Part shown: positions 1 through 64,000 of the stretch, piece after piece | How positions within the stretch are numbered: the stretch's first letter is position 1 | How the letters are laid out: each line of letters starts with the position of its first letter | Assembly (NCBI GenBank): GCA_902518955.1 | Contig: CABYIR010000002.1 | Location: 48,891 to 112,890, forward strand | DNA: 64,000 bases | Reading direction: 5' to 3' | Source of the DNA: an uncultured Pelagibacteraceae bacterium | GTDB taxonomy: Bacteria; Pseudomonadota; Alphaproteobacteria; Pelagibacterales; AG-422-B15 | The notes under the pieces: model-generated | What the model saw: the letters and a program-made list of their open reading frames with translations, nothing else | Database searches by the model: none | What the model was told of the DNA's origin: nothing | Translations under genes and position numbers: made by a program

Positions 1-1
1 A

Positions 2-934
2 ATGGTTAAAAAAACAAAAAAATATCTATTTAATAAAGTTCTCATAATTGGAATTGGGTTAATCGGATCTTCAATTGCACTATCATTAAAGAAAAATAGT
101 ATCGCTAGAAATATAGTGGGCTTTTCAAAAACTGAGAAAACAAGAAAAATAGCCAAAAAAAAGCACATTGTTGATCAGACAATTAATAGGATTTCAAATC
201 GTATATCTGAAATGGATTTAATAATAATTTGTTCTCCACTCAGTACATATGAAAAAATATTTAATTTAATCGATCCTCATTTATCAAAAAAAACTATAGT
301 TACTGACGTTGGATCTGCAAAGTCTCATATCGTTAAGAATTTTCATTCATCTAAAGATAGAGTATTTGACTTTATACCAGCTCATCCCATTGCTGGAACA
401 GAACAAAGTGGACCGAATGCTGGTTTTCATGAGTTATTTATTGATAGATGGTGTATCATCACACCTATTTCTGGAAATAAGAAAAGAAATATAAATACGG
501 TCAAGAAGATGTGGAAATCAATGGGGTCAAATGTCGAAATTATGACACCAGAAAGACATGACCAAACGATGGCCATAACTTCGCATTTACCACATTTGAT
601 TGCATACAATATAGTTTCAACAGCTGCGGACATTGAAAATGTAACAAAAAGCGATGTAATAAAATATAGCGCCAGTGGGTTTAGAGATTTTACTAGAATC
701 GCGGCATCAGATCCTACAATGTGGCGCGATGTTTTATTAAGCAATAAAGACTCTTTACTAGAAGTAATTTCAAGATTTTCTGAGGATTTAAGTATGCTTC
801 AAAAAGCAATAAGATGGGAAGACGGTGAGACTCTTTATAAGCTATTTTCTAAAACAAGGAAGATACGTAACAAAATAATTGATGCCGGTCAGGATGTTAG
901 TGCTCCAGATTTTGGAAGATCAAAGAAAAAATAA
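2..934 (+). CDS. tyrC: prephenate/arogenate dehydrogenase
   Basis: 310 aa. N-terminal Rossmann motif IIGIGLIGSS and the HPIAGTEQSGP motif typical of TyrA/TyrC. ATG at nt 2, so the N-terminus looks complete. Confidence 0.85.
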   Translation: MVKKTKKYLFNKVLIIGIGLIGSSIALSLKKNSIARNIVGFSKTEKTRKIAKKKHIVDQTINRISNRISEMDLIIICSPLSTYEKIFNLIDPHLSKKTIVTDVGSAKSHIVKNFHSSKDRVFDFIPAHPIAGTEQSGPNAGFHELFIDRWCIITPISGNKKRNINTVKKMWKSMGSNVEIMTPERHDQTMAITSHLPHLIAYNIVSTAADIENVTKSDVIKYSASGFRDFTRIAASDPTMWRDVLLSNKDSLLEVISRFSEDLSMLQKAIRWEDGETLYKLFSKTRKIRNKIIDAGQDVSAPDFGRSKKK

Positions 935-1675
935 TATCTTATTTAAATCAAATATATTCATAAATAGAAATATAACTTGATTGTCTTTTATATTAAAAGG
1001 TAAGTTAAAAATATCTTCATTTGATTTTAAATCTTTAATCAATAGAATTAAACTACCATTTAATACTTTATTATCTAACTTAAGAGCACCTTTCATTTCA
1101 ATGCTCACATTTTGAGAATCTATAGTTTCTAGCCGAGCTGAATTTACTTTAGTATTTATATCAAAAAGCTGGGGACTATTCTCATTTATTTTAATATGGA
1201 CTTGATCCAGGTTTGCCAAAAATACTTCATTTCCTGTAATCTTTATATTATTAATGGCTGAATTAAGATTATGAAGATTATTTTGATCAACAAATATTAC
1301 AGATAAAACTGAATTCATATCTATATCAAATACTACGTTATCCTTATTCACTAATATTGAAATTAAATTAGATTTTAGAGCAACTTTTGATAAATCAAAT
1401 GGGTGTATTGAAAGCTGAATAGCTTTGCTCTCTAATAAAATATCATCACTTCTTGAATTTATAATTTCAAATTCTTTAATATTAGTTTGAATTTGTGTTG
1501 GAAAACCTGAGCTATTTATTGTTTTATAAGAAATGGATTCATTTTCAGCTAATTGAAGAAGTAAGTTATTTTTAAAAATATTTGATATTACAACCCAATA
1601 TACGCCATATGATAAGAGAGAAATAAAAATCAATATTACAATTGTTCGAAAATTTAATATCCCCCCAATATTCAT
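920..1675 (-). CDS. hypothetical protein with N-terminal membrane anchor (possibly DUF2125-like)
   Basis: 251-aa ORF with one N-terminal hydrophobic helix (TIVILIFISLLSYGVYWVVI). Its ATG overlaps the plsC stop as ATGA. I recognise no catalytic motif. Confidence 0.5.
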   Translation of the reverse strand: MNIGGILNFRTIVILIFISLLSYGVYWVVISNIFKNNLLLQLAENESISYKTINSSGFPTQIQTNIKEFEIINSRSDDILLESKAIQLSIHPFDLSKVALKSNLISILVNKDNVVFDIDMNSVLSVIFVDQNNLHNLNSAINNIKITGNEVFLANLDQVHIKINENSPQLFDINTKVNSARLETIDSQNVSIEMKGALKLDNKVLNGSLILLIKDLKSNEDIFNLPFNIKDNQVIFLFMNIFDLNKILFFL

Positions 1676-2406
1676 TTAGGAAATTCTCTAATTGCTTCCT
1701 CCAATAATAAATCTGATGCATCTTCAATTTTATTATAAATTTCCTTACTAAAAACTTCTGAACTTAATCCAGGCTGTATTGGCTTAAGAAATTCAATTAT
1801 AATTTTTCCTGGATATCTTAAAAAACGTCTGCGAGACCAATAATAACCAGCATTAATGGCAACAGGTAAACAAGGAATATTTAGTCCACTATAGAGTGCT
1901 GTTACTCCATATTTATAGGGTTTTTTTTCACCAATATAAGTTCTTGTTCCCTCAGGAAAGATAAGCAAGGGCCTTGGATCTAAATCCATGCTCCTTTTCG
2001 CACTTTCAACCATTGCTTGAATATTTGTTTGTCCCTTGTTTCTATTAACATAAATAAAATTGGCTTTTTTGAAAACGAGGCCAACAATTGGAATAAGTAA
2101 TAATTGTTTTTTTGCAATTACACTAGGGTGGTTTATTGCATCAAACATAAAACATGCCTCAGCTAGAGATTGATGTTTTGAAGCAATTAAATATTTCCTA
2201 TCTTTTGGAATATTCTCTATTCCTCTGTATTCTACTTCAAGGTTTACAATATATTTAAGATTAATTTTTAAGTGATAAGACTGAAAACTAATTATTTTAA
2301 AAGTAAAAATTCTTGGAAGGATAAATGTTATTGGTGCAATTATAATACAAATTATTAAAACTATATAAAAAACTATATTTGAAAGTAGTGATCGAATAAA
2401 AATCAT
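1672..2406 (-). CDS. plsC: 1-acyl-sn-glycerol-3-phosphate acyltransferase
   Basis: 244 aa. Acyltransferase motif I is KHQSLAE (HX4 followed by an acidic residue) and motif III is FPEGTR. N-terminal TM helix present. Confidence 0.8.
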   Translation of the reverse strand: MIFIRSLLSNIVFYIVLIICIIIAPITFILPRIFTFKIISFQSYHLKINLKYIVNLEVEYRGIENIPKDRKYLIASKHQSLAEACFMFDAINHPSVIAKKQLLLIPIVGLVFKKANFIYVNRNKGQTNIQAMVESAKRSMDLDPRPLLIFPEGTRTYIGEKKPYKYGVTALYSGLNIPCLPVAINAGYYWSRRRFLRYPGKIIIEFLKPIQPGLSSEVFSKEIYNKIEDASDLLLEEAIREFPK

Positions 2407-2978
2407 AATCCTATTAAAATACTAGAGCTTGTTCTGATATACTTAATATATTCTATTAATAATTTTTTAAACGATGTTTTTTTTAAATTATCATTAGCAG
2501 GTATAAAAATAATCTGTTTATCTTTGAAAAATCTACTAAATTCAAGCTTTACTCTTGGTAAATGGTAAAATGATGAAACAATTATAATAGAATCTAATTT
2601 ATTATTATGTATCCATATATAACTTTCTCTTGCATTCTCGAATGTATTTGTGGAGATCATATCGAGATCAATGCAGCAGTTAAATAGAATTTCAGAGTCT
2701 GGAAACTCAGCAATTATTGATTTTTTATTAATTTGTTTATTAACCCCAGAGATTAATAGCTTATTAACAATATTATCTCTAAGTAATGAGATGCCCTTCT
2801 GAATTCTATATTGATCACCTGTTAAAACAATTGCAGCAGTATATTCTTCATTTTTTAGATTTGTATCTGAATGTGAATATATTTGATACAAATAGTAAGT
2901 AAAATAGAAAGAAAATATTAGAACTAATGAAACTATTACTATTATAATTCTTTTATTTTTAATTTTGTCTAGCAACAT
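2403..2978 (-). CDS. DUF218 / YdcF-ElyC family protein
   Basis: 191 aa with an N-terminal TM helix and the SSFYHLPRV signature typical of DUF218. 4-nt overlap with plsC. Confidence 0.6.
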   Translation of the reverse strand: MLLDKIKNKRIIIVIVSLVLIFSFYFTYYLYQIYSHSDTNLKNEEYTAAIVLTGDQYRIQKGISLLRDNIVNKLLISGVNKQINKKSIIAEFPDSEILFNCCIDLDMISTNTFENARESYIWIHNNKLDSIIIVSSFYHLPRVKLEFSRFFKDKQIIFIPANDNLKKTSFKKLLIEYIKYIRTSSSILIGL

Positions 2979-3031
2979 ATATTTATTTGTTTATTCTATA
3001 AGTTTATAAACAATTTATCTTTAAAATATAA

Positions 3032-3421
3032 ATGATTCTTTCTTGTTCCTCATGCAGTGCTAAATATTTAGTCGATATTCATCAAATAAAATATGGTAGA
3101 CATGTAAAATGTTCTAGGTGTGGACATGTCTGGTATCATGAGAATAAAGATTATGATCCTTCAATTGATGATCAAATTCAATCTAATAATAAAAAGTTTT
3201 CCCAAACAAAAATTAATGATGACTCAAATTTACCTGTTATTTATAGGAAGAAACAAACAGTTCCATTACCATTTATATTATTAATTTTTGTAGTAATTTT
3301 TTATTCAGTTTACATGATGTCTGAAAATATATCAGATATAAATTCTGATAGGTTTACTAAAGATCTTAATAATTTAATAGATATATTTGTTAGAAAAATT
3401 TACTATCTTTTTATAATTTAA
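3032..3421 (+). CDS. zinc-ribbon (MJ0042-type) membrane protein
   Basis: 129 aa. N-terminal CxxC...CxxC pattern (CSSCSAKY...CSRCGHVW) followed by a TM helix. Confidence 0.55.
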   Translation: MILSCSSCSAKYLVDIHQIKYGRHVKCSRCGHVWYHENKDYDPSIDDQIQSNNKKFSQTKINDDSNLPVIYRKKQTVPLPFILLIFVVIFYSVYMMSENISDINSDRFTKDLNNLIDIFVRKIYYLFII

Positions 3422-3426
3422 AAAAT

Positions 3427-4656
3427 TTATTCAGATATCAATTCTTCTAAATTTTGCCTTTTACGAATAGCGAGAAATTTATTTTTATTAACTAGAATTT
3501 CAGCAATATTTGGTCTTATGTTGTAGTTTGATGACATAGAAGATCCGTAAGCTCCTGTATTTGATATTGCAATAAAATCACCTTCATTAATTTTTTGAAA
3601 TGAATCAAGTGTCAAAAATTTGTCACTAGTTTCACAAATTGGACCTACAAACTCTATAACTTTGTTTTTTTTTGTATCACACTGTAAAATCGGGAGTATT
3701 TCATGAGTTGCGCCATATAAAGCGGGTCTCATGAAATCATTCATACCTGCATCAATCACTACAAATATCTTATCCTCAGTTTCTTTTATATATAAAATCT
3801 TTGATACCAATATCGAAGTATTTCCAATAATTGTTCTTCCCGGTTCAAAAATTATTGTCCTATCCTTTTTTGCAAAATACGAATTTATGAGATTGAAATA
3901 TTTTTTAAATTGAAATTTTTCATTTTCATCAATACCAATTCCACCACCTACATCTACTGTTTTAATAGTAAATCCATTACTCTCAACTTCTTTAATTAAT
4001 TGATTAGTAATTTTACAGGCTTCCTCGAACGGTTCTAATTTCATAATCTGACTTCCAATATGAAATGCAAGACCTTTAAAATTTATATTTTCAAAAAGAT
4101 TTGATTGGATAAACAATTCTTTTACATCTTTAATTGGGACCCCAAACTTATTTTCTATTGATCCTGTTGTAATTTTTGAGTGTGTATCAGGCCTTACATC
4201 TGGATTAATTCTAATGCCAATATTTTGCTTAATATTTAAGTTTCCAGAAATTTCATTTATTTTTTTTATTTCACTAATTGACTCAGCATTTATTTGAAAA
4301 CAGTTATTCTTGATTGCAAACTCTATCTCACTCTCTGTTTTACCTACTCCAGAAAAAACAATATTTTTTGCAGAAATCCCAGCACGAAGTGCTTTTTGTA
4401 ATTCTCCTATTGAAACAACATCTGCCCCCAATCCTTCTTCAGCTATTATCTTAACGATTTCAAGATTTGAATTTGCTTTTAGTGCAAAACAAATTTTTGA
4501 ATTTGTATTTTTAAGATTTTCTTTATATTTATTAATATTATCCCTTAGACTTCTGAGGCTATAACAATAAAACGGAGTTTCAATTTCATTGGTGATGGAT
4601 TCAATCTCAAGATCTTCGCACAACAGATTCTCACCTTGGTATTGATAGTGACTCAT
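3427..4656 (-). CDS. lysA: diaminopimelate decarboxylase
   Basis: 409 aa. PLP-lysine context FALKANSN, the DVGGGIGI motif and overall group IV decarboxylase layout. Confidence 0.9.
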   Translation of the reverse strand: MSHYQYQGENLLCEDLEIESITNEIETPFYCYSLRSLRDNINKYKENLKNTNSKICFALKANSNLEIVKIIAEEGLGADVVSIGELQKALRAGISAKNIVFSGVGKTESEIEFAIKNNCFQINAESISEIKKINEISGNLNIKQNIGIRINPDVRPDTHSKITTGSIENKFGVPIKDVKELFIQSNLFENINFKGLAFHIGSQIMKLEPFEEACKITNQLIKEVESNGFTIKTVDVGGGIGIDENEKFQFKKYFNLINSYFAKKDRTIIFEPGRTIIGNTSILVSKILYIKETEDKIFVVIDAGMNDFMRPALYGATHEILPILQCDTKKNKVIEFVGPICETSDKFLTLDSFQKINEGDFIAISNTGAYGSSMSSNYNIRPNIAEILVNKNKFLAIRKRQNLEELISE

Positions 4657-4661
4657 AATTC

Positions 4662-4793
4662 TTATGAATAAAAAGTATTTTTCACATGAAGTAGGGCAGA
4701 ATCAGACCCATCAGTCGGAAACTCTAATGACCCTTTTTTACCACACGACAGTATAGTTGATATTAATAATGCAATTATTATGACTCTTGTCAT
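4662..4793 (-). CDS. small lipoprotein (LptM/YifL-like), 43 aa, absent from the ORF track
   Basis: My manual translation gives MTRVIIIALLISTILSCGKKGSLEFPTDGSDSALLHVKNTFYS*. Lipobox is ILS-C followed by GKKGSLEFP. The ATG overlaps the argH stop as ATGA, and the gene fills the argH-lysA gap where proteobacteria often carry such a micro-lipoprotein. Confidence 0.55.
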   Translation of the reverse strand: MTRVIIIALLISTILSCGKKGSLEFPTDGSDSALLHVKNTFYS

Positions 4794-6181
4794 TTTAATA
4801 TTTCTTTTTTAGCGAGCTTTATCATTTTTTTTACCTGTGATCTTGAGGTTCCTCCAAAGCTTTTTTTATTATCAACAGATGATTGTAAACTGATTGCATT
4901 ATACACCGTTTTGTTAATATTTTTGTCAAATTCTTGATAATCTGACAAATTTAATTTGTCTAGTTTTACTCCTTTTTTTTCAGCAAAGTTTACGATCTTT
5001 GCTGATAGGCCATGAGATTTTCTAAATGAGTAATTAAGATTTTTTACAAGCCAATCAGCTAATTCTGTAGCATTGGAGTAGCTTGATCTTAAAGCATTTT
5101 CCATATTTTTTTCATTAGTTTTAAGTCCCTTGATGACATCAATCATGCAATCAATAGACAGCTTTAAATTTGCACTTGTGCTTGTCAAAAGATTTTTATC
5201 TTCTTGTAAATCTTTTGAGTATGTAAGCGGTAGTCCTTTCATTACGTTTTGTATAGCAGATAAATTACTTATAATAATCGATGCTTTTGCTCTTACCAGT
5301 TCCATTGCGTCAGGATTTTTTTTCTGAGGCATAATAGATGAACTTGATAACATGTCATCTCCAAGATTAATAAAATTTATTAAATCTGATGACCATAAAA
5401 TAATTTCTTCTGCTAATCGTGACATGTGAATACTACATAGAGATGAAGAGAATATATAGTCCATCATAAAATCTCTATCTGAAACTGTATCAAGAGAATT
5501 TCTTGTTGGCTCTTTGAATTTCAGTAATTTTGTAGTTTGATATCTATTTATATCAAATGAAGTTCCAGCTAAAGCTCCTGCCCCAAGAGGATTCTGATCT
5601 AATCTTCTTTTTGATTGATTGAATCTTTCTAAGTCTCTTTTGAACATTTCATAATATGCCATTAAATGATGTGCAAAAGAAACTGGTTGGGCAGTTTGAA
5701 AATGTGTCATACCTGGAAATAAAGTATCTATATTATTTTCAGATTTCTTTATAATTATTTTTTGAAGCTTAATTATTTTACTTAAAATATTATCAATATC
5801 TTTTTTCATCCATAATTTTACATCAGTTACAACCTGATCATTTCTTGATCTAGCAGTATGTAACTTTCCAGCTACTTCTCCAATTAATTCCTCTAATCTA
5901 TTTTCAATATTCATATGAATATCTTCAAGGTCACTTTTAAAAGTAAATTTTCCTAATTCTATTTCAGATAATATTTTTTTTAGTCCAATAGAAATTTTTT
6001 TAAAATCTGACTTTGAAATAATTTTTTTAGACTCAAGCATTTTGGCATGAGCTATTGATCCCTCTATATCTTCACGGAAAAGAAACTTGTCTAGCTCAAC
6101 TGATGAATTTATTGACTTGAAAGCACCACTAGCTTCTTTTTTAAATCTTTTTCTTAATTTATTATTTTTTTTACTGGACAT
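4790..6181 (-). CDS. argH: argininosuccinate lyase
   Basis: Fumarate-lyase signature SSIMPQKKNPD. I trimmed the start to the ATG at 6181 (MSSKKNN...RKRF...). The 55 residues upstream in the track ORF are hydrophobic junk and overlap the divergent gene. Confidence 0.92.
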   Translation of the reverse strand: MSSKKNNKLRKRFKKEASGAFKSINSSVELDKFLFREDIEGSIAHAKMLESKKIISKSDFKKISIGLKKILSEIELGKFTFKSDLEDIHMNIENRLEELIGEVAGKLHTARSRNDQVVTDVKLWMKKDIDNILSKIIKLQKIIIKKSENNIDTLFPGMTHFQTAQPVSFAHHLMAYYEMFKRDLERFNQSKRRLDQNPLGAGALAGTSFDINRYQTTKLLKFKEPTRNSLDTVSDRDFMMDYIFSSSLCSIHMSRLAEEIILWSSDLINFINLGDDMLSSSSIMPQKKNPDAMELVRAKASIIISNLSAIQNVMKGLPLTYSKDLQEDKNLLTSTSANLKLSIDCMIDVIKGLKTNEKNMENALRSSYSNATELADWLVKNLNYSFRKSHGLSAKIVNFAEKKGVKLDKLNLSDYQEFDKNINKTVYNAISLQSSVDNKKSFGGTSRSQVKKMIKLAKKEILK

Positions 6182-6209
6182 TCTATTGTTATTAATTTTT
6201 ATGTACTTT

Positions 6210-6743
6210 ATGAAAGTTGTAATAAATAAATTTATTTTGCTGGTATATGCCACAATAATTCTAATTTGTAACCCCTTAAATATTAACTTTATTTTAGCAG
6301 CAGATTTTATTTTTGAGGAAAAAAGTGGGTTTTCAAGTGAATTCAAAAACGAAAATGATGATCTTTTTTCTTTAGATGATTTTAAAGAAAAGGTTCTATT
6401 AGTTAATTTATGGGCAACATGGTGTGAGCCCTGTAAAGAAGAAATGCCTTCTTTAGATAATCTTCAAACTCTTTTTAATAAAAATGAATTTACTGTTCTG
6501 CCAATAAATTTAGATCGAGGTCCAAAAAAGAAAGCTTTGAATTTTTTTGATGATTTCAACATTATAAATATAGAAACTTTTTTTGATGATAAGAATAATA
6601 TTCCTAGAGAAGTAAAAATCTTAGGATTACCTGTTACATTATTAATTAATAAAAAGGGCTTAGAGGTCGCAAGGTTAATTGGGCCAACTGAATGGACAGA
6701 TAAAAAGATATTAGAAATAATTCGAAAAGAAATATCTAATTAA
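6210..6743 (+). CDS. TlpA-like thiol:disulfide oxidoreductase (membrane-anchored or periplasmic thioredoxin fold)
   Basis: WATWCEPC active site with a signal/anchor sequence MKVVINKFILLVYATIILI. The start is either ATG 6210 or ATG 6201. The track start at 6087 lies inside argH. Confidence 0.8.
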   Translation: MKVVINKFILLVYATIILICNPLNINFILAADFIFEEKSGFSSEFKNENDDLFSLDDFKEKVLLVNLWATWCEPCKEEMPSLDNLQTLFNKNEFTVLPINLDRGPKKKALNFFDDFNIINIETFFDDKNNIPREVKILGLPVTLLINKKGLEVARLIGPTEWTDKKILEIIRKEISN

Positions 6744-7669
6744 ATCGCACCTTCAAGTTCTGGTAGAACCTGAAATAAGTCGGCAACTAGTCCATAGTCA
6801 GCAATATCAAAAATTGGAGCTTCTTCATCTTTATTTATTGCAACAATAACTTTAGAGTCTTTCATTCCAGCTAAATGTTGAATTGCTCCTGATATTCCAA
6901 CAGCAATATATAACTCTGGAGCGACTACTTTGCCAGTTTGTCCAACCTGGTAATCATTTGGTACAAATCCTGCGTCAACTGCAGCTCTTGAGGCTCCAAC
7001 AGCGGCACCCAATTTTGCGGCAACTTTATCTAATAGTTCAAAGTTCTCACCATTTTGCATACCTCTACCACCAGAAATTATTATTTTAGCAGACGTTAAT
7101 TCTGGTCTGTCTGATTTAGTTAATTCCTCACTAATATATTCAGAAATGTTAGGAATATTTTCAGGATTTATTTTCTCAACTTCACACCCTGTATCGCTAG
7201 TATCTGCTAATTTATATGCTGTTGGTCTGATTGTTAAAACTTTTTTTGCATCTGAACTTTGAACTGTAGCAATTGCATTTCCCGCGTAAATTGTTCTAAT
7301 AAATGTATCATTAGATTCAACTCCGATGATTTCAGATATCTGAGAAACATCAAGTTTTGCAGCTACTCTTGGCATAACATTTTTACCAGTGGTAGTTGCA
7401 GCAGCACAAAAATAATTGTAATTGTCTGAAATATTTACAATTGTAGACGTTAACTTTTCAGCAAGAATATTATTATATTCATCATTTTCGATATGTATGA
7501 TTTTTGATACACCAGATATTTTTGATGCTTGTTCCACAACAGAGTCAATTGCTGTACCAGCTACCATGCCGTGAACTTCTTCACCTAAATCTTTAGTAGC
7601 AGAAATCGCTTTTAAACTCTGATCACTGACTTTACCATTAGCATGTTCAATAAAAAATAATGTTGTCAT
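6740..7669 (-). CDS. etfA: electron transfer flavoprotein alpha subunit
   Basis: 309 aa with the C-terminal FAD-binding signature [19 protein letters not shown]. Confidence 0.92.
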
Positions 7670-8415
7670 ATAACCCCTGCTTCGTTTTTTAATTTTTCCA
7701 CTAATTCTGAAATATTTTCAACTTTGATTCCAGCCTGTCTTTTAGGTGGCTCGATGACTTTAAGTGTTTTAAGTCTAGGCGTGATATCGATGCCATAATC
7801 ATCTGGTGTTTTTTGATCTATCGGTTTCTTTTTAGCTTTCATTATATTTGGAAGCGAGGCATATCGTGGTTCATTTAGTCTTAAGTCAGTGGTAATTATT
7901 GCAGGCATATTCAGTTTAACTGTTTGTAATCCTCCATCTATTTCACGAGTGACTTGAATTTTATCACCATCAATTTCAATTTTAGATGCAAATGTACCTT
8001 GTGGCATATCTGTTAAAGCAGCTAGCATTTGACCAGTTTGATTATTGTCACCATCAATAGCTTGCTTGCCAGAAATTACTAATCCAGGTTTTTCTGCATC
8101 AATTATTTTAGATAATATTTTTGCAATCGATAATGGCTCAACTGTTTGATCAATTAGAACATGTATTCCTCGATCAGCTCCCATAGCCAGCGCAGTTCTT
8201 ATTGTTTCTTGGCATGATTGGTTTCCAACTGAAACAACAATAATTTCTTCAGCTTTACCAGCTTCTTTTAATCTAATAGCTTCTTCAACAGCAATTTCAC
8301 AGAATGGGTTCATTGACATCTTAACATTATCTGTTTCAACACCAGTATTATCAGATTTGACACGTATACTTACGTATGGATCAATAACTCTTTTTATAGG
8401 AACTAAAATTTTCAT
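7666..8415 (-). CDS. etfB: electron transfer flavoprotein beta subunit
   Basis: 249 aa with the typical N-terminus [13 protein letters not shown]. 4-nt overlap with etfA. Confidence 0.92.
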
Positions 8416-8457
8416 AGGATTACGGTTAATCTATTTTTATTAATATATCAATGTATT

Positions 8458-9021
8458 TTATGTATTCAAGCCAGGCTTCCACAAGATATCTTTTTTGCCA
8501 TAATTATTTTCAACTCTCGATAGAACAAAAAATAAATCTGATAATCTATTAATATATTGAAGAGCTGAGGGATTTACCTTTTCTTTAGCACTTAAACTAA
8601 CCATATTTGTTTCGGCTCTTCTAGCAACAGTTCGAGCATTGTGTAAATATGACGCACTCATAGTCCCACCTGGAAGTATGAAGGAAGATAATGGTTTAAG
8701 ATTCTTATTATATTCATCTATTTGTTTCTCAATTCTTTTTACTTGTTTCTCAGTAATTCTGAGAGGTTTAAATTTTGGCTTGGAGACAATTGGGGTCGCT
8801 AAATCAGCGCCAAGATCAAATAAGTCATTTTGTATTTCAGATATAACTTTGGCATTTTTTTTAGAGATAGCATGCCTAACAATACCTAAAATCGAATTTA
8901 ACTCATCGATTGATCCGTAAGATTTAATTCTAATATGATCTTTTGATACTCTTTTCCCAGATGCAAGACTTGTTTTTCCTTTATCACCAGTTTTAGTATA
9001 AATTTTTGTAAGTCTAACCAT
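8458..9021 (-). CDS. PduO-type ATP:cob(I)alamin adenosyltransferase
   Basis: 187 aa with the hallmark N-terminus IYTKTGDKGKTSL of PduO/MMAB-type adenosyltransferases. Confidence 0.88.
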   Translation of the reverse strand: MVRLTKIYTKTGDKGKTSLASGKRVSKDHIRIKSYGSIDELNSILGIVRHAISKKNAKVISEIQNDLFDLGADLATPIVSKPKFKPLRITEKQVKRIEKQIDEYNKNLKPLSSFILPGGTMSASYLHNARTVARRAETNMVSLSAKEKVNPSALQYINRLSDLFFVLSRVENNYGKKDILWKPGLNT

Positions 9022-9023
9022 AA

Positions 9024-9224
9024 TTATCTTGATGCCAAATAGACAGCCAACATAATAATCAATATTGCAACAAATTGTAACAATATTCTAAGTCGCATAA
9101 GTTTGTTTGAATACTTTCTATTAAATTCCCCTCCCCTCGTCATGCTATAAATTCCAGTAGCTAGAACTAAAACTACCGCCGCAACAGATATAGGAATTAA
9201 GATATAATAAAAGACAGGGGACAT
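9024..9224 (-). CDS. twin-transmembrane-helix small protein (HIG1-domain-like)
   Basis: 66 aa. Two hydrophobic helices are separated by a loop, with an RLRILLQ (RxRx3Q-like) motif. 2-3 nt gaps to both neighbouring genes. Confidence 0.6.
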   Translation of the reverse strand: MSPVFYYILIPISVAAVVLVLATGIYSMTRGGEFNRKYSNKLMRLRILLQFVAILIIMLAVYLASR

Positions 9225-9227
9225 TTA

Positions 9228-10874
9228 CTAGTTTGAAGTAAGAAGTCGTCTAGCAATAACCTCGGCCTGCATTTCTGCGGCACCTTCAAAAATGTTAAGG
9301 ATTCTTGAATCACAAAGAAGTCTACTGATAGGATATTCCAAAGCAAATCCATTTCCACCATGAATTTGAAGTGAATTATCAGAGCAAGCCCAAGCTACTC
9401 TCGCCCCAAGTAATTTGGCCATACCAGCTTCAACGTCACAGCGGTTACCTGTATCTTTCTCACGAGCAGAATAATATGTTAACTGACGAGCAGCCATTAT
9501 TTCAGTAACCATTGAAACAATTTTTGATGAAACTCTCGGAAATTCATATATGGATTTTCCAAACTGATTTCTGTCTAAAGCATATTTTAATCCAGTTTCC
9601 ATGGATGACTGAGCAACTCCAACAGCTCTAGCGGCAGTTTGAATTCTAGCTGACTCAAAGGTTTCCATTAATTGTTTAAAGCCTTTTCCCTCTTCACCAC
9701 CTAGAAGATTTTCTTTTTTCACTTTAAAGTCATCAAAAGCAATTTCATATTCCTTCATCCCACGGTAACCTAAAACTTCGATTTCACCACCGGACATACC
9801 TTCTGAAGGAAACATATTGTCGTCATCTCCTCTTTCTTTCTCAGCCAAAAACATTGATAGTCCTTTGTAGCCTTTTTCTTCTGGATTAGTTCTTGCTAGC
9901 ATTGTCATTAGGTCACTTCTTGCACCATGGGTAATCCAAGTCTTATTTCCAGTTATAGAATAATGGGTACCATTTGCAGTAGCACGTGTTTTTAACGACG
10001 CTAAGTCAGAGCCTGTATTTGGTTCAGTAAATACTGCCGTGGGTAATATTTCACCTGAAGCAATCTTTGGAAGCCACTTTTGTTTTTGTTCCTCTGTACC
10101 ACCAATAAGAAGTAGTTCTGAAGAAATATCAGTACGGGTTCCAAGTGAACCAATGCCAATATAACCTCTAGCAAGTTCTTCAGTAACAATGCACATTGCA
10201 AGCTTACTCATTCCTAGTCCACCATATTCTTCAGGTATAGTTAGTCCAAAAATTCCAAGTTCAGACATTTTATCTATCACAGACATAGGTATTAACTCAT
10301 CCTTTAAGTGCCATTCATGAGCGTAGGGAGTTACATATTCTTCTACAAATTTATTAAATTGATCTCTAATCATTGAAGAAGTTTCATCTATTCCTAAACT
10401 TCCAAAATTATTACTTGATACACTCTCACGAATTATATTCGCAAGTTCTAATCTATCTTTAGATTCATTTCCATTTAAAATGAGATCATTAAAACTATTA
10501 TTATCAATTTCATTAAATAGTCCATTTTTTAGACTAAGATCTTTTGGGCGTATGACCTCTAGCTGAGACATAGGTATACCTGTTTTAATTTGGCACAAAT
10601 ATTCTGAAAAAATTATTTGTAATATTAATTTTTCATACTCAGTAAAACGATTTTCAGACTCAAGATTTATTGCCCAGTTAAGCATTTCTCGAAGTGTCTC
10701 TTTGTAGGTTGCAATCCAGGCTAAACCATGAGCAGCATGCTGTTCTTGATTTAGATGATCCTTTGAAACCTTTCCGTCGACAAGAACAAGTTTACTAACT
10801 TGTTCTTTAGCTACATTATAATATGCATCAACAGTTTGCTGAGCTTCTTGACACTTGGTAATTATATTATCCAT
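9228..10874 (-). CDS. mcd: long-form acyl-CoA dehydrogenase, probable (2S)-methylsuccinyl-CoA dehydrogenase
   Basis: 548 aa. An ACAD fold is preceded by an N-terminal extension of about 170 aa, as in characterised Mcd. It starts 1 nt after the ccr stop and is co-located with etfBA. Confidence 0.7.
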   Translation of the reverse strand: MDNIITKCQEAQQTVDAYYNVAKEQVSKLVLVDGKVSKDHLNQEQHAAHGLAWIATYKETLREMLNWAINLESENRFTEYEKLILQIIFSEYLCQIKTGIPMSQLEVIRPKDLSLKNGLFNEIDNNSFNDLILNGNESKDRLELANIIRESVSSNNFGSLGIDETSSMIRDQFNKFVEEYVTPYAHEWHLKDELIPMSVIDKMSELGIFGLTIPEEYGGLGMSKLAMCIVTEELARGYIGIGSLGTRTDISSELLLIGGTEEQKQKWLPKIASGEILPTAVFTEPNTGSDLASLKTRATANGTHYSITGNKTWITHGARSDLMTMLARTNPEEKGYKGLSMFLAEKERGDDDNMFPSEGMSGGEIEVLGYRGMKEYEIAFDDFKVKKENLLGGEEGKGFKQLMETFESARIQTAARAVGVAQSSMETGLKYALDRNQFGKSIYEFPRVSSKIVSMVTEIMAARQLTYYSAREKDTGNRCDVEAGMAKLLGARVAWACSDNSLQIHGGNGFALEYPISRLLCDSRILNIFEGAAEMQAEVIARRLLTSN

Positions 10875-10875
10875 A

Positions 10876-12111
10876 TTAGTTAAGTGATTTTAAACCTTCT
10901 TTTGCAGCACCAACTAAAACAGCCATATTGCCAGCTTTATGTTCGTTATTCATCATTTTTTCATGCGCATCAGGAATACCATCCCAACTAAACACCTCAG
11001 AAACACATGGATCAATTACTCCATCACTTACAAGCTGGTTTGCTGCACTAGCCTGTTTTGAATTACCAAAATGAGACCCTTGTAGTCTTTTACTATGCAT
11101 CCATAAGTATCTAGCATCTAATGTTAGATTGTAACCAGTTGTTCCAGCACAAATCACAACCATTCCACCTCTTTTAACAACAAACATTGAAACTGGAACA
11201 GTTGACTCTCCTGGGTGTTCAAAAACCATATCAACGTTTTTGCCTTTACCAGTAAATTCCCATAATGCTTTTCCAAACTTTCTTACCTCTTTCATGTAAT
11301 TGTTGTAAGCATCTTCGTCATCAATATCCGGATGTTCTCCCCAACAGTCAAAATCCTTTCTATTTAAAACTCCAACTGCACCAAGTTTTTTTACATAGTC
11401 AGCTTTGGAATTATCAGAAATGACACCAATAGGCTTGGCACCAACAGTTTTTGCTAATTGAACAGCAAAACTACCTAGTCCACCGGACGCACCCCAAACT
11501 AAAACATACTCACCAGGCTTTAATTCATTTCCTGAATGACCAAATAGCATTCTGTAGGCTGTAACTAGTGTTAAATTATAACAACCACTTTCTTCCCAAG
11601 TAAGTTGTGAGGGCTTTTTCATTAATTGATGAGCTTGAACGGAGGTAAATTGAGCAAAAGTACCATCAGCGGTTTCATATCCAAAAACTTTATTTGTTTC
11701 AGACAACATAGGCTCTCCACCGTTTACTTCGACATCTTCATGATCCCAAGTCATTGCATGAATTACAACTTCATCACCGACTTTCCATCTCTTAACATCT
11801 GATCCTACTTTCCAAACAATTCCAGAAGCATCAGATCCAGCAATATGGTAATCTTTCTTTGTAACGTCTAGGACAGATATTGGTTTACCAAGACCAGCCC
11901 AAACACCATTATAGTTGACACCAGCTGCCATTACAAAAACGAGAACTTCACTCGGACCAATTTCCGGAATATCGAATTCTTCCTCAACAAAAGATTGAAG
12001 AGGATTACCGTGCCTGTCTTTTCTTATGACCCATGCATGCATTTTTTTTGGAACATGTCCTAATGGTGGTATTTCACCAATCGCGTAAATATCTTTTTCT
12101 TCTGTCGTCAT
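10876..12111 (-). CDS. ccr: crotonyl-CoA carboxylase/reductase
   Basis: 411 aa. N-terminal GEIPPLGHVPKKMHAW and HIAGSDASGIVW resemble Ccr. The NADPH site is GASGGLGSFAVQLAK. It is divergent from ecm. Confidence 0.85.
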   Translation of the reverse strand: MTTEEKDIYAIGEIPPLGHVPKKMHAWVIRKDRHGNPLQSFVEEEFDIPEIGPSEVLVFVMAAGVNYNGVWAGLGKPISVLDVTKKDYHIAGSDASGIVWKVGSDVKRWKVGDEVVIHAMTWDHEDVEVNGGEPMLSETNKVFGYETADGTFAQFTSVQAHQLMKKPSQLTWEESGCYNLTLVTAYRMLFGHSGNELKPGEYVLVWGASGGLGSFAVQLAKTVGAKPIGVISDNSKADYVKKLGAVGVLNRKDFDCWGEHPDIDDEDAYNNYMKEVRKFGKALWEFTGKGKNVDMVFEHPGESTVPVSMFVVKRGGMVVICAGTTGYNLTLDARYLWMHSKRLQGSHFGNSKQASAANQLVSDGVIDPCVSEVFSWDGIPDAHEKMMNNEHKAGNMAVLVGAAKEGLKSLN

Positions 12112-12246
12112 ATTTTCTCCTACGTAGTATGAAGCTATATAGCTCTAAATTAGGCTTTTGCGAGGTTTATAGCCAAATAAATGAGATTAGTATATACATT
12201 TTAATTAAAACAAATTAATAAAAATTAACATTTTTTATAGGAATCT

Positions 12247-14202
12247 ATGGATAAACCTTGGTTAATCAGAACTTATGCAGGTCATTCTACTGCCAAAAAG
12301 TCAAACGAACTGTACCTGAAAAATCTTTCAAAAGGTCAAACAGGCTTATCAATCGCTTTTGATTTGCCTACTCAAACTGGGTACGACAGTGACCATATTT
12401 TGGCATCTGGAGAGGTTGGTAAAGTAGGCGTTCCTATTAGTCACATTGGAGATATGAGAGTCTTATTTGATAAGATTCCTCTTGATCAAATGAATACCTC
12501 TATGACTATAAATGCAACTGCTGCATGGTTGTTAAGTCTATATATTGCTCTGGCAGATGAGCAAGGTATTGAACGCAGTAAACTTCAAGGAACAACACAA
12601 AATGATATAATTAAAGAGTATCTATCAAGAGGTACTCATGTATTTCCTCCTGCTCCGAGTCTTCGATTAATTTCAGATATGATTACCTATACTTATAAAG
12701 AACTCCCTAAATGGAATCCTGTTAATATTTGTTCTTATCATTTGCAGGAAGTAGGAGCAAAACCTGTACAAGAGCTAGCTTTTGCTCTGAGCACTGCTGT
12801 TGCTTATTTGGATCGTGTAAAAGAAGCAGATGTCTTAAGTTCAGATGAATTTGAAAACGTCGTGGGTCGAATAAGTTTTTTTGTTAATTCAGGTATCAAA
12901 TTCATTACAGAAATGTGTAAGATGAGGGCTTTTGTAGATCTCTGGGATGAAATTACAAAAGAGAGATATGGTGTACAAAATCCAAAGAACAGAAGGTTTA
13001 GATATGGTGTTCAAGTTAATAGCTTAGGCTTGACTGAGCAACAGCCTGAAAATAATGTTTATAGAATACTTATTGAGATGATGGCAGTAGTGCTATCAAA
13101 AGATGCTAGAGCTCGGGCTGTTCAGCTTCCAGCATGGAATGAGGCTTTAGGATTACCACGTCCATGGGACCAACAGTGGTCATTAAGACTACAACAGATA
13201 CTTGCTTTTGAAACTGACCTATTAGAGTTCGAAGATTTATTTAATGGATCGAAAGTAATTGATGAAAAAGTTTTTGAAATGAAATCTGAAGCAAAAAAAG
13301 AATTTGATTACATCCAATCAATTGGAGGTGCTGTTGTTGGTATTGAAAATAGTTATTTAAAACAGCAACTTGTAAATTCAAATAAAGAAAGAATTCAAAA
13401 TATTAACGATGGTAAGCAGGTCGTTGTAGGAGTAAACAAGTTTACTGAAACAGAATCATCACCATTAACTGCAAATGATAGTGGAATAGAAACAATTGAT
13501 TCTTCAGTTGAAGCAGAGCAAATTAAATCTCTAAACGAATGGAGAGATGCAAGAGATAGTAATGCAGTTAAAGAAGCTTTACTAAAATTAAAAGAATCTG
13601 CAGAAACAGATCAAAATATTATGGAGGCTTCAATAAATGCAGCTAAAGTTGGAGTTACGACTGGTGAATGGACCGATGCACTTAGAGGTATTTATGGTGA
13701 GTTTAGAGCTCCAACAGGAATAAATCAGAATATAAAAACAGTCACTAATGGCGATTATTCTTCAATTATTAAGAGAGTAGACACTATCTCAAAGAAAATT
13801 GGAAGACGTATTAAGTTTCTAGTTGGAAAACCGGGTCTTGATGGTCATTCTAGTGGAGCTGAGCAAATAGCCGTAAGCGCTAGTGACTGTGGAATGGATG
13901 TACTATACGAAGGAATTCGATTAACTCCGGAACAAATTGTAAAATCATCGGTTGAAGAGGATGTCCATATTATTGGTTTATCTATATTATCTGGCTCACA
14001 TATTCAACTTGTTGCAGAAATAATGAAGGAACTTAAAAAGAATAACATAAATAATATTCCTGTTATTGTAGGAGGTATCATTCCTGTTGAAGATGAGAAA
14101 ATACTTTTACAGAATGGAGTTAAGGCGGTTTATACTCCAAAAAATTATCAGATGTCTGATATTATGAGTGATATAGTTTCAATAGTGGAAAAAGAATTAT
14201 AA
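12247..14202 (+). CDS. ecm: ethylmalonyl-CoA mutase (AdoCbl-dependent)
   Basis: 651 aa. N-terminus is KPWLIRTYAGHSTAKKSNELY...GLSIAFDLPTQTGYDSDH. The C-terminal B12 domain carries DxHxxG (LDGHSSG). The single-chain size matches Ecm, and it is adjacent to ccr. Confidence 0.85.
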   Translation: MDKPWLIRTYAGHSTAKKSNELYLKNLSKGQTGLSIAFDLPTQTGYDSDHILASGEVGKVGVPISHIGDMRVLFDKIPLDQMNTSMTINATAAWLLSLYIALADEQGIERSKLQGTTQNDIIKEYLSRGTHVFPPAPSLRLISDMITYTYKELPKWNPVNICSYHLQEVGAKPVQELAFALSTAVAYLDRVKEADVLSSDEFENVVGRISFFVNSGIKFITEMCKMRAFVDLWDEITKERYGVQNPKNRRFRYGVQVNSLGLTEQQPENNVYRILIEMMAVVLSKDARARAVQLPAWNEALGLPRPWDQQWSLRLQQILAFETDLLEFEDLFNGSKVIDEKVFEMKSEAKKEFDYIQSIGGAVVGIENSYLKQQLVNSNKERIQNINDGKQVVVGVNKFTETESSPLTANDSGIETIDSSVEAEQIKSLNEWRDARDSNAVKEALLKLKESAETDQNIMEASINAAKVGVTTGEWTDALRGIYGEFRAPTGINQNIKTVTNGDYSSIIKRVDTISKKIGRRIKFLVGKPGLDGHSSGAEQIAVSASDCGMDVLYEGIRLTPEQIVKSSVEEDVHIIGLSILSGSHIQLVAEIMKELKKNNINNIPVIVGGIIPVEDEKILLQNGVKAVYTPKNYQMSDIMSDIVSIVEKEL

Positions 14203-14204
14203 GT

Positions 14205-14864
14205 ATGATTGCTATTGATGGACCATCTATTCATCCATTGAGTGGAGGCAAAGCAAAACAATTGGTCATTTTTTGTCATGGATATGGTGCAGATGGTAAT
14301 GATCTTATTGGTCTCGCAAGTTACTTTCAGCAAATCTTACCAGATGCGTATTTTATTTCACCAAATGCACCAGAGTCATGTCCAATGAACCCAATGGGCT
14401 ATCAATGGTTTGATTTTACTTCTAATGATCCTGATTTAATTTGGAAAAAAGTGAATGTTGCTGGAGAAATTCTAAATAATTTTATTGATACTAAATTAAA
14501 TGAACTAAATTTATCAGACAAAGATTTATCGTTAGTCGGCTTCAGTCAAGGTACTATGATGTCACTTCATGTTGGTTTAAGGCGTATTGCAACTATGAGT
14601 TCTATTGTTGGCTTTTCTGGTAGATTGATTAGAGAAGATATTTTATCAGACGAAATGAAATCAAAACCACCAGTATACTTAATTCACGGCGACCAAGATC
14701 CAATGGTTCCTTATAGTGATACAATCAATGCTGCTAAAATACTGAAAGATTTAGATATTGATGTTCAATCACATATTTCTCCTAATACCCCTCATTCAAT
14801 TGCACAGGATGGATTAGAAATTGCTAAAAAGTTTCTATCATCAAACTTTTCACAGAATAAATAA
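14205..14864 (+). CDS. phospholipase/carboxylesterase family (acyl-protein-thioesterase-like alpha/beta hydrolase)
   Basis: 219 aa with the GFSQGTMM nucleophile elbow and the downstream HGDQDP and PHS elements of the catalytic triad. Starts 2 nt after the ecm stop. Confidence 0.8.
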   Translation: MIAIDGPSIHPLSGGKAKQLVIFCHGYGADGNDLIGLASYFQQILPDAYFISPNAPESCPMNPMGYQWFDFTSNDPDLIWKKVNVAGEILNNFIDTKLNELNLSDKDLSLVGFSQGTMMSLHVGLRRIATMSSIVGFSGRLIREDILSDEMKSKPPVYLIHGDQDPMVPYSDTINAAKILKDLDIDVQSHISPNTPHSIAQDGLEIAKKFLSSNFSQNK

Positions 14865-14916
14865 TTTATAAATATTTAATTTTGATTTTTCTGGGTTGAT
14901 ACATATATTAAGATAT

Positions 14917-15474
14917 ATGAATTCATTTATGCCTCTAGAACAGTGTCCAGCATTGGTTTTGAATTCAGATTTTCGTCCTCTTTCACATTATCCGCTCTCA
15001 TTGTGGTCATGGCAAGATAGTATAAAAGCTGTAATACTTGATCGAGTTAATATTGTCGCTAATTATTCAAGACAAATTAGAAGCCCGAGTTTTGAGATAT
15101 ATGTACCAAGTGTAATAAGTTTAAAAAATTACATAAAACCCAACCGTAATCCAATATTTTCAAGATTTAATGTTTTTTTGAGAGATAAATTTCAATGCCA
15201 ATACTGTGGGTCTAATAAGGATTTAACATTTGATCATTTGATTCCAAGATCAAATGGCGGAGAAACAACTTGGGAAAATATTGTTACTGCTTGCTCTTCT
15301 TGTAATGTCAAGAAGGGTGGCAAAAGCTTATCTAAATCAGGCATGAAACCATATAATTTGCCGAAGATACCTTCTATGAGTGATTTAGATAAATGTGGCA
15401 GATCTTTTCCTCCCAACTTCTTACATGAAAGTTGGATGGATTTTTTATATTGGGATATTCAATTAGATAAGTGA
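14917..15474 (+). CDS. HNH endonuclease family protein
   Basis: CQYCG...FDHLIPRSNGGETTWENIVTACSSCNVKKG. I prefer the ATG at 14917 over the TTG at 14896 used by the track. Confidence 0.8.
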   Translation: MNSFMPLEQCPALVLNSDFRPLSHYPLSLWSWQDSIKAVILDRVNIVANYSRQIRSPSFEIYVPSVISLKNYIKPNRNPIFSRFNVFLRDKFQCQYCGSNKDLTFDHLIPRSNGGETTWENIVTACSSCNVKKGGKSLSKSGMKPYNLPKIPSMSDLDKCGRSFPPNFLHESWMDFLYWDIQLDK

Positions 15475-15492
15475 ACTTAAATATTAGTTTTT

Positions 15493-16011
15493 TTATGTTC
15501 TCTCTGCAAGAAAAATAGCTGCTTCAGTAGTCTTATTTATCAATTTTTTTAAAATTGGATGGCTCTTATTGCTATTTTTATTTCCTGTTTCTTTGTGGTG
15601 AGCCTCATCATTTCTAAATTTTATAATTTTTTTTTGAAGATCAGTATCGATTTTATCAAGTTGATCAATTTGTTTGCTATAATGTTGTTCAATTACTTCT
15701 TCAACTGCTTCAGTGCAAACATACGCTGCTTTTGGACCAATAAGAGCTGTGCCGACCCCCATAGCAAAAGCACCAATATCAAATAATGGAGCCAATTTAC
15801 TTGGTTTAATATTTTTCTCTTTTGCAAGCTTATTGAAATAATCAAGATGCTCTTTTTCTTCTTGAGCCATTTCAGAAAAAATTTCATATTCTTTTTTATT
15901 ATTAAATAATTTGAATACAAGCTTTTGACCGTTGTAAATCCTTTGAGCTCCTATCTCTCCAGCGTGATCAACTCTAACTATTCTTTCTATAATTTTATCT
16001 TTTGCGAACAT
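15493..16011 (-). CDS. coq7: demethoxyubiquinone hydroxylase (di-iron Coq7)
   Basis: 172 aa with RVDHAGEIGAQRIY plus the EEKEHL and DEAHH di-iron ligand motifs. Confidence 0.85.
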   Translation of the reverse strand: MFAKDKIIERIVRVDHAGEIGAQRIYNGQKLVFKLFNNKKEYEIFSEMAQEEKEHLDYFNKLAKEKNIKPSKLAPLFDIGAFAMGVGTALIGPKAAYVCTEAVEEVIEQHYSKQIDQLDKIDTDLQKKIIKFRNDEAHHKETGNKNSNKSHPILKKLINKTTEAAIFLAERT

Positions 16012-16483
16012 TTTTTATTACAGACATTAAATTTAACATTAACAGTATAGACATAGTAATTAAATTTAATTCTGCAAGAGAAATTATATTAAAAATAATA
16101 GTTGGTTCATCACAACGAATGATGGGTGTGTTCTGAATTATTGCTAACAAGTCTTTTGTATTTGAAGTTTCTACAATTGCTGAACAGGCACTATTTCCAA
16201 CAAAAATTCCTCTTTCAATTCCTACATGATAAACCGTATATATAGTTCCTACTAAAATAGTAAGACAAGAAGAAATTAATAGAAAAAAATTGACTTTTAA
16301 ATTACCACTTTTGTATATGAAAAATAAACTTAAAAAAATAAGGATATAATAGGGATATCTTTCTTTGATACACATATCACAAGGAGGCAAATTAAAATTG
16401 TACTGTAAAACAAGAACGACAAAAATAACGATTACTGAAATAATAAAATTAATGAAGAATATATTTCTGAAATTTAGTTTCAT
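15995..16483 (-). CDS. dsbB: DsbB-family disulfide bond formation protein
   Basis: 162 aa with four TM segments. The first loop has CDMC followed by ER, and the second loop has a cysteine pair (SAC...RCDEP). Confidence 0.65.
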   Translation of the reverse strand: MKLNFRNIFFINFIISVIVIFVVLVLQYNFNLPPCDMCIKERYPYYILIFLSLFFIYKSGNLKVNFFLLISSCLTILVGTIYTVYHVGIERGIFVGNSACSAIVETSNTKDLLAIIQNTPIIRCDEPTIIFNIISLAELNLITMSILLMLNLMSVIKNVRKR

Positions 16484-17076
16484 TTTAAGAAAATAATAAT
16501 TAATATTAAAAAAATTATAAATAAAATTAAATATGTATTTAAACGGTTTTCAAATGATTTCATAATATCTTCTCCAAATTTCCAAATAATATAACCAATT
16601 AAAAAAAATCTAACTGATCTTGAAATGATGCTCGCAGTTATAAAAATAAGAAAATTAATTCCAATAAATCCACTTGAAAGTGTTACAATCTTGAAAGGAA
16701 CTGGCGTAAATCCTCCAATAAATACATATATAAAACCAAATTCTGAGACTTTATCTGAGAAGTTTGAGAAGGCCTCATTTAAATCGTAGAGATTTAGTAT
16801 GTACATTCCAATACTTTCAAATAAATACATTCCTATAAAGTATGCTGCTATTGCACCGAACAAGGATCCTAATAGAGCGAAACAAGCTATTTTAAAAATT
16901 CTATCTCTATCTGATGCCATCATAGGAATCATAAAAACTTCTTGAGGAAAAGGAAAAATGATTGACTCCAAAAAACAAAGTATAAATATAAAGGGATAAG
17001 CCAGTCTACTCTTTGTAAACCTTGAAGACTTTTCGAGTAAATATTTTTTTAAGCTAAAATAGAAATTTCTGATCAT
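16480..17076 (-). CDS. YqaA/DedA (VTT-domain) membrane protein
   Basis: 198-aa polytopic membrane protein with DedA-like organisation. 4-nt overlap with dsbB. Confidence 0.6.
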   Translation of the reverse strand: MIRNFYFSLKKYLLEKSSRFTKSRLAYPFIFILCFLESIIFPFPQEVFMIPMMASDRDRIFKIACFALLGSLFGAIAAYFIGMYLFESIGMYILNLYDLNEAFSNFSDKVSEFGFIYVFIGGFTPVPFKIVTLSSGFIGINFLIFITASIISRSVRFFLIGYIIWKFGEDIMKSFENRLNTYLILFIIFLILIIIFLK

Positions 17077-17167
17077 AAGAAAGAATATTTATAATATATA
17101 TTAGCACAGTATTTAATTTTAAACTTTTATTTATGACAAAAGTGTTGTCTATTGAGTGATATGAAAT

Positions 17168-17252
17168 GGGGATATGGCGGAATTGGTAGACGCGCCAGAC
17201 TCAAAATCTGGTGCCTTCGGGCGTTCCGGTTCGACTCCGGATATCCCTACCA
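17168..17252 (+). tRNA. tRNA-Leu (anticodon CAA)
   Basis: 85 nt. Acceptor GGGGATA pairs with TATCCCT, the D-arm is GCGGAATTGGTAGACGC, and the anticodon stem-loop is CCAGA-CTCAAAA-TCTGG. It has a long variable arm, a T-arm with TTCGACT and an encoded CCA. Confidence 0.9.
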
Positions 17253-17261
17253 AGAATAAGT

Positions 17262-18689
17262 ATGAAAAGAAAAACTGAGAAAAAAATTAAAATTAGAGAA
17301 TTGGAGTATATAGATCCTATAGAAGTCTTTAAACGACTTCAGGATTATAATGATCTTATTTTTTTCGATAGTGCCAGTAAAAGTCAAAAAAATAACAGAT
17401 ATTCATATATTGCACTTGATCCAGTTCATTCATACAAAGTTTTTAAACAAGGAAGAAAAAGTATTTTTGACAACAAGACAGAGACAGAAATTAAAAAAAT
17501 ATATAAAAAACTATCATTTAAAAAAAAGAATGGCTATCCAAGTTTTCAATGTGGATTTGCAGGATACATTACATACGACCAATGTCTTGGTATTGAAAAT
17601 ATAAAATCAATTAGTAAATCTTCAAATCAAGAAACTAAATTGTATTTAGGACTCTTTGATATTGTAATTGCTTTCGATTTGAAATTAAAAAAAGCATTTA
17701 TCTTTTCATATAATTTTGATCATTATTTAAAAATAAAAGATAAAAATACTCATCAATTTAGAAGAGAAAAAATAATTAATCTCTATAAAATTTCTAGAAT
17801 AAGTAACAGCAAAAAGGATCAAAAAGAATTCAATTGGGTACCTGAAATTTCTAAAAAACAATACATTATTAAGGTTAAGAAATTGCTGAATTATATTAAA
17901 TCAGGAGATATTTTTCAGGCAAATTTTACTCAACGATTTAAAGCAAGTATTCCAAAAAACTTTTCATCAATTGAAATGTATTTAAATTATCGAGAGAGAA
18001 CAAATACTCCATTTTCAGCTTTTATTAAACACAATTCGAAACACATATTTTCTTATTCTCCTGAAAGGTTCTTAAGAGTTAATGAAACTAACGTCTTAAC
18101 ATCGCCCATAAAAGGAACAATTAAAAGAGGGGAAGATCTTGATAAAGATCTTTTATTGAAGAATAAGTTATTAAATAGTTCAAAAGATTTAGCTGAAAAT
18201 CTTATGATTGTTGATGTATTAAGAAATGATATTTCAAGAGTGTGTGATTATGGTTCTGTGAAAGTTAGCAAATTAGCAAAACTAGAAAGTTATCAAAATG
18301 TGCATCATTTAGTTTCATCAATTGAAGGTAAATTATCGAAAAATAAAGATATTCTTGATTTATTGAACGCAACTTTGCCTGGCGGCTCAATAACAGGTGC
18401 TCCAAAAGTAAGAGCAATGGAAATTATTTCTGAGTTAGAAAAGAGTAATCGTGGTGTTTATTGTGGAACTATAGGATACATGTCCCTTTCAGGTTATAGT
18501 GACTTTAATATACCAATTAGAACCATCACAATTGAAAATGATCAAGCGTTGCTTAATTCAGGAGGTGGCATAGTTGCTGACTCATTACCTATCAAGGAGT
18601 ACTTTGAATCGATGAGTAAAGTAAGTAACTTATTTCCAAAAAAGAAAAAAAGAAAATATATTCAAAGTGGACAAAAATTAAAAATATGA
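17262..18689 (+). CDS. pabB: aminodeoxychorismate synthase component I
   Basis: Chorismate-binding family motifs PGGSITGAPK and GVYCGTIGY. I moved the start to the ATG at 17262 because the track start at 17211 lies inside tRNA-Leu. Confidence 0.8.
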   Translation: MKRKTEKKIKIRELEYIDPIEVFKRLQDYNDLIFFDSASKSQKNNRYSYIALDPVHSYKVFKQGRKSIFDNKTETEIKKIYKKLSFKKKNGYPSFQCGFAGYITYDQCLGIENIKSISKSSNQETKLYLGLFDIVIAFDLKLKKAFIFSYNFDHYLKIKDKNTHQFRREKIINLYKISRISNSKKDQKEFNWVPEISKKQYIIKVKKLLNYIKSGDIFQANFTQRFKASIPKNFSSIEMYLNYRERTNTPFSAFIKHNSKHIFSYSPERFLRVNETNVLTSPIKGTIKRGEDLDKDLLLKNKLLNSSKDLAENLMIVDVLRNDISRVCDYGSVKVSKLAKLESYQNVHHLVSSIEGKLSKNKDILDLLNATLPGGSITGAPKVRAMEIISELEKSNRGVYCGTIGYMSLSGYSDFNIPIRTITIENDQALLNSGGGIVADSLPIKEYFESMSKVSNLFPKKKKRKYIQSGQKLKI

Positions 18690-19504
18690 TTGTTTATTTT
18701 AATGGTAAATACATAGATGAAAATAAAGTTTCACTTAGCATTAAAGACAGAGGATTTCTTCTTGGGGATGGTGTATTTGAAACAATTTTGTATAAAAATA
18801 AAAAATTAATTTTTTTTGATTTACATACTAAGAGACTAAAAAAATCACTCAAAAGAATTTTTATAAATTTTAATGAATCTAAAAGCAGTCTTAGTAATAA
18901 AATAAATAATTTAATTAAACGTAATAATTTAGAAAATGATAATCTTTCCATTAGAATTACAATCACACGTGGAAATTCTGAAAGAGGTATAGATATTTTA
19001 CCAAATTCAAATGCCTTTTTATTGATTACATCATCAAAAATTAAAAATAATCTGAGGATGAAACCTCTCAAACTCAGTATTTCAAATATATTAAGAAATG
19101 AAACATCTATTACTTCACAATACAAAACAACAAATTATTTAGATAATATAGTTGCTAAACATGAAGCAATTAAAAGTAAATTTGATGATGCTTTATTAAT
19201 AAATACTAAAAATAATATTTGCTGCTCTTCAACATCTAATTTCTTTTATCGTGAAGATAAAAGAATATTTACACCTCCTATTGAAGACGGAGTTTTAGAT
19301 GGAACAATTAGAGAAATTCTAATTGCAAAAAGAAAAGTTGCAGTTAAATCAATAAAATTGAGTAATCTTACAAATTGTAAAGAAGTCTTTATTACCAATA
19401 GCTTATTTGGTATAAGACCAGTTGAAAAAATCGAAAAATTTAATTTCAATATTGGTCCAGATACATATGATATTGATAAATTTTTGTCTAATTTGGGGAT
19501 GTAA
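18686..19504 (+). CDS. pabC: aminodeoxychorismate lyase / class IV aminotransferase fold
   Basis: 272 aa with class IV fold features (GFLLGDGVFET). 4-nt overlap with pabB. Confidence 0.7.
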   Translation: MIVYFNGKYIDENKVSLSIKDRGFLLGDGVFETILYKNKKLIFFDLHTKRLKKSLKRIFINFNESKSSLSNKINNLIKRNNLENDNLSIRITITRGNSERGIDILPNSNAFLLITSSKIKNNLRMKPLKLSISNILRNETSITSQYKTTNYLDNIVAKHEAIKSKFDDALLINTKNNICCSSTSNFFYREDKRIFTPPIEDGVLDGTIREILIAKRKVAVKSIKLSNLTNCKEVFITNSLFGIRPVEKIEKFNFNIGPDTYDIDKFLSNLGM

Positions 19505-19515
19505 ACGTAATTATA

Positions 19516-21303
19516 ATGTTTAGTACTATTGCTCGAGAATATAAGTATATTCGTTTCTTTGTTAAGTTACTTGGACGTTCCAAAAAGCTTGATAAGAATA
19601 AATCGCTGACTGTTCCAGATATGATAGAGGAGTCAATTGATAAATTTCCAAATAATATTGCAATTGAGTTTGAGGATAAGTCATATACCTATTTAGATTT
19701 AGATAAAGAGTCAAATCAGGTTGCCAATTGGGCTATAAAAAAAGGCTACAAAACGGGAGATGTTGTAGCCTTATTAATGGAAAATAAGCCTGAATTTATT
19801 TTTATATGGCTTGGTTTATCAAAGCTAGGAATTACAATCGCTTGCTTGAATAATAATATCAAAAGTAAATCACTTGCTCATTGCATTCAAACCTCTAAAA
19901 GTAAAAGCTTAATTTTAAGCTCTGACCTAATTGATAATTACTCTTCAGCTGAAGATTTAATTGATGACCAACTTTCAGTTTATGTGAGTGGAGATAAAGT
20001 TCAAGGTTTTGAGAATATTGATGATGATAATGAAAAAAATACTAATCGTCCAAATTCATCTATAAGAAAGACTCTTACAAATAGTGAGTCATTATTTTAT
20101 ATCTATACTAGTGGTACTACTGGCCTTCCTAAGGCCTCAAATTTCAGCCACCAAAAATTTGCAGTAGGTTCAGGATTGCAAATGTTCTCTTTAAATATGA
20201 AATCAACTGATAAGACGTATCTAGTTCTCCCTCTTTATCACGCGACTGGAGGCGTTGTAGGTTTAGGTTCTACTTTATTCACTGGTGGTACAGTTGTTTT
20301 AAGAAAAAAATTTTCTGTTGAAAAATTTTGGGAAGATTGTGCAAAATATAAAGTTACAGTTATTACTTATATTGGTGAACTATTTAGATATCTTATATCA
20401 GCTCCAAAAAATGAATTTGAGAAGCAACATAATATAAGAGGTATGTACGGAAACGGTTTAAGACCCGATGTATGGAAAGTAGTACAAGATAGATTTGGAA
20501 TTAATAACATAATTGAATTCTATGGAGCTTCAGAGGGAAATGTTTCGTTGACAAATGTTGATAGTCGTTTTGGTTCAATAGGAAGAATTCCCCCATACGC
20601 AAAAAATGCTTTACCTACCAAAATAGTTAAATTTGATGTTGTAAATGAAAAAGTAGTGAGAAATGAAGATGGTTTTTGCATAGAATGTGAGAATGATGAA
20701 GCGGGAGAAGTGATTGGCCTTATCCCAAATGAAGATAAGTTTTCTGGTAAGTTTGAGGGATATACTGATAAAGAGGCAACAGAAAAGAAAATATTGAAAG
20801 ATGTTTTTGAAAAAGGAGATCAATGGTTTTCTTCGGGAGATTTATTAAAGCGTGACAAGGATGGATATTATTACTTTGTCGATAGGATTGGAGATACATT
20901 TAGATGGAAGTCTGAAAATGTAGCAACGAGCGAAGTTAGTGAGGCAATTTCTACTTTTGCAGGCGTCAAAGAAGCAAATGTTTATGGAGTTTTAGTGCCA
21001 GGTGAAGATGGAAGAGCGGGCATGGCCTCGATAGTGCCTGGTGAGGAATTCTCAATCAACGGTTTATATGAGCATCTTTCACAACATCTTCCAAAATATT
21101 CGATTCCAGTATTTATAAGAATATCAAAAGAAATTGAAGTAACAGGTACTTTTAAGTATAAAAAAACTGATTTAGTAAAAGACGGCTTTGATCCATCAGT
21201 TGTAAAAGATCAAATGTATTATGCGTCGACAAGTGAAAATGATTATATGAATCTTGATGACAATGTTTTTAAAAAGATCTCTGATCACGAACTGAAGCTA
21301 TAA
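19516..21303 (+). CDS. long-chain acyl-CoA synthetase (FATP/FadD6-like AMP-binding enzyme)
   Basis: 595 aa with the AMP-binding motif YIYTSGTTGLPKA and the FATP-like motif DRIGDTFRWKSENV. Confidence 0.8.
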   Translation: MFSTIAREYKYIRFFVKLLGRSKKLDKNKSLTVPDMIEESIDKFPNNIAIEFEDKSYTYLDLDKESNQVANWAIKKGYKTGDVVALLMENKPEFIFIWLGLSKLGITIACLNNNIKSKSLAHCIQTSKSKSLILSSDLIDNYSSAEDLIDDQLSVYVSGDKVQGFENIDDDNEKNTNRPNSSIRKTLTNSESLFYIYTSGTTGLPKASNFSHQKFAVGSGLQMFSLNMKSTDKTYLVLPLYHATGGVVGLGSTLFTGGTVVLRKKFSVEKFWEDCAKYKVTVITYIGELFRYLISAPKNEFEKQHNIRGMYGNGLRPDVWKVVQDRFGINNIIEFYGASEGNVSLTNVDSRFGSIGRIPPYAKNALPTKIVKFDVVNEKVVRNEDGFCIECENDEAGEVIGLIPNEDKFSGKFEGYTDKEATEKKILKDVFEKGDQWFSSGDLLKRDKDGYYYFVDRIGDTFRWKSENVATSEVSEAISTFAGVKEANVYGVLVPGEDGRAGMASIVPGEEFSINGLYEHLSQHLPKYSIPVFIRISKEIEVTGTFKYKKTDLVKDGFDPSVVKDQMYYASTSENDYMNLDDNVFKKISDHELKL

Positions 21304-21323
21304 TTTTAAAAGAAAAACAACAC

Positions 21324-22256
21324 TTGAAAAAAGAAATTCATTTAATATCTCCTAGAGGATTTTGTGCTGGCGTAACGAGAGCTATTGATGTTGTTAATAT
21401 AGCATTAGAAAAGTATGGGTCTCCCGTTTATGTCAAACATGAGATAGTTCACAACAAGTCAGTTATCGAAGAGTTAAAACTAAAAGGAGCTGTATTTATT
21501 GAAGATATAAAAGATGTACCACAAGGTGCTCCACTCATTTTTTCAGCACACGGTGTTTCAAAACTAGTTGTTCAGGAGGCAAATGAGAAGAAGGCTATTA
21601 CCATAGATGCTACTTGCCCTCTTGTAACTAAAGTTCATGTTCAAGCAAAAAAATTTAGTGCCCAAGGTTATCATATTTTCTTGATAGGCCATCGTAACCA
21701 TCCTGAGGTTGAGGGCACTCTAGGTCAAATAGATCCTTCAGAAATCACGCTTATTGAAAATACAAATGACGTTTCACTTTTAAAAACAAATTTTGAAAAA
21801 GTTGCTTTTGTTACACAAACCACTTTATCCGTTGATGATACAAAAGAAATAATTAATCAATTAAAGATCAAATTTCCAAAAATAGTATCCTCAGCAAAAG
21901 AAGATATTTGTTATGCGACCACAAATAGACAAAATGCGATCAAAAAATATGCAATTGGTTGTGACAAATTCATTGTGGTTGGATCAAGAAATTCATCAAA
22001 TTCTAGTCGACTTGTTGATGTAGCAATTAATGCAGGTTGTTCAGATGCAGTTTTGTTAGACAGTAAAGACGAGTTGGATTTAGATCTTTATGAAAATGCA
22101 AAAGTTATAGGCATCTCTTCTGGCGCATCTGTTCCTGAAGATTTAGTTTTAGATATAGTGGAGAAATTTAAGAGTAAATACGATGTAGAAATTAAAAATT
22201 TTGAACTTCAGAAAGAAACAGTATCATTTAATCTTCCAAAAAATATAAGGAGATGA
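21324..22256 (+). CDS. ispH: 4-hydroxy-3-methylbut-2-enyl diphosphate reductase
   Basis: 310 aa with PRGFCAGVTRAI near the N-terminus. Apparent TTG start; there is no nearby in-frame ATG. Confidence 0.92.
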   Translation: MKKEIHLISPRGFCAGVTRAIDVVNIALEKYGSPVYVKHEIVHNKSVIEELKLKGAVFIEDIKDVPQGAPLIFSAHGVSKLVVQEANEKKAITIDATCPLVTKVHVQAKKFSAQGYHIFLIGHRNHPEVEGTLGQIDPSEITLIENTNDVSLLKTNFEKVAFVTQTTLSVDDTKEIINQLKIKFPKIVSSAKEDICYATTNRQNAIKKYAIGCDKFIVVGSRNSSNSSRLVDVAINAGCSDAVLLDSKDELDLDLYENAKVIGISSGASVPEDLVLDIVEKFKSKYDVEIKNFELQKETVSFNLPKNIRR

Positions 22257-22696
22257 ATGATATAACTCAACTAAATTGGGATTATCAGAATCCTCATTAT
22301 CTAAAATTTATAGTTGAAAGCAAGCACATAGACATCTTAGGACATGTAAATAATAAAGTTTACTTAGATTGGAGTGAAATTGTAAGTTGGAGTCACTCTA
22401 AGTCATTGGGAATAACTCCTGAGATATATCTTAAATTAAAATGCGCTTGCGTTGTTGTAGAGAATAAAATTGAATATGTTGGTTCATTATTTGAAGATGA
22501 TGAGATCGCAATATCTACTTGGATTACCAGAACAGATTCAAAAATAAGACTTAGTAGATTATTTCAGATTATTAGAATATCTGACAATAAAACGATTTTT
22601 CGTTCTAATGTAAATTATGTTTGTATTAGCCTAGAAAATTTTAAGCCAAAAAAAATGCCCCAATTATTTAGGGACTCTTATAAAGTTACCACATAA
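22253..22696 (+). CDS. hotdog-fold acyl-CoA thioesterase (4HBT/YbgC-like)
   Basis: 147 aa with a GHVNNKVYLDW motif. 4-nt overlap with ispH. Confidence 0.65.
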   Translation: MNDITQLNWDYQNPHYLKFIVESKHIDILGHVNNKVYLDWSEIVSWSHSKSLGITPEIYLKLKCACVVVENKIEYVGSLFEDDEIAISTWITRTDSKIRLSRLFQIIRISDNKTIFRSNVNYVCISLENFKPKKMPQLFRDSYKVTT

Positions 22697-23184
22697 TGCA
22701 GGTAAAAGAGGTTAATATTGATGATTTATCGACAATAAGAGTAATTAACGATGACGCAATACCAGCTGTAAACTCCGTATCTGAAAAAGAATTTATTTGG
22801 TTTCATAAAAATTCGATCTATTTTAAAAAAGTTACGTTAAATGAAATTTTAGCTGGATTTTTATTAGTATTGCCAATGAATATTCCTTATAAAAGTCTAA
22901 ACTATAGCTGGTTTTCTGAAAGATATAATAATTTTGCTTATATAGATCGAATTGCAGTTAAAGAGGAATTTAAAAGCTCTGGTATAGGAACATTGCTCTA
23001 CACAGACTTAGAAAAATCGTTGCCGAATGAGATAAAAATGATTGCGTGTGAGTATAATATCAAGCCACTAAATATGATCTCAGAAAATTTTCATCAAAAG
23101 ATGGCATATAAAAATGTTGGAACCCATCTTACTGAAAATGATACAAAACAAGTTTCCTTGATGGTAAAAGAAATAAATGTCTGA
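22696..23184 (+). CDS. GNAT family N-acetyltransferase
   Basis: 162 aa with a GNAT-like acetyl-CoA motif region (IAVKEEFKSSGIGTLLY). Confidence 0.55.
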   Translation: MQVKEVNIDDLSTIRVINDDAIPAVNSVSEKEFIWFHKNSIYFKKVTLNEILAGFLLVLPMNIPYKSLNYSWFSERYNNFAYIDRIAVKEEFKSSGIGTLLYTDLEKSLPNEIKMIACEYNIKPLNMISENFHQKMAYKNVGTHLTENDTKQVSLMVKEINV

Positions 23185-24286
23185 AAATACTTACGATGCA
23201 GTAATAATTGGAGCAGGGGTTATTGGCCTTGCAATATCAAGAAAATTAGCTCAAGAAGGAAAAGATGTTCTGATTATTGAAGAACAGCAACTAATTGGAT
23301 CTGTTACAAGTTCACGAAATAGTGGGGTTATTCACGCAGGTGTTTATTACGATAAGGACTCTTTAAAGGCTAAGTTTTGTCCTGATGGTAATAGAAGAAT
23401 GTATGAGTACTGTGTATCAAGATCTGTACCACATTTAAATACTGGTAAATTTATTGTGGCTACATCCAATAATGAAATTGAAAAATTAGAAGCAATTTAT
23501 GACCAAGCAAAAAGTGTAGGTGTTATAGACATTGAAAAAGTTTCAGGTAATCACGTATCAAATGTAGAGCCTTTGGTTAAATGTGTTGAAGGTCTATATG
23601 TTCCATCCTCAGGGATAGTAGATACATCTGCATTGATGAGATCCTATTTAGGAGATATTGAGGATAGAGGAGGCATGGTAAGTTATAATACTTTTTTAAA
23701 ATGTGCTGACTTGAAAGATAATTTATTTGAAATTATAGTAACTCAAAATAATGAAGAGATTGAGATTAATTCTCATATTTTAATAAATGCTTCTGGAATT
23801 TTTGCTGAAAAAGTAGCTAATAATTTTTTATTTTTAGATAAGTCAAATATTCCAAAAACATATTTTGCTAAAGGAAACTATTTCGAAACAGGAAAAAATC
23901 TTGGGATAAAGCATTTAATATACCCTGTACCAAATGAGGCTAGTCTTGGTTTACACTTGGGCTTTGATATGGGCATGACTGTACGATTCGGACCAGATGT
24001 TGAATGGACTGATGAAATTAATTATACTGTTGATGCTGACAGGGAAGAAATATTCTATAATGATATAGTAAAATATATACCTTCTATCGATCGTTCATTG
24101 CTAAAACCAGGATATTCAGGAATTAGACCAAAACTTAAAAATCAAGGTGAGGGTAAAAGCGATTTTAAAATAGATTGCGTAAAACAACATGGAATAGATA
24201 ATTTAATTAATCTTTTTGGTATGGAGTCACCCGGTCTTACATCATCACTTGTCATAGCAGATTATGTAAGTGATTTAGTGAATTAG
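23177..24286 (+). CDS. FAD-dependent oxidoreductase (L-2-hydroxyglutarate oxidase-like)
   Basis: 369 aa with the N-terminal dinucleotide motif VIIGAGVIGLA and DAO-family layout. Confidence 0.75.
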   Translation: MSENTYDAVIIGAGVIGLAISRKLAQEGKDVLIIEEQQLIGSVTSSRNSGVIHAGVYYDKDSLKAKFCPDGNRRMYEYCVSRSVPHLNTGKFIVATSNNEIEKLEAIYDQAKSVGVIDIEKVSGNHVSNVEPLVKCVEGLYVPSSGIVDTSALMRSYLGDIEDRGGMVSYNTFLKCADLKDNLFEIIVTQNNEEIEINSHILINASGIFAEKVANNFLFLDKSNIPKTYFAKGNYFETGKNLGIKHLIYPVPNEASLGLHLGFDMGMTVRFGPDVEWTDEINYTVDADREEIFYNDIVKYIPSIDRSLLKPGYSGIRPKLKNQGEGKSDFKIDCVKQHGIDNLINLFGMESPGLTSSLVIADYVSDLVN

Positions 24287-25146
24287 GAAAACAGGTCTAT
24301 ATCCGTGTTATTTGAAATATAGGACTTCATTTTCATCATTGCACTTTTTTCGATTTGTCTAACTCTTTCCTTAGAAATATTGAGCTTTATTCCAAGAGTT
24401 TCTAAGGTTTGAGAATTTTCTTCAAGATGTCTATTTCTTATAATTTGTATTTCACGATCATCAAGTATTTCAAGAGCGTGTCCAATTAATTTCTTCTTAA
24501 ATTCAACTTCATCTTTATTGAAAATCTTATCATCAGGTCTCGCATCCTCATCCTCAATCAAACTTAAGAATTCTTCCTCGCCATCATCGCTTATTTTATG
24601 GTTCAGTGAGCTATCATTTTGAGATAGACGATTGTCCATCTTTATTACATCTGAAGTAGAAATATCTAAACTTTGAGCAAGGCCGTGAGCAGTTTGATAG
24701 TCAATCGTGCCATTTTCAGTACTTTTAATTTTTTGCTTTAATTTCCTTAAATTAAAAAACAAACTTTTTTGTTTTGAAGTTGATGCAATTCTTACAAGAG
24801 ACCAGTTTTTCAAGACAAAATCTTGTATTGCTGCTCTGATCCACCAACCAGCATATGTTGAGAATCTTACTTCCTTAGAAAGCTCAAACCTTTCAGCTGC
24901 TTTCATTAGACCAATGTTACCCTCTTGAATCAAATCACTAACGTTCAGGCCATAATTCTTGTATTTCATTGCAAATGCGATCACTAACCTAATATGAGAT
25001 TGAGTTAGCTTATGTAAAGCCTTTTCATCCCTTTTGGTAAGCCATTTTTTAGCAAGCGACTTTTCATCTTGTTCCTCTAAGAGAGGGATAGACATAGCTT
25101 GCTTAATAAAATTTTTTGTATCGTTTAAGTCATCAAAATTTGCCAT
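24283..25146 (-). CDS. rpoH: RNA polymerase sigma-32 (heat shock sigma factor)
   Basis: RpoH box SKQKSLFFNLRKLK plus sigma-70 regions 2 and 4. I set the start at ATG 25146; the track used an upstream TTG at 25182. Confidence 0.88.
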   Translation of the reverse strand: MANFDDLNDTKNFIKQAMSIPLLEEQDEKSLAKKWLTKRDEKALHKLTQSHIRLVIAFAMKYKNYGLNVSDLIQEGNIGLMKAAERFELSKEVRFSTYAGWWIRAAIQDFVLKNWSLVRIASTSKQKSLFFNLRKLKQKIKSTENGTIDYQTAHGLAQSLDISTSDVIKMDNRLSQNDSSLNHKISDDGEEEFLSLIEDEDARPDDKIFNKDEVEFKKKLIGHALEILDDREIQIIRNRHLEENSQTLETLGIKLNISKERVRQIEKSAMMKMKSYISNNTDIDLFS

Positions 25147-25272
25147 ATCGCAATATCTACAGATAAGTTTTGAATAATCCAATTAAAAGAAACAAAATAC
25201 CACTTTAAAAATTGCCAATATGACATAGGTAATTAAATTAGATATAAAAAAAACTAATAGATTCAATAAAAT

Positions 25273-26691
25273 ATGAGTTTTAGTAAAAGCCCTGTCATTT
25301 ATTGGTTACGCGAAGATTTCAGGATTCATGATAACTTGGCACTAACTGAAGCTGCAAAAGATAATAAAAATTTGATACTTGTTTATTTTAGTAATTATTT
25401 AGATAAACAGCCAGGATCAGCTGAGAAAGTTTGGATTAATAATAGTTTTTTAGAAATCACTAAAAAATATCATGAAATTTATGGATTAAATATTCAGTGT
25501 TATGATGGTGATCCAATTCAATATTTAGATGATTTACATAAAAATTTTGGTGTTTCGGAAATATATATTAACGAAGTCTTTGATCCCAGAACCAAAAAAA
25601 AAGATGAAAAAATAAAGAAGTACTTTACAGACCAAATCATTTTTAAAACATACAACTCTCATCTCTTGTTTGATCCGGAGGAAATTAAAAATAATGCAGG
25701 ATCGTATTTCAAGGTTTACTCTCCTTTTTGGAGAAATTGTTTATCAAAACTTATAATTCGTAAACCTCTTAGGCCCCCTAAAAAAATTAATGTTTTTCAA
25801 GATAAGCGTCTTAAAGGTATTCATGATCTGTCATTCAATCAATATTTATGGGCAGATAAGCTATTTAAGTACTTCACTCCGGGAGAAAATGCAGCCAGAT
25901 TAAAGCTAAAAGAGCTGGGTAATTTGATTAAAGGCTATTCAATTAATCGAGATTTTCCAAATAAGGATTCAACCTCAAAGTTTTCAATGTATTTTGCTCG
26001 TGGTGAATTATCAGTAAATGAGGTGATGTTTCATTTAATAAAAAATAAGGCAAAAATAAATAAAGACGATTACATCAAATTTTCTTCTCAAATTGGATGG
26101 AGGGAATTTTCTTACAATATTTTATATAATTTTCCTAACTTACCTCAAAGGAACTTTAATCAAAAGTTTGATAATTTTGAATGGGAAGGCAATAAAAAAA
26201 ATTTTACTTTATGGAAATCAGGACAAACTGGTTTTCCCATAGTGGACGCTGGAATGAGAGAACTTTACGAAACAGGCTATATGCATAATAGAGTTAGGAT
26301 GATTACAGCATCTTTCTTAGTTAAAGATTTACTTATTGATTGGAGACTAGGAAGAAAATGGTTTGAAGAAACTCTTATAGATCATGATATAGCTAATAAC
26401 TCGGCAGGTTGGCAATGGGTCGCTGGCAGTGGGACAGATGCTGCGCCATACTTCAGAATTTTTAACCCCTCACTTCAAAGTGAACGATTTGATAAAGAAG
26501 GAAATTATATAAAAAAATGGATTCCTGAACTGAAAGATTTACCAGCAAAGCTTATTCATTCTCCTTGGAAATTTCATGTGTCAGATCTTAAAAAATATAA
26601 TATAGAACTAGGAAAAACATACCCATATCCTATAATTGATCATAGCAAAGCAAGGGATAAAGCATTGATGCTTTACAAGAAATTAAAATGA
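25273..26691 (+). CDS. phrB: deoxyribodipyrimidine photolyase
   Basis: 472 aa with TGFPIVDAGMRELYETGYMHNRVRM and WQWVAGSGTDAAPYFRIFNP. Confidence 0.9.
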   Translation: MSFSKSPVIYWLREDFRIHDNLALTEAAKDNKNLILVYFSNYLDKQPGSAEKVWINNSFLEITKKYHEIYGLNIQCYDGDPIQYLDDLHKNFGVSEIYINEVFDPRTKKKDEKIKKYFTDQIIFKTYNSHLLFDPEEIKNNAGSYFKVYSPFWRNCLSKLIIRKPLRPPKKINVFQDKRLKGIHDLSFNQYLWADKLFKYFTPGENAARLKLKELGNLIKGYSINRDFPNKDSTSKFSMYFARGELSVNEVMFHLIKNKAKINKDDYIKFSSQIGWREFSYNILYNFPNLPQRNFNQKFDNFEWEGNKKNFTLWKSGQTGFPIVDAGMRELYETGYMHNRVRMITASFLVKDLLIDWRLGRKWFEETLIDHDIANNSAGWQWVAGSGTDAAPYFRIFNPSLQSERFDKEGNYIKKWIPELKDLPAKLIHSPWKFHVSDLKKYNIELGKTYPYPIIDHSKARDKALMLYKKLK

Positions 26692-27029
26692 CAAAAGAAA
26701 TAATCAATTTTGAGGATTTCCTTAAGATTGATATTAGAGTTGGTACCATACTCGAGGCATCAATAAATAAAAAAGCTAGAAAACCAGCTTATGTTTTAAA
26801 AATTGATTTTGGCTCAGAAATAGGTATTAAACACAGTTCGGCACAGGTAACTAATTATTCAGAGGTAGAGCTAATAAATAAAAAAATTGTGGCTATTTGC
26901 AATTTTGAAAAAAAGAACATTGCTGGGATTGTATCTGAGGTTCTAATTTTAGGCTCTATAGATGAAATGAATTTAGTTCATCTAATATCTGCAAGTGATG
27001 ATGCTAAAAATGGTGACTATATTGCATAA
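26688..27029 (+). CDS. csaA: tRNA-binding (CsaA/EMAP-type OB-fold) protein
   Basis: 113 aa with FxKxDIRVGTI near the N-terminus, typical of CsaA/Trbp111. ATGA overlap with phrB. Confidence 0.75.
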   Translation: MTKEIINFEDFLKIDIRVGTILEASINKKARKPAYVLKIDFGSEIGIKHSSAQVTNYSEVELINKKIVAICNFEKKNIAGIVSEVLILGSIDEMNLVHLISASDDAKNGDYIA

Positions 27030-27034
27030 AGACA

Positions 27035-27111
27035 TGGTGCGCTCGAGATGATTCGAACATCCGACCCCAGGATTAGGAATCCTGTGCTCTATCCAACTGA
27101 GCTACGAGCGC
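27035..27111 (-). tRNA. tRNA-Arg (anticodon CCT)
   Basis: The reverse complement reads GCGCTCG-TA-GCTCAGTTGGATAGAGC-A-CAGGA-TTCCTAA-TCCTG-...-TTCGAAT-...-CGAGCGC-A-CCA. 77 nt, cloverleaf intact. Confidence 0.92.
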
Positions 27112-27204
27112 AAAAAAAATAATTTTATTTATAAAAAAAATTTAATTTATTTTTTTAAAAATTTATAAAATAAAATTTTTTTTTTAAATTTTTTTTAAAA
27201 AAAA
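27112..27204. other. 93-nt tract made only of A and T
   Basis: Read directly: no G or C occurs between the tRNA-Arg 5' end (27111) and the C at 27205. The tract consists of phased A-runs and T-runs. Confidence 0.9.
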
Positions 27205-27300
27205 CTAATAAACATAACAAGTTAAGAAATTTAACTAATATTTAATTATAATTAAATTATTCTTTATATTTTGAATTTATTTTTGAAAATTTCCCAAAAA

Positions 27301-27329
27301 TTGACACTTTTTAATAAAAAGTTAAAAAT
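27301..27329 (+). promoter_or_regulatory. candidate sigma-70 promoter for the H1-like gene
   Basis: Perfect TTGACA at 27301-27306 and an A/T-rich -10-like hexamer (AAAAAT) 17 nt downstream. A GGGGAG Shine-Dalgarno sits at 27387-27392, 6 nt before the ATG. Confidence 0.35.
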
Positions 27330-27398
27330 TGTAACAGAACGAATCAATTTGATTCTATCTACTAACCTCTAACTAAACGCAAATGCGGGGAGAAAAAT

Positions 27399-27656
27399 AT
27401 GGAGGAACTAAAAATAATCTTTGCTAAAGCAAAGAAAAAAGCAAAGAAAAAAGCTGCACCGAAGAAAAGAAAAGCAGCTCCTAAGAAAAAGAAAAAAGCC
27501 GCTAAAAAAAAAAAAGCAGCTCCTAGGAGAAAAGCTAAAAGAAAAGCAGCTCCTAAGAAAAAGAAAAAAGCCGCTAAGAAAAAAAAGGCAGCTCCTAAAA
27601 GAAAAAACGCAGCTCCTAAGAAAAAGAAAAAAGCCGCTAAAAGAAAAAAAAGATAG
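27399..27656 (+). CDS. Lys/Ala/Pro-repeat histone-H1-like basic protein
   Basis: 85 aa, almost entirely AAPKK(K)/KKAAKKKK repeats after the N-terminus MEELKIIFAKAKKK. It has a strong SD, its own promoter-like element and a terminator. Confidence 0.7.
   Translation: MEELKIIFAKAKKKAKKKAAPKKRKAAPKKKKKAAKKKKAAPRRKAKRKAAPKKKKKAAKKKKAAPKRKNAAPKKKKKAAKRKKR
27474..27640 (+). repeat. intragenic tandem repeats in the H1-like gene
   Basis: An identical 32-nt unit, gcagctcctaagaaaaagaaaaaagccgctaa, starts at 27474, 27546 and 27609. Shorter gcagctcct copies lie in between. An A12 run spans 27504-27515. Confidence 0.85.
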
Positions 27657-27657
27657 T

Positions 27658-27687
27658 AAGCATTAATATTATTAATGCTTTTTTTTT
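27658..27687 (+). terminator. rho-independent terminator, possibly bidirectional
   Basis: Perfect hairpin aagcattaata-t-tattaatgctt at 27658-27680, followed by a T8 run. On the opposite strand the same hairpin is followed by a T-run after 6 nt. Confidence 0.65.
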
Positions 27688-27697
27688 GCGTCCTTAG

Positions 27698-28567
27698 TTA
27701 AATAGCTAAGGGCGCTTTTTTTATCTTATCTCGACCAAGTACTTTATCAACTTTTTTTATTGCGTTCTCTTCAGGTATATTTAGGCCCGCCATAACCTCT
27801 CTTAGAAATCGATCATAAGCTAGTTCAAATAGCTGTCTCTCACTATAAGATTGTTCAATCTGGTTATTTGCTCTATTTAAATCTCTCACTACTTCTGCGA
27901 TTTGTTCAATATCACCAGAGTTTATTTTTTGATCGTACTCTTGAGCTCTTCGACTCCACATTGTCCTTTTAATCCTTGCTTTTTGTGCGAGTATTTTCAT
28001 GACAGATTGTATCTTTGATGGCTTAGATACTTTACGAAGATTTAAAGCTTTCGCTTTTTCTACCGGAACCCTAAGTACAAGTTTATCTCTTATAAACTCA
28101 ATTACATACATCTCAAGGTTTTGACCAACAACTTCTCTTTTCTCAATATCAATTACACATCCTACGCCATGTGTTGGGTATACAACGTAGTCTTTTGTGC
28201 CAAATATCTTTTTAACTTTTTTTTCTTTGATTGCTTTAATCTCAAGTACTTTTTTTACTTTTTTAGCTTGGTAATGAGATGGATTGATAAGACGATTATT
28301 TACTTTTTTCTCAGAAGGTTTTGAAGCGATTGGAAGCTTTGATTTCGATGATGGCTTAGCATCTTTATTTTTTTTTAAAATTTTTTCTTTTACAATCTTT
28401 TTTTTCCTGACTTCCTTCTTTTTTTTTATTACAGAGGTTTTCTTTTTAGTTAACGCATCCTTCTTTTTTTTGATAATTCTCTTTTTCTTTTTTAGAACAA
28501 CATTTTTTTTTGAGGCTGATTTTTTTCTGACTGAAATAGATTTTTTCTTTAAATTTTTTTTCTTCAT
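27698..28567 (-). CDS. carD: CarD/CdnL-family RNAP-binding regulator with a lysine-rich N-terminal extension
   Basis: Residues from about 122 to 289 match CdnL ([15 protein letters not shown]..., [30 protein letters not shown]). By my count 49 of residues 1-120 are Lys. The ATG overlaps the fdxA stop as ATGA. Confidence 0.85.
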
Positions 28568-28908
28568 ATAATCCTTCTATTTTCTAGATTTTCTGTAAAA
28601 TATTTGTCAAATTTATTTTCTTCATTTTCAAAATTACTTGAGTCTGCTGGAGGTTCTTTTTTTTCAGTTATATTTGGCCACTCTTGAGAATATTTTTGAT
28701 TTATTTCACCCCACTTTCCATTTTCATCATCTGTATCAGCTATTATTGCATCAACGGGACATTCAGGCTCACAAACACCACAGTCTATACATTCATCCGG
28801 GTTAATTACCAGCATATTCTCACCTTCATAAAAACAATCAACTGGGCAAACCTCAACACAGTCTGTAAATTTACACTTAATACAATTTTCATTAACAAGA
28901 TATGTCAT
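28564..28908 (-). CDS. fdxA: ferredoxin (FdxA-type, two Fe-S cluster motifs)
   Basis: 114 aa with [18 protein letters not shown] and [12 protein letters not shown]. Confidence 0.9.
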
Positions 28909-28914
28909 TAAAAT

Positions 28915-29346
28915 TCAATATGTGTTTTTGATCTTGCCTACATCTGAGTCCTGAACATACAATAGGCCTGATATTTTTCTTATTAAGCTATTTTCATAGT
29001 CATCAATTCGCCCATCTGAAATTATAATTTTCCACATCATCTCAATAATTTCTAATTTCTCATCATAATCTAAGTTTTCATTAAGTTTTCTGGTGAACTG
29101 TTGAATATCATTTGAGTTATCATTGATTATTAGAGATAGTGAAAATAGCTCATCAAGCTTTTCATCTGTCAAATCAAAATATTTTTTCAGAAGGGACTTT
29201 ATTTTTTCCTTTTCAATATCATCAAAAACCCCATCATAAGCTGCAGTTTGAATTAAAAGTGCTGATATTGAGATTTGTAGAGTATCAAATGATGGATCTT
29301 CTATTTCTACTTTTGATTTAAAGGCTGATTTTAATTTTTCGAACAT
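28915..29346 (-). CDS. TerB-family protein
   Basis: 143 aa, helical, with TerB-like DG...D/E repeats (AAYDGVFDDIEKE, ISDGRIDDYE). Confidence 0.55.
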   Translation of the reverse strand: MFEKLKSAFKSKVEIEDPSFDTLQISISALLIQTAAYDGVFDDIEKEKIKSLLKKYFDLTDEKLDELFSLSLIINDNSNDIQQFTRKLNENLDYDEKLEIIEMMWKIIISDGRIDDYENSLIRKISGLLYVQDSDVGKIKNTY

Positions 29347-29521
29347 AAATTTATTGTTGCTTGTTATAAATTGAGTACAATATGTTGTATTAGTTTTAGA
29401 ACAAAAGGTGTAGAGAATAAGTCCGAATCACTAACATCATATGTTCGCTGAATATTCTAATATTTTATTATTTTTATTACGATATATATAACATCTAATT
29501 ATTAATTGAAAAGTCACTTTA

Positions 29522-31681
29522 ATGAATAAAAAAAATAATAAAGATGATCAATTAACTGAGTGGAAGAAGAAATTTGAGGCTGAAACTAAGACTTCAAGAG
29601 CCGATAATTTTATAATCAACACTGATGAAGACATTGGAATCAAGCCTTTATATATAGAGGAAGATATAAAAGATCTTAACTTTGTTGATGTAGGATCCTT
29701 ACCAGGTCACGATCCTTATACAAGAGGACCTAAAGCGTCAATGTATGTAAATAGGCCATGGACGATAAGACAGTACGCAGGTTTCTCGACCGCTGAAGAG
29801 TCAAACAATTTTTATCGTAAAAATTTAGAAGCAGGGCAGAAGGGTTTGTCAGTTGCTTTTGATCTACCAACTCATAGAGGTTATGACTCAGATGATGAAA
29901 TTGTAATGGGAGATGTTGGTAAAGCTGGAGTAGCTATTGACTCAGTTGAAGATATGAAGATTTTATTCGATGGAATACCACTAGATCAAATGTCAGTTTC
30001 AATGACTATGAATGGTGCAGTGTTACCAATTCTTGCATCATTCATTGTAGCAGGTGAGGAACAAGGGGTTGCTGTCAAAGATTTATCAGGAACAATTCAA
30101 AACGATATTTTAAAAGAATTTATGGTAAGGAATACTTACATTTATCCTCCAGATCCATCAATGAGAATCGTTGCTGATATAATTGAATATACTTCTAGAG
30201 AAATGCCCAAATTTAATTCTATTTCAATATCAGGTTATCATATGCAAGAGGCTGGGGCAGATAATGTTCTTGAACTAGCATACACACTCGCTGATGGGAT
30301 AGAGTATGTTAGAGCAGCTTTGTCCAAAGGACTAGATATTGATGATTTTGCTCCAAGACTCTCATTTTTCTTTGCAATAGGAACAGATTTCTTTATGGAA
30401 ATTGCAAAACTTAGAGCTGCTAGAACTCTATGGTATAAAATTATGAAAGATTTTGGTGCCAAAAATGAGAAATCGTTAACACTAAGAACACATTGTCAGA
30501 CCTCAGGCGTTTCGCTTACAGAAAAAGATCCATATAATAATATTGTTCGAACTTCCTATGAGGCTTTGTCTGCGGTTCTTGGAGGTACGCAGAGCCTTCA
30601 TACAAACTCATTTGATGAAGCGATAGCGCTACCTACAGAATTTTCAGCGAGGATTGCTAGAAATACTCAATTAATTTTACAGAATGAAACTGGAGTCTCA
30701 AATACAGTAGACCCCCTTGCTGGTTCATATTTTATTGAGAAAATAACAGATGAAGTTGCGTCAAAAGCATGGGAAATAATTCAAGAAGTGGAGGAGCTTG
30801 GAGGCATGACAAAAGCAGTGAATGCAGGTATCCCAAAATTAAAAATTGAAGAGTCAGCAACTAAAAAACAAGCAAAAATTGACTCTGGTGATAGGGTGGT
30901 TGTAGGTGTAAATAAATTTCAAAACCCAAAAGAGCCCAAGATAGATGTATTAGTAATTGATAATGAAAAGGTTCGTGAAGACCAAATTAAAAAGATAAAC
31001 TTACTTAAGGGCTCTAGAGATAATAAAAAACTTGAGAAATCTCTTAATGAATTGACTGAAGATGCTAAGAATGGAAATAACCTTTTATATTCTGCAGTAA
31101 AAGCAATAAAAAATAGGGCTACGATTGGTGAAGTTTCAAAAGCATTAGAAAATGTTTTTGGTCGTCATTATGCAACTTCAGTTGGCGTATCGGGTGTATA
31201 TGGAAAGTATTTTGAGGGGAATGAAGAATTTATGCATGTAACAAAAAAAATTCAAGATTTTGAAAAATTATATGGAAGAAGACCCAGAGTATTAGTAGTA
31301 AAAATGGGACAAGATGGGCATGATAGAGGTGCAAAAATTGTCGCAACATCATTTGCAGACATTGGATTTGATATCGATATGGGTCCATTATTCCAATCGC
31401 CAAAAGATGTAGCAAAGGACGCTGTCGAAAATGATGTACACGCAATTGGTGTATCCACACTAGCTGCAGGCCATAAGACATTGGTTCCAGAGCTAATGAG
31501 TTCATTAAAAGAATTAGATCCTGAAAATAAAATCATTGTTTTTGTTGGAGGAATCATTCCCGAGCAAGATTATGACTTTTTGTATGAAAAAAATATTTCT
31601 GCAATTTTTGGCCCCGGATCAAATATTATTGAATCTGCAGAAAAAGTAATTGATCTAATATCTGATAAAAATAATCAATAA
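29522..31681 (+). CDS. mcm: methylmalonyl-CoA mutase, single-chain large form
   Basis: 719 aa with [18 protein letters not shown] and [17 protein letters not shown]. The C-terminal B12 domain carries DxHxxG (QDGHDRG). Confidence 0.92.
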
Positions 31682-31683
31682 TT

Positions 31684-32646
31684 ATGGAATTAGTCAAAAA
31701 GGTTTTAAATAATGATCGTGCCTCGATAGCTAAAGCTATAACATTAGTAGAGTCATCCAATCCAAAGGATAAAGATGAGAGCAAGGAACTTATTTCAAGC
31801 TTAATTAATCATCCAGGCCATTCTATTCGTGTGGGTTTTTCTGGACCTCCTGGTGTTGGTAAATCAACTTTTATTGAATCTTTTGGTACATATTTGGTCA
31901 ATAAAAATTATAAACTCGCAATATTAGCAATAGATCCTTCATCAAACCTCACAGGAGGATCTATCCTGGGCGACAAGACTCGTATGAGTGAAATATCAAA
32001 AAGTCAGAATACATTCATACGCTCAACACCATCAAAAGGATCACTTGGAGGTGTATCTTATGGTACACGAGAAGCATCTATTATACTTGACGCTGCAGGA
32101 TATGATTTTATTTTCATCGAGACGGTTGGCGTTGGACAATCTGAAACTATGGCAGCAAACTTAGTTGATATTTTTACACTCATTGTTGGACCAGGATCTG
32201 GTGATGAATTGCAAGGAATTAAAAAAGGAATAACAGAATATGCCGATATCTTTATTGTTAATAAAAATGATGGAGACTTAAAATTGCAAGCATCAAAAAC
32301 TGCATCAGATTATAAATCAGCTTTAAGCTTTTACTCTAAACAAGATAACCAAGCAGCTAAGGAAGTTTTACTAGTATCTTCAATTGAACAACAGGGAATG
32401 GACAGTGTTATTGATACAATAAATGAAATTATTAAGTTTAATAAGTTGAATAAAATTTTTGATGCAAGAAGAGAAAACCAATTAAGTTATTGGATTAAGG
32501 AAGAGATCAGAAATCAAATTCAGTCTAAACTTGACCTTGAGGTAGGTAATGATACTGAATTACTTGATATGACAAAGGCTGTTATCAAAGGAGAGATCAA
32601 TATATATGATGTCTCAGATCATTTCCTAGATAAATTTTTGAAATAG
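31684..32646 (+). CDS. meaB: methylmalonyl-CoA mutase-associated GTPase
   Basis: 320 aa with P-loop GPPGVGKST and NKxD (VNKNDGD). Starts 2 nt after mcm. Confidence 0.9.
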   Translation: MELVKKVLNNDRASIAKAITLVESSNPKDKDESKELISSLINHPGHSIRVGFSGPPGVGKSTFIESFGTYLVNKNYKLAILAIDPSSNLTGGSILGDKTRMSEISKSQNTFIRSTPSKGSLGGVSYGTREASIILDAAGYDFIFIETVGVGQSETMAANLVDIFTLIVGPGSGDELQGIKKGITEYADIFIVNKNDGDLKLQASKTASDYKSALSFYSKQDNQAAKEVLLVSSIEQQGMDSVIDTINEIIKFNKLNKIFDARRENQLSYWIKEEIRNQIQSKLDLEVGNDTELLDMTKAVIKGEINIYDVSDHFLDKFLK

Positions 32647-32693
32647 ATATAGATGTTGACAATATTATCTTTAGATATTATCAAGCATCTACT

Positions 32694-32981
32694 ATGACGA
32701 GAGCGTGTGATTTAACAGGAAAAAAAGTACAATTTGGCCATAACGTGAGTAAAGCCAACAACAAGACTAAGCGTAAATTTATTCCAAATATTCAATCAGT
32801 CACTTTTAAAAGTGAGATTTTAAATCAAAATCTTAAGCTAAATGTTGCCGCTTCCTCAGTTAGAACTGTAAGTAAGTACGGAGGCATTGACGAGTTTTTA
32901 ATTAGAACAAAATGCAATGAACTTTCTCCTAAAGCTAAAAAATATCAGAAAGTTATTAAGAAACTTTCAGTAAAAAACTAG
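32694..32981 (+). CDS. rpmB: 50S ribosomal protein L28
   Basis: 95 aa. [29 protein letters not shown] is the typical L28 N-terminus. Confidence 0.92.
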
Positions 32982-34813
32982 TTCATAGTTCTTCTTTTCT
33001 TTTTTTCATCCTCTTCAAATAAATCAACTAGTTGTTCTGTCATAACGTCAGCAAGTTGCTCTGCATCAACAATAGTTACAGCTCTTTTATAATATCTTGT
33101 AACATCGTGACCTATTCCTACTGCCAATAATTGAATATTTGATCTACTTTCAATCCAATTTATTACACCTCTAAGATGCTTCTCAAGATAATTTCCTGAA
33201 TTCACTGACAATGTACTATCATCAACTGGAGCTCCATCAGAGATAACCATTAAAATTTTTCTTGCTTCATACCTAGACTGAAGTCTTTTATGTGCCCATA
33301 ACAAAGCTTCCCCATCAATATTTTCTTTTAGGAGACCTTCACGCATCATTAATCCAAGATTCTTTTTTGCTCTCCTCCAAGGCTCATCAGCTGCTTTATA
33401 AATTATATGCCTTAAATCATTAAGTCTTCCTGGAGCAGGTGGCTTATTATTTTGCATCCAATGTTCTCTACTTTTTCCACCTTTCCAAGCTTTAGTGGTA
33501 AATCCAAGAATTTCAACTTTCACTCCACATCTCTCAAGTGTTCGAGCAAGGATATCAGCACTCATAGCTGCAACAGTAATCGGTCTACCTCTCATTGAAC
33601 CTGAGTTATCAATTAGAAGTGAAACAACGGTGTCCTTAAAATCGGTATCTTTTTCTTTTTTAAATGAAAGAGAATACATTGGATCCATTATAACTCTTGT
33701 TAATCTTGATGTGTCTAATAAGCCCTCTTCGAGATCAAAATTCCAACTTCTATTCTGTTTAGCTAGGAGTTTTCTTTGTAATCTATTTGCGAGTCTTGAA
33801 ATTATTGTTTGAAATGATTTTAGTTGCTGATCGAGATAGTTTCTAAGTCTATTTAACTCTTCATCTTCGCATAGAATATTAGCAGTTATAATCTCATCAA
33901 ATTCTTCTGAATATTTTTGATAATCATTGAATATCTCCTCATAACTTAAGTTATTTTTATATTGTGGAGTTGTATTTTCTGAATTTCCATCATCACTATC
34001 AGATAAATCTTGATCATCATCTTTATCAAATGAAACTTCTGTTTCCTCAAGACTTACCTCTTGTTCACTCTCTGCTGATTCATCTTGATCAAAAGATGAT
34101 TGGTTCTCCATCTCATTAGTTTCATTATTCTCTAATTGATCAATATTATTATTTTTTTCATCCTCATTATTAGATTCACTCTTTTCATCTTTTTGATCAT
34201 AATAATTTAATTCTTCGATAACTTGATTAACTGCTTTAGCGAATTCAACTTGATTATCAATAGAGTCGATAAGCTTTTTCGAAGAATCGCCAATTTTTTT
34301 TTCAAACCACTGATGCCACATTGAAATAGCTTTATTTTGTGAATTTGGTATGAAATTTTTTCCAGCTAATTTTCTCAAATAAAAATCAAGTGCGTTCTGA
34401 ATATCAATATCAGACTGTTCGTTAGCTTCAAACATCTGATTTTCATTACATTTTTTTTCATATAAAGAAAACAAGTTTGACTTAACACCTCTCATGATCT
34501 TACTTCCAAGAATTTGAATCCGAGTATTCTCAAGAACCTCATATATTTCTTTATTTTTATGTCCTGAGGGCGACATCAACTCGAAAGTTTCTTTGTCATG
34601 AAATCGATACATCAATGCCTGATTATCTGCATTGCCTCTTATTGAAGATAGGAACTCAAGATCATTTTCGTTATCAATTTTTGGTAGAACGATAGTATTT
34701 TCTGATTTGAAAGCGTTATCATCAAATACTACTTCAATATCTTTGTTATTAGCGATTGCTTTTACAGTAGAAGTAATTGCTTTTTTGAACTCTGTAATGA
34801 GGTCTTCTTTCAC
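32978..34813 (-). CDS. cobT: CobT-like vWA-domain protein (annotated family: cobaltochelatase subunit CobT)
   Basis: 611 aa. A central acidic low-complexity insert is followed by a C-terminal vWA domain with [14 protein letters not shown]. Confidence 0.8.
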
Positions 34814-35802
34814 TACTTTAAATTAGTTAATGATGATGTATTTCCTACTTCTTCTCCAAAACACCTCTGATAATATTCAGAAATTATTGGTTTTTCACTC
34901 TCATCACATTTATTAAGGAAAGTAAGTTGGAAGCTTAAGTTATAATCGAAATTAAATATTTCAGAATTTTCAGCCCAAGTTAAAACTGTTCTAGGACTCA
35001 TTACTGTAGATATATCACCATTAGCCAATCCTTTTCTTGTTAGATCAGCAACCCTGATCATCAAATCTAATATTTCAGATTTTTCCTTCTCAGCAAATGC
35101 TGGAACTTTACTTTCAATAATTATTTTTTCTTTCTCAAGTTCTAAATAATTAAGAGTTGTTACAATATTCCATCGGTCCATTTGCCCTTGATTTATCTGT
35201 TGAGTTCCATGATATAATCCGGTCGTATCTCCTAATCCAATCGTATTGGTTGTGGCAAATAATCTAAAATGAGGATTCGGACGAATGACAGTATTTTTAT
35301 CAAGAAGTGTAAATTTACCATCAGTTTCTAATACTCTTTGAATAACAAACATTACATCTGGTCTTCCAGCATCATATTCATCAAAAACTAATGCAGTAGG
35401 ATTTTGGAGTGACCAAGGTAATATTCCATTTTGAAATTCAGTAATCTGTTTTCCATCCTTAAGAACAATTGCATCTTTCCCAATAAGATCAATTCGACTT
35501 ACATGACTATCAAGATTGATCCTAATACAGGGCCAATTCAATCGTGCTGCTACTTGTTCAATATGAGTTGATTTTCCTGTTCCATGCAGACCCTGGATCA
35601 TTACTCTCCGATTATATTTGAAACCTGCAAGAATCGCCATCGTAGTAGACTTATCAAAACAATAATTACTATCAATATCTGGAACATGCTCAGTTTTTTC
35701 TGAGAAACCATCGACATGAAGATCAGTGTCTATTCCAAAAGCTTGATTAACAGAGATTGAAATATCTGGTTTACTCGTTAATTGGTCATTTAAATTGTTC
35801 AT
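34813..35802 (-). CDS. cobS: CobS-like AAA+ (MoxR-class) ATPase
   Basis: 329 aa. Walker A is [40 protein letters not shown], which closely resembles CobS. 1-nt overlap with cobT. Confidence 0.85.
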
Positions 35803-36310
35803 AGTATTCCTTTAGTAATTTATAAGACTCAAGAACTTTCGTAAGTTTCTCAGTTTTACTCTTGTCATTGCCAACAGTATCTGGATGAAGTTCTTTTACA
35901 ATTTTTTTAAAACTTGATTTAATCTCCTCAATTGAAGCATTTTTATTATCTATTCCAAGTACCGCAAGAGCGTTTAAATACTTAGAGCTATACAAATTAG
36001 GGTTTAGATTATTTTTATCAACACCTAAATAGGATGAATTCAAAGAATCCATGATTTTTTCAACTTTTTCAGCATAATCAACACTGTATGTACCCATTTT
36101 CTTTGTTTTACGATGGCCAATGATGTCATTTTCAATGAATTCTTCTATTTGATCTGCAGACATATTTGAAAAATAATTCCATTTTTTGTTATATTCTTTT
36201 ATATGTTCATAACAAAACCAAATGTAGGTGTTTAATTCATCTGGTGATAATGGAGCTTTATATTCAGCATTGTTCTCACATCCATCTATATAACACTGAT
36301 TTTTTTTCAT
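35786..36310 (-). CDS. J-domain protein with Cys/His-rich N-terminus
   Basis: 174 aa. C-terminal J domain with HPD (KELHPDTVG). The N-terminus is CYIDGCEN...FCYEHIKEYNKKWNYF. 17-nt overlap with cobS. Confidence 0.75.
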   Translation of the reverse strand: MKKNQCYIDGCENNAEYKAPLSPDELNTYIWFCYEHIKEYNKKWNYFSNMSADQIEEFIENDIIGHRKTKKMGTYSVDYAEKVEKIMDSLNSSYLGVDKNNLNPNLYSSKYLNALAVLGIDNKNASIEEIKSSFKKIVKELHPDTVGNDKSKTEKLTKVLESYKLLKEYYEQFK

Positions 36311-36345
36311 TCTTATGATAATCTTAGTATAAATATTTATATCAA

Positions 36346-36621
36346 ATGAATATCAAAGAAACTATTAATTCAAAAATAAATATACAACTAAATACCCATT
36401 TTCTAAAAATTATTGATTTTTCGGAACAACATAAAAATCATTATGACAATGGCTCGAGAGGAGATACTTCCCACATTACTCTCATAATAGTTTCAAAAGA
36501 TTTTCAAAATATGAATAAGATTCAAAGAGAAAGAAAAATCCATAAAATACTTGAAAATGAAATTCGTGATAACTTACATTCAATTAGACTTAAACTTTAT
36601 ACTCCAGATGAGTATGATTAA
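36346..36621 (+). CDS. bolA: BolA family protein
   Basis: 91 aa of BolA-like size, with conserved H residues and the F..M..I.R.R.I...L pattern. Confidence 0.8.
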   Translation: MNIKETINSKINIQLNTHFLKIIDFSEQHKNHYDNGSRGDTSHITLIIVSKDFQNMNKIQRERKIHKILENEIRDNLHSIRLKLYTPDEYD

Positions 36622-36626
36622 TTAAA

Positions 36627-37880
36627 TTAAGATACTTTAATTTTATGAATCAAATTATCTTTTACTTCTAAAATTTCAAAAATGAAACCGTAATAATTAA
36701 AAACCTGACCCTCTGTAGGAAATGATCTGGACTCATGAATTATAAGTCCTGAGAGAGTATTTGCCTCTTCTTCTGGTAAATTCCAATTATAAATTCTATT
36801 AATATCTCTTATTTCTGTGCCTCCATTTATAGTTAAAGTTCCATCTTCATTCTTAACTACAGTAGTAAGTCCTTCATCTATCTCATCTGTGATATCTCCA
36901 ACTATTTCTTCCATTATATCCTCTAAACTAATCATTCCCATTAGAACACCATATTCATCAACAACGATTGCTAATTTCTTTTTAGTATTTAAGTGCATTT
37001 TTAATTGTTCTTTTAAAGATGTAGTTTCAGGAATGAATAATGGCTTAATCAAAGATTGCATCATATCTGAACGAGTAATATCTCTATTTTGACTCATAAT
37101 TTTCAATAAATGTTTTGAGTGAATAATTCCAATTATGTTCTCGTCATTATTTTGCCAAACTGGTATTCTTGTAAAAGAGCTATTAATTACTGAATTAAGA
37201 ATTTTTTTGGGATCATCATCTATGTTAACCGTAAACATATTACTTCTGTGGACCATCACATCTTCTACGGTTACTTCAGCTAAATCAAGAACACCTGTAA
37301 CCATATCTTTATCCGACTTATATAACCTACCCTCCTTATGATGAAGATCCAGAGTACCTCTAATCTCATCCTTTACTGATAAAACTCTCATATTTTTTTC
37401 AAGTTTTATTTTGAAAATACTTAGAATAAAGAAAACTATTTTTTCCATCATCCAGGTTACAGGCCATAAAAGATAGACAATGGGTCTAAAAATAGGACTA
37501 ACCGTAAGAGCAAGCTTTTCAGAGTTAGTTAAAGCATAGGTTTTAGGAAGTATTTCTGCAAAAATTACAATAAGCGCCGTCATTATGATTACTGCATACG
37601 CTACACCTGTATCTCCAAAAATTTTAATTGAAAGGCTTGTTGCCAAAGCGGAAGCTAAAATATTAACTAAATTATTACCTAAAAGAATTGCGCCAATAAG
37701 AGACTCTTTCTTATTTAATAGCTCAATCGCAGTTTTAGCATTTTTATGACCTTTATTGCTAAGACCAGTTAAACGACTTCTCGTACTAGCAGTTAATGCA
37801 GTTTCAGATCCCGAAAAAAAACCTGAGAGAATTAGAAGTAAAAAAATTGAGATAAAAAGTATAATTAATTCAAAAAACAT
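36627..37880 (-). CDS. DUF21-CBS-CorC_HlyC (TlyC/hemolysin-family) membrane protein
   Basis: 417 aa with an N-terminal four-TM DUF21 domain (GFFSGSETA), a CBS pair and a C-terminal CorC_HlyC domain. Confidence 0.85.
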   Translation of the reverse strand: MFFELIILFISIFLLLILSGFFSGSETALTASTRSRLTGLSNKGHKNAKTAIELLNKKESLIGAILLGNNLVNILASALATSLSIKIFGDTGVAYAVIIMTALIVIFAEILPKTYALTNSEKLALTVSPIFRPIVYLLWPVTWMMEKIVFFILSIFKIKLEKNMRVLSVKDEIRGTLDLHHKEGRLYKSDKDMVTGVLDLAEVTVEDVMVHRSNMFTVNIDDDPKKILNSVINSSFTRIPVWQNNDENIIGIIHSKHLLKIMSQNRDITRSDMMQSLIKPLFIPETTSLKEQLKMHLNTKKKLAIVVDEYGVLMGMISLEDIMEEIVGDITDEIDEGLTTVVKNEDGTLTINGGTEIRDINRIYNWNLPEEEANTLSGLIIHESRSFPTEGQVFNYYGFIFEILEVKDNLIHKIKVS

Positions 37881-37882
37881 AA

Positions 37883-38992
37883 TTAAATAATAGAATCTTT
37901 TATAATAATTTTTAGTAACTGATAATCGAATTTGTTAGTTTGATAAGCTTTACCAATTTTTTTTAGTAGAATTAAATTAATTTTATTATTTTTTGTTTTT
38001 TTATCTTTATTCATAACATCAATAAATTTTTTTATTGAAAGATTTTTTCTTAGAGACCTAGGAATTTGAGTTGGTAAATTTAGTAATTTAAAATGATTAA
38101 TTATTTTATTTAATTCATCCATTGAGATTAAATTCATTGCTGATGATAATTTTGATGCCATAATCATTCCCATAGCTACAGCTTCTCCATGATTTATGTT
38201 TTCCTTATAAGAATTTGTTTGCTCAATGACATGACCAAATGTATGGCCAAAGTTTAGTAAGGCTCTTATATTCGTTTCCTTTTCATCTAGACTTACAATC
38301 TTAGATTTACATTGACAGCTTTGAAATATTGCGTGAATCAATGCTTTTTTGTTTTTGTTCATTACCCTTTTTCCATTAATAACGAGCCAATTGAAGAATT
38401 TGATATCAAATATTAAACTATATTTTACAATTTCTGCATAACCAGCTGTCATCTCCCTGTCATTTAATTTTGTTAAAAAATTAATATCAATTAATACCAA
38501 CGATGGCTGATAAAAGCTTCCAATTAAATTTTTACCGTGTTCTGAGTTTATACCTGTTTTTCCTCCAACAGATGAATCAACTTGTGATAACAACGTAGTA
38601 GGAATTTGAATATAATTAACGCCTCTTAAAACAATACTTGATACAAAGCCAGTAATATCTCCAACTACACCACCTCCAAATGCAATGATTGTATCATCTC
38701 TTGAGATATTTTTTCCCAATAGAGTGTTACATATTGAATTTATATTTTTAATATTTTTCTGTTTTTCACCTATTCCGATAACAATAATCTCAACTGAAAG
38801 TTTTTTATCTTTTTTTATTTTCTCTAACTCCTCTTTGAAGATTTTATTAATATTCCTATCAGTTAAGATAAAAATTCTATTATTTTTTATATAGGGAGAG
38901 ATATTTTTTCTAAAACTCTTAAAAGTATTAGAACCAATAATAATAGGATAATTTTTATTTAAAGTGGTTATATTTAATCTCTTATTTTTCAT
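37883..38992 (-). CDS. aroB: 3-dehydroquinate synthase
   Basis: 369 aa with GGGVVGDITGF and the metal-binding region HGEAV. Confidence 0.9.
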   Translation of the reverse strand: MKNKRLNITTLNKNYPIIIGSNTFKSFRKNISPYIKNNRIFILTDRNINKIFKEELEKIKKDKKLSVEIIVIGIGEKQKNIKNINSICNTLLGKNISRDDTIIAFGGGVVGDITGFVSSIVLRGVNYIQIPTTLLSQVDSSVGGKTGINSEHGKNLIGSFYQPSLVLIDINFLTKLNDREMTAGYAEIVKYSLIFDIKFFNWLVINGKRVMNKNKKALIHAIFQSCQCKSKIVSLDEKETNIRALLNFGHTFGHVIEQTNSYKENINHGEAVAMGMIMASKLSSAMNLISMDELNKIINHFKLLNLPTQIPRSLRKNLSIKKFIDVMNKDKKTKNNKINLILLKKIGKAYQTNKFDYQLLKIIIKDSII

Positions 38993-39513
38993 TTAATACT
39001 TTCAATATATTCTACTAATTCTTTTAAAATTAATTTTTTTTGCTTTTTCGAAACATCATAATGAAAGTCAGCACTTTCATAATTAATTTTTCTAATTTTA
39101 TCAAGCTTCATTATTTCAGACTTAATGTTTTTTCCAATTAATAAAGGTCTATTTTTATTTTTTTTCAATCTTTCAACTAAAATATTAATATTACATTTTA
39201 ACCAGATACTAATATTTTTTTCTTTTATTAGTGCTCTGATATTTTTATTCTCAAATGAACCACCACCTAATGCAATCACTTTTTTTTCTTTCGATTCTAA
39301 TATCTGTTTAATTATACTTTCTTCAATTTTTCTAAATCGATTTTCTCCTTGTTTTAAAAAAATTTCTCTAATCTTAGTATTAGTATGTTTTTCAATTTCA
39401 TAATCTGTATCAATAAAATCTATAGAAAGTTTTTTTGCAAAGCTTTTGCCAATTGTGGACTTGCCTGAGCCCATATGGCCTAATAAAACAATATTTGATA
39501 CATTATTTTTCAT
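38989..39513 (-). CDS. aroK: shikimate kinase
   Basis: 174 aa with P-loop GHMGSGKSTIG. 4-nt overlap with aroB. Confidence 0.88.
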   Translation of the reverse strand: MKNNVSNIVLLGHMGSGKSTIGKSFAKKLSIDFIDTDYEIEKHTNTKIREIFLKQGENRFRKIEESIIKQILESKEKKVIALGGGSFENKNIRALIKEKNISIWLKCNINILVERLKKNKNRPLLIGKNIKSEIMKLDKIRKINYESADFHYDVSKKQKKLILKELVEYIESIK

Positions 39514-39590
39514 CTAAATTTTGACATTTTTGCAGTATTAAATGTGATAAAATTTCACAGCGTTAGTTTAATCTGTTACAAGGGAGCGAT

Positions 39591-41366
39591 ATGAAAGATA
39601 TTAAAACAAATTTCATTAGAAATAATTCTCTATTATACATATTTACGGCTGTTGTAGTATCGGTAATTATAATATTTTCAATAAGCACTATTTATGCTGA
39701 AGAAAATGATAAAAAACCCTTAGATTTATGGGAAAACAATTCCTTGCTAAGCAAAGATGAAGATAAGAAAAAGGAATTTAATCCTGTTTCAACTAATAAT
39801 ATTATAAACTCTGAAGAAGAAATAGACCAAAGTAAAATTAATGTTTCAAACTTAGATAGTATTGGAATTTATGATGAGTCTAACGGCGGGTTCTCAATTG
39901 GAGTTTGGAAAAATTCAAATTTTGATCAAATTGAGTATTTGCTCAATAAAGTTCCACCTGTCTCAAGAAATACTGTTTTGAAAAATTTAATTAATAAGTC
40001 TTTATTAACGATCTCAAATCCTCCAGTAAAAAAAAATAAAAATGAAAAAATCTTTTTTGATCTTAAAATTGAGTATTTGGAAAAAGCCGCAAACTATAAT
40101 GAGATTGAGAAACTTTTCAGCTTGATTCCTGAAGATGATTTAAATGATGATCTTCTTAATAAATATATTACTTCCAAATTAATTAATGGGGATTATAAAT
40201 CAATTTGTAGATTAGATAATCAAATATCAGAAAGTAAATTTAAATTAGAAATAAATTCTTTCTGCAAAGCAATGTCAAATAATTTACCAGCTTTAGATTT
40301 GATGATTTCGCTTTTGATAGAAGAAGATATTGCTGATAAAGATTTACTGTATATTTATTATTCATACATAAACCAGACAGAAATTGATTTAAAAAGAATA
40401 AAAAATATAGATATTAAGAAAATTAACTTAATATCAAATTTAGGAATTGATTATTCAGAGTACATAGATGAAAATTCTCCACTTGAATTACAATTATTCT
40501 TTGTTTATTCAAAATTAAAAGCAGAAGATAAAAAAGTGGTTTTAGCTGAAAATTTATTATCTACAAGTACCTTAGAGTCTAGTTTTCTTGGAGATTTGTA
40601 TAAGCAGTATTTTACTGGCTTAAATTTAAATATATCAGTTGACTACTTAAATATGGAGTCTTCAATGAAAAAAAGAGTGGGAATTTATAATCTAATAAGA
40701 AGTACTTCTGATCAGAGTAAACTTCCTAAATTACTAAGTTTGTATGTTGATGAAATGGGATCTCAAAAATTACTCTTGAATAGTGCTAACCTGGTTTATG
40801 ATAAGGCCAAAATTATCACTCCTAAACAGTCTTATAAAAATGATGTTCTACCGATTTGTGTAATTTTATTGATAAATAATGATATTGAAAAATGTAAAGA
40901 GTGGTTGGACACACTTACATTTGATAAAGAGTCAGAAGAAATCATAAAAAAAATAAAGTTTTATTTATTTTTAAAGAATGATGATGATCAAATTAAATCA
41001 AGCGTTTTAAATAATGCTGAGAATTATGTAAGCTTAGAAAGCTTAGATGATCTAGACAAAAATATAATTGCAAAATTTTTCTCTTTAAGACAAGAAAATC
41101 AATTTCTCGAATTCTGGAGATCTAAAAATGATATGAGTAGAACTTCCGGCATAACTATAAATATCAAGCTCATTGAGTACTTAAATCAAATTAAAGATAT
41201 CAGTATTGGGGAGGCAATTTTATTATCAAGTATTATCTACGGTAACAATAATGAACATTCAAAAGATGTTTATGCCTTATTTTCTATAATTAAAACTCTT
41301 GAAGTGATTAATCCTTCATTTACAGATGAATTTTTATTTGAATATTTTGCTAATAATTTAATCTAA
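39591..41366 (+). CDS. hypothetical secreted or periplasmic protein, 591 aa
   Basis: Long uninterrupted ORF in very AT-rich DNA. AGGGAG SD at 39581-39586. N-terminal signal/anchor is LLYIFTAVVVSVIIIFSISTIYA-EE. I recognise no motif. Confidence 0.6.
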   Translation: MKDIKTNFIRNNSLLYIFTAVVVSVIIIFSISTIYAEENDKKPLDLWENNSLLSKDEDKKKEFNPVSTNNIINSEEEIDQSKINVSNLDSIGIYDESNGGFSIGVWKNSNFDQIEYLLNKVPPVSRNTVLKNLINKSLLTISNPPVKKNKNEKIFFDLKIEYLEKAANYNEIEKLFSLIPEDDLNDDLLNKYITSKLINGDYKSICRLDNQISESKFKLEINSFCKAMSNNLPALDLMISLLIEEDIADKDLLYIYYSYINQTEIDLKRIKNIDIKKINLISNLGIDYSEYIDENSPLELQLFFVYSKLKAEDKKVVLAENLLSTSTLESSFLGDLYKQYFTGLNLNISVDYLNMESSMKKRVGIYNLIRSTSDQSKLPKLLSLYVDEMGSQKLLLNSANLVYDKAKIITPKQSYKNDVLPICVILLINNDIEKCKEWLDTLTFDKESEEIIKKIKFYLFLKNDDDQIKSSVLNNAENYVSLESLDDLDKNIIAKFFSLRQENQFLEFWRSKNDMSRTSGITINIKLIEYLNQIKDISIGEAILLSSIIYGNNNEHSKDVYALFSIIKTLEVINPSFTDEFLFEYFANNLI

Positions 41367-41371
41367 CAAAA

Positions 41372-42289
41372 GTGAACGTCCATCTTATACTTGAAAACTT
41401 TTTAGAAGTACTAGCTTCTGAAAAAGGTTTAGCATTTAACACAAGAATGTCATATAAAAATGATATTCTTCAGTTTTCAGTTTTTCTTGAAAAAAATAAA
41501 AAAAAAATAAATGAAATTACGTCAATTGATATTGAAAAATTTATATCAAAATTTACAACTCAAGGTTTAGAAAAATCAACTATATCAAGAAAGATGTCTG
41601 CGTTGAGTCATTTTTTCATTTTCTTATTAGAAGAAAATATCATCAAAAAAAATCCTATTAATGAATTAGATCTTCCTAAACAAATAAAAAAATTACCTAA
41701 AATTTTATCAGTTGATCAAGTTGAAAAATTAATCAAATCTTCTCGTGAAGATCAGTCAATAAATGGAATTAGATTGAATACAATGATTGAAATATTATAC
41801 GCTACTGGTATTCGAGTCTCAGAACTTGTTGAAATGAAATTATCAGCAACATATGCAGAGAAAAATTTTCTTCTTGTACAAGGAAAAGGTAATAAAGAGA
41901 GACTGGTACCAATTAGTGAAAATACAGAAAATAAGATTAAAGACTATTTGAAGATAAGAAACAAATTTATAAATAATGACACTGAGTCAAAATGGTTATT
42001 TCCATCAAAGCAATCATCGAAAGGCCATATAACGCGCCAGAGGTTTAATCAGTTACTGCAAACTTTATGTGAAAGAGTTAATTTAAATAATATTAGAATA
42101 AGTCCTCATAAACTAAGGCATGCATTTGCTACTCATCTTCTCGCAAATGGCGTAGATCTAAGATCATTACAACAAATGTTGGGTCACGCAGATATATCAA
42201 CCACTCAAATTTATACTCATGTACTTAAAGATAGACTTAAAAAATTAGTATCAGATAATCATCCATTATCTAAAATTGAAATCAATTGA
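41372..42289 (+). CDS. xerD: tyrosine recombinase XerD
   Basis: 305 aa with catalytic R...HxxR...Y elements (LRHAFATHLL, GHADISTTQIYTHV). GTG start. Confidence 0.88.
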   Translation: MNVHLILENFLEVLASEKGLAFNTRMSYKNDILQFSVFLEKNKKKINEITSIDIEKFISKFTTQGLEKSTISRKMSALSHFFIFLLEENIIKKNPINELDLPKQIKKLPKILSVDQVEKLIKSSREDQSINGIRLNTMIEILYATGIRVSELVEMKLSATYAEKNFLLVQGKGNKERLVPISENTENKIKDYLKIRNKFINNDTESKWLFPSKQSSKGHITRQRFNQLLQTLCERVNLNNIRISPHKLRHAFATHLLANGVDLRSLQQMLGHADISTTQIYTHVLKDRLKKLVSDNHPLSKIEIN

Positions 42290-42339
42290 TATCTATATTT
42301 ACTTGATATTTTAAAACTTAGATGATAATCAAATAAATT

Positions 42340-43317
42340 ATGAGTTTTTCAGAATTAAAAACAGTCAGAACAAGATTAAATAGATCTGAGCTTTTTGTGC
42401 CAGGGTCTAAGCCCGAACTTTTTGAAAAGGCCGTCAGCAGTAATGCAGATGTAATTTGTATTGATCTTGAGGACGCAGTTGCTCCCCAAGATAAAGATCA
42501 GGCCAAAAAAAATATCATTTCAGCACTTAATGATTTTGATTTTGGCAAAAAAACAATTTCTATTAGGATTAATGGTCTTGATACAACTTATTGTTATCGA
42601 GATGTAATCGACGTTATGGAAAATTCTGGCGAAAGGCTTGATTTAATAATGATACCAAAAGTAGGTGTCCCAGAAGACTGCTATGCAATTGACATGTTGG
42701 TTACACAAATTGAAAATAAGATCGAAAGAAATAAAAAAATTGGTTTTGAATTAATCGTTGAGACTTCACTAGGAATTACAAATTTAGATAATATTATTAC
42801 TGGTAGCAAAAGAATAGAGTCACTTCATTTTGGATATGCTGACTATGCTGCATCTGTTCGAATGAGAACAACTAATATAGGTGGACCAAATCCAGACTAC
42901 GTCACCCTTACAGATGAAATAGATGGAAATAGAGAAAAACATTGGAATGACTTGTGGCATTATCCTGTTTCTAAAATGACAACAATTGGTCGCGCACATG
43001 GACTGAGAATAATTGACGGTCCTTTTGGAGACTTTTCAGATCCTGATGGCTTTATTGCACATGCAAAAAGAACAGCAATTTTAGGCTGTGAAGGAAAATG
43101 GGCTATTCATCCAAGTCAAGTTGATCTAGCTAATGAAGTATTTACCTTACCTGAAGCAGAAGTAATAAAAGCAAGAGAAATTTTAAAAGCCATGAAAAGT
43201 GCTCAGGAGTCAGGTGCTGGAGCGGCAACATTGAATGGAAAATTAATTGATGCGGCCTCTGTCAGACAAGCTGAACAAATAATTACACAAACTGAATTAA
43301 TCGAGTCTCAAAGTTAA
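42340..43317 (+). CDS. mcl: L-malyl-CoA/beta-methylmalyl-CoA lyase (HpcH/CitE family)
   Basis: 325 aa with LFVPGSKPELFEKA, DLEDAVAP, IMIPKVG, DGPFGDFSD and GKWAIHPSQV. These closely resemble Mcl1 as I recall it from Rhodobacter. Confidence 0.8.
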   Translation: MSFSELKTVRTRLNRSELFVPGSKPELFEKAVSSNADVICIDLEDAVAPQDKDQAKKNIISALNDFDFGKKTISIRINGLDTTYCYRDVIDVMENSGERLDLIMIPKVGVPEDCYAIDMLVTQIENKIERNKKIGFELIVETSLGITNLDNIITGSKRIESLHFGYADYAASVRMRTTNIGGPNPDYVTLTDEIDGNREKHWNDLWHYPVSKMTTIGRAHGLRIIDGPFGDFSDPDGFIAHAKRTAILGCEGKWAIHPSQVDLANEVFTLPEAEVIKAREILKAMKSAQESGAGAATLNGKLIDAASVRQAEQIITQTELIESQS

Positions 43318-43334
43318 ATGGCATAATTAAATCT

Positions 43335-44444
43335 ATGAATACATATTTAGATTTTGAAAAGCCAATAGAATCCTTAGATTCACGTATTTTAGAACTGAAA
43401 AGTTTAAATGAGAGTAATCCATCTGATCTACTAGTTGACGAAATACAAGAGATTGAAAATCAAATAAATACTTCATACGAGAAGATTTTTTCAAGTATTA
43501 CACCCTGGCAAAGAACGCAAATTTCCAGACACCCTCAAAGACCAAAGACAAGAGATTATATCGAAAATCTTATAACAGATTTTTATCCACTTTCTGGAGA
43601 TAGAGCATTTTCTGAAGATAAAGCAATTATGGGTGGATTTGGAAAGTTTAGAGGGCAATCAGTTTTAGTTATGGGGCATGAAAAAGGTCATGATACCTAC
43701 TCAAGAATTGAGCATAATTTTGGAATGCCAAAACCAGAAGGCTATAGAAAAGCTCAAAGACTAATGAAACTTGCCGAACATTTTGATATTCCTGTTATTT
43801 CTTTTGTGGATACTCCTGGCGCTTATTCGGGCTTAGGTGCCGAGCAAAGAGGTCAATCAGAGGCTATAGCAAGAACGACTGAATGCTGCCTATCGCTTGA
43901 TGTTCCGATAGTCGTAGTCATTATTGGTGAAGGTGGATCAGGTGGTGCCGTTGCAATTGGTACAGGAAACAATGTTCTTATGCTCGAAAACTCAGTATAT
44001 TCTGTAATATCCCCAGAGGGGTGCTCATCAATATTATGGAAAGATACTTCTAAAACTGCAGAGGCAGCAGAAGCTTTAAAGTTAACTGCTTCAGATATGC
44101 TTAAAATTGATGTAATTGATAAAATAATTCCCGAGCCAATTGGTGGTGCTCACAGACATCACTTAGTTACAATAAATAATACTGGTGATGCAATCGAAAA
44201 CTGCTTAAATGTTCTTTCAAACCAACATGGAAACGAATTAAAACACTCTCGTCAGGAAAGATACCTACAGATAGGAAGACTAGGCTTATTTAGCGAAAAA
44301 ACCACTACAGCTAATGAGGTTTTAGATAATAAGTATGGAAAGTCTCGTCCACAACAACCTTTTTATCTAAATACAAAAAATCAGATCTTTTTTTTAATTT
44401 TTGTAACTTTAATAATTTTTTTTTCTTACTGGCTTTTTAATTAA
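43335..44444 (+). CDS. accA: acetyl-CoA carboxylase carboxyltransferase alpha subunit with C-terminal hydrophobic tail
   Basis: 369 aa with FVDTPGAY and IGEGGSGGAVAIG. About 52 extra C-terminal residues end in IFFLIFVTLIIFFSYWLF. Confidence 0.9.
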   Translation: MNTYLDFEKPIESLDSRILELKSLNESNPSDLLVDEIQEIENQINTSYEKIFSSITPWQRTQISRHPQRPKTRDYIENLITDFYPLSGDRAFSEDKAIMGGFGKFRGQSVLVMGHEKGHDTYSRIEHNFGMPKPEGYRKAQRLMKLAEHFDIPVISFVDTPGAYSGLGAEQRGQSEAIARTTECCLSLDVPIVVVIIGEGGSGGAVAIGTGNNVLMLENSVYSVISPEGCSSILWKDTSKTAEAAEALKLTASDMLKIDVIDKIIPEPIGGAHRHHLVTINNTGDAIENCLNVLSNQHGNELKHSRQERYLQIGRLGLFSEKTTTANEVLDNKYGKSRPQQPFYLNTKNQIFFLIFVTLIIFFSYWLFN

Positions 44445-44450
44445 AATATT

Positions 44451-45347
44451 TTAGGTTTTTTTATTTACTTGAATACGACTTATGCCTATTCCTGTGATGA
44501 CAAGTGCTACTGAAACTATTAATGAATAACCTATTTTCTCATCAAGTAAAATCCATCCATAAAATACTCCAAATACTGGAATTATATATCCTACCTGCAT
44601 CATAAATGTCGATCCAGCATTTCTAATTAATACTTGGCGTAAACTAAAAGCAAATCCAGTTGGTATAATGCCCAGATATAATAATGCTAGAAATGGTATC
44701 CATTTAAAGTCTATATTTTGAAAGTTTCCAAATATTAGCATCAGAGGAATTAGCCATATAGTACCCCAAAATAAAGTATTCATTGTAACCATATCAGATG
44801 GCAAATTTGAAATTTTTCTTATTATAAGATTTGAAATCACGTAGCTTGAAGCTCCAATGTAAATTGATAATGCTGCAATAAGAGAGTCCAAATCACTAAC
44901 AAATACTTCAACACCAACAGCGAAAATTACACCTGAAAATCCTATTATACTTCCTATCACTTTTCTTAAAGAGAGTTTTTCGTCAATAGTAAAATAATGA
45001 GCCAATATAAGAGCTAAAAAGGGGTTTGCAGATAAAATTATAACTCCAATATTACTTGGTAAAGAAATTAATCCATATGGTAAAAGTGTAAATGGTACAG
45101 ATGCATTTAAAAAACCGACAAGACTATAAGTTTTCGTATTTTTACTTATTATTTTGATTGATCCTTTTCTGAGCTTCACAGCACAAAATAAGAAAAGTGA
45201 CCCAATAAATGTTCGATAAAAACCTACTTCAATTGGATTAAAGATTTCATTTGAAAATTTTATTGCTACAAATGATGCTGCCCAAATAGCGCCAAGAAAC
45301 ACTAATAAGCTATAATTATTAAATTCAGATGAGAAATTTTTAGACAT
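44451..45347 (-). CDS. DMT superfamily (EamA-type) transporter
   Basis: 298 aa, roughly 10 TM helices arranged as two EamA-like halves. Confidence 0.8.
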   Translation of the reverse strand: MSKNFSSEFNNYSLLVFLGAIWAASFVAIKFSNEIFNPIEVGFYRTFIGSLFLFCAVKLRKGSIKIISKNTKTYSLVGFLNASVPFTLLPYGLISLPSNIGVIILSANPFLALILAHYFTIDEKLSLRKVIGSIIGFSGVIFAVGVEVFVSDLDSLIAALSIYIGASSYVISNLIIRKISNLPSDMVTMNTLFWGTIWLIPLMLIFGNFQNIDFKWIPFLALLYLGIIPTGFAFSLRQVLIRNAGSTFMMQVGYIIPVFGVFYGWILLDEKIGYSLIVSVALVITGIGISRIQVNKKT

Positions 45348-45351
45348 ATGA

Positions 45352-46092
45352 TTAGATAAGCTCTTTTATTTTTGTAAATAGAATTTCTAAATCTTCTTGT
45401 CTTGATAAATTATGATCACCATCCTCAATAATCGTAAGAGATTTATCTGAAGTAGATAATTGTTCGATTATTTTTTCAGAAACATTATAAGCAATAACTT
45501 TGTCTAATTTGCCGTGCAATAGTCTAACTGGGCAAGTAATCTTTATTTCATCATTTAGTATTTCATGTTGAAAACCATCTTTTACAAATTCATAAAAAAC
45601 TTCATAGTCTCCATAATCATTATCAGGAAATAAAATTGAACCATTTGATTTAAATTCTTCTTTTTCTGTCTCCGAGAGTTTATCCCACTCATTTTTTGTA
45701 AAATCTGGAGCTGAGGCAATGCCAATAAGTCCATTAACATCTATATTTTTAAGCGCAGTTAATAACGCAATCCATCCACCCATGCTAGATCCAATAATAA
45801 TATTTTTCTTTGACCTAAACTTTTCAAAAAAGAATTCAGCTTCACCTAACCACTTTGATAGAGTTCCCTTGCCTAAATCACCAGATGATTGACCGTGTCC
45901 AGAATAATCAAATCTTAGATAATTTATACCATTTGACTTTGTCCAATTATTTAGAGCAATTGCCTTTGTACCTGTCATATCTGAACTATATCCACCAAAA
46001 AAAAATATCGTGGTATCTGATTTTAAATCATTAAAATAATACGCAAGCATCTCATTGTTTACGTCTTGTAAATGATGTATTTTATTGTTCAT
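45352..46092 (-). CDS. alpha/beta hydrolase
   Basis: 246 aa with the GSSMGG nucleophile elbow and C-terminal DGDH. Confidence 0.75.
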   Translation of the reverse strand: MNNKIHHLQDVNNEMLAYYFNDLKSDTTIFFFGGYSSDMTGTKAIALNNWTKSNGINYLRFDYSGHGQSSGDLGKGTLSKWLGEAEFFFEKFRSKKNIIIGSSMGGWIALLTALKNIDVNGLIGIASAPDFTKNEWDKLSETEKEEFKSNGSILFPDNDYGDYEVFYEFVKDGFQHEILNDEIKITCPVRLLHGKLDKVIAYNVSEKIIEQLSTSDKSLTIIEDGDHNLSRQEDLEILFTKIKELI

Positions 46093-46132
46093 AATATTTT
46101 ACTATATGGCATTTAACTATTAGAGCAATTTT

Positions 46133-47275
46133 ATGCAATCAAAATTATCAGTATTGCAAGTTATTCCCAATTTAAATGTATCAGGAGCTGAACAAGGTTG
46201 TATTGATGTAGCAAACTATCTTATAGACAATAATTATGACTCTTATGTTTTAACTAGCGCAGGATCTAAAATTAAAGAAGTAGAGAAAAATGGTACAAAA
46301 GTAATTCTAGGACCAGTAGATTCAAAGAACCCATTTGTTATTTTTAAAAATATTTTTTTAATTATTAGTAATATAAAAAAATACAATATAAAAATTATTC
46401 ACGTCAGAAGTAGAGCTCCAGCGTGGAGTGTTTTTTTTGTATCAAAATTTATAGATGTAAAATGTATTTCAACATTCCATGGCACATATAATTTTAGAGG
46501 GTATTTAAAAAAATTATATAACTCTGTAATGCTCAGAATGAATGGAACGATAGCAATATCAAATTTTATTCATGATCATATAAATGAAAATTATAGTTTT
46601 AAAAAAAATCCTATCCAAACTATTGAAAGAGGTATTGACCTAAATTTTTTTGACCCAAAATCAATTTCAAAGAATGATATAAAAAATGCAATAAAAAATT
46701 ATGATCTAAAAGAAGACTCTATTAAAATATTATTACCAGCTAGGGTTACTGAGTGGAAAGGCCATTTAATCCTTGTTGATGCAGTTTCTCAATTATTAGA
46801 AAAAAAAGTATTAAATATAGAGGTTCTTTTCTTTGGCCCTGACCAAAATAAATTATTGAAAGAAAAAATAAATAATTTAATTAGATATAAAAATTTACAA
46901 CATATAATTAAATTTTATGGTCCTACTAATAAAATGAATTTAATTTATGCCTTATCAGATATTGTAATTTCATCGTCAACTGATCCCGAAGCATTTGGAA
47001 GAGTATCAATAGAGGCTCAAGCTATGGGCAAGATTATTATTGCAAGTGCTCATGGGGGTTCACAGGAAACTATAATTGAGGGTAAGACTGGTTATTTATA
47101 TTCCCCTAAAGAACCATTTGAATTAATGAAAAAAATTTCAAGTGTGATTGATAAAAAAACATATTGTTCAAACGAAATGTCGGCATCAGCCATAAAGCAC
47201 ATTAAAAGCTATTATGGAAAAGATAAAATGTGCAAGAAGACATTAGAATTTTATCAAGAAATAATCAGTCAATAA
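46133..47275 (+). CDS. glycosyltransferase family 4
   Basis: 380 aa with an EX7E motif (EAFGRVSIEAQAMG). Confidence 0.8.
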   Translation: MQSKLSVLQVIPNLNVSGAEQGCIDVANYLIDNNYDSYVLTSAGSKIKEVEKNGTKVILGPVDSKNPFVIFKNIFLIISNIKKYNIKIIHVRSRAPAWSVFFVSKFIDVKCISTFHGTYNFRGYLKKLYNSVMLRMNGTIAISNFIHDHINENYSFKKNPIQTIERGIDLNFFDPKSISKNDIKNAIKNYDLKEDSIKILLPARVTEWKGHLILVDAVSQLLEKKVLNIEVLFFGPDQNKLLKEKINNLIRYKNLQHIIKFYGPTNKMNLIYALSDIVISSSTDPEAFGRVSIEAQAMGKIIIASAHGGSQETIIEGKTGYLYSPKEPFELMKKISSVIDKKTYCSNEMSASAIKHIKSYYGKDKMCKKTLEFYQEIISQ

Positions 47276-47278
47276 TTG

Positions 47279-48217
47279 ATGAAAAATATTTTAGTTATTA
47301 AACATGGTTCATTAGGCGATATGGTTCAGATAAGTGGAGTTTTAAAGGACCTAAAAAACTCATTTATTGATTATAAGATTTCACTTTTGACTACCTCTTT
47401 ATACCAAGAATTAATGAGTAAATGCCCGTATATAGATGATATTATCTTAGATGATCGAAAGATAAAATGGAATCCTCTAGTATTTTTGAGATTAAAAAAG
47501 AAATTAAATAAGTTAAATTTCTCTTATGTTTTTGATTTTCAGAATTCAAATAGAACAGAAATCTATAGAAAATATATATCTAAAAATTCAATATGGTCAT
47601 CTTCAAGAACAATTCTAAAAGAAACAGAAAAAAAAAAAGAATTTGATAAACTTGCAATACTAGAAAGGTTTAAAATTCAATTAGAGCGCTCAAATGTAAC
47701 TCCAACTTACACTATGCAACCTGACTTTTCATGGGCTATTGATAATAATTTCTGGCCTAAGGAAATTATTTCTAAAAAATATATAACTCTTCTTCCATTT
47801 TGTTCTAAGCATTTACCACATAAAAAATGGCCTTTTTATAATGAATTAATAAGCATGATCAGAAAAGAAAATAAAAATATAGAAATAGTTATTGTCCCAG
47901 GTCCAGGAGAAGTTTTCGAAGCATCTTCATTTGACGCGCAAATTATTTTAGATCGAAATCAGCCAACAAATTTTTTTCAGTTGGCAAAAATATTATCTGA
48001 GTCACTTTTTGTTGTTTCAAATGATACTGGACCTGCTCACATTGCAGCGCATTTAGGTTGCAGTGGCTTAGCCTTATTTGGCTCCCATACAAGTTCTCGT
48101 AAAGTAAGCATTAAAACTGATCATTTTGATGTAATAGAGTCTAAAGATCTAAATGATATATCTGTAAATCAAGTTTTTAATAAAATTCAGTTACATTTAC
48201 AGCTTGAAGATATATAG
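47279..48217 (+). CDS. glycosyltransferase family 9 (heptosyltransferase-like)
   Basis: N-terminus ILVIKHGSLGDMV and motif NDTGPAHIAA. I prefer the ATG at 47279 to the TTG at 47276. Confidence 0.75.
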   Translation: MKNILVIKHGSLGDMVQISGVLKDLKNSFIDYKISLLTTSLYQELMSKCPYIDDIILDDRKIKWNPLVFLRLKKKLNKLNFSYVFDFQNSNRTEIYRKYISKNSIWSSSRTILKETEKKKEFDKLAILERFKIQLERSNVTPTYTMQPDFSWAIDNNFWPKEIISKKYITLLPFCSKHLPHKKWPFYNELISMIRKENKNIEIVIVPGPGEVFEASSFDAQIILDRNQPTNFFQLAKILSESLFVVSNDTGPAHIAAHLGCSGLALFGSHTSSRKVSIKTDHFDVIESKDLNDISVNQVFNKIQLHLQLEDI

Positions 48218-48241
48218 AGTGTGTGAATAATACCTACTAAA

Positions 48242-49975
48242 ATGAGTAATAAAAAGCATATAGAAACTTTAAGACATGACACTGCCCATATAATGGCGAT
48301 GGCAGTTCAGGAACTATTTCCAGAAACTCAAGTCACAATTGGTCCTGTAATTGAAAATGGCTTCTTTTATGACTTTGCAAGAGACAACCCCTTCACTGAT
48401 AGTGACCTTGAAATTATTGAAAAAAAAATGAAAGAAATAGTAAAGCGTGATGTTAAGACTTCATTTAGAGTTCTTTCAAGAGAAGATGCAATTAAACTTT
48501 TTCTCGATAAAGGTGAAAAATATAAAGTTGAAATAATAGAAAGCCTTCCTTCTGATGAAGAGATTAAAGTTTACTTTCATGGAGATTGGTTTGATTTGTG
48601 TAGAGGACCCCATTTAAATTCTTCGGGGGAAATTGGAACAGCGTTTAAATTAACTAAAGTGGCTGGAGCATACTGGCGCGGGGACTCTAATAATCCAATG
48701 TTACAAAGAATTTATGGAACAGCTTGGGAAACTCAAGAAGAGCTAGATAACTATCTCCACATGCTTGAAGAAGCTGAGAAAAGAGATCATAGAAAGCTTG
48801 GAAAAGAATTAGATTTATTTCATTTTCAAGAAGAAGCACCAGGAAGTGTGTTTTGGCATGCAAAGGGTTGGACACTTTTTCAGTCACTAATAAATTATAT
48901 GAGAAAGAGACAGGATGAAGCAGGATATTCTGAAATTAATACTCCAGATATCATGGACAAATCTCTATGGGAACTTTCTGGACATTTAGAAAAATTTGGA
49001 GACAACATGTTTACAACCGAGGCTAGAGAAGATCGAGTTTATGCACTTAAGCCGATGAATTGTCCTGGTTGTATTCAGGTTTACAAACAGGGTTTAAAAA
49101 GTTATCGAGATCTACCACTTCGAGTTGCAGAATTTGGCAAAGTACATAGATACGAACCCTCTGGAGCTTTGCATGGATTAATGCGTGTTAGAGCATTTAC
49201 TCAAGATGATGCTCATATTTTTTGCACAGAAGATCAAATTACTGATGAAAGTCAGATAGTTTGTGATTTGATTTTAAGTATCTATAAAGATTTTGGGTTT
49301 GAAGATGTTTCAATCAAGTTCTCTGACAGACCGGAAAATAGAGTTGGAAGTGATGAGATATGGGATAAGTCTGAGAAGGCTCTAAGAACAGCCATGGAAG
49401 CAACTGGATTAGATTATACAGTTAATCCTGGAGAAGGAGCATTTTATGGTCCTAAATTAGAGTTTGTATTGAGAGATGCAATAGGAAGAGAGTGGCAGTG
49501 TGGAACTCTACAAGTTGACTTAAATATGCCGGAGAGATTAGGTGGAACTTTTATTGCTGAAGATGGTAAGAAATATCACCCTGTTATGCTTCATAGAGCC
49601 TTATTTGGATCACTAGAGAGATTTACTGGCATTCTTCTTGAACATTATGCTGGAAATCTTCCGCTCTGGCTAAGCCCAGTTCAAGCTGTTGTAGCTCCAA
49701 TTACATCTGAAATTGATGACTATGCTGTGGAAATACAGGAAACATTGAAAAGCTCAGGTTTCAGAGTTGAAATGGATCTAAGAAACGAAAAAATAAGTTA
49801 TAAGATAAGAGAAAACTCACTTCAAAAAATTCCTTTTTTATTGATTGTAGGAAAAAAAGAAATGGAAGAGAAATCTGTAACCCTCAGGACATTTGGCAGT
49901 AAGGATCAGGAAAAAATAAAACTTGATAATTTAACTGATTTTTTTGAAAAAAAATGTATTATTCCAGGTCATTAA
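48242..49975 (+). CDS. thrS: threonine--tRNA ligase (no N-terminal TGS domain)
   Basis: 577 aa. It begins at the editing-domain histidines ([10 protein letters not shown]), followed by the class II core ([24 protein letters not shown]) and an anticodon-binding domain. Confidence 0.92.
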
Positions 49976-49995
49976 AATAAGTACAGGAGTTTAAA

Positions 49996-50544
49996 ATAGT
50001 AGTTCAAAAAAATAATAATAGGTTTCAATCAAACAAGAAAGAACCAAAACTCCGAGTCAATGAAAGAATCACAACAGACACAGTTAGATTAATTGATGAA
50101 AAAGGTGAGAACTTAGGTGTTATAAATACCCAAGAGGCAATTCAAAAAGCAACAGAAGTTGGACTTGACTTAGTAGAAGTTTCTCCAAATGTGGATCCAC
50201 CTGTTTGTAAAATTTTGGATTTTGGTAAGTTTAAATATCAAGCTCAGAAGAAGGCTAGTACCGCTAAGAAGAAGCAGAAGGAAATTACCTTAAAAGAGGT
50301 TAAAATGAGGCCTGGTATTGACGTACATGATTATAAGTTTAAGGTAAAAGCTGCACAAAAATTTATTTCAGCTGGCGATAAAGTGAAATTCACCCTTCGA
50401 TTTAAAGGTAGAGAATTTGAGCATCATGACTTAGCCCATAATCTTATGGGCCGAATAAGAGAGGATATGGAGTCTGTAAGCAAAGTCGAGCAGGAACCTA
50501 AGCTTGAAGGTCGACAATTTACAATGATTTTTGTAGCTAACTGA
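49996..50544 (+). CDS. infC: translation initiation factor IF-3 (apparent ATA start)
   Basis: The frame is open from 49981. The sequence EPKLRVNERITTDTVRLIDEKGENLGVINTQEAIQKATEVGLDLVEVSPNVDPPVCKILDFGKFKYQ lies upstream of the track's GTG start at 50191. AGGAG at 49985-49989 sits 6 nt before ATA 49996, and there is no in-frame ATG upstream. Confidence 0.8.
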   Translation: MVVQKNNNRFQSNKKEPKLRVNERITTDTVRLIDEKGENLGVINTQEAIQKATEVGLDLVEVSPNVDPPVCKILDFGKFKYQAQKKASTAKKKQKEITLKEVKMRPGIDVHDYKFKVKAAQKFISAGDKVKFTLRFKGREFEHHDLAHNLMGRIREDMESVSKVEQEPKLEGRQFTMIFVAN

Positions 50545-50626
50545 GCAATAAGCATCAGGAATTACTTGGTTAAAAAGATTTTGCTTTTTTTTAGGCAAAA
50601 CGCTATAACACGCAATTATTATCAAT

Positions 50627-50824
50627 ATGAGTAAACTAAAAACAAAGAAAAGTGCTAGTAAGAGGTTTAAATTAACGGCCTCTGGAAAAGTTAAATCATA
50701 TCAGGCTGGTAAAGCCCACGGTATGATCAAACGCACGAATACACAAATTCGCAATCAGAGAGGTTCGACAATTTTATCTGACCAAGATGCTCGTATTGTA
50801 AAAAAATTTTTACCATACGGATAA
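50627..50824 (+). CDS. rpmI: 50S ribosomal protein L35
   Basis: 65 aa starting [23 protein letters not shown]. Confidence 0.92.
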
Positions 50825-50846
50825 GAATATTTAATTAAGAGAGTTT

Positions 50847-51203
50847 ATGGCAAGAGTAAAAAGAGGTGTCAGTACACACGCAAAACATAAAAAAGTCATT
50901 AAGCAAGCTAAAGGTTTTCGCGGCAGAAGGAAGAATACTTTTAAAGTAGCTAAACAAGCTGTTGAAAAATCAATGCAGTATGCTTATAGGGATCGCAAAG
51001 TGAAGAAAAGAGAGTTTAGATCTCTATGGCTCCAAAGAATCAATGCTGGCACACGTGAGATGGGTGTTTCTTACTCAGTATTTATAAACGGTTTAAAAAA
51101 ATTGAATGTAGATATTGATAGAAAAATGCTTGCTGAGCTTGCTATGCATGAGCCTAGTTCGTTTAAATTCCTAGTAGAAAAAGCTAAGACTGCTACAAAG
51201 TAA
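50847..51203 (+). CDS. rplT: 50S ribosomal protein L20
   Basis: 118 aa starting [17 protein letters not shown]...AYRDRK. Confidence 0.95.
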
Positions 51204-51270
51204 TTTTAATTCCTCTAAATTATAGATTACTATTACCGCTTAAATCTAAATCTGATATTGTCTTGTAAGA

Positions 51271-52263
51271 ATGGATAAATACAAAGATATACACTCTTCA
51301 GTTTCTTCAAAAAAAGAAAATGTTAATGATTTAGAAAGCTTGGAGTCATTCAGACAAGAATTCTTAGGGAAGAAAGGTGATATTTCTCTTGCTATGAAGG
51401 AATTGGGGAAACTTGAACCTGATGAGCGTAAAAAACATGCTGAAGAATTAAATATAATTAAAGATTCTGTTCTATCTTTTGTTAAAGTAAAAACAGAAGA
51501 AATAAATAACGAAATTTTAGATAAACAAATTAAAACGGAATCTCTTGACGTTACACTTCCTGTGAGTAGTTCATCGGGAACCATCCATCCTATAACCCAG
51601 GTCATTGATGAGGTGATAGCAATCTTTGCGGATTTAGATTTCTATGTTGCAGAAGGACCAGAAATTGAAACCGATTATAACAATTTTACTGCGTTAAATA
51701 CATCTGAACATCATCCAGCAAGGCAAATGCACGATACATTTTACGTAAATTCAGAAACAGATGGTATGCAAAATGTAATGAGGACGCATACTTCTCCCGT
51801 TCAAATAAGAAGTATGTTATCTCAAGAGCCTCCAATTCGGCTTATCGCTCCAGGTAAGACTTTTCGATGCGACAATGATCAAACTCATACTCCAATGTTT
51901 CATCAAGTTGAGGGTCTTGTCATAGATAAAGAGAGTAATATGGGTCACTTAAAAGGATGTCTTGAAATATTTTTAAAATCATTTTTTGAAACGGATAGTT
52001 TAAATATGCGATTTAGACCAAGTCATTTTCCTTTCACTGAACCCTCAGCAGAAGTAGATATTGGTTATAAAAAGAAAGGTAATCAACTTATCATTGGAGA
52101 AGGTTCAGATTGGCTAGAGATTCTCGGATGTGGAATGGTTCATCCAAATGTATTAAGAAACATCAATATTGATCCAGATGTATATCAAGGTTATGCATTT
52201 GGTATGGGTATTGAAAGAATTGCAATGTTAAAATATGGAATCAGTGATTTAAGAACTTATTGA
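51271..52263 (+). CDS. pheS: phenylalanine--tRNA ligase alpha subunit
   Basis: 330 aa with HPARQMHDTFY, FRCDNDQTHTPMFHQVEG and GMGIERIAML. Confidence 0.92.
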   Translation: MDKYKDIHSSVSSKKENVNDLESLESFRQEFLGKKGDISLAMKELGKLEPDERKKHAEELNIIKDSVLSFVKVKTEEINNEILDKQIKTESLDVTLPVSSSSGTIHPITQVIDEVIAIFADLDFYVAEGPEIETDYNNFTALNTSEHHPARQMHDTFYVNSETDGMQNVMRTHTSPVQIRSMLSQEPPIRLIAPGKTFRCDNDQTHTPMFHQVEGLVIDKESNMGHLKGCLEIFLKSFFETDSLNMRFRPSHFPFTEPSAEVDIGYKKKGNQLIIGEGSDWLEILGCGMVHPNVLRNINIDPDVYQGYAFGMGIERIAMLKYGISDLRTY

Positions 52264-55200
52264 AGTTTCCTCTTCTTTAGATCTTCTCTTAAAGGATGTT
52301 CCAGGGTATGAATTATTTCTTTCGGACATATCTGTATAAATTTAAGCTTTTCAGTATCCCAATCATCTAGAATACGTTTTGCATGCTTACTACCTGTTTC
52401 ATTATAATGTTTATCAATAAACTTCTTTAATACATTTTCCCAGTGCTTACTCTGTATTTTATCAAAAATAAGAGTCTCTTCATTTACTCTATGCTTAAAT
52501 TTTTCATCATTATCATAAACGAAAGCCATTCCTCCTGTCATTCCGGCACCAAAATTATCTCCTGTAGGCCCTAAAATTATTATATTTCCTCCAGTCATGT
52601 ATTCACATCCATTCGAACCACACCCTTCAACTACCGCTGTAGCACCTGAATTTCTTACAGCAAATCTCTCTCCCGCTTGTCCAGAGGCGAACAGAGAACC
52701 ACTTGTTGATCCGTACATGCATGTGTTACCAATTATAGTATTTTCATTTGTATTAAGTCGACTATTTTTGTGTGGCCTAATAATAATCTTAGCACCAGAT
52801 AAACTTTTACCAACATAATCATTTGCATCACCTTCTACTTTAATACTAAGCCCTTTTACTGCAAATGCACCTAAAGATTGTCCAGCAGAACCTTCTAAGT
52901 TAAGAGTCAATTGATCATCGTTAATATTAGTATCTTTAAATTTATGATACATAACAGAAGATAATTTTGCACCAATTGTTCTATCAGTATTCTTCACTGA
53001 ATAGTGAAGCTCTGTTTTTTGTCCAGTTTCAAAAAACTTTGTTGCATCAACAATAATTTTTTCATCAAGAGTTGATCCTGCATCATTAATACTTTTATGA
53101 TTAAAGTATTCTACATCTGGATCCTTTTCAGCTTGAATTAAAATAGAATTTAAGTCTAAATCATCTAAATGAGAAGAGCCTCGTGAAATTTGATAGAGTA
53201 AATCTGTTCTTCCAATGATTTCATTCAGGCTAGCAAATCCAAGTTCAGCTAAAATTTCTCTCACTTCTTCAGCGATAAAGCTAAATAAATTAACAACTTT
53301 CTCTGCTGTTCCTGAGAATCTTTTTCTTAAATCATCGTCTTGAGTACAAACTCCAACAGGGCATGTATTGCTATGACATTGACGCACGAGTATACAGCCC
53401 ATTGCAACAAGAGATGTTGTTCCCAAATTAAATTCTTCAGCACCCATAAGTGCTGCCATCACTACATCTCTACCTGTTTTTATGCCTCCATCTGTTCTCA
53501 AAGTTACATTTTGACGTAAACCATTTAATGTCAAAACTTGATTGACTTCTGTAAGTCCCATTTCCCAGGGAATGCCTGCATATTTGACACTCGTTTGTGG
53601 ACTAGCTCCCGTTCCACCATTGTGACCAGAAATAAGAATTACATCAGCTTTTGCTTTTGCTACGCCCGCTGCAATAGTTCCTATTCCTGATGAAGCAACG
53701 AGTTTTACGCAAACTTTTGCATTAGGGTTTATTTGTTTCAAATCAAAAATCAGTTGAGCTAAATCTTCAATTGAGTAGATATCGTGGTGAGGTGGTGGTG
53801 AAATAAGAGTCACACCTAGCGTGCTATGTCTTAATTTGGCTATTTCTGCAGTAACTTTAAAACCTGGAAGTTGCCCTCCTTCACCAGGTTTTGCTCCCTG
53901 AGCAATTTTTATTTCTATTTCCTCGCAATTATTGAGATACTCAGCTGTCACTCCAAATCTTGCAGATGCTATTTGTTTAACTCTTGAATTTGCGTTATCT
54001 CCATTTTTTCGAGTAATTGATCTTTCAATTGATTCTCCACCTTCTCCACTACATGACGACCCGCCTATCCTGTTCATTGCAATTGCTAGAGTTTCATGGG
54101 CTTCTTTAGAAAGAGCTCCGTGAGACATACTTCCACTCCCAAATCTCTTTCTTATTGATGTAATAGACTCAACATCACCTAGAGATTTTTTTTCTTTAAT
54201 TGATTTAAATTCTAATAAATCTCTGATGTTTATTGGTGAAAAATTTTTATGAGCTAGAGAATATTTTTTATACAAATCGTATGAATCATTTGAGACAGCT
54301 GTTTGCAGTAAATGTATTAGTTTTCCATCATAAGCATGAATTTCTTCACCATATCTGTATCTGTATATACCTCCTATAGGTAATGTATCTACCTCACCAG
54401 AGTACGCGTAAGAGTGAAGTTGACTGATCTTGAATTCAATTCCAGTTAAGCCAATACCAGATATTCGGCTTTGCACACCGAGAAAATATTCATTGACCAT
54501 TGAGCGACTTAAACCGACGGCTTCAAAATTAAATCCACCTCTGTATGCAGATAGAACTGAAATACCTAATTTTGACATAATTTTTAGAAGACCTTGATCA
54601 ACAGCTTTTTTATATCTCTGAACACATTCTTCATAACTTAATTTTTTAAACAGTCCTTTTTCATGTCTTTCTCTTATACACTCTTGAGCAAGATAAGGAT
54701 TTACAGTTGTTGCACCAACTCCAATCAGCACAGCAAAGTAATGGGTGTCAAGACATTCAGCTGACTGAGTATGAATTGAAACAAAAGACCTTATTCCTTT
54801 TCTGGTTAAAAAAGTGTGCACAGCGGCAGTTGCAAGAATTATCGGTACTGAAACTTTATCGCGATCAGTATTTATATCCGTTAATACTACATGCTGCCTT
54901 CCACTAAGAACCGCTGCCTCAGCTTCGTTCTGAATTCTTTTGATTGTTTCCTTTAAAGAAATTCTTTTTAAATCAAATGAACAGTCTATTATTTTAGTAA
55001 CTTCTTGACCAAACTTCATCATTTTTGCAAAAATACTATTAGTAATGATTGGGCTATCCATCACAAAAACATTATCTTGATATGAATTTGAGTCCAAAAC
55101 ATCTCTTAAATTGCCAAACCGTGTCTTTAAACTCATCCTTGACTGCTCTCTCAAGCTATCGATTGGAGGATTAGTAACTTGACTAAATTTTTGTCTAAAA

Positions 55201-56774
55201 AAATGAGATAGAGGTCTAAATTTATCTGACAATACTGCAATTGGCGTGTCATCGCCCATTGATCCAGTAGCTTCTTTTGCCTCAACAACCATTGGATGTA
55301 AGATCAACTCTAATTCTTCCATTGTATAACCTGCGGCAATTTTTCGTTGTCTCAATGATTTAAAATCAAAAAGCTTATTTTCTTTTTTTGATGTTATTCT
55401 CTTATCAATTCTAATGATCTTCTTAACAAATTCATGATATGGGTACTGATTGGCAAGCTTGTCTTTTAATTCAAAATTTTCATATAACTTTCCTTCTTTA
55501 AGGTTGACGCCTAACAGGTCACCTGGCCCCAACCTACCCTTGAAAATTATTTCTTCTTCATCAACTGGAACCATTCCAGCCTCAGATCCTGCTACAATTA
55601 AATTACTATTCGTAATACAATATCGCATCGGCCGTAATCCATTTCTATCCATACCTCCAATAACCCATTCACCATCATATGCTGCAATTGCTGCAGGGCC
55701 ATCCCAAGGCTCAATAGTTCCATTTGCAAATTCATACATGTTGGAATGGGAAGATGGTAAAAGCTTACTTCTTTTGGACCATGCCTCTGGCATTAGTAAT
55801 GTTTTTGTTAAAGGGGCCGACCTTCCTGCACGAACAAATAATTCAAAAGCTGCATCAAGCGCAGAGGAGTCTGAGCTTCCTCTTATGATTATAGGCTTGA
55901 CTTGTTCACTATCCTCTCCAAATAACTCAGATGCAATCCTATTTTCGTGGCTACGCATCCAATTTGAATTCCCTGAAATAGTATTAATCTCACCATTGTG
56001 CGCTAAAGCTCTAAATGGTTGTGCGAGCGCCCAGCTAGGAAAAGTATTTGTTGAATATCGCTGATGGAAAATTGCAAATGAAGAAACAAAATTTTTATCC
56101 TGTAAGTCAGGATAAAATACCTCTAATTCTTCAGCTAAAAATAGCCCTTTGTATATTACAGATTTAAAGCTTAAAGAACATATATAAAAATCACTAATTT
56201 GGATTTTTAATATTCTTTTTTCTATTCGCCTTCTTATTAAAAAAAGTTCTTTATCTAGATCTTCTTTTTCACTTCTTTCCTTATTATTTACAAACATAAC
56301 CTGCTCAATTTCTGGTCTTGTCATATTTGCTTTTTTACCGATCACACTAGTGTCAACAGGTACTTGTCTCCATCCATATATAAAATAACCATGATCAATC
56401 AGCTCTGATTCGATAATTGTTCTACACTTTTCAAGGGCTGAATAATCATTACGTGGAAGGAAAATCATTCCCATTCCTAAATCTCCCTGCATCATTTCAT
56501 GGCCAGTTTTTTTTATCTCTTCCTCAAAAAAAGCTTTAGGAATTTCTATGTGTATACCAGCGCCATCTCCTGTTTTGCCATCAGCATCAATTGCGCCGCG
56601 ATGCCATACAGCCTTGAGTGCTTCAATTCCACTTGTCACAACACGTCTGTTGGGTTTTCCATCTATTGAAGCAATAAAACCAACACCACAAGCATCATGT
56701 TCTTGCGTCGAGTCATATAGATTTGCATCAATCAGCTTTTGCTTATTATTATTATATCGGTCTAACCAACTCAT
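52257..56774 (-). CDS. gltB: glutamate synthase large subunit
   Basis: 1505 aa. N-terminal Ntn amidotransferase domain (CGVGFIA), then the FMN/Fe-S central domain and the C-terminal GXGXG domain. Confidence 0.95.
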   Translation of the reverse strand: MSWLDRYNNNKQKLIDANLYDSTQEHDACGVGFIASIDGKPNRRVVTSGIEALKAVWHRGAIDADGKTGDGAGIHIEIPKAFFEEEIKKTGHEMMQGDLGMGMIFLPRNDYSALEKCRTIIESELIDHGYFIYGWRQVPVDTSVIGKKANMTRPEIEQVMFVNNKERSEKEDLDKELFLIRRRIEKRILKIQISDFYICSLSFKSVIYKGLFLAEELEVFYPDLQDKNFVSSFAIFHQRYSTNTFPSWALAQPFRALAHNGEINTISGNSNWMRSHENRIASELFGEDSEQVKPIIIRGSSDSSALDAAFELFVRAGRSAPLTKTLLMPEAWSKRSKLLPSSHSNMYEFANGTIEPWDGPAAIAAYDGEWVIGGMDRNGLRPMRYCITNSNLIVAGSEAGMVPVDEEEIIFKGRLGPGDLLGVNLKEGKLYENFELKDKLANQYPYHEFVKKIIRIDKRITSKKENKLFDFKSLRQRKIAAGYTMEELELILHPMVVEAKEATGSMGDDTPIAVLSDKFRPLSHFFRQKFSQVTNPPIDSLREQSRMSLKTRFGNLRDVLDSNSYQDNVFVMDSPIITNSIFAKMMKFGQEVTKIIDCSFDLKRISLKETIKRIQNEAEAAVLSGRQHVVLTDINTDRDKVSVPIILATAAVHTFLTRKGIRSFVSIHTQSAECLDTHYFAVLIGVGATTVNPYLAQECIRERHEKGLFKKLSYEECVQRYKKAVDQGLLKIMSKLGISVLSAYRGGFNFEAVGLSRSMVNEYFLGVQSRISGIGLTGIEFKISQLHSYAYSGEVDTLPIGGIYRYRYGEEIHAYDGKLIHLLQTAVSNDSYDLYKKYSLAHKNFSPINIRDLLEFKSIKEKKSLGDVESITSIRKRFGSGSMSHGALSKEAHETLAIAMNRIGGSSCSGEGGESIERSITRKNGDNANSRVKQIASARFGVTAEYLNNCEEIEIKIAQGAKPGEGGQLPGFKVTAEIAKLRHSTLGVTLISPPPHHDIYSIEDLAQLIFDLKQINPNAKVCVKLVASSGIGTIAAGVAKAKADVILISGHNGGTGASPQTSVKYAGIPWEMGLTEVNQVLTLNGLRQNVTLRTDGGIKTGRDVVMAALMGAEEFNLGTTSLVAMGCILVRQCHSNTCPVGVCTQDDDLRKRFSGTAEKVVNLFSFIAEEVREILAELGFASLNEIIGRTDLLYQISRGSSHLDDLDLNSILIQAEKDPDVEYFNHKSINDAGSTLDEKIIVDATKFFETGQKTELHYSVKNTDRTIGAKLSSVMYHKFKDTNINDDQLTLNLEGSAGQSLGAFAVKGLSIKVEGDANDYVGKSLSGAKIIIRPHKNSRLNTNENTIIGNTCMYGSTSGSLFASGQAGERFAVRNSGATAVVEGCGSNGCEYMTGGNIIILGPTGDNFGAGMTGGMAFVYDNDEKFKHRVNEETLIFDKIQSKHWENVLKKFIDKHYNETGSKHAKRILDDWDTEKLKFIQICPKEIIHTLEHPLREDLKKRKLQ

Positions 56775-58204
56775 TAAGAAGCCTTTACTATTTGATGTTT
56801 TTTTGCTTCTACATAGCTATGTATTGACTCAGCAGCATCTCTACCATCTCTAATACCCCACACAACTAATGATGCCCCTCTTGCAATATCACCAGCAGCA
56901 AACACACCATCTAGCTCAGTCATTAGGGTATTAAAAGATGTTTTAATGGTACCCCACTTCGTTACAGGAAGTTCTTTTTCATTAAACAGTTTTGGTAAAT
57001 CTTCTGGATCAAATCCTAAGGCTTCAATGACGATATCAGCTTTTAGGCTAAATTCTGAATTTTCAATCTCAATGGGCACCTGTCTTCCTGAAGCATCGGG
57101 TTCACTCAATTTTGTTTTTGCACAAATAACTTCTTTAATTTTACTATCTCCATGAAATGACTTAGGGATAGATTGCCATATAAACTCGACACCTTCTTCC
57201 TCGGCATTTAAAACTTCCCGAGTTGAACCAGGCATATTCTCTCTATCTCTTCGATATAAACATTTGACTGATTTTGCGTTTTGACGAACACTTGTCCGAA
57301 CACAGTCCATAGCAGTGTCACCACCACCAATAACGATAACATCCTTATCCTCAGCATTTAAAGTACCATCATCAAATAGCTCGACTTTATCACCGAGACC
57401 TTTTTTATTAGAAGCAGTTAGAAAATCTAAAGCTGGATGTATGTTGGGATAATTAGTTTTAACGTCAAGCTTTCGGGGTTTATAAACACCTGTAGCAATT
57501 AAAATAGCTTCGTGTTTTTTTCTTATTTCTTGAAAAGAAATATCTTTACCAATATTTACATTTAAATGAAATTTAATACCTGAGTCTTCTAAATATTTAA
57601 TTCTTCTTTCAACAATATTTTTTTCTAATTTGAAATTGGGAATACCATAAATAAGCAGGCCCCCCGCACGATCATAACGATCATATATTGTAATTTCGTA
57701 TCCTTTTTTTCTAAGTTCATCTGCGGCTGCCAGTCCGGCTGGCCCCGAACCAATTATTCCTATTCTTTCATTTCGCTTCTGATGCTGCTCTAGTTGTATT
57801 GGTTTAATCCAATTATTTTCAAATGCGTTATCTGTTAAATACTTTTCAATTGATCCTATCGTAACTGAACCATGGCCACTTTGCTCAATAACACAATTAC
57901 CTTCGCATAAACGATCTTGAGGACAAATCCTTCCAGTAATCTCAGGCAAATTATTTGTACTTGCTGATAATTGATATGCTTCTTCTAATCGATCTTCAGC
58001 TGTAAGTTTTAGCCAGTCAGGAATATGGTTATGGAGAGGACAGTGAACTGTGCAGTATGGAACTCCACACTGAGAACATCTACTTGATTGTTCCTCGGCC
58101 TTATCCTTTACATACCCCTTATATATTTCATTAAAGTTAGTCTTACGGTCTTTAGACTCAAATTTCTCTGGGTAGTTTTGATGTAAGTCTGTAAATTTAA
58201 GCAT
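56774..58204 (-). CDS. gltD: glutamate synthase small subunit (NADPH)
   Basis: 476 aa with N-terminal Fe-S cysteines and GSGPAGLAAA. Its stop overlaps the gltB start as TAATG. Confidence 0.93.
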   Translation of the reverse strand: MLKFTDLHQNYPEKFESKDRKTNFNEIYKGYVKDKAEEQSSRCSQCGVPYCTVHCPLHNHIPDWLKLTAEDRLEEAYQLSASTNNLPEITGRICPQDRLCEGNCVIEQSGHGSVTIGSIEKYLTDNAFENNWIKPIQLEQHQKRNERIGIIGSGPAGLAAADELRKKGYEITIYDRYDRAGGLLIYGIPNFKLEKNIVERRIKYLEDSGIKFHLNVNIGKDISFQEIRKKHEAILIATGVYKPRKLDVKTNYPNIHPALDFLTASNKKGLGDKVELFDDGTLNAEDKDVIVIGGGDTAMDCVRTSVRQNAKSVKCLYRRDRENMPGSTREVLNAEEEGVEFIWQSIPKSFHGDSKIKEVICAKTKLSEPDASGRQVPIEIENSEFSLKADIVIEALGFDPEDLPKLFNEKELPVTKWGTIKTSFNTLMTELDGVFAAGDIARGASLVVWGIRDGRDAAESIHSYVEAKKHQIVKAS

Positions 58205-58375
58205 AGTATTATTTTATGTCATATAATATGACTTATTTTTTATAATTAATCCTAATTTAATTTTTTTATAGACTATTAAGGATTCTATTAAAGTAATAAC
58301 ATATGACCTATATATGTATTTTAACCAACTTTTATTTGGCAAACTGGCAATAACATTCTATTTTTCATTAAATTT

Positions 58376-59167
58376 ATGTATTTTTTTCCAGTTATTCTGT
58401 TAGCAATTATTCAAGGAATTACAGAGTTTTTACCAGTAAGCTCTTCAGCCCACTTAATAGTTGCCTCAGATTTCATCGAATTTACATATGAAAACATTGC
58501 TCTCGATGTCAGCCTTCATTTAGGGACTCTGCTTGCAGTTATAGTTTACTTTAGATCAGATATTTTATTAATAATGAGTGGGATCATTGATTCTCAGAGT
58601 AAGGGAAGAAATACTGCTATTCAAATATTTATTGCTACTGTTCCAATCGTAATCTTTGGAGGTCTCGCTTTCATGACGGGGATAGTTGACTATTTCAGAA
58701 ATATTCAAGTTATTGCACTTTCAACTATTATTTTTGGAATCATTCTTTATTACGCTGATAATCAAAATAATAAAAAAATCAAAACTATTGATGAGTTAAA
58801 CATTGGAGAAAGTTTTATCATTGGACTTTTTCAAGTTCTAGCAATAATTCCTGGAACATCAAGATCAGGCATTGTTTATAGTGGAGGCAGGTTCTTAAAT
58901 ATATCACGAATAGAAGCTCTGAGATTTGCAATGCTACTTTCGATACCTACTATTTTACTATCTACATTTATTCCAACCTATAAATTTATAGAAAGCCCAT
59001 CTTCTGAGTTTTTGTTAATGGGCGCTGTTGGTCTTATTGTTTCATTTGGAACTGCTTATCTTTCAATCAGCCTGTTGATGAGTTGGGTAAGAAAATTTTC
59101 GATGGTACCATTTGTAATTTATAGAATAATCTTGGGGAGTGTTCTATTGCTATATTCAATTATATAA
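58376..59167 (+). CDS. uppP: undecaprenyl-diphosphate phosphatase
   Basis: 263 aa with EFLPVSSSAHL and PGTSRSG. Confidence 0.9.
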   Translation: MYFFPVILLAIIQGITEFLPVSSSAHLIVASDFIEFTYENIALDVSLHLGTLLAVIVYFRSDILLIMSGIIDSQSKGRNTAIQIFIATVPIVIFGGLAFMTGIVDYFRNIQVIALSTIIFGIILYYADNQNNKKIKTIDELNIGESFIIGLFQVLAIIPGTSRSGIVYSGGRFLNISRIEALRFAMLLSIPTILLSTFIPTYKFIESPSSEFLLMGAVGLIVSFGTAYLSISLLMSWVRKFSMVPFVIYRIILGSVLLLYSII

Positions 59168-59503
59168 TTTTTTTTTAATTTTAAATCTATAGAATAATAA
59201 AATAGCAATTACTTTGTAAGCTATCTTACTGATTGTATAGATAATTGGAAGATTTATAATTTTAGCAACAAATTGAAATCCGCTTGTATGATTCCAAACG
59301 TATATAAATGCGTCAACCCCAACGAGTTCACTATTATCTGAAAATCTTATATGAAGCTGCTTTAGATATTTATCACCTAATTGACTACAATCTCGAAATT
59401 TAAGTTTTGATCTTTTTTTATAATGATTTATTTCAAAGTTACAGATGCTGCACTCTTCATTAAATAAAACTACGCCATCATCTTTTGAATATTCGTTATT
59501 CAT
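59156..59503 (-). CDS. DCC-family (DUF393) thiol-disulfide oxidoreductase-like protein
   Basis: 115 aa with an N-terminal CxxC (CSICNFEI) and a C-terminal hydrophobic segment. Confidence 0.6.
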   Translation of the reverse strand: MNNEYSKDDGVVLFNEECSICNFEINHYKKRSKLKFRDCSQLGDKYLKQLHIRFSDNSELVGVDAFIYVWNHTSGFQFVAKIINLPIIYTISKIAYKVIAILLFYRFKIKKKLYN

Positions 59504-60002
59504 ACACTGAAGATATTAAACTCCTTAGTTCATTTCTTTCAGTACAATTAAAAATACAGAGATCATTCAATTTTTCTAGATTTTCTTCAGCCATTTCTAA
59601 TCTGTTTGTCTCAATGTATAACTCACCCTGATATTCTAATATTCCAACGTGATTTGGATTTATTTCTAATCCAACAGCATAATATCTCTCTGCATCATCA
59701 AAATTTTTAAGTTTTCTTGATACAAAGCCTATATAATTCCAACCATTAGCATCATTTGGATTCTCATAAACATATTGCTCTAAATCAACTAAGGCTCCAT
59801 CAAAATTTTCATTTCTTACTTTAATAACAATTTTTGCCAAATCACCATTATAGTTAGAACTTAACGAATTCCCATCACCAGCTGAGCTATCTGAGCCCCC
59901 TGAGCCCCCTGAGCCTCCTGAGCCCCCTGAGCCCCCTGAGCCAGCGCTATGGGCAACACTTATTGAAAAAAATAATAAAAATACAATCTGCAAAAGTTTC
60001 AT
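59496..60002 (-). CDS. secreted TPR-repeat protein with a (GGS)n linker
   Basis: 168 aa. Signal peptide MKLLQIVFLLFFSISVAHS-A, then SGGSGGSGGSGGSGGS, then TPR-like repeats (WNYIGFVSRKLKNFDDAERYY...). Confidence 0.7.
   Translation of the reverse strand: MKLLQIVFLLFFSISVAHSAGSGGSGGSGGSGGSGGSDSSAGDGNSLSSNYNGDLAKIVIKVRNENFDGALVDLEQYVYENPNDANGWNYIGFVSRKLKNFDDAERYYAVGLEINPNHVGILEYQGELYIETNRLEMAEENLEKLNDLCIFNCTERNELRSLISSVYE
59891..59943. repeat. 9-bp tandem repeat (ctgagcccc), about 5.8 copies
   Basis: Read directly: units begin at 59891, 59900, 59909 (one substitution), 59918, 59927 and 59936 (partial). They encode the GGS linker on the minus strand. Confidence 0.9.
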
Positions 60003-60104
60003 TTTAATCTCGCTATAGTTTATAAATACTTTATTTAAATATATCTGAAATGACTTTAGACAAGATCATTGTGAGGTTTTTAATTAAAGTGCCAATTTGT
60101 CAGT

Positions 60105-60149
60105 ATTAAAAACCAAATATCCTATCAAAATTGATTATTGGTTTTTAAT
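60105..60149 (+). promoter_or_regulatory. 12-bp perfect inverted repeat upstream of glnB
   Basis: attaaaaaccaa (60105-60116) and ttggtttttaat (60138-60149) are separated by 21 nt. The repeat ends 14 nt before the glnB ATG. Confidence 0.3.
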
Positions 60150-60163
60150 ATATTTGAGAAATT

Positions 60164-60514
60164 ATGAAACTTATAACTGCTTTTATAAAACCCTTTAAGC
60201 TACATGATGTAAAAAAAGCTCTTGATGGAATGGGTGTTCAAGGCATGTCTGTCACTGAAGTTAGAGGATATGGGAGACAAAAAGGCCAGTCTGAACTTTA
60301 TAGAGGTGAAGAATATGAAGTAGCTTTTCTTCCAAAGATTAGAATTGAAATCGCAACTACAAATGAACTTGCGGAAAAAATGATACCGGCAATTATAAAA
60401 GGTGCTCAAACAGGAAAGGTGGGAGATGGTAAAATTTTAGTTTCTGATTTGGAGAATGTTTATCGAATAAGAACTGAGGAGTCTGGAATTGATGCTTTGG
60501 CTGAATACATTTAG
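60164..60514 (+). CDS. glnB: nitrogen regulatory protein P-II
   Basis: 116 aa. The T-loop GYGRQKGQSELYRGEEY places Tyr at position 51. No amtB or glnA is adjacent. Confidence 0.92.
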   Translation: MKLITAFIKPFKLHDVKKALDGMGVQGMSVTEVRGYGRQKGQSELYRGEEYEVAFLPKIRIEIATTNELAEKMIPAIIKGAQTGKVGDGKILVSDLENVYRIRTEESGIDALAEYI

Positions 60515-60663
60515 ATTAAAGAAAATTATTAAAAATAATTGGAATTTAAATCCTCCCACTGAAAAAATTGATATTGCATTATCAATATTCTTAATACTGC
60601 TAATATTACCAAAATAAACACTAAAATTAAGTATTTTCATAAAAGGTGATATACTGATTATTA

Positions 60664-62457
60664 ATGCTTAAAAAAATTTTTATTCTTACGTCATTTTTTT
60701 TACTTCAGATAATTTTTTCGAATGCTGACCAGCTATCTGATAAAGCTATACCTGAGTCATTTATGTCTTTATCTGTTGAAAAACTCTCACCCGAAGTCAC
60801 AAAATCATTAGATAACAAATTAAAAGGTAAAATGGTGACTGCAGAAAATTGGATGATAGTTACTGCAAATCCTTATGCTTCTCTTGCAGGTGCAGAGATA
60901 TTGGAAAAAGGTGGATCAGCTGCTGATGCGATGGTTGCTGCTCAAGTTGTACTGGGTTTAGTTGAGCCTGAGTCATCGGGTCTTGGTGGAGGAGCATTCT
61001 TATTATATTATGACAATAATAAAAATATTATTACAACACTTGATGGAAGAGAAACAGCTCCTCTAAAAGCATTATCATCAAGGTTTCAAAAAGAAAATGG
61101 GCAACCAATGAAATTCTTTGATGCTGTAGTCGGGGGTCTTTCTGTTGGTACTCCTGGAGTACCTGCATTACTTTTTGAAGCTCATAAAAAATGGGGTTTA
61201 ATAAAATGGAATAAGTTATTTGATAATGGAATCTATTTAAGTGAGAATGGTTTTTCAGTATCTAAAAAACTATCAGAGTCGATAAAGAGAGATAAGCAGA
61301 GACTGTATAGTTTCAAACAAACTAAGGATTATTTTTTTCCAAATGGATTAGCGTTAGCACACCAAGATATAATAAAAAATGAACATTATGCTTCAACATT
61401 AAAATTAATTTCTAACTCTGGTATTAAAGAATTTTATGAAGGAAAAATTGCTAAAGATATTTTAAATACTTTAAAAAAATCAAATAGTGAAAAACAATTA
61501 TTAGAAGAAAAAGATTTAAAAAATTATAAAATTATTGAAAGAGCGCCTGTATGCATAAATTATAAAATTTATGATGTATGTGGAATGGGACCACCTTCAT
61601 CTGGAGGTATAGCAGTTGCTCAAATTCTTGGAATTTTAGAAAATTATGATTTAAAATCATTAGGTTACTCAAATCCTAAAACATGGCAAATTATTGGAGA
61701 TGCTACAAGACTAGCATTTGCGGATAGGGGGCTTTATGTAGCTGATAGTGACTACGTGTTTGTTCCAACAGAAGCTTTAATAGATAAAAAATACTTAGCA
61801 ACCAGAGCTGATAAAATTAAGCCAGGTGAAAGAACATTAGATGTAAAACCTGGAGATCCACTGCAAAATCAAACTCTAAACTATTCAAAGAATTTTTCAA
61901 TTGAACGACCTTCTACAACTCATATTTCGATTGTTGATCAATATGGAAATGCATTATCCATGACATCGTCAATAGAGAATGCATTTGGATCAAGACTTAT
62001 GACCCAAGGGGGCTTTTTACTGAATAACCAATTAACTGATTTTTCATTTAAAGATGAAGTAGACGGCAAACTAATTGCAAATAGAGTACAGCCAGGCAAA
62101 AGACCAAGATCTTCTATGTCTCCAACAATTATACTTAAAGATGGTTATCCAATACTTGTAACTGGATCACCGGGGGGCAGCAATATAATTAGCTTTGTTA
62201 CTAACTCTATAATTGCATTCTTAGAATGGGATTTAGATATTCAACAAAGTGTATCCTTGCCTCATGCAATAAATAAATGGGGCAAATATGAAATAGAAGA
62301 GTCTCTTAATGTCACCAATTTAAAGCATTCACTTGAATTAATGGGATATGAAACAAAGTATAGAAAATATTTTTCAGGTCTAAACGCAATTTATATTGGT
62401 GAAATGCTAGAAGGTGGAACTGATCCTCGTCGTGAAGGTATTGTGCTAGGTAATTAG
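60664..62457 (+). CDS. ggt: gamma-glutamyltransferase
   Basis: 597 aa with a signal peptide, the autoprocessing/catalytic Thr context RPSTTHISIVD, and GSPGGS. Confidence 0.9.
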   Translation: MLKKIFILTSFFLLQIIFSNADQLSDKAIPESFMSLSVEKLSPEVTKSLDNKLKGKMVTAENWMIVTANPYASLAGAEILEKGGSAADAMVAAQVVLGLVEPESSGLGGGAFLLYYDNNKNIITTLDGRETAPLKALSSRFQKENGQPMKFFDAVVGGLSVGTPGVPALLFEAHKKWGLIKWNKLFDNGIYLSENGFSVSKKLSESIKRDKQRLYSFKQTKDYFFPNGLALAHQDIIKNEHYASTLKLISNSGIKEFYEGKIAKDILNTLKKSNSEKQLLEEKDLKNYKIIERAPVCINYKIYDVCGMGPPSSGGIAVAQILGILENYDLKSLGYSNPKTWQIIGDATRLAFADRGLYVADSDYVFVPTEALIDKKYLATRADKIKPGERTLDVKPGDPLQNQTLNYSKNFSIERPSTTHISIVDQYGNALSMTSSIENAFGSRLMTQGGFLLNNQLTDFSFKDEVDGKLIANRVQPGKRPRSSMSPTIILKDGYPILVTGSPGGSNIISFVTNSIIAFLEWDLDIQQSVSLPHAINKWGKYEIEESLNVTNLKHSLELMGYETKYRKYFSGLNAIYIGEMLEGGTDPRREGIVLGN

Positions 62458-62462
62458 AATAA

Positions 62463-62552
62463 TGGCGGAAAGGATGGGATTCGAACCCACGATACGGTCA
62501 CCCGCATACACGCTTTCCAAGCGTGCGCCTTCAACCACTCGGCCACCTTTCC
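62463..62552 (-). tRNA. tRNA-Ser (anticodon GGA)
   Basis: The reverse complement reads GGAAAGG-TG-GCCGAGTGGTTGAAGGC...CACGC-TTGGAAA-GCGTG, then a long variable arm, GTGGGTTCGAATCCCAT and CCTTTCC-G-CCA. 90 nt. Confidence 0.9.
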
Positions 62553-64000
62553 TTATTCAACTTTCAACGCTGCAATAAACGCCTCTTGAGGAATATCTAC
62601 TTTGCCAAAAGTTCTTAATCTTTGCTTACCTTTTTTTTGTTTATCAAGAAGCTTTCTTTTTCTATCAGTTGCCCCACCGCCATGAATTTTTTCAATCACA
62701 TTTTTTCTATACCCACTAACAGTCTCTCTTGCGATAATTTTGCCGCCAATAGCAGCTTGAATAGGAATATGAAATTGATGTCTAGGAATAAGTTCTTTTA
62801 ATTTTTCACAAATAGCTCTTCCTTTCCTGGCAGAAAAATCTCTGTGAACAATCATTGATAAGGCATCGACTGGCTCTGCATTCACTAGAAGACTTAATTT
62901 TACAAGATCACTTTCTTTGTATTCATCTATTTCATAATCAAAACTTGCGTAACCACTTGAGATTGATTTTAATCGATCATAAAAATCAAATACTATTTCA
63001 TTTAAAGGCAATTGATAAATTAAGATGACTCTTGTTTCTGAATAATTTAATTCATATTGAATTCCTCTTTTATCTTCACATAATGAAATAATATTGCCTA
63101 CAAATTCATTTGGGCAAATTATAGTAGCTTTAATCCAAGGCTCAGAAATTGATCTTATAAGCGTTGTATCTGGCATATCAGCTGGATTATGCAGCTCAAT
63201 CATTTCGCCTTTATTCATTTCAATATTATAAATTACGCTTGGGGCTGTTGTAATAAGATCTATATCAAATTCACGATCTAATCTTTCAACTATTATTTCG
63301 AGATGCAATAAGCCAAGGAAACCACATCTAAAACCCATACCTAAAGCAGCTGATGTTTCCTGTTCAAAATGAAAACTAGAATCGTTAAGTCTTAGTTTCG
63401 CTAAAGCATCTTTTAAAAATTTAAAATCTGCTGCATTTGTGGGAAATAAACCACAAAATACAACTGGTTGACTGGGTTTAAACCCCGGTAATGGCAGTGT
63501 TTCCCTGTCATTAGCCATTATAATTGTATCACCCACCTTGGTCTGAGCTACTTCCTTTATTGCTGCAGTTATATATCCTAACTCACCAGTTTTAATTTCA
63601 TCAACAGAAGTCATTTTTGGATTAAATGTTCCGACTCTCTCAATTAGATGCTTTGAATTTGTTGCATGAAATTTTACTTCCATACCTTTCTTTATTGATC
63701 CATCAATCACCCTTACCAATATTACAACACCCAAGTAAGCATCGTACCAACTATCAACTAGCATGGCTTTCAATTTGTTATTAGGCTCACCCGTTGGAGG
63801 TGACAATTCTAAAACAACTGTTTCCAATACATCTTCAATGCCAATTCCTGATTTAGCAGATATTTCTAAAACTTTAGATGTATCAACGCCAAGAATTTCT
63901 TTGATTTGTGTTTTTACCCTTTCTGAATCAGCTGCAGGCAAGTCTATTTTATTTAAAACAGGTATAATTATATGATCATTATCAACAGCTTGATAAAGGT
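62553..64000 (-). CDS. lepA: elongation factor 4 (LepA), 5'-truncated by the window edge
   Basis: The frame stays open upstream of the track start. My translation of 63942-63998 gives ...[28 protein letters not shown], typical of LepA. The stop TAA at 62553-62555 abuts tRNA-Ser. Confidence 0.93.

Follow-up and report, generated by a model that had tools for sequence, protein, structure and literature searches.

The ethylmalonyl-CoA (EMC) pathway genes of the large-genome generalists Cereibacter (Rhodobacter) sphaeroides, Paracoccus denitrificans and Methylorubrum extorquens encode the enzyme set Ccr, Ecm/MeaA, Mcd, Mcl1 and Mcm. In Ruegeria TM1040 ccr and meaA are divergently arranged, and mcd was found alone in most of the Rhodobacterales loci retrieved. 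In Streptomyces the EMC enzymes are clustered in a ccr-meaA-mcl-mch-mcd operon, which groups pathway enzymes and is not known to have ETF, ATR or HIG1 neighbours. It is established biochemistry that Mcd requires an electron transfer flavoprotein (ETF) and that Ecm requires AdoCbl (PMC5798300).

Here, a stretch of 64,000 nt (the window) from a streamlined marine alphaproteobacterium was analysed (~31% GC, ~95% coding, NCBI label Pelagibacteraceae/Pelagibacterales). The enzyme set is the same as in the generalists, however, the host belongs to a streamlined pelagic lineage. The divergent ccr/meaA arrangement of Ruegeria is found again, while mcd directly follows ccr and abuts a HIG1-pduO-etfBA block. 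As in Streptomyces, EMC genes are clustered, but mcl1 lies 28 kb away and no mch was found in the window. A tblastn search gave a 61% match to Streptomyces replicons. With a probability of roughly 80%, we read the locus as a trio of genuine EMC core enzyme genes occupying a single slot of an old alphaproteobacterial backbone; the adenosyltransferase (ATR) and ETF genes belong to this backbone and did not come to the EMC genes by recruitment. The gene identities, diagnostic residues and synteny behind this reading are shown by the analysis.

The core enzymes Ccr, Mcd and Ecm

The gene for the crotonyl-CoA carboxylase/reductase, ccr (10876-12111, minus strand, 411 aa), encodes a protein scoring 569.7 bits against the NCBIfam equivalog TIGR01751 (cutoff 378.55) and 625 bits against M. 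extorquens Ccr (PDB 4gi2, residues 2-410). Alignment to 4gi2 and 3hzz placed the CO2-pocket residues at N68 (in VNYNGVW), Y145 and E146 (in GYET) and H347 (in QGSHF). They are the same as in the M. extorquens structure, and in S. collinus 3hzz the aligned motifs are GFET and GSHF. With the numbering mapped by motif context, they correspond to N81, F170, E171 and H365, the CO2-binding tetrad of KsCcr, whose F170Y variant is fully carboxylating (PMC6628652). With a score above the equivalog cutoff and an intact CO2 pocket, the enzyme is by its sequence a carboxylating Ccr, as the original prediction had proposed, and not a non-carboxylating enoyl-CoA reductase.

The neighbouring mcd (9228-10874, minus strand, 548 aa) encodes a long-form acyl-CoA dehydrogenase (ACAD). 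Compared to the Mcd of P. denitrificans (PDB 6es9), a score of 730.6 bits over residues 9-545 and an identity of 62.9% were obtained. The match takes in the ~160-aa N-terminal extension, with 57 of 151 positions identical and E117 of the beta-hairpin conserved. This extension, of about 170 aa in Mcd, mimics the ACAD dimer-dimer interface. Using the residue roles given in PMC5798300, we found the carboxylate-binding Arg triad R252, R376 and R421 (window R247, R371, R416), the methyl pocket A285/F287 (A280, F282) and the catalytic E535 (E530) kept, as well as E380, S248, T418, W318 and T320. Relative to the solved Mcd, all specificity residues are present save one peripheral serine. The protein, earlier taken as a probable Mcd, has both the extension and the active site expected of a (2S)-methylsuccinyl-CoA dehydrogenase and is assigned as predicted Mcd.

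On the opposite side of the spacer, ecm/meaA (12247-14202, plus strand) encodes the predicted AdoCbl-dependent ethylmalonyl-CoA mutase of 651 aa with matches to PF01642 and PF02310. Its score against the methylmalonyl-CoA mutase (MCM) equivalog was 561 bits and below the cutoff of 876. Its identity was only 36% both to the MCM encoded in the same window and to MutB of P. shermanii, compared to 61-86% for ccr-adjacent mutases in 12 other loci. In a neighbour-joining tree covering Ecm, these 12 mutases and MCMs, the ccr-linked proteins including Ecm formed a clade separate from MCM. Identities were 64% to the 'protein meaA' of Ruegeria TM1040, there a neighbour of ccrA, 63.8% to the P. denitrificans and 61.5% to Methylobacterium proteins. 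Near-identical proteins are annotated as 'protein meaA' (NCBI) and '(2R)-ethylmalonyl-CoA mutase' (JGI). The residues Y89, R207, Y243 and H244 and the DxHxxG motif (D608/H610/G613) are kept. At the positions of MutB Tyr89/Arg207, isobutyryl-CoA mutases (ICM) have Phe/Gln and hydroxybutyryl-CoA mutases (HCM) Ile/Asp. As Tyr89/Arg207, the residues for dicarboxyl substrates, are retained together with DxHxxG, the ICM and HCM types are excluded. The grouping of the mutase with Ecm/MeaA, and not with MCM, ICM or HCM, draws on its orthology with MeaA proteins linked to ccr, among them the P. denitrificans and Methylobacterium ones, and on annotation by third parties. It is in line with the predicted identity.

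The solved structures matching the mutase best are MCMs, and neither an Ecm structure nor an Ecm-specific NCBIfam model gave a match to it. This would suit a mis-assignment, with a non-carboxylating reductase, an MCM, ICM or HCM paralogue or a long ACAD other than Mcd at this locus. We consider such an error highly improbable in view of the Ccr score and CO2 pocket, the Mcd specificity residues, the carboxylate-binding Tyr/Arg pair of the mutase and its clustering with ccr-linked MeaA proteins at a distance from the MCMs, of which a true one is encoded in the same window.

Adenosyltransferase, ETF and gene spacing

Four further minus-strand genes follow mcd: hig1 (9024-9224, 66 aa), pduO (8458-9021, 187 aa), etfB (7666-8415, 249 aa) and etfA (6740-7669, 309 aa). 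The first encodes a HIG1-like small protein with twin transmembrane helices (NF033233, 76.6 bits, cutoff 49; PF04588 HIG_1_N, 52.8 bits). The PduO-type ATP:cob(I)alamin adenosyltransferase scored 205.7 bits against TIGR00636 (cutoff 108.45) and 216 bits against PF01923. Among solved structures it is nearest to the ATR of M. tuberculosis (2g2d/6wgs, 156 bits) and to human MMAB (2idx, 99.7 bits). For the ETF beta subunit EtfB (PF01012), P. denitrificans 1efp_B gave 323.5 and human 1efv_B 310.9 bits, versus at most 94 bits for bifurcating-type ETFs. The alpha subunit EtfA (PF01012 and PF00766) scored 364 bits against human 1efv_A and 329 bits against P. denitrificans 1efp_A, versus at most 173 bits for the bifurcating type. 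Judged by these scores the ETF belongs to the predicted group I (housekeeping), nearest to the ETFs that partner ACADs in Paracoccus and human, and is not of the bifurcating or FixAB type. Recomputing the seven ORFs reproduced the original prediction for coordinates, strands, gaps and the 135-nt spacer, and family matches bore out every gene call from ccr to etfA and ecm.

In transcription order from ccr to etfA the gaps are 1, 3, 2 and 42 nt, followed by a 4-nt overlap. With a shared strand, short gaps and no terminator-like hairpin between the genes, the layout is compatible with an operon, and ccr-mcd-hig1-pduO-etfBA may be co-transcribed. The same features, six genes on one strand with gaps of at most 42 nt and no intergenic hairpin, would be expected of a purpose-built super-operon, in which selection holds ccr-mcd-HIG1-pduO-etfBA together as one co-regulated transcript. 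However, tight spacing is the norm here: over all 39 junctions between same-strand genes of the window the median gap is 2 nt, with ~95% of the window coding, so that spacing is uninformative on a single operon. Promoter-like and terminator-like sites showed no enrichment over shuffled sequence.

The divergent ccr/ecm spacer (12112-12246, 135 nt) was aligned for the window and five relatives with coding identities of 71-100%. Two conserved elements were found, GGTTTATAGCC at 12164-12174 and GATTAGTATATACATTTTAA at 12185-12204. The core of GGTTTATAGCC is unchanged across the alignment, and a related near-palindromic copy is duplicated in the relative L007. Both elements are candidates for a shared promoter or regulator site. 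No Rfam match was obtained in the spacer, which is thus without a known cobalamin riboswitch.

Gene order in other Alphaproteobacteria

In S. meliloti, dsbB, HNH, twin-TM, ATR, etfB, etfA, hbd, TlpA, argH and lysA form a series with matching order and strands, without ccr, mcd or ecm. The central part of this backbone is likewise present without adjacent EMC genes in Rhizobium sp. NLR16a and Azospirillum sp. B510. Across these three genomes the order and strands of HNH, HIG1, pduO, etfB, etfA, tlpA, argH and lysA match the window, with protein identities of 48-70% from hig1 through etfA. They differ in the slot, which holds unrelated genes (3-methyladenine glycosylase, gluQRS, YihY, SDR) in place of est-ecm<>ccr-mcd. 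They also have hbd, and those of the Rhizobiaceae a gene for a rhomboid protease; neither is present in the window. The gene directly preceding pduO is HIG1-like in S. meliloti, Rhizobium, Azospirillum and Sphingomonas. On the ecm side, an Abhydrolase_2 esterase gene (est, 14205-14864) and an HNH endonuclease gene (14896-15474), both Pfam matches on the plus strand, adjoin the trio. They are backbone genes flanking the EMC trio and are counted outside the pathway. An HNH gene also stands at this point of the backbone in S. meliloti, Rhizobium and Sphingomonas, and relatives keep the coq7-hnh-est order next to ecm.

The full block including the EMC trio was found in the close relatives L001-L011, and also in MarineAlpha6_Bin2, in an alphaproteobacterial MAG from soil (L028) and in Rhodovibrionaceae (L032). 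Kiloniella litopenaei has the block rearranged by an inversion, and in Devosiaceae (L064) it is looser. These five lineages share ecm<>ccr-mcd-hig1-pduO-etfB-etfA(-tlpA) with the window at per-protein identities of 52-68% (46-51% for the short hig1), however, with longer spacers and some inserted genes. The most compact version is that of the window and L001-L011. The trio adjoins the ATR-ETF block in several orders, an observation which could reflect selection for linkage and not mere ancestry.

Since the backbone order exists without ccr, mcd and ecm in Sinorhizobium, and its central part likewise in Rhizobium and Azospirillum, we place the EMC trio in one ancestral slot. HIG1-PduO-EtfBA-TlpA-ArgH-LysA is best read as an ancestral alphaproteobacterial block existing with or without EMC genes, and its ATR and ETF genes as not recruited to them. 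Within dsbB-HNH-...-HIG1-PduO-EtfB-EtfA-(Hbd)-TlpA-ArgH-LysA, the mcd-ccr<>ecm slot would have the esterase/HNH genes on one side and HIG1 on the other. In favour of the single selected transcript are also the finding that at least five divergent lineages have the trio in direct contact with HIG1-pduO-etfBA, and the demand of Mcd for ETF and of Ecm for AdoCbl (PMC5798300). Nevertheless, we hold it to be unlikely, as HIG1-pduO-etfBA-tlpA-argH-lysA is intact in genomes without adjacent EMC genes, mcd stands alone in most Rhodobacterales, ETF and ATR have many further client enzymes, among them the MCM 15 kb away, and the 42-nt pduO-etfB gap is an insertion point elsewhere (rhomboid protease, Sinorhizobium and Rhizobium). 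Thus, the proposed neighbourhood of enzymes, redox partner and cofactor step is real, but a dedicated package is not indicated, given that the block occurs without the EMC genes and short gaps are usual.

Pathway completeness and host

Additional EMC and B12 genes were identified in the window. The pair mcm (29522-31681, plus strand, 719 aa) and meaB (31684-32646, plus strand, 320 aa) lies 15 kb from the EMC locus. The former encodes a bona fide MCM (NF006944 equivalog, 1201 bits, cutoff 876) with 61% identity to P. shermanii MutB, the latter the MCM-associated G-protein chaperone (NF006958, 370 bits, cutoff 329). The L-malyl-CoA/beta-methylmalyl-CoA lyase gene mcl1 is found at 42340-43317 (plus strand, 325 aa). 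Its product scored 417.7 bits against the M. extorquens malyl-CoA/beta-methylmalyl-CoA lyase (PDB 5ugr, residues 1-319) and 349 bits against the R. sphaeroides malyl-CoA lyase (4l9y); members of its cluster are named 'malyl-CoA/(S)-citramalyl-CoA lyase' at JGI. The 64 kb therefore hold ccr, ecm, mcd, mcl1, mcm and meaB, and the presence of Mcl1, MCM and MeaB strengthens the EMC and B12 inference.

In the proposed route, Ccr would convert crotonyl-CoA to ethylmalonyl-CoA by reductive carboxylation, Ecm/MeaA with AdoCbl would form methylsuccinyl-CoA, and Mcd would oxidise it to mesaconyl-CoA, passing electrons to the housekeeping group I ETF. Mcl1, MCM and MeaB would serve later steps, with the PduO-type ATR supplying AdoCbl to both mutases. 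The close placement of the pathway genes, the electron-acceptor genes and the gene for cofactor activation may permit co-expression.

Within the 64-kb window none of mch, epi, pccAB, phaA/phaB/croR and mcl2 was found, and neither were aceA and glcB. Real genes whose main use is not C2 assimilation would fit three observations: mch, epi, pccAB and phaAB were not found in the window, the hbd gene located after etfA in Sinorhizobium, Rhizobium and Azospirillum is missing here, and a long-chain acyl-CoA synthetase gene lies 5 kb away. Ccr, Ecm and Mcd would then act in an incomplete or alternative route, e.g. on C4/C5 acyl-CoAs that derive from 3-hydroxybutyrate, fatty acids or C5-dicarboxylates, in redox balancing through CO2-consuming NADPH oxidation, or in glyoxylate/propionyl-CoA supply alongside a glyoxylate shunt. 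We regard this as rather improbable. Ccr, Ecm, Mcd, Mcl1, MCM and MeaB are the signature set of a complete EMC pathway, a streamlined genome of ~1.3-1.4 Mb is unlikely to retain six large genes for a partial route, and the genes not found, being small or common, might lie anywhere in the genome beyond the window.

The nearest classified relatives of the host are GTDB Pelagibacterales of the family AG-422-B15. AG-911-E02, AG-893-M03, AG-426-I21 and AG-891-J04 (L008-L011) are placed in o__Pelagibacterales; f__AG-422-B15 (supplement of PMC10308929). Assembly sizes of relatives are ~1.3-1.4 Mb. The locus recurs, with 95-100% conservation, on marine metagenome contigs numbering in the hundreds. The use of B12 by the host is well supported; flux through the EMC pathway, C2 assimilation and B12 auxotrophy are inferred from the gene content, and the B12 demand may be obligate, as the original prediction had it. 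The EMC genes described here would represent genuine B12-dependent acetate-assimilation genes in a streamlined marine SAR11-like bacterium.

Enzyme identities and layout of the locus

Within the window (GC 31.2%, coding ~95%) the minus strand carries, in transcription order, ccr (10876-12111), the gene for a 548-aa acyl-CoA dehydrogenase (ACAD; mcd, 9228-10874), a 66-aa ORF of the HIG1 family (9024-9224), pduO (8458-9021), etfB (7666-8415) and etfA (6740-7669). The successive junctions measure 1, 3, 2 and 42 nt, followed by an overlap of 4 nt. The 651-aa mutase gene (ecm, 12247-14202) lies on the plus strand, divergent from ccr across a spacer of 135 nt. These ORFs, gaps, overlap and spacer, as listed in the original prediction, were exactly reproduced from the ORF list. 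The mechanical ORFs of argH (4790-6346, 518 aa) and a TlpA-like gene (6087-6743, 218 aa), both with TTG start, overlap by 260 nt; since shorter proteins were called in relatives (463 aa and 177-185 aa, respectively), argH probably starts near 6181 and the TlpA-like gene at ~6190-6210. The stop of etfA overlaps the stop of this convergent gene by 4 nt (6740-6743). Two further ORFs, 39591-41366 (591 aa) and 920-1675 (251 aa), were without Pfam/NCBIfam match at the thresholds applied.

The assignments of ccr and, as probable, mcd were both borne out. The ccr product scored 569.7 bits on the TIGR01751 equivalog (cutoff 378.55) and 625 bits against the Methylobacterium extorquens Ccr structure 4gi2. 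The CO2 pocket of Kitasatospora setae Ccr is defined by N81, F170, E171 and H365 (PMC6628652); alignment with 4gi2 and Streptomyces collinus 3hzz identified N68, Y145, E146 and H347 as their counterparts in the window. M. extorquens Ccr likewise has tyrosine at the F170 position, and full carboxylation was shown for the F170Y variant of the K. setae enzyme (PMC6628652). The 548-aa ACAD matched Paracoccus denitrificans Mcd (6es9) with 730 bits over residues 9-545, including the N-terminal extension which sets Mcd apart from ordinary ACADs. Among the residues to which substrate specificity and catalysis of Mcd are attributed (PMC5798300), R252, R376, R421, A285, F287, E380, S248, T418, W318, T320, E535 and the hairpin E117 are conserved, the sole difference being the peripheral S283.

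The mutase combines the MCM fold with a B12-binding domain and stayed under the MCM equivalog cutoff (561 versus 876 bits). Identity was 61-86% to 12 ccr-adjacent mutases from other genomes, but only 36% to the MCM of the window and to P. shermanii MutB. In a tree built with these 12 proteins, it grouped with the ccr-adjacent mutases. The carboxylate-binding Tyr89/Arg207 pair and the DxHxxG motif are retained, which excludes the isobutyryl- and hydroxyisobutyryl-CoA mutase types. Among the annotated homologues, the best matches include “protein meaA” of Ruegeria TM1040, where ccrA is the divergent neighbour, besides proteins of P. denitrificans, Methylobacterium and Streptomyces, and near-identical environmental proteins carry the NCBI/JGI names meaA or (2R)-ethylmalonyl-CoA mutase. 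The prediction of ecm is supported by the grouping, the low identity to MCM and the retained Tyr89/Arg207 pair.

In the spacer between ccr and ecm an invariant GGTTTATAGCC (12164-12174) and a conserved AT-rich GATTAGTATATACATTTTAA (12185-12204) are kept among relatives whose proteins share only 71-89% identity; the comparison locus L007 carries a near-palindromic variant, GGCTTATAGCC, in duplicate. Both elements may serve ccr and ecm jointly as a promoter or regulator site. The Rfam matches in the window comprised three tRNAs only, so that a B12 riboswitch or another RNA within the spacer was rejected.

An alphaproteobacterial backbone around the locus

The proximity of the pathway enzymes, ETF and the PduO-type adenosyltransferase (ATR) had originally been read as packing. 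The proximity itself stands; a purpose-built link of ATR and ETF to the pathway is not supported, given a backbone which also exists without the ethylmalonyl-CoA (EMC) genes and a median same-strand gap of 2 nt in the whole window, with overlaps at many junctions. With such a median, gaps of 1-3 nt are uninformative. A promoter and terminator scan of the window yielded counts at shuffled expectation and hence no information on operon structure.

In Sinorhizobium meliloti the order is dsbB, HNH, further genes, twin-TM, adenosyltransferase, (rhomboid), etfB, etfA, hbd, TlpA, argH and lysA, with strands identical to the window in reverse, while ccr, mcd and ecm are absent. The HIG1-ATR-etfBA core of Rhizobium sp. 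NLR16a and Azospirillum sp. B510 is as in the window, and Sphingomonas retained the stretch from HNH to HIG1-ATR. The slot between HNH and HIG1 holds an esterase gene, ecm and the divergent ccr-mcd in the window, but four unrelated genes in Rhizobiaceae. The full block with the EMC trio (ccr, mcd, ecm) also occurs in the loci of the close relatives (L001-L011), as well as in Rhodovibrionaceae, a soil MAG and MarineAlpha6_Bin2. Kiloniella has a rearranged version and Devosiaceae a looser one; mcd is solitary in most Rhodobacterales. The recurrence of the full block indicates that the adjacency is old and was repeatedly retained. Gene order marks the neighbourhood as an alphaproteobacterial backbone of ancient origin, in which the presence of the ATR-ETF pair would not be due to the EMC genes. 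The packing is less special than its appearance suggests, and the synteny result warns against inferring functional “packaging” from adjacency where all genes are tightly packed. Genuine mutase-ATR packaging is found on a gammaproteobacterial Marinobacter sp. M3C plasmid (L091, 1-4570), where a PduO-type ATR accompanies a split MCM-family mutase, a CoA transferase and a MeaB-like gene, without the HIG1 and ETF neighbours of the window.

The esterase beside ecm was considered as a pathway thioesterase and rejected, because it moves with the coq7-HNH backbone and is also present at the comparison locus L022 without adjacent ecm. The HNH endonuclease (14896-15474) shows weak similarity to the IscB/Cas9d HNH domain; it is a fixed backbone gene common to Sinorhizobium, Rhizobium and Sphingomonas and not a mobile element. 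In the metagenome contig L004 the gene (12650-13024) is truncated and uncalled. The 3-hydroxybutyryl-CoA dehydrogenase gene (hbd) following etfA in Sinorhizobium, Rhizobium and Azospirillum is missing from the window, which bears on the crotonyl-CoA supply to the EMC pathway.

Further pathway genes and probable cobalamin use

Family matches agreed with the predicted etfB, etfA, PduO-type and HIG1-like genes. The ETF subunits are closest to the housekeeping type known from Paracoccus and human, the ATR is of the PduO type, and the micro-protein belongs to the alphaproteobacterial “twin transmembrane helix small protein”/HIG1 family. The stretch 29522-32646 holds the gene of a true MCM, which exceeded the equivalog cutoff with 1201 bits, and, 2 nt further on, meaB. 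This MCM gives the window a second AdoCbl-dependent enzyme, encoded at a distance of 15 kb from ecm. A gene for malyl-CoA/beta-methylmalyl-CoA lyase (mcl1, 42340-43317; 5ugr 418 bits, 4l9y 349 bits), an EMC enzyme missing from the list in the original prediction, is located directly upstream of accA. With ccr, ecm, mcd, mcl1, mcm and meaB, the 64 kb therefore encode six EMC-related functions; mch, the epimerase, pccAB and phaAB were not found within this window. CobT/CobS homologues (32978-36621) scored just under their equivalog cutoffs (754.6 versus 759.05 and 556.4 versus 558.55) and neighbour genes for a DnaJ-domain protein, BolA and ribosomal protein L28. As the window holds no other cobalamin-biosynthesis genes, they are not evidence of B12 synthesis.

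Taken from the gene content, the locus most likely encodes a functional EMC pathway: the PduO enzyme would supply AdoCbl to both mutases, and ETF would reoxidise Mcd. B12 use is strongly indicated by the two AdoCbl mutases, MeaB and the ATR. The HIG1-ATR-etfBA adjacency is found in Rhizobiaceae, Azospirillaceae, Kiloniella, Rhodovibrionaceae, Devosiaceae and the lineage of the window, with or without EMC genes nearby. This conservation of ATR-etfBA raises the idea, which we consider improbable, that ETF might be the physiological one-electron donor reducing ATR-bound cob(II)alamin to cob(I)alamin. We know of no reductant identified for PduO/MMAB-type enzymes, mitochondria included; MMAB, ETF and HIGD proteins are all present in mitochondria.

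Host lineage and carbon assimilation

Hundreds of marine contigs, from Tara and other sources, carry proteins 95-100% identical to those of the locus in the same gene order; the NCBI labels are Pelagibacteraceae or Pelagibacterales bacterium. Ribosomal protein L20 matched only entries of these names, followed by Hyphomicrobiales at ~72%. Four GORG SAGs, namely AG-891-J04 (97.6% complete), AG-893-M03, AG-426-I21 and AG-911-E02, carry the same locus with 71-88% identity over the ecm-to-etfA core, and only 47-60% for the housekeeping genes of the locus. They are placed in GTDB o__Pelagibacterales; f__AG-422-B15, with assemblies of 1.24-1.35 Mb (PMC10308929). In view of the low housekeeping identity and the L20 matches, AG-422-B15 is a probable family for the window itself. 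The HIMB59/AEGEAN-169 clade, reported to be without glyoxylate shunt, was rejected as host lineage, as the four SAGs are missing from the HIMB59 table of PMC10734472 and are assigned to Pelagibacterales f__AG-422-B15 in PMC10308929. The abundant, equally streamlined SAR11 relative which carries the locus possesses the EMC core and two AdoCbl-dependent mutases, along with MeaB and an adenosyltransferase. We take AG-422-B15 to be SAR11 “subgroup IV”. According to a 2025 SAR11 taxonomy paper, this little-studied subgroup is probably without shared ancestry with SAR11 proper.

Precedents exist for the enzymes, for the divergent ccr/ecm pair and for the block as a whole, and public pipelines already name the genes correctly. 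No link of the EMC pathway to SAR11, Pelagibacter(ales), HIMB59 or AEGEAN-169 was found in the searchable open literature, where its connection with this pelagic lineage appears to be unreported. Since enzymology and arrangement are known from other Alphaproteobacteria, the value of the finding lies in ecological gap-filling, not in new biology. To our knowledge, canonical SAR11 are without B12-dependent enzymes. The glyoxylate shunt has been described as their hallmark; the EMC core and the AdoCbl genes point to a carbon-assimilation strategy unlike that of SAR11. In the more modest reading, a B12-dependent EMC pathway would replace the SAR11-type glyoxylate shunt in an AG-422-B15-like pelagic lineage. 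The vitamin dependence would tie this lineage to B12 producers and, if true, turn it into a B12 sink of oligotrophic oceans that has gone unrecognised.

Follow-up and report, generated by a model that had tools for sequence, protein, structure and literature searches.

The window analysed here, a 64-kb stretch of DNA from an uncultured Pelagibacteraceae bacterium, contains a small gene for a lysine-rich polycation. The gene lies between a divergent tRNA gene and a convergent carD gene, and the locus has the following features.

27035..27111, minus strand: tRNA-Arg(CCU), the divergent upstream neighbour (ARAGORN, Rfam tRNA)
27301..27329, plus strand: sigma-70-type promoter, with -35 TTGACA at 27301-27306, a 17-nt spacer and a -10-like AAAAAT at 27324-27329
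27336..27398, plus strand: predicted 5' UTR of ~62 nt, from an inferred TSS (alignments, RNAalifold, MFE folds)
27399..27656, plus strand: polycation gene, the frame-0 ORF; 85 aa, 9.6 kDa, net charge +47, AKP-repeat, N-terminus MEELKIIFAKA
27421..27666, plus strand: +1-frame ORF, 81 aa; it arises from composition and is not a gene
27474..27640, plus strand: three exact 32-nt repeats at 27474-27505, 27546-27577 and 27609-27640 (exact matching, repeat families)
27504..27515, plus strand: A12 run made of four AAA Lys codons; a synonymous state specific to this genome and not a slippery site kept in relatives
27658..27722, plus strand: two tandem intrinsic terminators (terminator scan, fold)
27698..28567, minus strand: carD/cdnL, 289 aa, convergent (Pfam CarD_TRCF_RID and CarD_C)

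The 85-aa product opens MEELKIIFAKAKKKAKKKAAPKK and contains K42 A22 R7 P6, with 58% Lys+Arg and a pI of 12. Its non-repeat portion is MEELKIIF (8 aa) alone. An AF2 model consists of helical segments broken at AAP (pTM 0.28) without a globular fold. Each of the three identical 32-nt units codes for AAPKKKKKAA(K). Compared pairwise, the copies extend to 41 nt (27465/27537) and 34 nt (27474/27609), and they sit within a 21/42/72-nt periodic array at approximately 27426-27653; TRF reports periods of 21, 42, 72 and 93 in the gene. Three exact copies of a 32-mer are clearly non-random and reflect tandem duplication. An earlier note on this DNA had already described the three units and the AKP-repeat product, and exact matching and the ORF agree with it on both. 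It placed the gene at 27399-27666; the start stands, but the gene stops at 27656, and 27666 is the end of the +1-frame ORF. The Arg codon in the gene is almost always AGA, which rules out the adjoining tRNA-Arg(CCU) as its supplier.

The TTGACA element, GGGGAG SD and clean terminator that the same note assigned to the gene are all present, the last as a tandem pair. A promoter scan scored 10/12 matches at 27301..27329, and an A-tract lies directly upstream of the -35 box. The sequence AAATTGACA is unchanged in 9 aligned relatives and occurs in all 42 distinct upstream sequences (79 loci), having lain outside the search pattern that pulled out those loci. TTGAC itself is unchanged across five divergent Pelagibacterales/HIMB59 lineages. 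The SD (27387-27392) is placed 6 nt 5' of the ATG, in a window where strong SDs are rare (45 of 58 crude gene calls have no SD). Downstream, terminator 1 consists of a hairpin at 27658-27678 followed by T9 at 27679-27687, and terminator 2 of a hairpin at 27688-27715 followed by T7 at 27716-27722, overlapping the last codons and stop of carD. The tandem fold reaches -29.4 kcal/mol (z = -5.9), the terminators are kept in relatives with compensatory changes, and equivalent terminators occur in the Pelagibacteraceae, LD12 and HIMB59 versions of the gene. All relatives keep the -35 box, the leader, the SD and the terminators, which bears out the description of a standalone unit, expressed separately and probably at a high level; judged from these signals, expression of the 85-aa gene is probably high.

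The gene is convergent to carD as described, with 41 nt between the two stops (27657-27697), and CarD itself carries a Lys-rich N-terminal tail of ~120 aa. We used carD as the syntenic anchor that fetched 80 related loci and tRNA-Arg(CCU) as a second anchor; the tRNA gene also flanks the orthologs in loci L001-L014 and the 31-aa LD12-type genes. A short Lys/Arg-rich ORF followed by a terminator could also be a leader-peptide attenuator. We rejected this candidate because there is no co-directional gene downstream, carD being convergent, and because the same gene reaches up to 148 aa.

The predicted leader forms two hairpins, at 27341-27355 (GAAUCA/UGAUUC) and 27378-27387 (CGC-AAAU-GCG), and carries an invariant 16-mer, UAACCUCUAACUAAAC, at 27363-27378, with predicted pairing to the start codon. 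A single copy of the 16-mer is present in the window and in each of 16 genome loci, and the leader fold has a z of -2.6 (RNAalifold, MFE). Both hairpins are predicted in all 48 distinct leaders, with exchanges of A:U and C:G, U:A and U:G, and C:G and G:C among their base pairs; the metagenome orthologs were found through a leader pattern, so leader invariance among them arises by construction. In the predicted folds, a leader CCUCUA pairs with UGGAGG around the start, fully in 34 and partially in 13 of the 48. This start-codon helix has invariant columns and hence no covariation, and one pair is lost in the MEDLK clade. Rfam returned no leader family for the window locus, and the window and two ortholog loci gave sub-threshold, terminator-driven matches only. 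The CCUCUA element may tune translation via the predicted start-region pairing.

The related loci comprise 16 genome loci and 64 metagenome loci, together with 10 loci of Pelagibacteraceae type and 6 of LD12 type. Frame 0 is intact in 81/81 complete copies, none of which is interrupted. Repeat copy number varies between relatives, as a comparison proposed in the earlier note reveals, and the 81 orthologs span 33-103 aa. Variable sites fall at frame-0 codon positions 1/2/3 in counts of 6/12/33, and the gene differs from L001 by 6 synonymous and 2 non-synonymous changes. The main replacements among orthologs are K<->R, and Ala and Pro codons differ synonymously between relatives. This is a real frame-0 protein gene, conserved and strongly signalled. 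As a separate observation, the extreme length variation could signal nearly neutral repeats arising from AT-biased slippage.

A different use of the locus had been proposed on the strength of the A12 run at 27504-27515 and the +1 frame open over 27421-27666: slippage by RNA polymerase or the ribosome at a functional slippery site would yield two basic proteins, in frame 0 and +1, instead of a truncated product. The mid-gene run and the open frame are both there in this genome. In model systems, twelve A residues suffice to cause slippage or sliding (PMC4363877), the +1 frame is entered only by a net shift of -1 nt or +2 nt, and A11 or A14 transcripts would encode an 88-89-aa basic hybrid. Genes with programmed transcriptional slippage or ribosomal frameshifting, including dnaX, IS element transposases and others (reviewed in PMC5009743), likewise combine an A-homopolymer within the ORF with a second open frame downstream. 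However, a net shift of +1 nt or -2 nt leaves a truncated product of 41-42 aa, and the +1-nt slip, which ends it at 42 aa, is equally likely.

The run and the frame also have simpler origins. Although A12 is the longest homopolymer of the window, random assignment of Lys codons to this protein gives a run of at least 12 in 91-94% of trials, so it is not beyond chance given the protein. The +1 ORF closes 10 nt past the frame-0 stop, lacks an SD and begins with a TTG formed by the Phe8-Ala9 codons. It is free of stops because K, A, P and R codons carry A, C, C and G at position 2, never T; the 24 of 81 orthologs with +1-frame stops are exactly those containing Val. The exact +1 product is absent from a 15-billion-protein collection.

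The orthologs point the other way from a slippery site. A12 is found in 1/81; in the other 80 the longest A-run is 6, 7 or 8. Among the closest relatives, the 9 that retain the homologous KKKK site all have at least one AAG there: L001 reads AAG AAA AAA AAG, and L146 differs from this genome by a single G>A at 27509. One synonymous G>A is all that separates A12 from the nearest relative. Ortholog A-runs are shorter than those of permuted Lys codons (expected 11-14; P ~0-0.02 in most), indicating selection against slippery runs. This avoidance agrees with the published under-representation of iterated AAA codons, in a study that also found robust ribosome sliding at A11 (PMC4363877). Unlike the programmed genes, then, the present family has its slippery run in one member, a second frame broken in 24/81 and an active avoidance of A-runs >8. 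The variable sites are concentrated at frame-0 third positions, as frame-0 coding alone would give. The comparative data largely refute the frame-switch model, which we consider highly improbable. The eight-A ceiling over 80 poly-Lys alleles is an unusually clean signature of anti-slippage or anti-sliding selection, the opposite of the slippery switch proposed earlier.

Database searches recovered little beyond the family. At E<=1, Pfam hmmscan placed the 85-aa protein in 0 families (no linker-histone, Hc1 or Hc2), and Pfam and NCBIfam profiles gave nothing for the 85-aa protein, the +1 product or the short orthologs. Hc1 (PF07432) and Hc2 (PF07382) matched neither the window protein at E<=1 nor the short forms at E<=10, in searches whose sensitivity HMMER composition filters limit. 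The winged-helix domain of linker histone H1/H5 (PF00538) is absent by Pfam, and the AF2 model shows Pro-broken helices. The sole match of a word-indexed search of 5.8 billion proteins was one 48-aa fragment; phmmer against 1.84 billion representatives found just two close fragments or orthologs, and PDB sequence searches found no match. Eighteen exact family sequences are all missing from the 15-billion-protein collection, in which four window neighbours (CarD, CsaA-like, ferredoxin, photolyase) are present. Literature searches on H1, histone-like or lysine-rich proteins and on small proteins of SAR11/Pelagibacter turned up no relevant work. With close orthologs as the only matches, homology to any characterised protein is not demonstrable at the sequence level. 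The histone-H1 label of the earlier note thus survives as a description of tail composition, but not as a linker-histone, Hc1 or Hc2 profile match. Like the H1/H5 C-terminal tail, the protein is basic, unstructured and Lys/Ala/Pro-rich, a compositional likeness that is not evidence of homology.

Several known systems share this chemistry. Lys/Ala/Pro repeats, absence of a fold and very high positive charge unite the protein with the H1 C-terminal domain and with bacterial H1-like AKP proteins, for which we compared Hc2/HctB (Chlamydia), the AlgP/PhaF C-terminal region (Pseudomonas), BpH1 (Bordetella) and the mycobacterial HupB/MDP1 tail. Protamines and small basic condensing peptides such as Coxiella ScvA are comparable to the Pelagibacteraceae-type forms in size and charge density; unlike protamines, the family is Lys- rather than Arg-dominated, it has no known developmental context, and no sequence relationship is demonstrable. 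The number of Lys-rich repeats varies between strains as in Hc2, which measures 165-237 aa according to its count of Lys-rich pentamers (PMC2848022). AKP/KPAA repeats bind DNA (PMC2848022), polyP granules (PMC9239181) and RNA (PMC12818456), and by analogy electrostatic polyanion binding (DNA, RNA or polyP) is the expected mode of action. In contrast to the H1-like proteins, this family is much smaller (33-103 aa, ancestrally 21-32 aa), and the 85-aa protein lacks any attached folded domain, be it a winged helix, a phasin or an HU domain. It is more densely charged, its motif is AAPKK instead of S/TPKK or KPAA, and its gene has its own conserved structured leader. Compared with AlgP/PhaF in particular, the repeat is AAPKK(K)n, the N-terminal folded/phasin region is missing and no NCBIfam/Pfam profile matches.

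Genes with the same arrangement lie beside carD elsewhere in the order. They share convergence to carD, a TTGAC -35, an (A)CGAATCA 5' hairpin, a GGGAG SD whose distance to the ATG is 5-6 nt, a K/R-rich ORF and then an intrinsic terminator at the carD 3' end, and the window gene has every one of these elements. The layout occurs in 10/10 Pelagibacteraceae-type loci, which encode 21-24-aa K/R peptides without AKP repeats (in the example MAKRRKKAKKKTKKKAKKRRRRR, 20/23 residues are basic), and in 6/6 LD12-type loci, which encode 31-32-aa K/R peptides. HIMB59-type loci encode 67-148-aa versions with a shared MAKKRKAAKK start and RKASRKRR end. The tRNA-Arg(CCU) gene adjoins the LD12-type loci and is absent beside the Pelagibacteraceae-type loci. 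The protein sequences of the MEELK-type and MAK-type are not alignable, and their proposed orthology rests on synteny and regulatory layout.

Overall, we favor, with a probability of roughly 0.55, a frame-0 monocistronic, repeat-expanded micro-gene for a nucleic-acid-binding polycation whose A-runs are under anti-slippage selection. The ancestor would have been a gene for a 21-32-residue K/R peptide, lying convergent to carD across the whole of Pelagibacterales. Units of 21-72 nt, duplicated in tandem, would have added AAPKKKKKAAKKKK modules and an 8-residue N-terminal extension, with copy number still shifting between strains (33-103 aa) through unequal recombination or replication slippage. 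Expression would come from the near-consensus promoter, the 5'-proximal hairpin, the strong SD in an SD-poor genome and the double terminators, with translation possibly tuned by the CCUCUA element and its predicted start-codon pairing. The protein is most likely a fold-less, non-sequence-specific polycation that binds and neutralises nucleic acid. DNA or nucleoid compaction, comparable to that by an H1 C-terminal tail or a protamine, would be the preferred role, and RNA or the ribosome the main alternative target. Synonymous AAG placement, by holding A-runs at <=8, would keep polymerases from slipping and ribosomes from sliding on the poly-Lys message; in this genome, A12 would mark a recent departure from that rule or a sequence error.

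The alternative target deserves the most weight among the other functions, although we judge it unlikely: an RNA- or ribosome-associated micro-protein, either an unrecognised small ribosomal protein of the bS22, bL37 or bTHX type or a translation-modulating RNA binder like the PhaF CTD. The named ribosomal proteins are K/R-rich peptides of 20-35 aa whose tiny genes carry strong translation signals and often go unannotated, and the ancestral 21-32-aa peptides resemble them in size and charge. In an SD-poor genome, a strong SD typically marks a small number of translation genes that are highly expressed or autoregulated, the conserved leader could be an autoregulatory operator, and the repeat expansions would be tolerated surface tails. 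PhaF KPAA repeats do bind mRNA 5' UTRs and activate translation (PMC12818456). Yet sequence and length are far more variable than a ribosome-embedded peptide should allow; a five-fold length spread in close strains with such loose sequence is rare for ribosomal proteins, and the gene is unlinked to ribosomal operons. NCBIfam, Pfam and PDB searches with the 31-, 33-, 67- and 85-aa forms found no bS22/bL37/bTHX profile or ribosome-chain match, a result that carries almost no power because the queries are short and of low complexity.

An AlgP-like organiser of polyphosphate granules or another polyanion is very unlikely. SAR11 life is phosphorus-limited, and the K/A/P repeat chemistry is similar to that of AlgP, and AlgP localises to polyP granules and spaces them (PMC9239181), but the locus has no polyP gene linkage and the 21-24-aa forms have no AKP repeats. 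We give equally little credence to a non-protein origin, whether as a purine-rich small RNA or as a near-neutral low-complexity ORF, born of AT bias and repeat slippage, beside a tRNA gene. Stops are impossible in purine-only sequence, so open frames are cheap; gene callers miss the gene, its exact sequences are missing where its neighbours are deposited, and its length is highly variable. Against this, a conserved SD at a constant distance from an ATG, with an in-frame stop just ahead of the terminator, recurs in at least 4 deep lineages, and no Rfam family matches. Variation is in excess at third positions, K<->R replacements predominate, Ala/Pro codons vary synonymously, and AAG placement has a rationale only if the Lys message is translated or transcribed accurately.

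Pelagibacterales are the most abundant ocean bacteria, and the family appears order-wide in these SAR11-type organisms, yet gene callers and protein databases largely overlook it. Its chemistry is not new, since H1-like AKP proteins are already known in bacteria. Given the very short length of the 21-32-aa forms and the low complexity of every form, inventories of the nucleoid or ribosome in these streamlined cells may miss an abundant component. We tentatively extend the repeat-expanded polycation to the whole order, a step we regard as possible rather than probable: all Pelagibacterales would carry an unannotated, very highly expressed protamine-like gene (21-148 aa) whose product is a major nucleic-acid counter-ion. 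That product would either be chiefly responsible for compacting the nucleoid or belong to the ribosome as a new component. An operator in the gene's own leader would set its dose at the level of translation, repeat expansion would tune its length in certain clades, and AAG placement would be a signature, visible in the genome, of selection against poly(A) slippage. The 21-148-aa series would record, in nature, the growth of a micro-peptide into an H1-tail-like protein by tandem duplication. The 23-aa peptide is trivial to synthesise, which makes binding tests cheap.

The earlier note described a standalone histone-H1-like gene that is open in two frames, and its account of the locus is accurate: the ORF, the 32-nt repeats, the A12 run, the open +1 frame and the TTGACA, GGGGAG and terminator signals are all present. 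The gene lies in a window of 31% G+C from a Pelagibacterales (SAR11-type) genome. Its product contains 42 lysines, 22 alanines, seven arginines and six prolines, giving a net charge of +47 in 9.6 kDa. AlphaFold, run without an alignment, models helical segments broken at each AAP and no globular fold (pTM 0.28).

Features of the mini-gene locus, in window coordinates
Upstream neighbour, - strand: tRNA-Arg(CCU)
27301-27306, +: -35 element TTGACA, followed by a 17-nt spacer and AAAAAT
27341-27355, +: 5'-proximal leader hairpin
27363-27378, +: invariant 16-mer UAACCUCUAACUAAAC
27378-27387, +: 3-bp hairpin
27399-27656, +: mini-gene ORF, 85 aa, MEELKIIFAKAKKKAKKKAAPKKRKAAPKKKKKAAKKKKAAPRRKAKRKAAPKKKKKAAKKKKAAPKRKNAAPKKKKKAAKRKKR
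27421-27666, +: open +1 frame
27474, 27546 and 27609, +: exact 32-nt units inside a 21/42/72-nt periodic array
27504-27515, +: A12, the longest homopolymer anywhere in the window
27658-27687 and 27688-27722, +: two tandem hairpin/T-run terminators downstream of the mini-gene

The stop codon of carD, which is convergent, lies 41 nt from that of the mini-gene. Because the second terminator hairpin (27688-27722) is made partly from the final five codons and stop of carD (KKAPLAI*), both genes are constrained here, and relatives keep this arrangement in an alignment of their loci (A2). On the other side, the spacer from tRNA-Arg(CCU) to the promoter (27112-27300) is very AT-rich, with several short tandem repeats of periods 11-29. 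The A-tract abutting the -35 box may serve as an UP element.

Using CarD as an anchor, we retrieved 16 genome loci; a leader-pattern scan of metagenome contigs yielded 68 more. The window CarD shares 73-97% identity with its counterparts in 17 Pelagibacterales SAGs and MAGs, and about 50% with those of other Pelagibacteraceae, LD12/Fonsibacter and HIMB59 genomes. An ortholog is present in all close relatives with a locus long enough to include it, convergent to carD in 16/16 genome loci. All 81 complete genes, the window's included, are intact: they share the SD and ATG, stop shortly before the terminator and encode 33-103 aa. Among same-length alleles, 6, 12 and 33 variable sites fall at codon positions 1, 2 and 3, respectively, and the position-2 changes that we inspected directly (27528; L011-L015) exchange Lys and Arg. 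The nearest genome relative (L001) differs from the window gene by 6 synonymous and 2 non-synonymous changes. Judged by these sequence patterns, the mini-gene is genuine and is read in frame 0. The proposal of a standalone, probably strongly expressed gene is likewise supported by the promoter, SD, terminators and intact orthologs, and is extended by the wider family.

The same cannot be said of the idea that slippage at A12 switches between two basic proteins. Each +1-frame codon begins with the middle base of a frame-0 codon, and stop codons start with T. Codons for Lys (AAR), Ala (GCN), Pro (CCN), Arg (AGR/CGN) and Asn (AAY) carry A, C or G at position 2, so no codon choice for the window protein can close the +1 frame. 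Internal +1-frame stops occur in 24 of the 81 orthologs, the very ones whose repeats contain Val. A12 itself is found in 1/81 genes; in the other 80 the longest A-run is 6 (n = 8), 7 (n = 17) or 8 (n = 55), never 9 or more. These counts refute dual-frame slippage as a conserved feature. We also reject A12 as a designed frame switch, given a run unique to one genome, relatives without runs above 8 and a +1 frame kept open by composition.

As a null for A-runs, we placed each gene's own Lys codons at random or used the genome's AAA:AAG usage (78:22). The expected longest run is 11-14, and the short runs of the orthologs have a probability of about 0-0.02 in most cases; for the window gene, more than 90% of trials give a run of at least 12. 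The window's A12 is thus expected and the orthologs' runs are too short, making the absence of long runs in relatives the non-random feature. At the homologous KKKK site, at least one AAG is present in 9/9 closest relatives that keep the site (AAG AAA AAA AAG; AAA AAG AAA AAA; AAG AAA AAA; AAG AAG AAA). In L146, a locus whose protein is one residue different, one synonymous substitution (G>A at 27509) is all that sets the site apart. In E. coli and yeast, iterated AAA codons are much rarer than expected, and ribosomes slide robustly on an A11 tract (PMC4363877). The AAG spacing of the family fits avoidance of such poly-A sliding, and A12 is best read either as a recent lapse in codon choice, synonymous in effect, or as an error in the sequence. 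In the window genome alone, it may reduce or diversify output. Only net slips of -1 or +2 bases lead into the open frame, giving an 88-89-aa hybrid; those of +1 or -2 bases yield a truncated 41-42-aa product that resembles natural 40-aa alleles. Long coding homopolymers are not peculiar to the mini-gene in this genome, since other, long window ORFs contain A11 (47628-47638, ORF 47276-48217) and A10 (41498-41507, ORF 41372-42289). Length changes at the A-run site do occur naturally, and only in-frame ones were seen: in the close relatives L091 and L134, KKK replaces KKKK, a 3-nt indel.

The SD, GGGGAG, lies 6 nt ahead of the ATG. Among 58 crudely called window genes, whose start assignments are approximate, 2 have an SD core of at least 5 nt and 45 have no SD. 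Four elements make up the predicted 5' UTR, which is about 62 nt long: the 5' hairpin, the 16-mer, the 3-bp hairpin and the SD. Across 48 distinct leaders, the 5' hairpin shows A:U<->C:G and U:A<->U:G changes; the 3-bp hairpin shows one C:G<->G:C swap. Invariance of the 16-mer in metagenome loci is by construction, because the leader pattern was used for retrieval; it is also exact in the 16 genome loci found independently via CarD. Outside the search pattern, AAATTGACA is invariant across all 42 distinct upstream sequences (79 loci). In RNAalifold and single-sequence folds, leader CCUCUA pairs with UGGAGG, formed by the start-codon UG, codon 2 and the first base of codon 3. The helix is predicted in full in 34 leaders and in part in 13 (window fold z = -2.6); its columns never vary and lend it no covariation support. 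No Rfam family matches the leader. From the predicted fold, we infer that the 5' hairpin is stabilizing, and the leader is a possible translational operator. A sister clade has the N-terminus MEDLKI[IL]FAAAKKK (L016, L017 and MEDLK-type metagenome loci). In L016 and L017, where it was checked, the adjacent tRNA-Arg(CCU) is absent and GAAG replaces GAGG after the ATG, so that the predicted leader/start-codon helix loses one pair.

Beyond this lineage, smaller K/R-rich ORFs occupy the same place, convergent to carD with a terminator at the carD 3' end. LD12/Fonsibacter-type genomes have a 31-32-aa ORF, MAKKRKAAKKTSKKRKASRRKPAKKAKKRRR, between carD and tRNA-Arg(CCU), and Pelagibacteraceae-type genomes one of 21-24 aa, such as MAKRRKKAKKKTKKKAKKRRRRR.

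Related genes in LD12-, Pelagibacteraceae- and HIMB59-type loci
L036, L039-L042 and L044 (LD12-type; e.g., L040 6603-6698), -: unannotated K/R peptide genes
L066, L069 and L073-L080 (Pelagibacteraceae-type; about 6560-6730), -: unannotated K/R peptide genes
L050 2167-2370, -: example of a HIMB59-type AKP gene

All 16 small-ORF loci share TTGAC(A/T), an (A)CGAATCA hairpin opening the leader at a fixed distance from the -35, GGGAG 5-6 nt ahead of ATG GCT AAA, and a strong, G+C-rich terminator. These 21-32-aa genes are syntenic orthologs of the mini-gene. With smaller genes at the same carD-convergent spot, the window protein appears to have arisen by clade-specific repeat expansion from an ancestral gene for a polycationic micro-peptide, gaining a new N-terminus of 8 residues. 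The carD neighbourhood of 25 Rhizobiales and Rhodobacterales loci holds no ORF of this kind.

HIMB59-type genomes (L048-L071) encode AKP proteins of 67-148 aa that share the MAKKRKAAKK start and the RKASRKRR end. Their genes have a TTGACT promoter, two leader hairpins, a perfect AAGGAGG SD, a strong terminator and longest A-runs of 6-9. They lie about 3.6 kb upstream of carD, divergent from a helicase-TerB-ferredoxin-carD string and flanked by ccmABC-like genes and an 850-aa helicase. One MAG allele (L048 2160-2366, -) switches mid-gene into an LLRK-type frame and back (MAVKKKK...AAKEKRLLRKLLKEKQHLRRKKPLREKLLRRKAAPKKSC), and AKP coding continues past its stop. Either the assembly is wrong here or the allele is decaying, and the case illustrates how frameshifts in AKP genes appear.

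A 15-billion-protein collection, which may exclude low-complexity products, contains none of 18 exact family sequences, the window protein and the commonest 85-aa allele among them; it does contain four other window proteins (CarD, a CsaA-like protein, ferredoxin and photolyase), on a 115-kb NCBI contig. A full HMMER search of 1.84 billion representatives, of a kind crippled by composition filters, found just two database proteins related to the family, a fragment of 48 aa and an ortholog of 40 aa. The fragment (P0001, from a 776-nt ENA contig) has a normal N-terminus followed by unrelated sequence (…AAPKKNMNGDASRNGKKAPFSFL), and the ortholog (P0034) carries several K>N/Y/I changes; both probably come from low-coverage assemblies or represent degenerate alleles. 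Pfam, NCBIfam and PDB searches, crippled in the same way, gave no match, and we found nothing on the family in the SAR11 literature that was searched.

In H1 tails and in Hc2, AKP/KPAA repeats are DNA-binding; the number of repeats in Hc2 differs between strains (PMC2848022), as that of the mini-gene does between related genomes. In AlgP such repeats organize polyP granules (PMC9239181), and in PhaF they bind mRNA leaders, activating translation (PMC12818456). Given the extreme charge density, the lack of a fold and a roughly three-fold length variation (33-103 aa) among related genomes of the lineage, chemistry and precedent are best fit by a non-specific charge neutralizer. Nucleoid DNA is our preferred target, at a probability of about 45%. 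RNA or the ribosome ranks next, as a distinctly less probable target: the 21-32-aa forms resemble mini ribosomal proteins in size and the expression signals are r-protein-like, but family sequence and length are far looser than is usual for ribosome-embedded peptides. Bacterial H1-tail-like polycations are already known, and this family is a variant among them. Its interest lies in being apparently order-wide in SAR11, invisible to annotation and marked by a clean anti-slippage codon signature.

In the window and in the LD12- and HIMB59-type genomes, CarD/CdnL carries a Lys-rich low-complexity extension of about 100-120 aa (window 28200-28567, -; L040 5746-6549; L050 5812-6519), which recalls the HMGA/H1-like domain of Myxococcus CarD, although here it is N-terminal. 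The LD12 extension has an AT-hook-like KGKRGRPKNP motif, and the window CarD tail tolerates A9 runs (T9 at 28368, 28419 and 28503 on the plus strand).

Follow-up and report, generated by a model that had tools for sequence, protein, structure and literature searches.

A lysine-rich N-terminal extension on a SAR11-type CdnL, a possible DNA-binding arm, and similar basic tails in other Alphaproteobacteria

The carD/cdnL gene and its neighbourhood

The window (the whole stretch of 64,000 nucleotides analysed here, with a G+C content of 31%) carries on its minus strand a carD/cdnL gene (27698..28567; ATG start, stop codon at 27698-27700) that, according to the ORF list, its translation and Pfam, encodes a protein of 289 aa. 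Residues 125-180 (28028..28195, minus strand) form the RNAP-interacting, tudor-like domain (RID; PF02559 CarD_TRCF_RID, E 1.1e-14, 54.7 bits against a curated cutoff of 23) and residues 189-273 (27749..28003, minus strand) form the helical CarD_C domain (PF21095, E 1.1e-22, 80.3 bits against a curated cutoff of 23.1), which is followed by 16 C-terminal residues; both domains of the CarD family are present, with scores far above the curated thresholds. Within CarD_C, Trp204 (27956-27958) lies inside the block MWSRRAQEY, which is invariant in an alignment of 44 homologues and aligns with TWNRRYREY of the Myxococcus xanthus CdnL and with WSRR of the solved CarD chain 9m98_M. A conserved, functional Trp has been described across homologues (W85 in Mtb, W91 in Rsp) (PMC7703639), and we take W204 to be its counterpart. 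A database protein (P0001) is 100% identical to the 289-aa CdnL, and a 97%-identical match (P0042) is annotated by NCBI as 'CarD family transcriptional regulator' in a Candidatus Pelagibacterales bacterium MAG. This one named match provides the assignment to the Pelagibacterales and marks the genome as SAR11-type.

The gene is preceded on the same strand by an fdxA-type ferredoxin gene (28564..28908, minus strand; Fer4 and DUF3470), the stop of which overlaps the carD start: the junction reads ATTATATGAAGA, so that the carD ATG and the fdxA TGA merge into ATGA at 28564-28567, and there is no spacer between the two genes, compared with 416 nt in the locus L086. The order TerB-fdxA-carD is kept in SAR11-type loci of sufficient length and also in L086, and fdxA adjoins carD in the loci L084 and L085. 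Judged by its domains, the Trp block and the synteny with fdxA, the protein is a CdnL orthologue. The genes around carD are TerB, fdxA, a small basic ORF, a tRNA and a tRNA_bind gene. A conserved 85-aa AAPKK-repeat protein is encoded next to carD, and the small ORF neighbouring carD shows strong TRF periods of 21, 42, 72 and 93 nt. Over the carD stop, a scan for terminator-like elements found a G+C-rich, unstranded hairpin (27688..27715) with a 12-bp stem followed by a T run, which is probably the shared terminator of two convergent genes. A plus-strand poly-Phe ORF at 28284..28571 was rejected as a gene, being the complement of the carD Lys codons.

Translation of the extension

It had been proposed in a preliminary description of this DNA that the carD frame stays open from the conserved domain back to an ATG overlapping the fdxA stop as ATGA, and both the ORF list and the letters of the junction bear this out; translation from that ATG places an N-terminal extension of 124 residues on the mature protein. 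The length originally given, about 120 residues, was correct insofar as a long extension is real and slightly short in its boundary, given that residues 1-124 precede the RID and the extension ends at residue 124 (28196), not at residue 120 (28208). Translation reproduces the 49 Lys previously counted in the first 120 residues, which also hold 4 Arg and 7 Asp/Glu; residues 121-124 add no Lys, and the net charge over residues 1-124 is +46. Furthermore, codons 2-124 of this gene contain no in-frame ATG, GTG or TTG, as had been stated for the stretch between the start and the domain.

The suggestion that a frame of such length is not open by chance also holds up. In this gene, the tail frame has no stops, whereas the two remaining frames of the strand contain 10 and 9, and not one of 2000 mononucleotide-shuffled versions of its tail DNA remained open. 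The same pattern was seen when nine SAR11-type loci were compared, that is, the present one and eight others retrieved by exact-protein look-up: in all nine, the tail frame contains no stops, compared with 8-20 in each of the other frames of the same strand, and the tail ATG lies 0-39 nt downstream of an in-frame stop; internal ATG, GTG or TTG codons are absent in six of the nine. Shuffled versions of these tails remained open in 0 of 2000 trials, or in 0.3% in the case of the short-tailed L084. An SD-like, purine-rich sequence is located upstream of the carD ATG, and no promoter-like site on the minus strand was found within the tail-coding DNA. An entry for CarD was not found in the supplement of one SAR11 proteome paper. 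Taken together, these features of the sequence indicate that the long form, with its 124-residue extension, is almost certainly the real product.

A variable polylysine part and a conserved linker

The extension consists of two distinct parts. The first, residues 1-77 (28337..28567, minus strand), contains 36 Lys in 77 residues and, upon comparison with homologues, is hypervariable in both sequence and length. In the SAR11-type set, which includes about 120 close homologues of 255-293 aa unless truncated, the total tail comprises 89-128 residues (median 114) with a Lys content of 40-44% (about 114-120 homologues). The polylysine part always begins with an MKKK-like start, and between its lysines stand Ile, Val, Leu, Ser, Thr, Asn and Pro. 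The Lys content of 40% in the tail compares with 8.9% in the ORFs of at least 150 aa in the window, where no ORF other than the small neighbouring gene is similarly basic; abundant lysine is thus no overall trait of the proteome. Selection thus maintains the polycation composition (about 40% Lys) and the approximate length of this part while leaving the sequence free. By charge-hydropathy, residues 1-77 classify as disordered, and an AlphaFold2 model built from a 44-sequence SAR11 alignment (mean pLDDT 61.5, pTM 0.37), in which the tail and linker remain below ~56, is too poor for a fold search or for docking of the linker and was counted as weak support for disorder. By these predictions, the first ~77 residues are a disordered polycation.

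The second part, a linker spanning residues 78-124 (28196..28336, minus strand), shows many invariant columns across 44 homologues, and its nearly invariant consensus includes KP(S/P)(E/D) and an (A/T) position and closes with (G/N)TKD. The extension is strongly polybasic, as described beforehand, but it is not purely low-complexity, its last ~47 residues being a nearly invariant, SAR11-specific segment. For the 48 columns before the RID, the mean pN is 0.094, the mean pS is 0.70 and the median dN/dS is 0.064; for the domain columns, the respective values are 0.078, 0.74 and 0.044, the dN/dS values being approximate given the near-saturated synonymous sites and the small number of loci. In the alignable columns of the polylysine region, pN is 0.37. 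The linker is as constrained as the domain, and the excess of synonymous over non-synonymous change in it is clear. A helix is predicted, with low confidence, at residues 96-111; the linker is probably a partly helical segment that joins the polycation to the RID. Among the non-SAR11 homologues inspected, neither P0153, a more distant AT-rich protein, nor the GC-rich long forms contain the linker motif. Comparison of the tail or the linker with Pfam, NCBIfam and PDB yielded no matches even at E<=10, and neither an AT-hook (RGR) nor an SPKK motif is present in the tail.

As regards the provenance of the tail, two candidate explanations were tried and rejected. Recent slippage was dismissed given that TRF found no substantial repeats in the carD tail DNA; the A-runs in the tail do not exceed 9 nt despite 37 AAA codons. 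Derivation of the tail from an alphaproteobacterial 5' UTR that turned coding was rejected on account of L086, which combines the 416-nt spacer with a 121-aa tail.

Basic tails on other alphaproteobacterial CdnLs

So is this extension a peculiarity of SAR11? An exhaustive, profile-free search with the domain only against 1.84 billion cluster representatives returned, as the best 150 matches, proteins with 47-60% identity in the domain, and in most of these the domain starts at residue 60-385. Clearly basic extensions rich in Ala, Lys, Pro, Ser and Thr were detected in at least 50 of the 127 matches with a locatable domain start, a count that may be inflated inasmuch as cluster representatives may favour long sequences; the median length of these extensions is 229 aa, with 17% Lys and a net charge of +0.17 per residue. 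In a length-unbiased list of 118 proteins, obtained from 90%-identity clusters with P0153 as the query, short N-termini and extensions of at least 30 aa are equally frequent (59 of 118 each). Ala/Lys/Pro-rich tails of 60-385 aa are found in named genera and in many marine lineages. The tails are 66-82 aa long in Bradyrhizobium spp., ~65 aa in Afipia, 181-237 aa in Hyphomicrobiaceae, 199 aa in a Rhodobiaceae MAG, 216 aa in Parvibaculum and 295 aa in Methylovirgula, and short forms are found in Rhodobacterales, Roseibium, Xanthobacter, Methyloceanibacter, Phenylobacterium and Sneathiella. A scan of named genomes was led by the query P0122, and its results contain no SAR11 genomes.

The preliminary description had taken alphaproteobacterial CdnLs to be normally about 160-190 aa in size, which agrees with the studied and solved forms (158-170 aa) but not with the extensions of 30-385 aa that are present in about half of the listed homologues. 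Since basic extensions occur in about half of the listed homologues as well as in named genomes, the architecture is confined neither to this gene nor to genomes rich in A+T. In GC-rich genomes, the GC3 of the extension is 0.68-0.82, a coding-type value, compared with 0.5-0.6 in the 300 nt upstream, and the existence of Lys-rich tails at 55-68% G+C goes against mutational bias. The Lys fraction and genome G+C are negatively correlated (rho -0.77), a correlation that is descriptive only, the data consisting of two phylogenetic clusters. In Bradyrhizobium and Afipia, the tail is laid out in the same way: its start (MPNKTAKTAAKA...) and the segment ahead of the domain (PRVEEPKKVLTQRQGFKTNE) are conserved, and the Ala/Lys/Pro stretch between them varies; the gaps in the Bradyrhizobium tails are all multiples of 3, but so are those in the 90 nt upstream, hence this feature is non-discriminating.

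The searched literature on CdnL does not mention an N-terminal extension, a search for 'CdnL' together with histone H1 led only to the myxobacterial CarD, and no earlier description of the tail was found in the literature on SAR11 and CarD. It had been considered beforehand that the extension might turn out to be common and already described: common it is, but it appears in no characterised or solved CdnL. Judging from these comparisons of sequences, N-terminal basic tails are a recurrent feature of alphaproteobacterial CdnLs, variable in length, common across the class in similar form and yet undescribed. Given that the same design recurs in many Alphaproteobacteria, the SAR11 tail is its AT-rich, most charge-dense version.

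Possible function of the tail

The extension is translated, and both of its parts are under selection. What, then, could a 124-residue N-terminal extension contribute to a housekeeping, RNAP-binding factor of the CarD family such as CdnL? The RID of the CarD/CdnL family binds the RNAP beta lobe, and polylysine is known to bind RNA, polyphosphate and acidic membranes in addition to DNA. The reading that we favour, at about even chances, is that the tail is a disordered, polycationic, non-specific DNA-binding arm on CdnL. Under this scenario, the polycation would bind duplex DNA non-specifically, through electrostatics, in the manner of the H1 tails and of the H1-like domain of the Anaeromyxobacter CarD. 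The DNA-bound tail would concentrate CdnL on the nucleoid and would add DNA contacts beside the beta lobe where the RID sits, and these added contacts could make the stabilisation of open complexes at promoters stronger or longer-lasting; the conserved linker would hold the polycation in place or, alternatively, make a lineage-specific contact. The analogy with the C-terminal HMGA- or H1-like DNA-binding domain of the myxobacterial CarD, to which the preliminary description had drawn attention, is reasonable (compare PMC2919716), and the tail may plausibly tether CdnL to DNA, as that description had suggested for AT-rich DNA. It has also been reported that an N-terminal FLAG tag impairs the Caulobacter CdnL (PMC5324124), which implies that N-terminal additions are not automatically harmless.

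Several other explanations have to be weighed against the DNA-binding arm. One that we deem unlikely is that RNA, such as nascent rRNA leaders or ribosomal material, is the main ligand of the tail, or else that the tail drives condensation with RNAP and nucleic acids, in place of contacts with duplex DNA at promoters. Lysines interspersed with Ile, Val, Ser and Thr, at a net charge of +0.37 per residue, resemble the extensions of ribosomal proteins as much as they do H1 tails, CdnL is active at rRNA promoters (PMC5324124), and a DNA-specific motif was not found in the tail; yet an RNA-binding domain or motif is equally absent, and the nearest precedent within the same family involves DNA binding (PMC2919716). 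Nor is it probable that the polylysine is a tolerated low-complexity expansion without a specific function that was seeded by the short basic N-terminus present in most CdnLs (MxxKKK...), inflated by slippage and rendered Lys-rich by AT bias. Such an expansion could account for the extreme variability of sequence and length, the dN/dS of ~0.37 in the alignable polylysine columns, the span of the tail from ~30 to 385 residues between lineages, the few Lys with which the short CdnL forms open and the tracking of genome G+C by the Lys fraction, confounded as the latter is by phylogeny. It is harder to reconcile with the retention of the tail, within narrow ranges of Lys content and length, in every SAR11-type homologue examined, in a streamlined genome, with the lack of detectable tandem repeats in the carD tail DNA, unlike in the neighbouring repeat gene, with the Lys-rich tails at 55-68% G+C, which oppose mutational bias, and with the strong constraint on the adjoining linker.

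The C-terminus of the protein brings in yet another possibility, namely, that the tail serves in regulation or turnover, for example by offering Lon or ClpAP a handle or by being acylated at its lysines, and replaces the C-terminal AA degron recognised by ClpXP in Caulobacter. The C-terminal AA degron sets the CdnL levels in Caulobacter (PMC5324124), and an AA or VA end is present in none of the 120 SAR11-type proteins compared with 101 of the 149 other homologues; still, we regard this replacement as quite unlikely, considering that no degron motif was identified in the tail and that the GC-rich long forms P0122 (...KDAA) and P0125 (...KAA) possess both the tail and the C-terminal AA, so that the tail is not simply a degron substitute. 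Finally, the preliminary description had envisaged translation from a non-canonical codon just upstream of the domain, in which case the long ORF would be used rarely or never. Although ATT, ATC and ATA are available in frame at codons 110, 113 and 121, a main product that starts at one of these, just before the RID, is scarcely credible in view of the constraint at the protein level that extends over at least 47 codons upstream of the domain and the frame-specific avoidance of stops along the whole tail in nine loci, with the frame closing 0-39 nt above the ATG; the SD-like purine-rich sequence ahead of the ATG and the lack of a minus-strand promoter-like site inside the tail-coding DNA point in the same direction.

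A more far-reaching version of the DNA-binding arm scenario is possible, if rather doubtful. Here, N-terminal H1-like tails would make CdnL a DNA-binding, nucleoid-associated global activator in many Alphaproteobacteria, an independent re-invention of the myxobacterial CarD design with the order of the parts inverted; the SAR11 tail, together with the neighbouring conserved 85-aa AAPKK-repeat protein, would partly replace transcription factors and nucleoid proteins thought to have been lost by streamlining, and the SAR11-specific linker motif would engage RNAP or DNA in a new way.

As a global factor, CdnL/CarD stabilises promoter complexes in their open state. To our knowledge, the mechanistic and structural work on CdnL has all been performed on short forms. 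In Alphaproteobacteria, CdnL/CarD has been proposed to compensate for promoters that lack the -7T base (PMC7703639), and the working definition holds that CdnLs, unlike the myxobacterial CarD, are without a DNA-binding region (PMC2919716). If about half of the alphaproteobacterial CdnLs bear a DNA-binding polycationic arm, the way in which this factor is recruited to promoters, occupies them and regulates may depart substantially from the current model in the organisms concerned, which include the most abundant heterotrophs of the ocean and the agronomically important Bradyrhizobium. The wider result, namely the undescribed H1-like N-terminal tails on a large fraction of alphaproteobacterial CdnLs, is the more useful one.

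Comparison with known systems

The characterised CdnL/CarD proteins of Caulobacter crescentus, Rhodobacter sphaeroides, Myxococcus xanthus, Mycobacterium tuberculosis and Thermus thermophilus share with the SAR11 protein the RID, CarD_C and the Trp block, and the alphaproteobacterial CdnLs share with it, in addition, 50-60% identity in the domain and the typical fdxA-cdnL linkage. The characterised CdnLs consist of 158-170 aa with 2-9 residues before the RID, whereas the SAR11 CdnL has 124 more N-terminal residues; similarly, the solved CarD/CdnL chains in the PDB span 158-170 aa and enter the domain at residue 2-9, and the R. sphaeroides CarD has 169 aa (PMC7703639). A further difference concerns the 5' intergenic region, which is usually long in Alphaproteobacteria (PMC5324124), whereas this cdnL has none, and the C-terminal AA/VA, absent from the SAR11-type proteins, sets them apart from most of the other homologues. 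CdnL has been defined as a standalone protein of ~160-200 aa without an identifiable DNA-binding region (PMC2919716); the SAR11 protein, with its 289 aa and its 124-residue polybasic extension, lies outside that definition while the orthology of the domain holds, and as far as the sequences go, its departure from the family architecture is limited to the extension.

Among other Alphaproteobacteria, the long-form CdnLs (Bradyrhizobium, Afipia, Parvibaculum, Methylovirgula, Hyphomicrobiaceae, Rhodobiaceae and marine Rhodospirillales-like MAGs) likewise bear an N-terminal, basic, low-complexity extension and have in common with the SAR11 CdnL a layout in which the start and the pre-domain segment are conserved and the middle varies. 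The two kinds of tail differ in composition: those of the long forms, 30-385 aa in length, are rich in Ala, Lys, Pro, Ser and Thr, with a median of 17% Lys and a net charge of +0.17 per residue, whereas the SAR11 tail combines 40% Lys and 23% Ile/Val/Leu with a net charge of +0.37 per residue and has a linker motif of its own.

The C-terminal domain of histone H1 and the bacterial H1-like or PAKKA tails resemble the SAR11 tail in being disordered, with ~40% Lys in ~100 residues, and in being attached to a folded domain. Tails of the H1-like or PAKKA type are carried by HupB, AlgP and Hc1 as well as by Ku of M. smegmatis. The PAKKA repeats of the latter modulate DNA binding (PMC3553676). The SAR11 tail shows no sequence or profile similarity to the H1-like families and contains little Ala and Pro and many beta-branched hydrophobics, so the likeness to histone H1 tails is compositional only.

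The closest parallel in design is offered by the myxobacterial CarD, in which an RNAP-binding module is similarly fused to a basic, low-complexity, presumably DNA-binding region. It has been shown that the Anaeromyxobacter CarD owes its essential DNA binding to a Lys/Ala/Pro-rich, H1-like C-terminal domain and that this domain and the HMGA domain of the M. xanthus CarD are interchangeable (PMC2919716); the tails of the GC-rich alphaproteobacterial CdnLs resemble the Anaeromyxobacter domain in being Lys/Ala/Pro-rich. However, the basic region of the myxobacterial CarD is C-terminal and comes with an acidic stretch (in M. xanthus also with AT-hooks), whereas the SAR11 tail is N-terminal and has neither, with no RGR AT-hook and only 7 Asp/Glu; moreover, the myxobacterial CarD is a paralogue acting together with CarG and ECF sigma factors, whereas the SAR11 tail is found on the housekeeping CdnL orthologue. 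On these features of its sequence, the SAR11 CdnL is to be placed outside the myxobacterial CarD group. By analogy, nevertheless, its mode of action may well resemble that of CarD, with a basic DNA-binding region linked to a module that binds RNAP.

Gene order and inferred operon structure

The order TerB-fdxA-cdnL is kept in the window (28564-29346, minus strand) and at the retrieved cdnL loci L081-L083, L086-L088 and L090. The two distal genes are closely packed in SAR11, where the spacer between the ferredoxin gene fdxA and cdnL measures 0-29 nt or is replaced by a 4-nt overlap; the spacer is 416 nt in L086, and the median 5' intergenic region of cdnL in Alphaproteobacteria has been given as 312 nt (PMC5324124). 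This SAR11 spacing implies that fdxA and cdnL form one operon, and possibly that they are translationally coupled.

The same adjacency is found in a second AT-rich marine lineage (30% G+C), represented by L084 and L085 on contigs shorter than 2 kb, in which cdnL immediately follows fdxA, as in SAR11. The CdnL of this lineage, the clade of the more distant homologue P0153, has a shorter tail (57 aa, 49% Lys) and lacks the SAR11 linker motif, the nearly invariant segment that joins the polylysine part to the RID domain.

Among the retrieved loci, five (L011, L013, L026, L053 and L075) carry a typical alphaproteobacterial cdnL on contigs labelled Flavobacteriaceae, Bacteroidota, Actinomycetota, Bacillaceae and Nocardioides marinus. 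The CdnL N-terminus encoded in L075 is identical to that of a Leisingera locus, L061, and both come from one study. All five probably reflect contamination of bins or assemblies, or mislabelling, in public records.

Codon use in the lysine-rich tail

Lysine in the tail (28196-28567, minus strand) is encoded by 37 AAA and 13 AAG codons, and the longest A-run in the underlying DNA does not exceed 9 nt, such runs being interrupted by AAG and other codons. Given that ribosome sliding has been reported on longer poly(A) tracks, the shortness of these runs may signify avoidance of long tracks of this kind.

The region downstream of cdnL

Convergent with cdnL (27698-28567, minus strand) lies an 85-aa ORF (27399-27656, plus strand) that is composed of AAPKKKKKAAKKKK-type repeats (MEELKIIFAKAKKKAKKKAAPKK...), with tandem periods of 21, 42, 72 and 93 nt in its DNA, and whose Ala and Pro codons stay GC-rich despite the 31% G+C of the genome. 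The ORF is equipped with a promoter-like TTGACA-17-AAAAAT element (27301-27329), an SD-like GGGAGA and, 3' of its stop, its own hairpin and T-run. Counterparts of 76-88 aa that share its conserved N-terminus occupy the same position in five SAR11 loci (L082, L083, L087, L088 and L090). No Pfam or NCBIfam match was obtained for the ORF, whose product appears to be a small, basic, H1-like protein.

Between the two convergent genes, a G+C-rich hairpin of 12 bp (27688-27715) overlaps the cdnL stop and is likely to be a bidirectional terminator. On its other side, the small ORF is separated from the tRNA-Arg(CCU) gene (27035-27111, minus strand) by a spacer of about 290 nt that is almost pure A/T and is long by the standards of streamlined genomes; no Rfam match passed the gathering thresholds.

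The C-terminus of CdnL

None of the 120 SAR11-type CdnLs (P0001-P0120; window 27698-27712) terminates in AA or VA, their C-termini reading ...LAI, ...ALN or ...PSI, and one or the other dipeptide ends 101 of 149 other homologues. Because the C-terminal AA of Caulobacter CdnL is a ClpXP-dependent degron (PMC5324124) and is absent from the SAR11-type proteins, control of CdnL through this degron appears to have been lost in SAR11.
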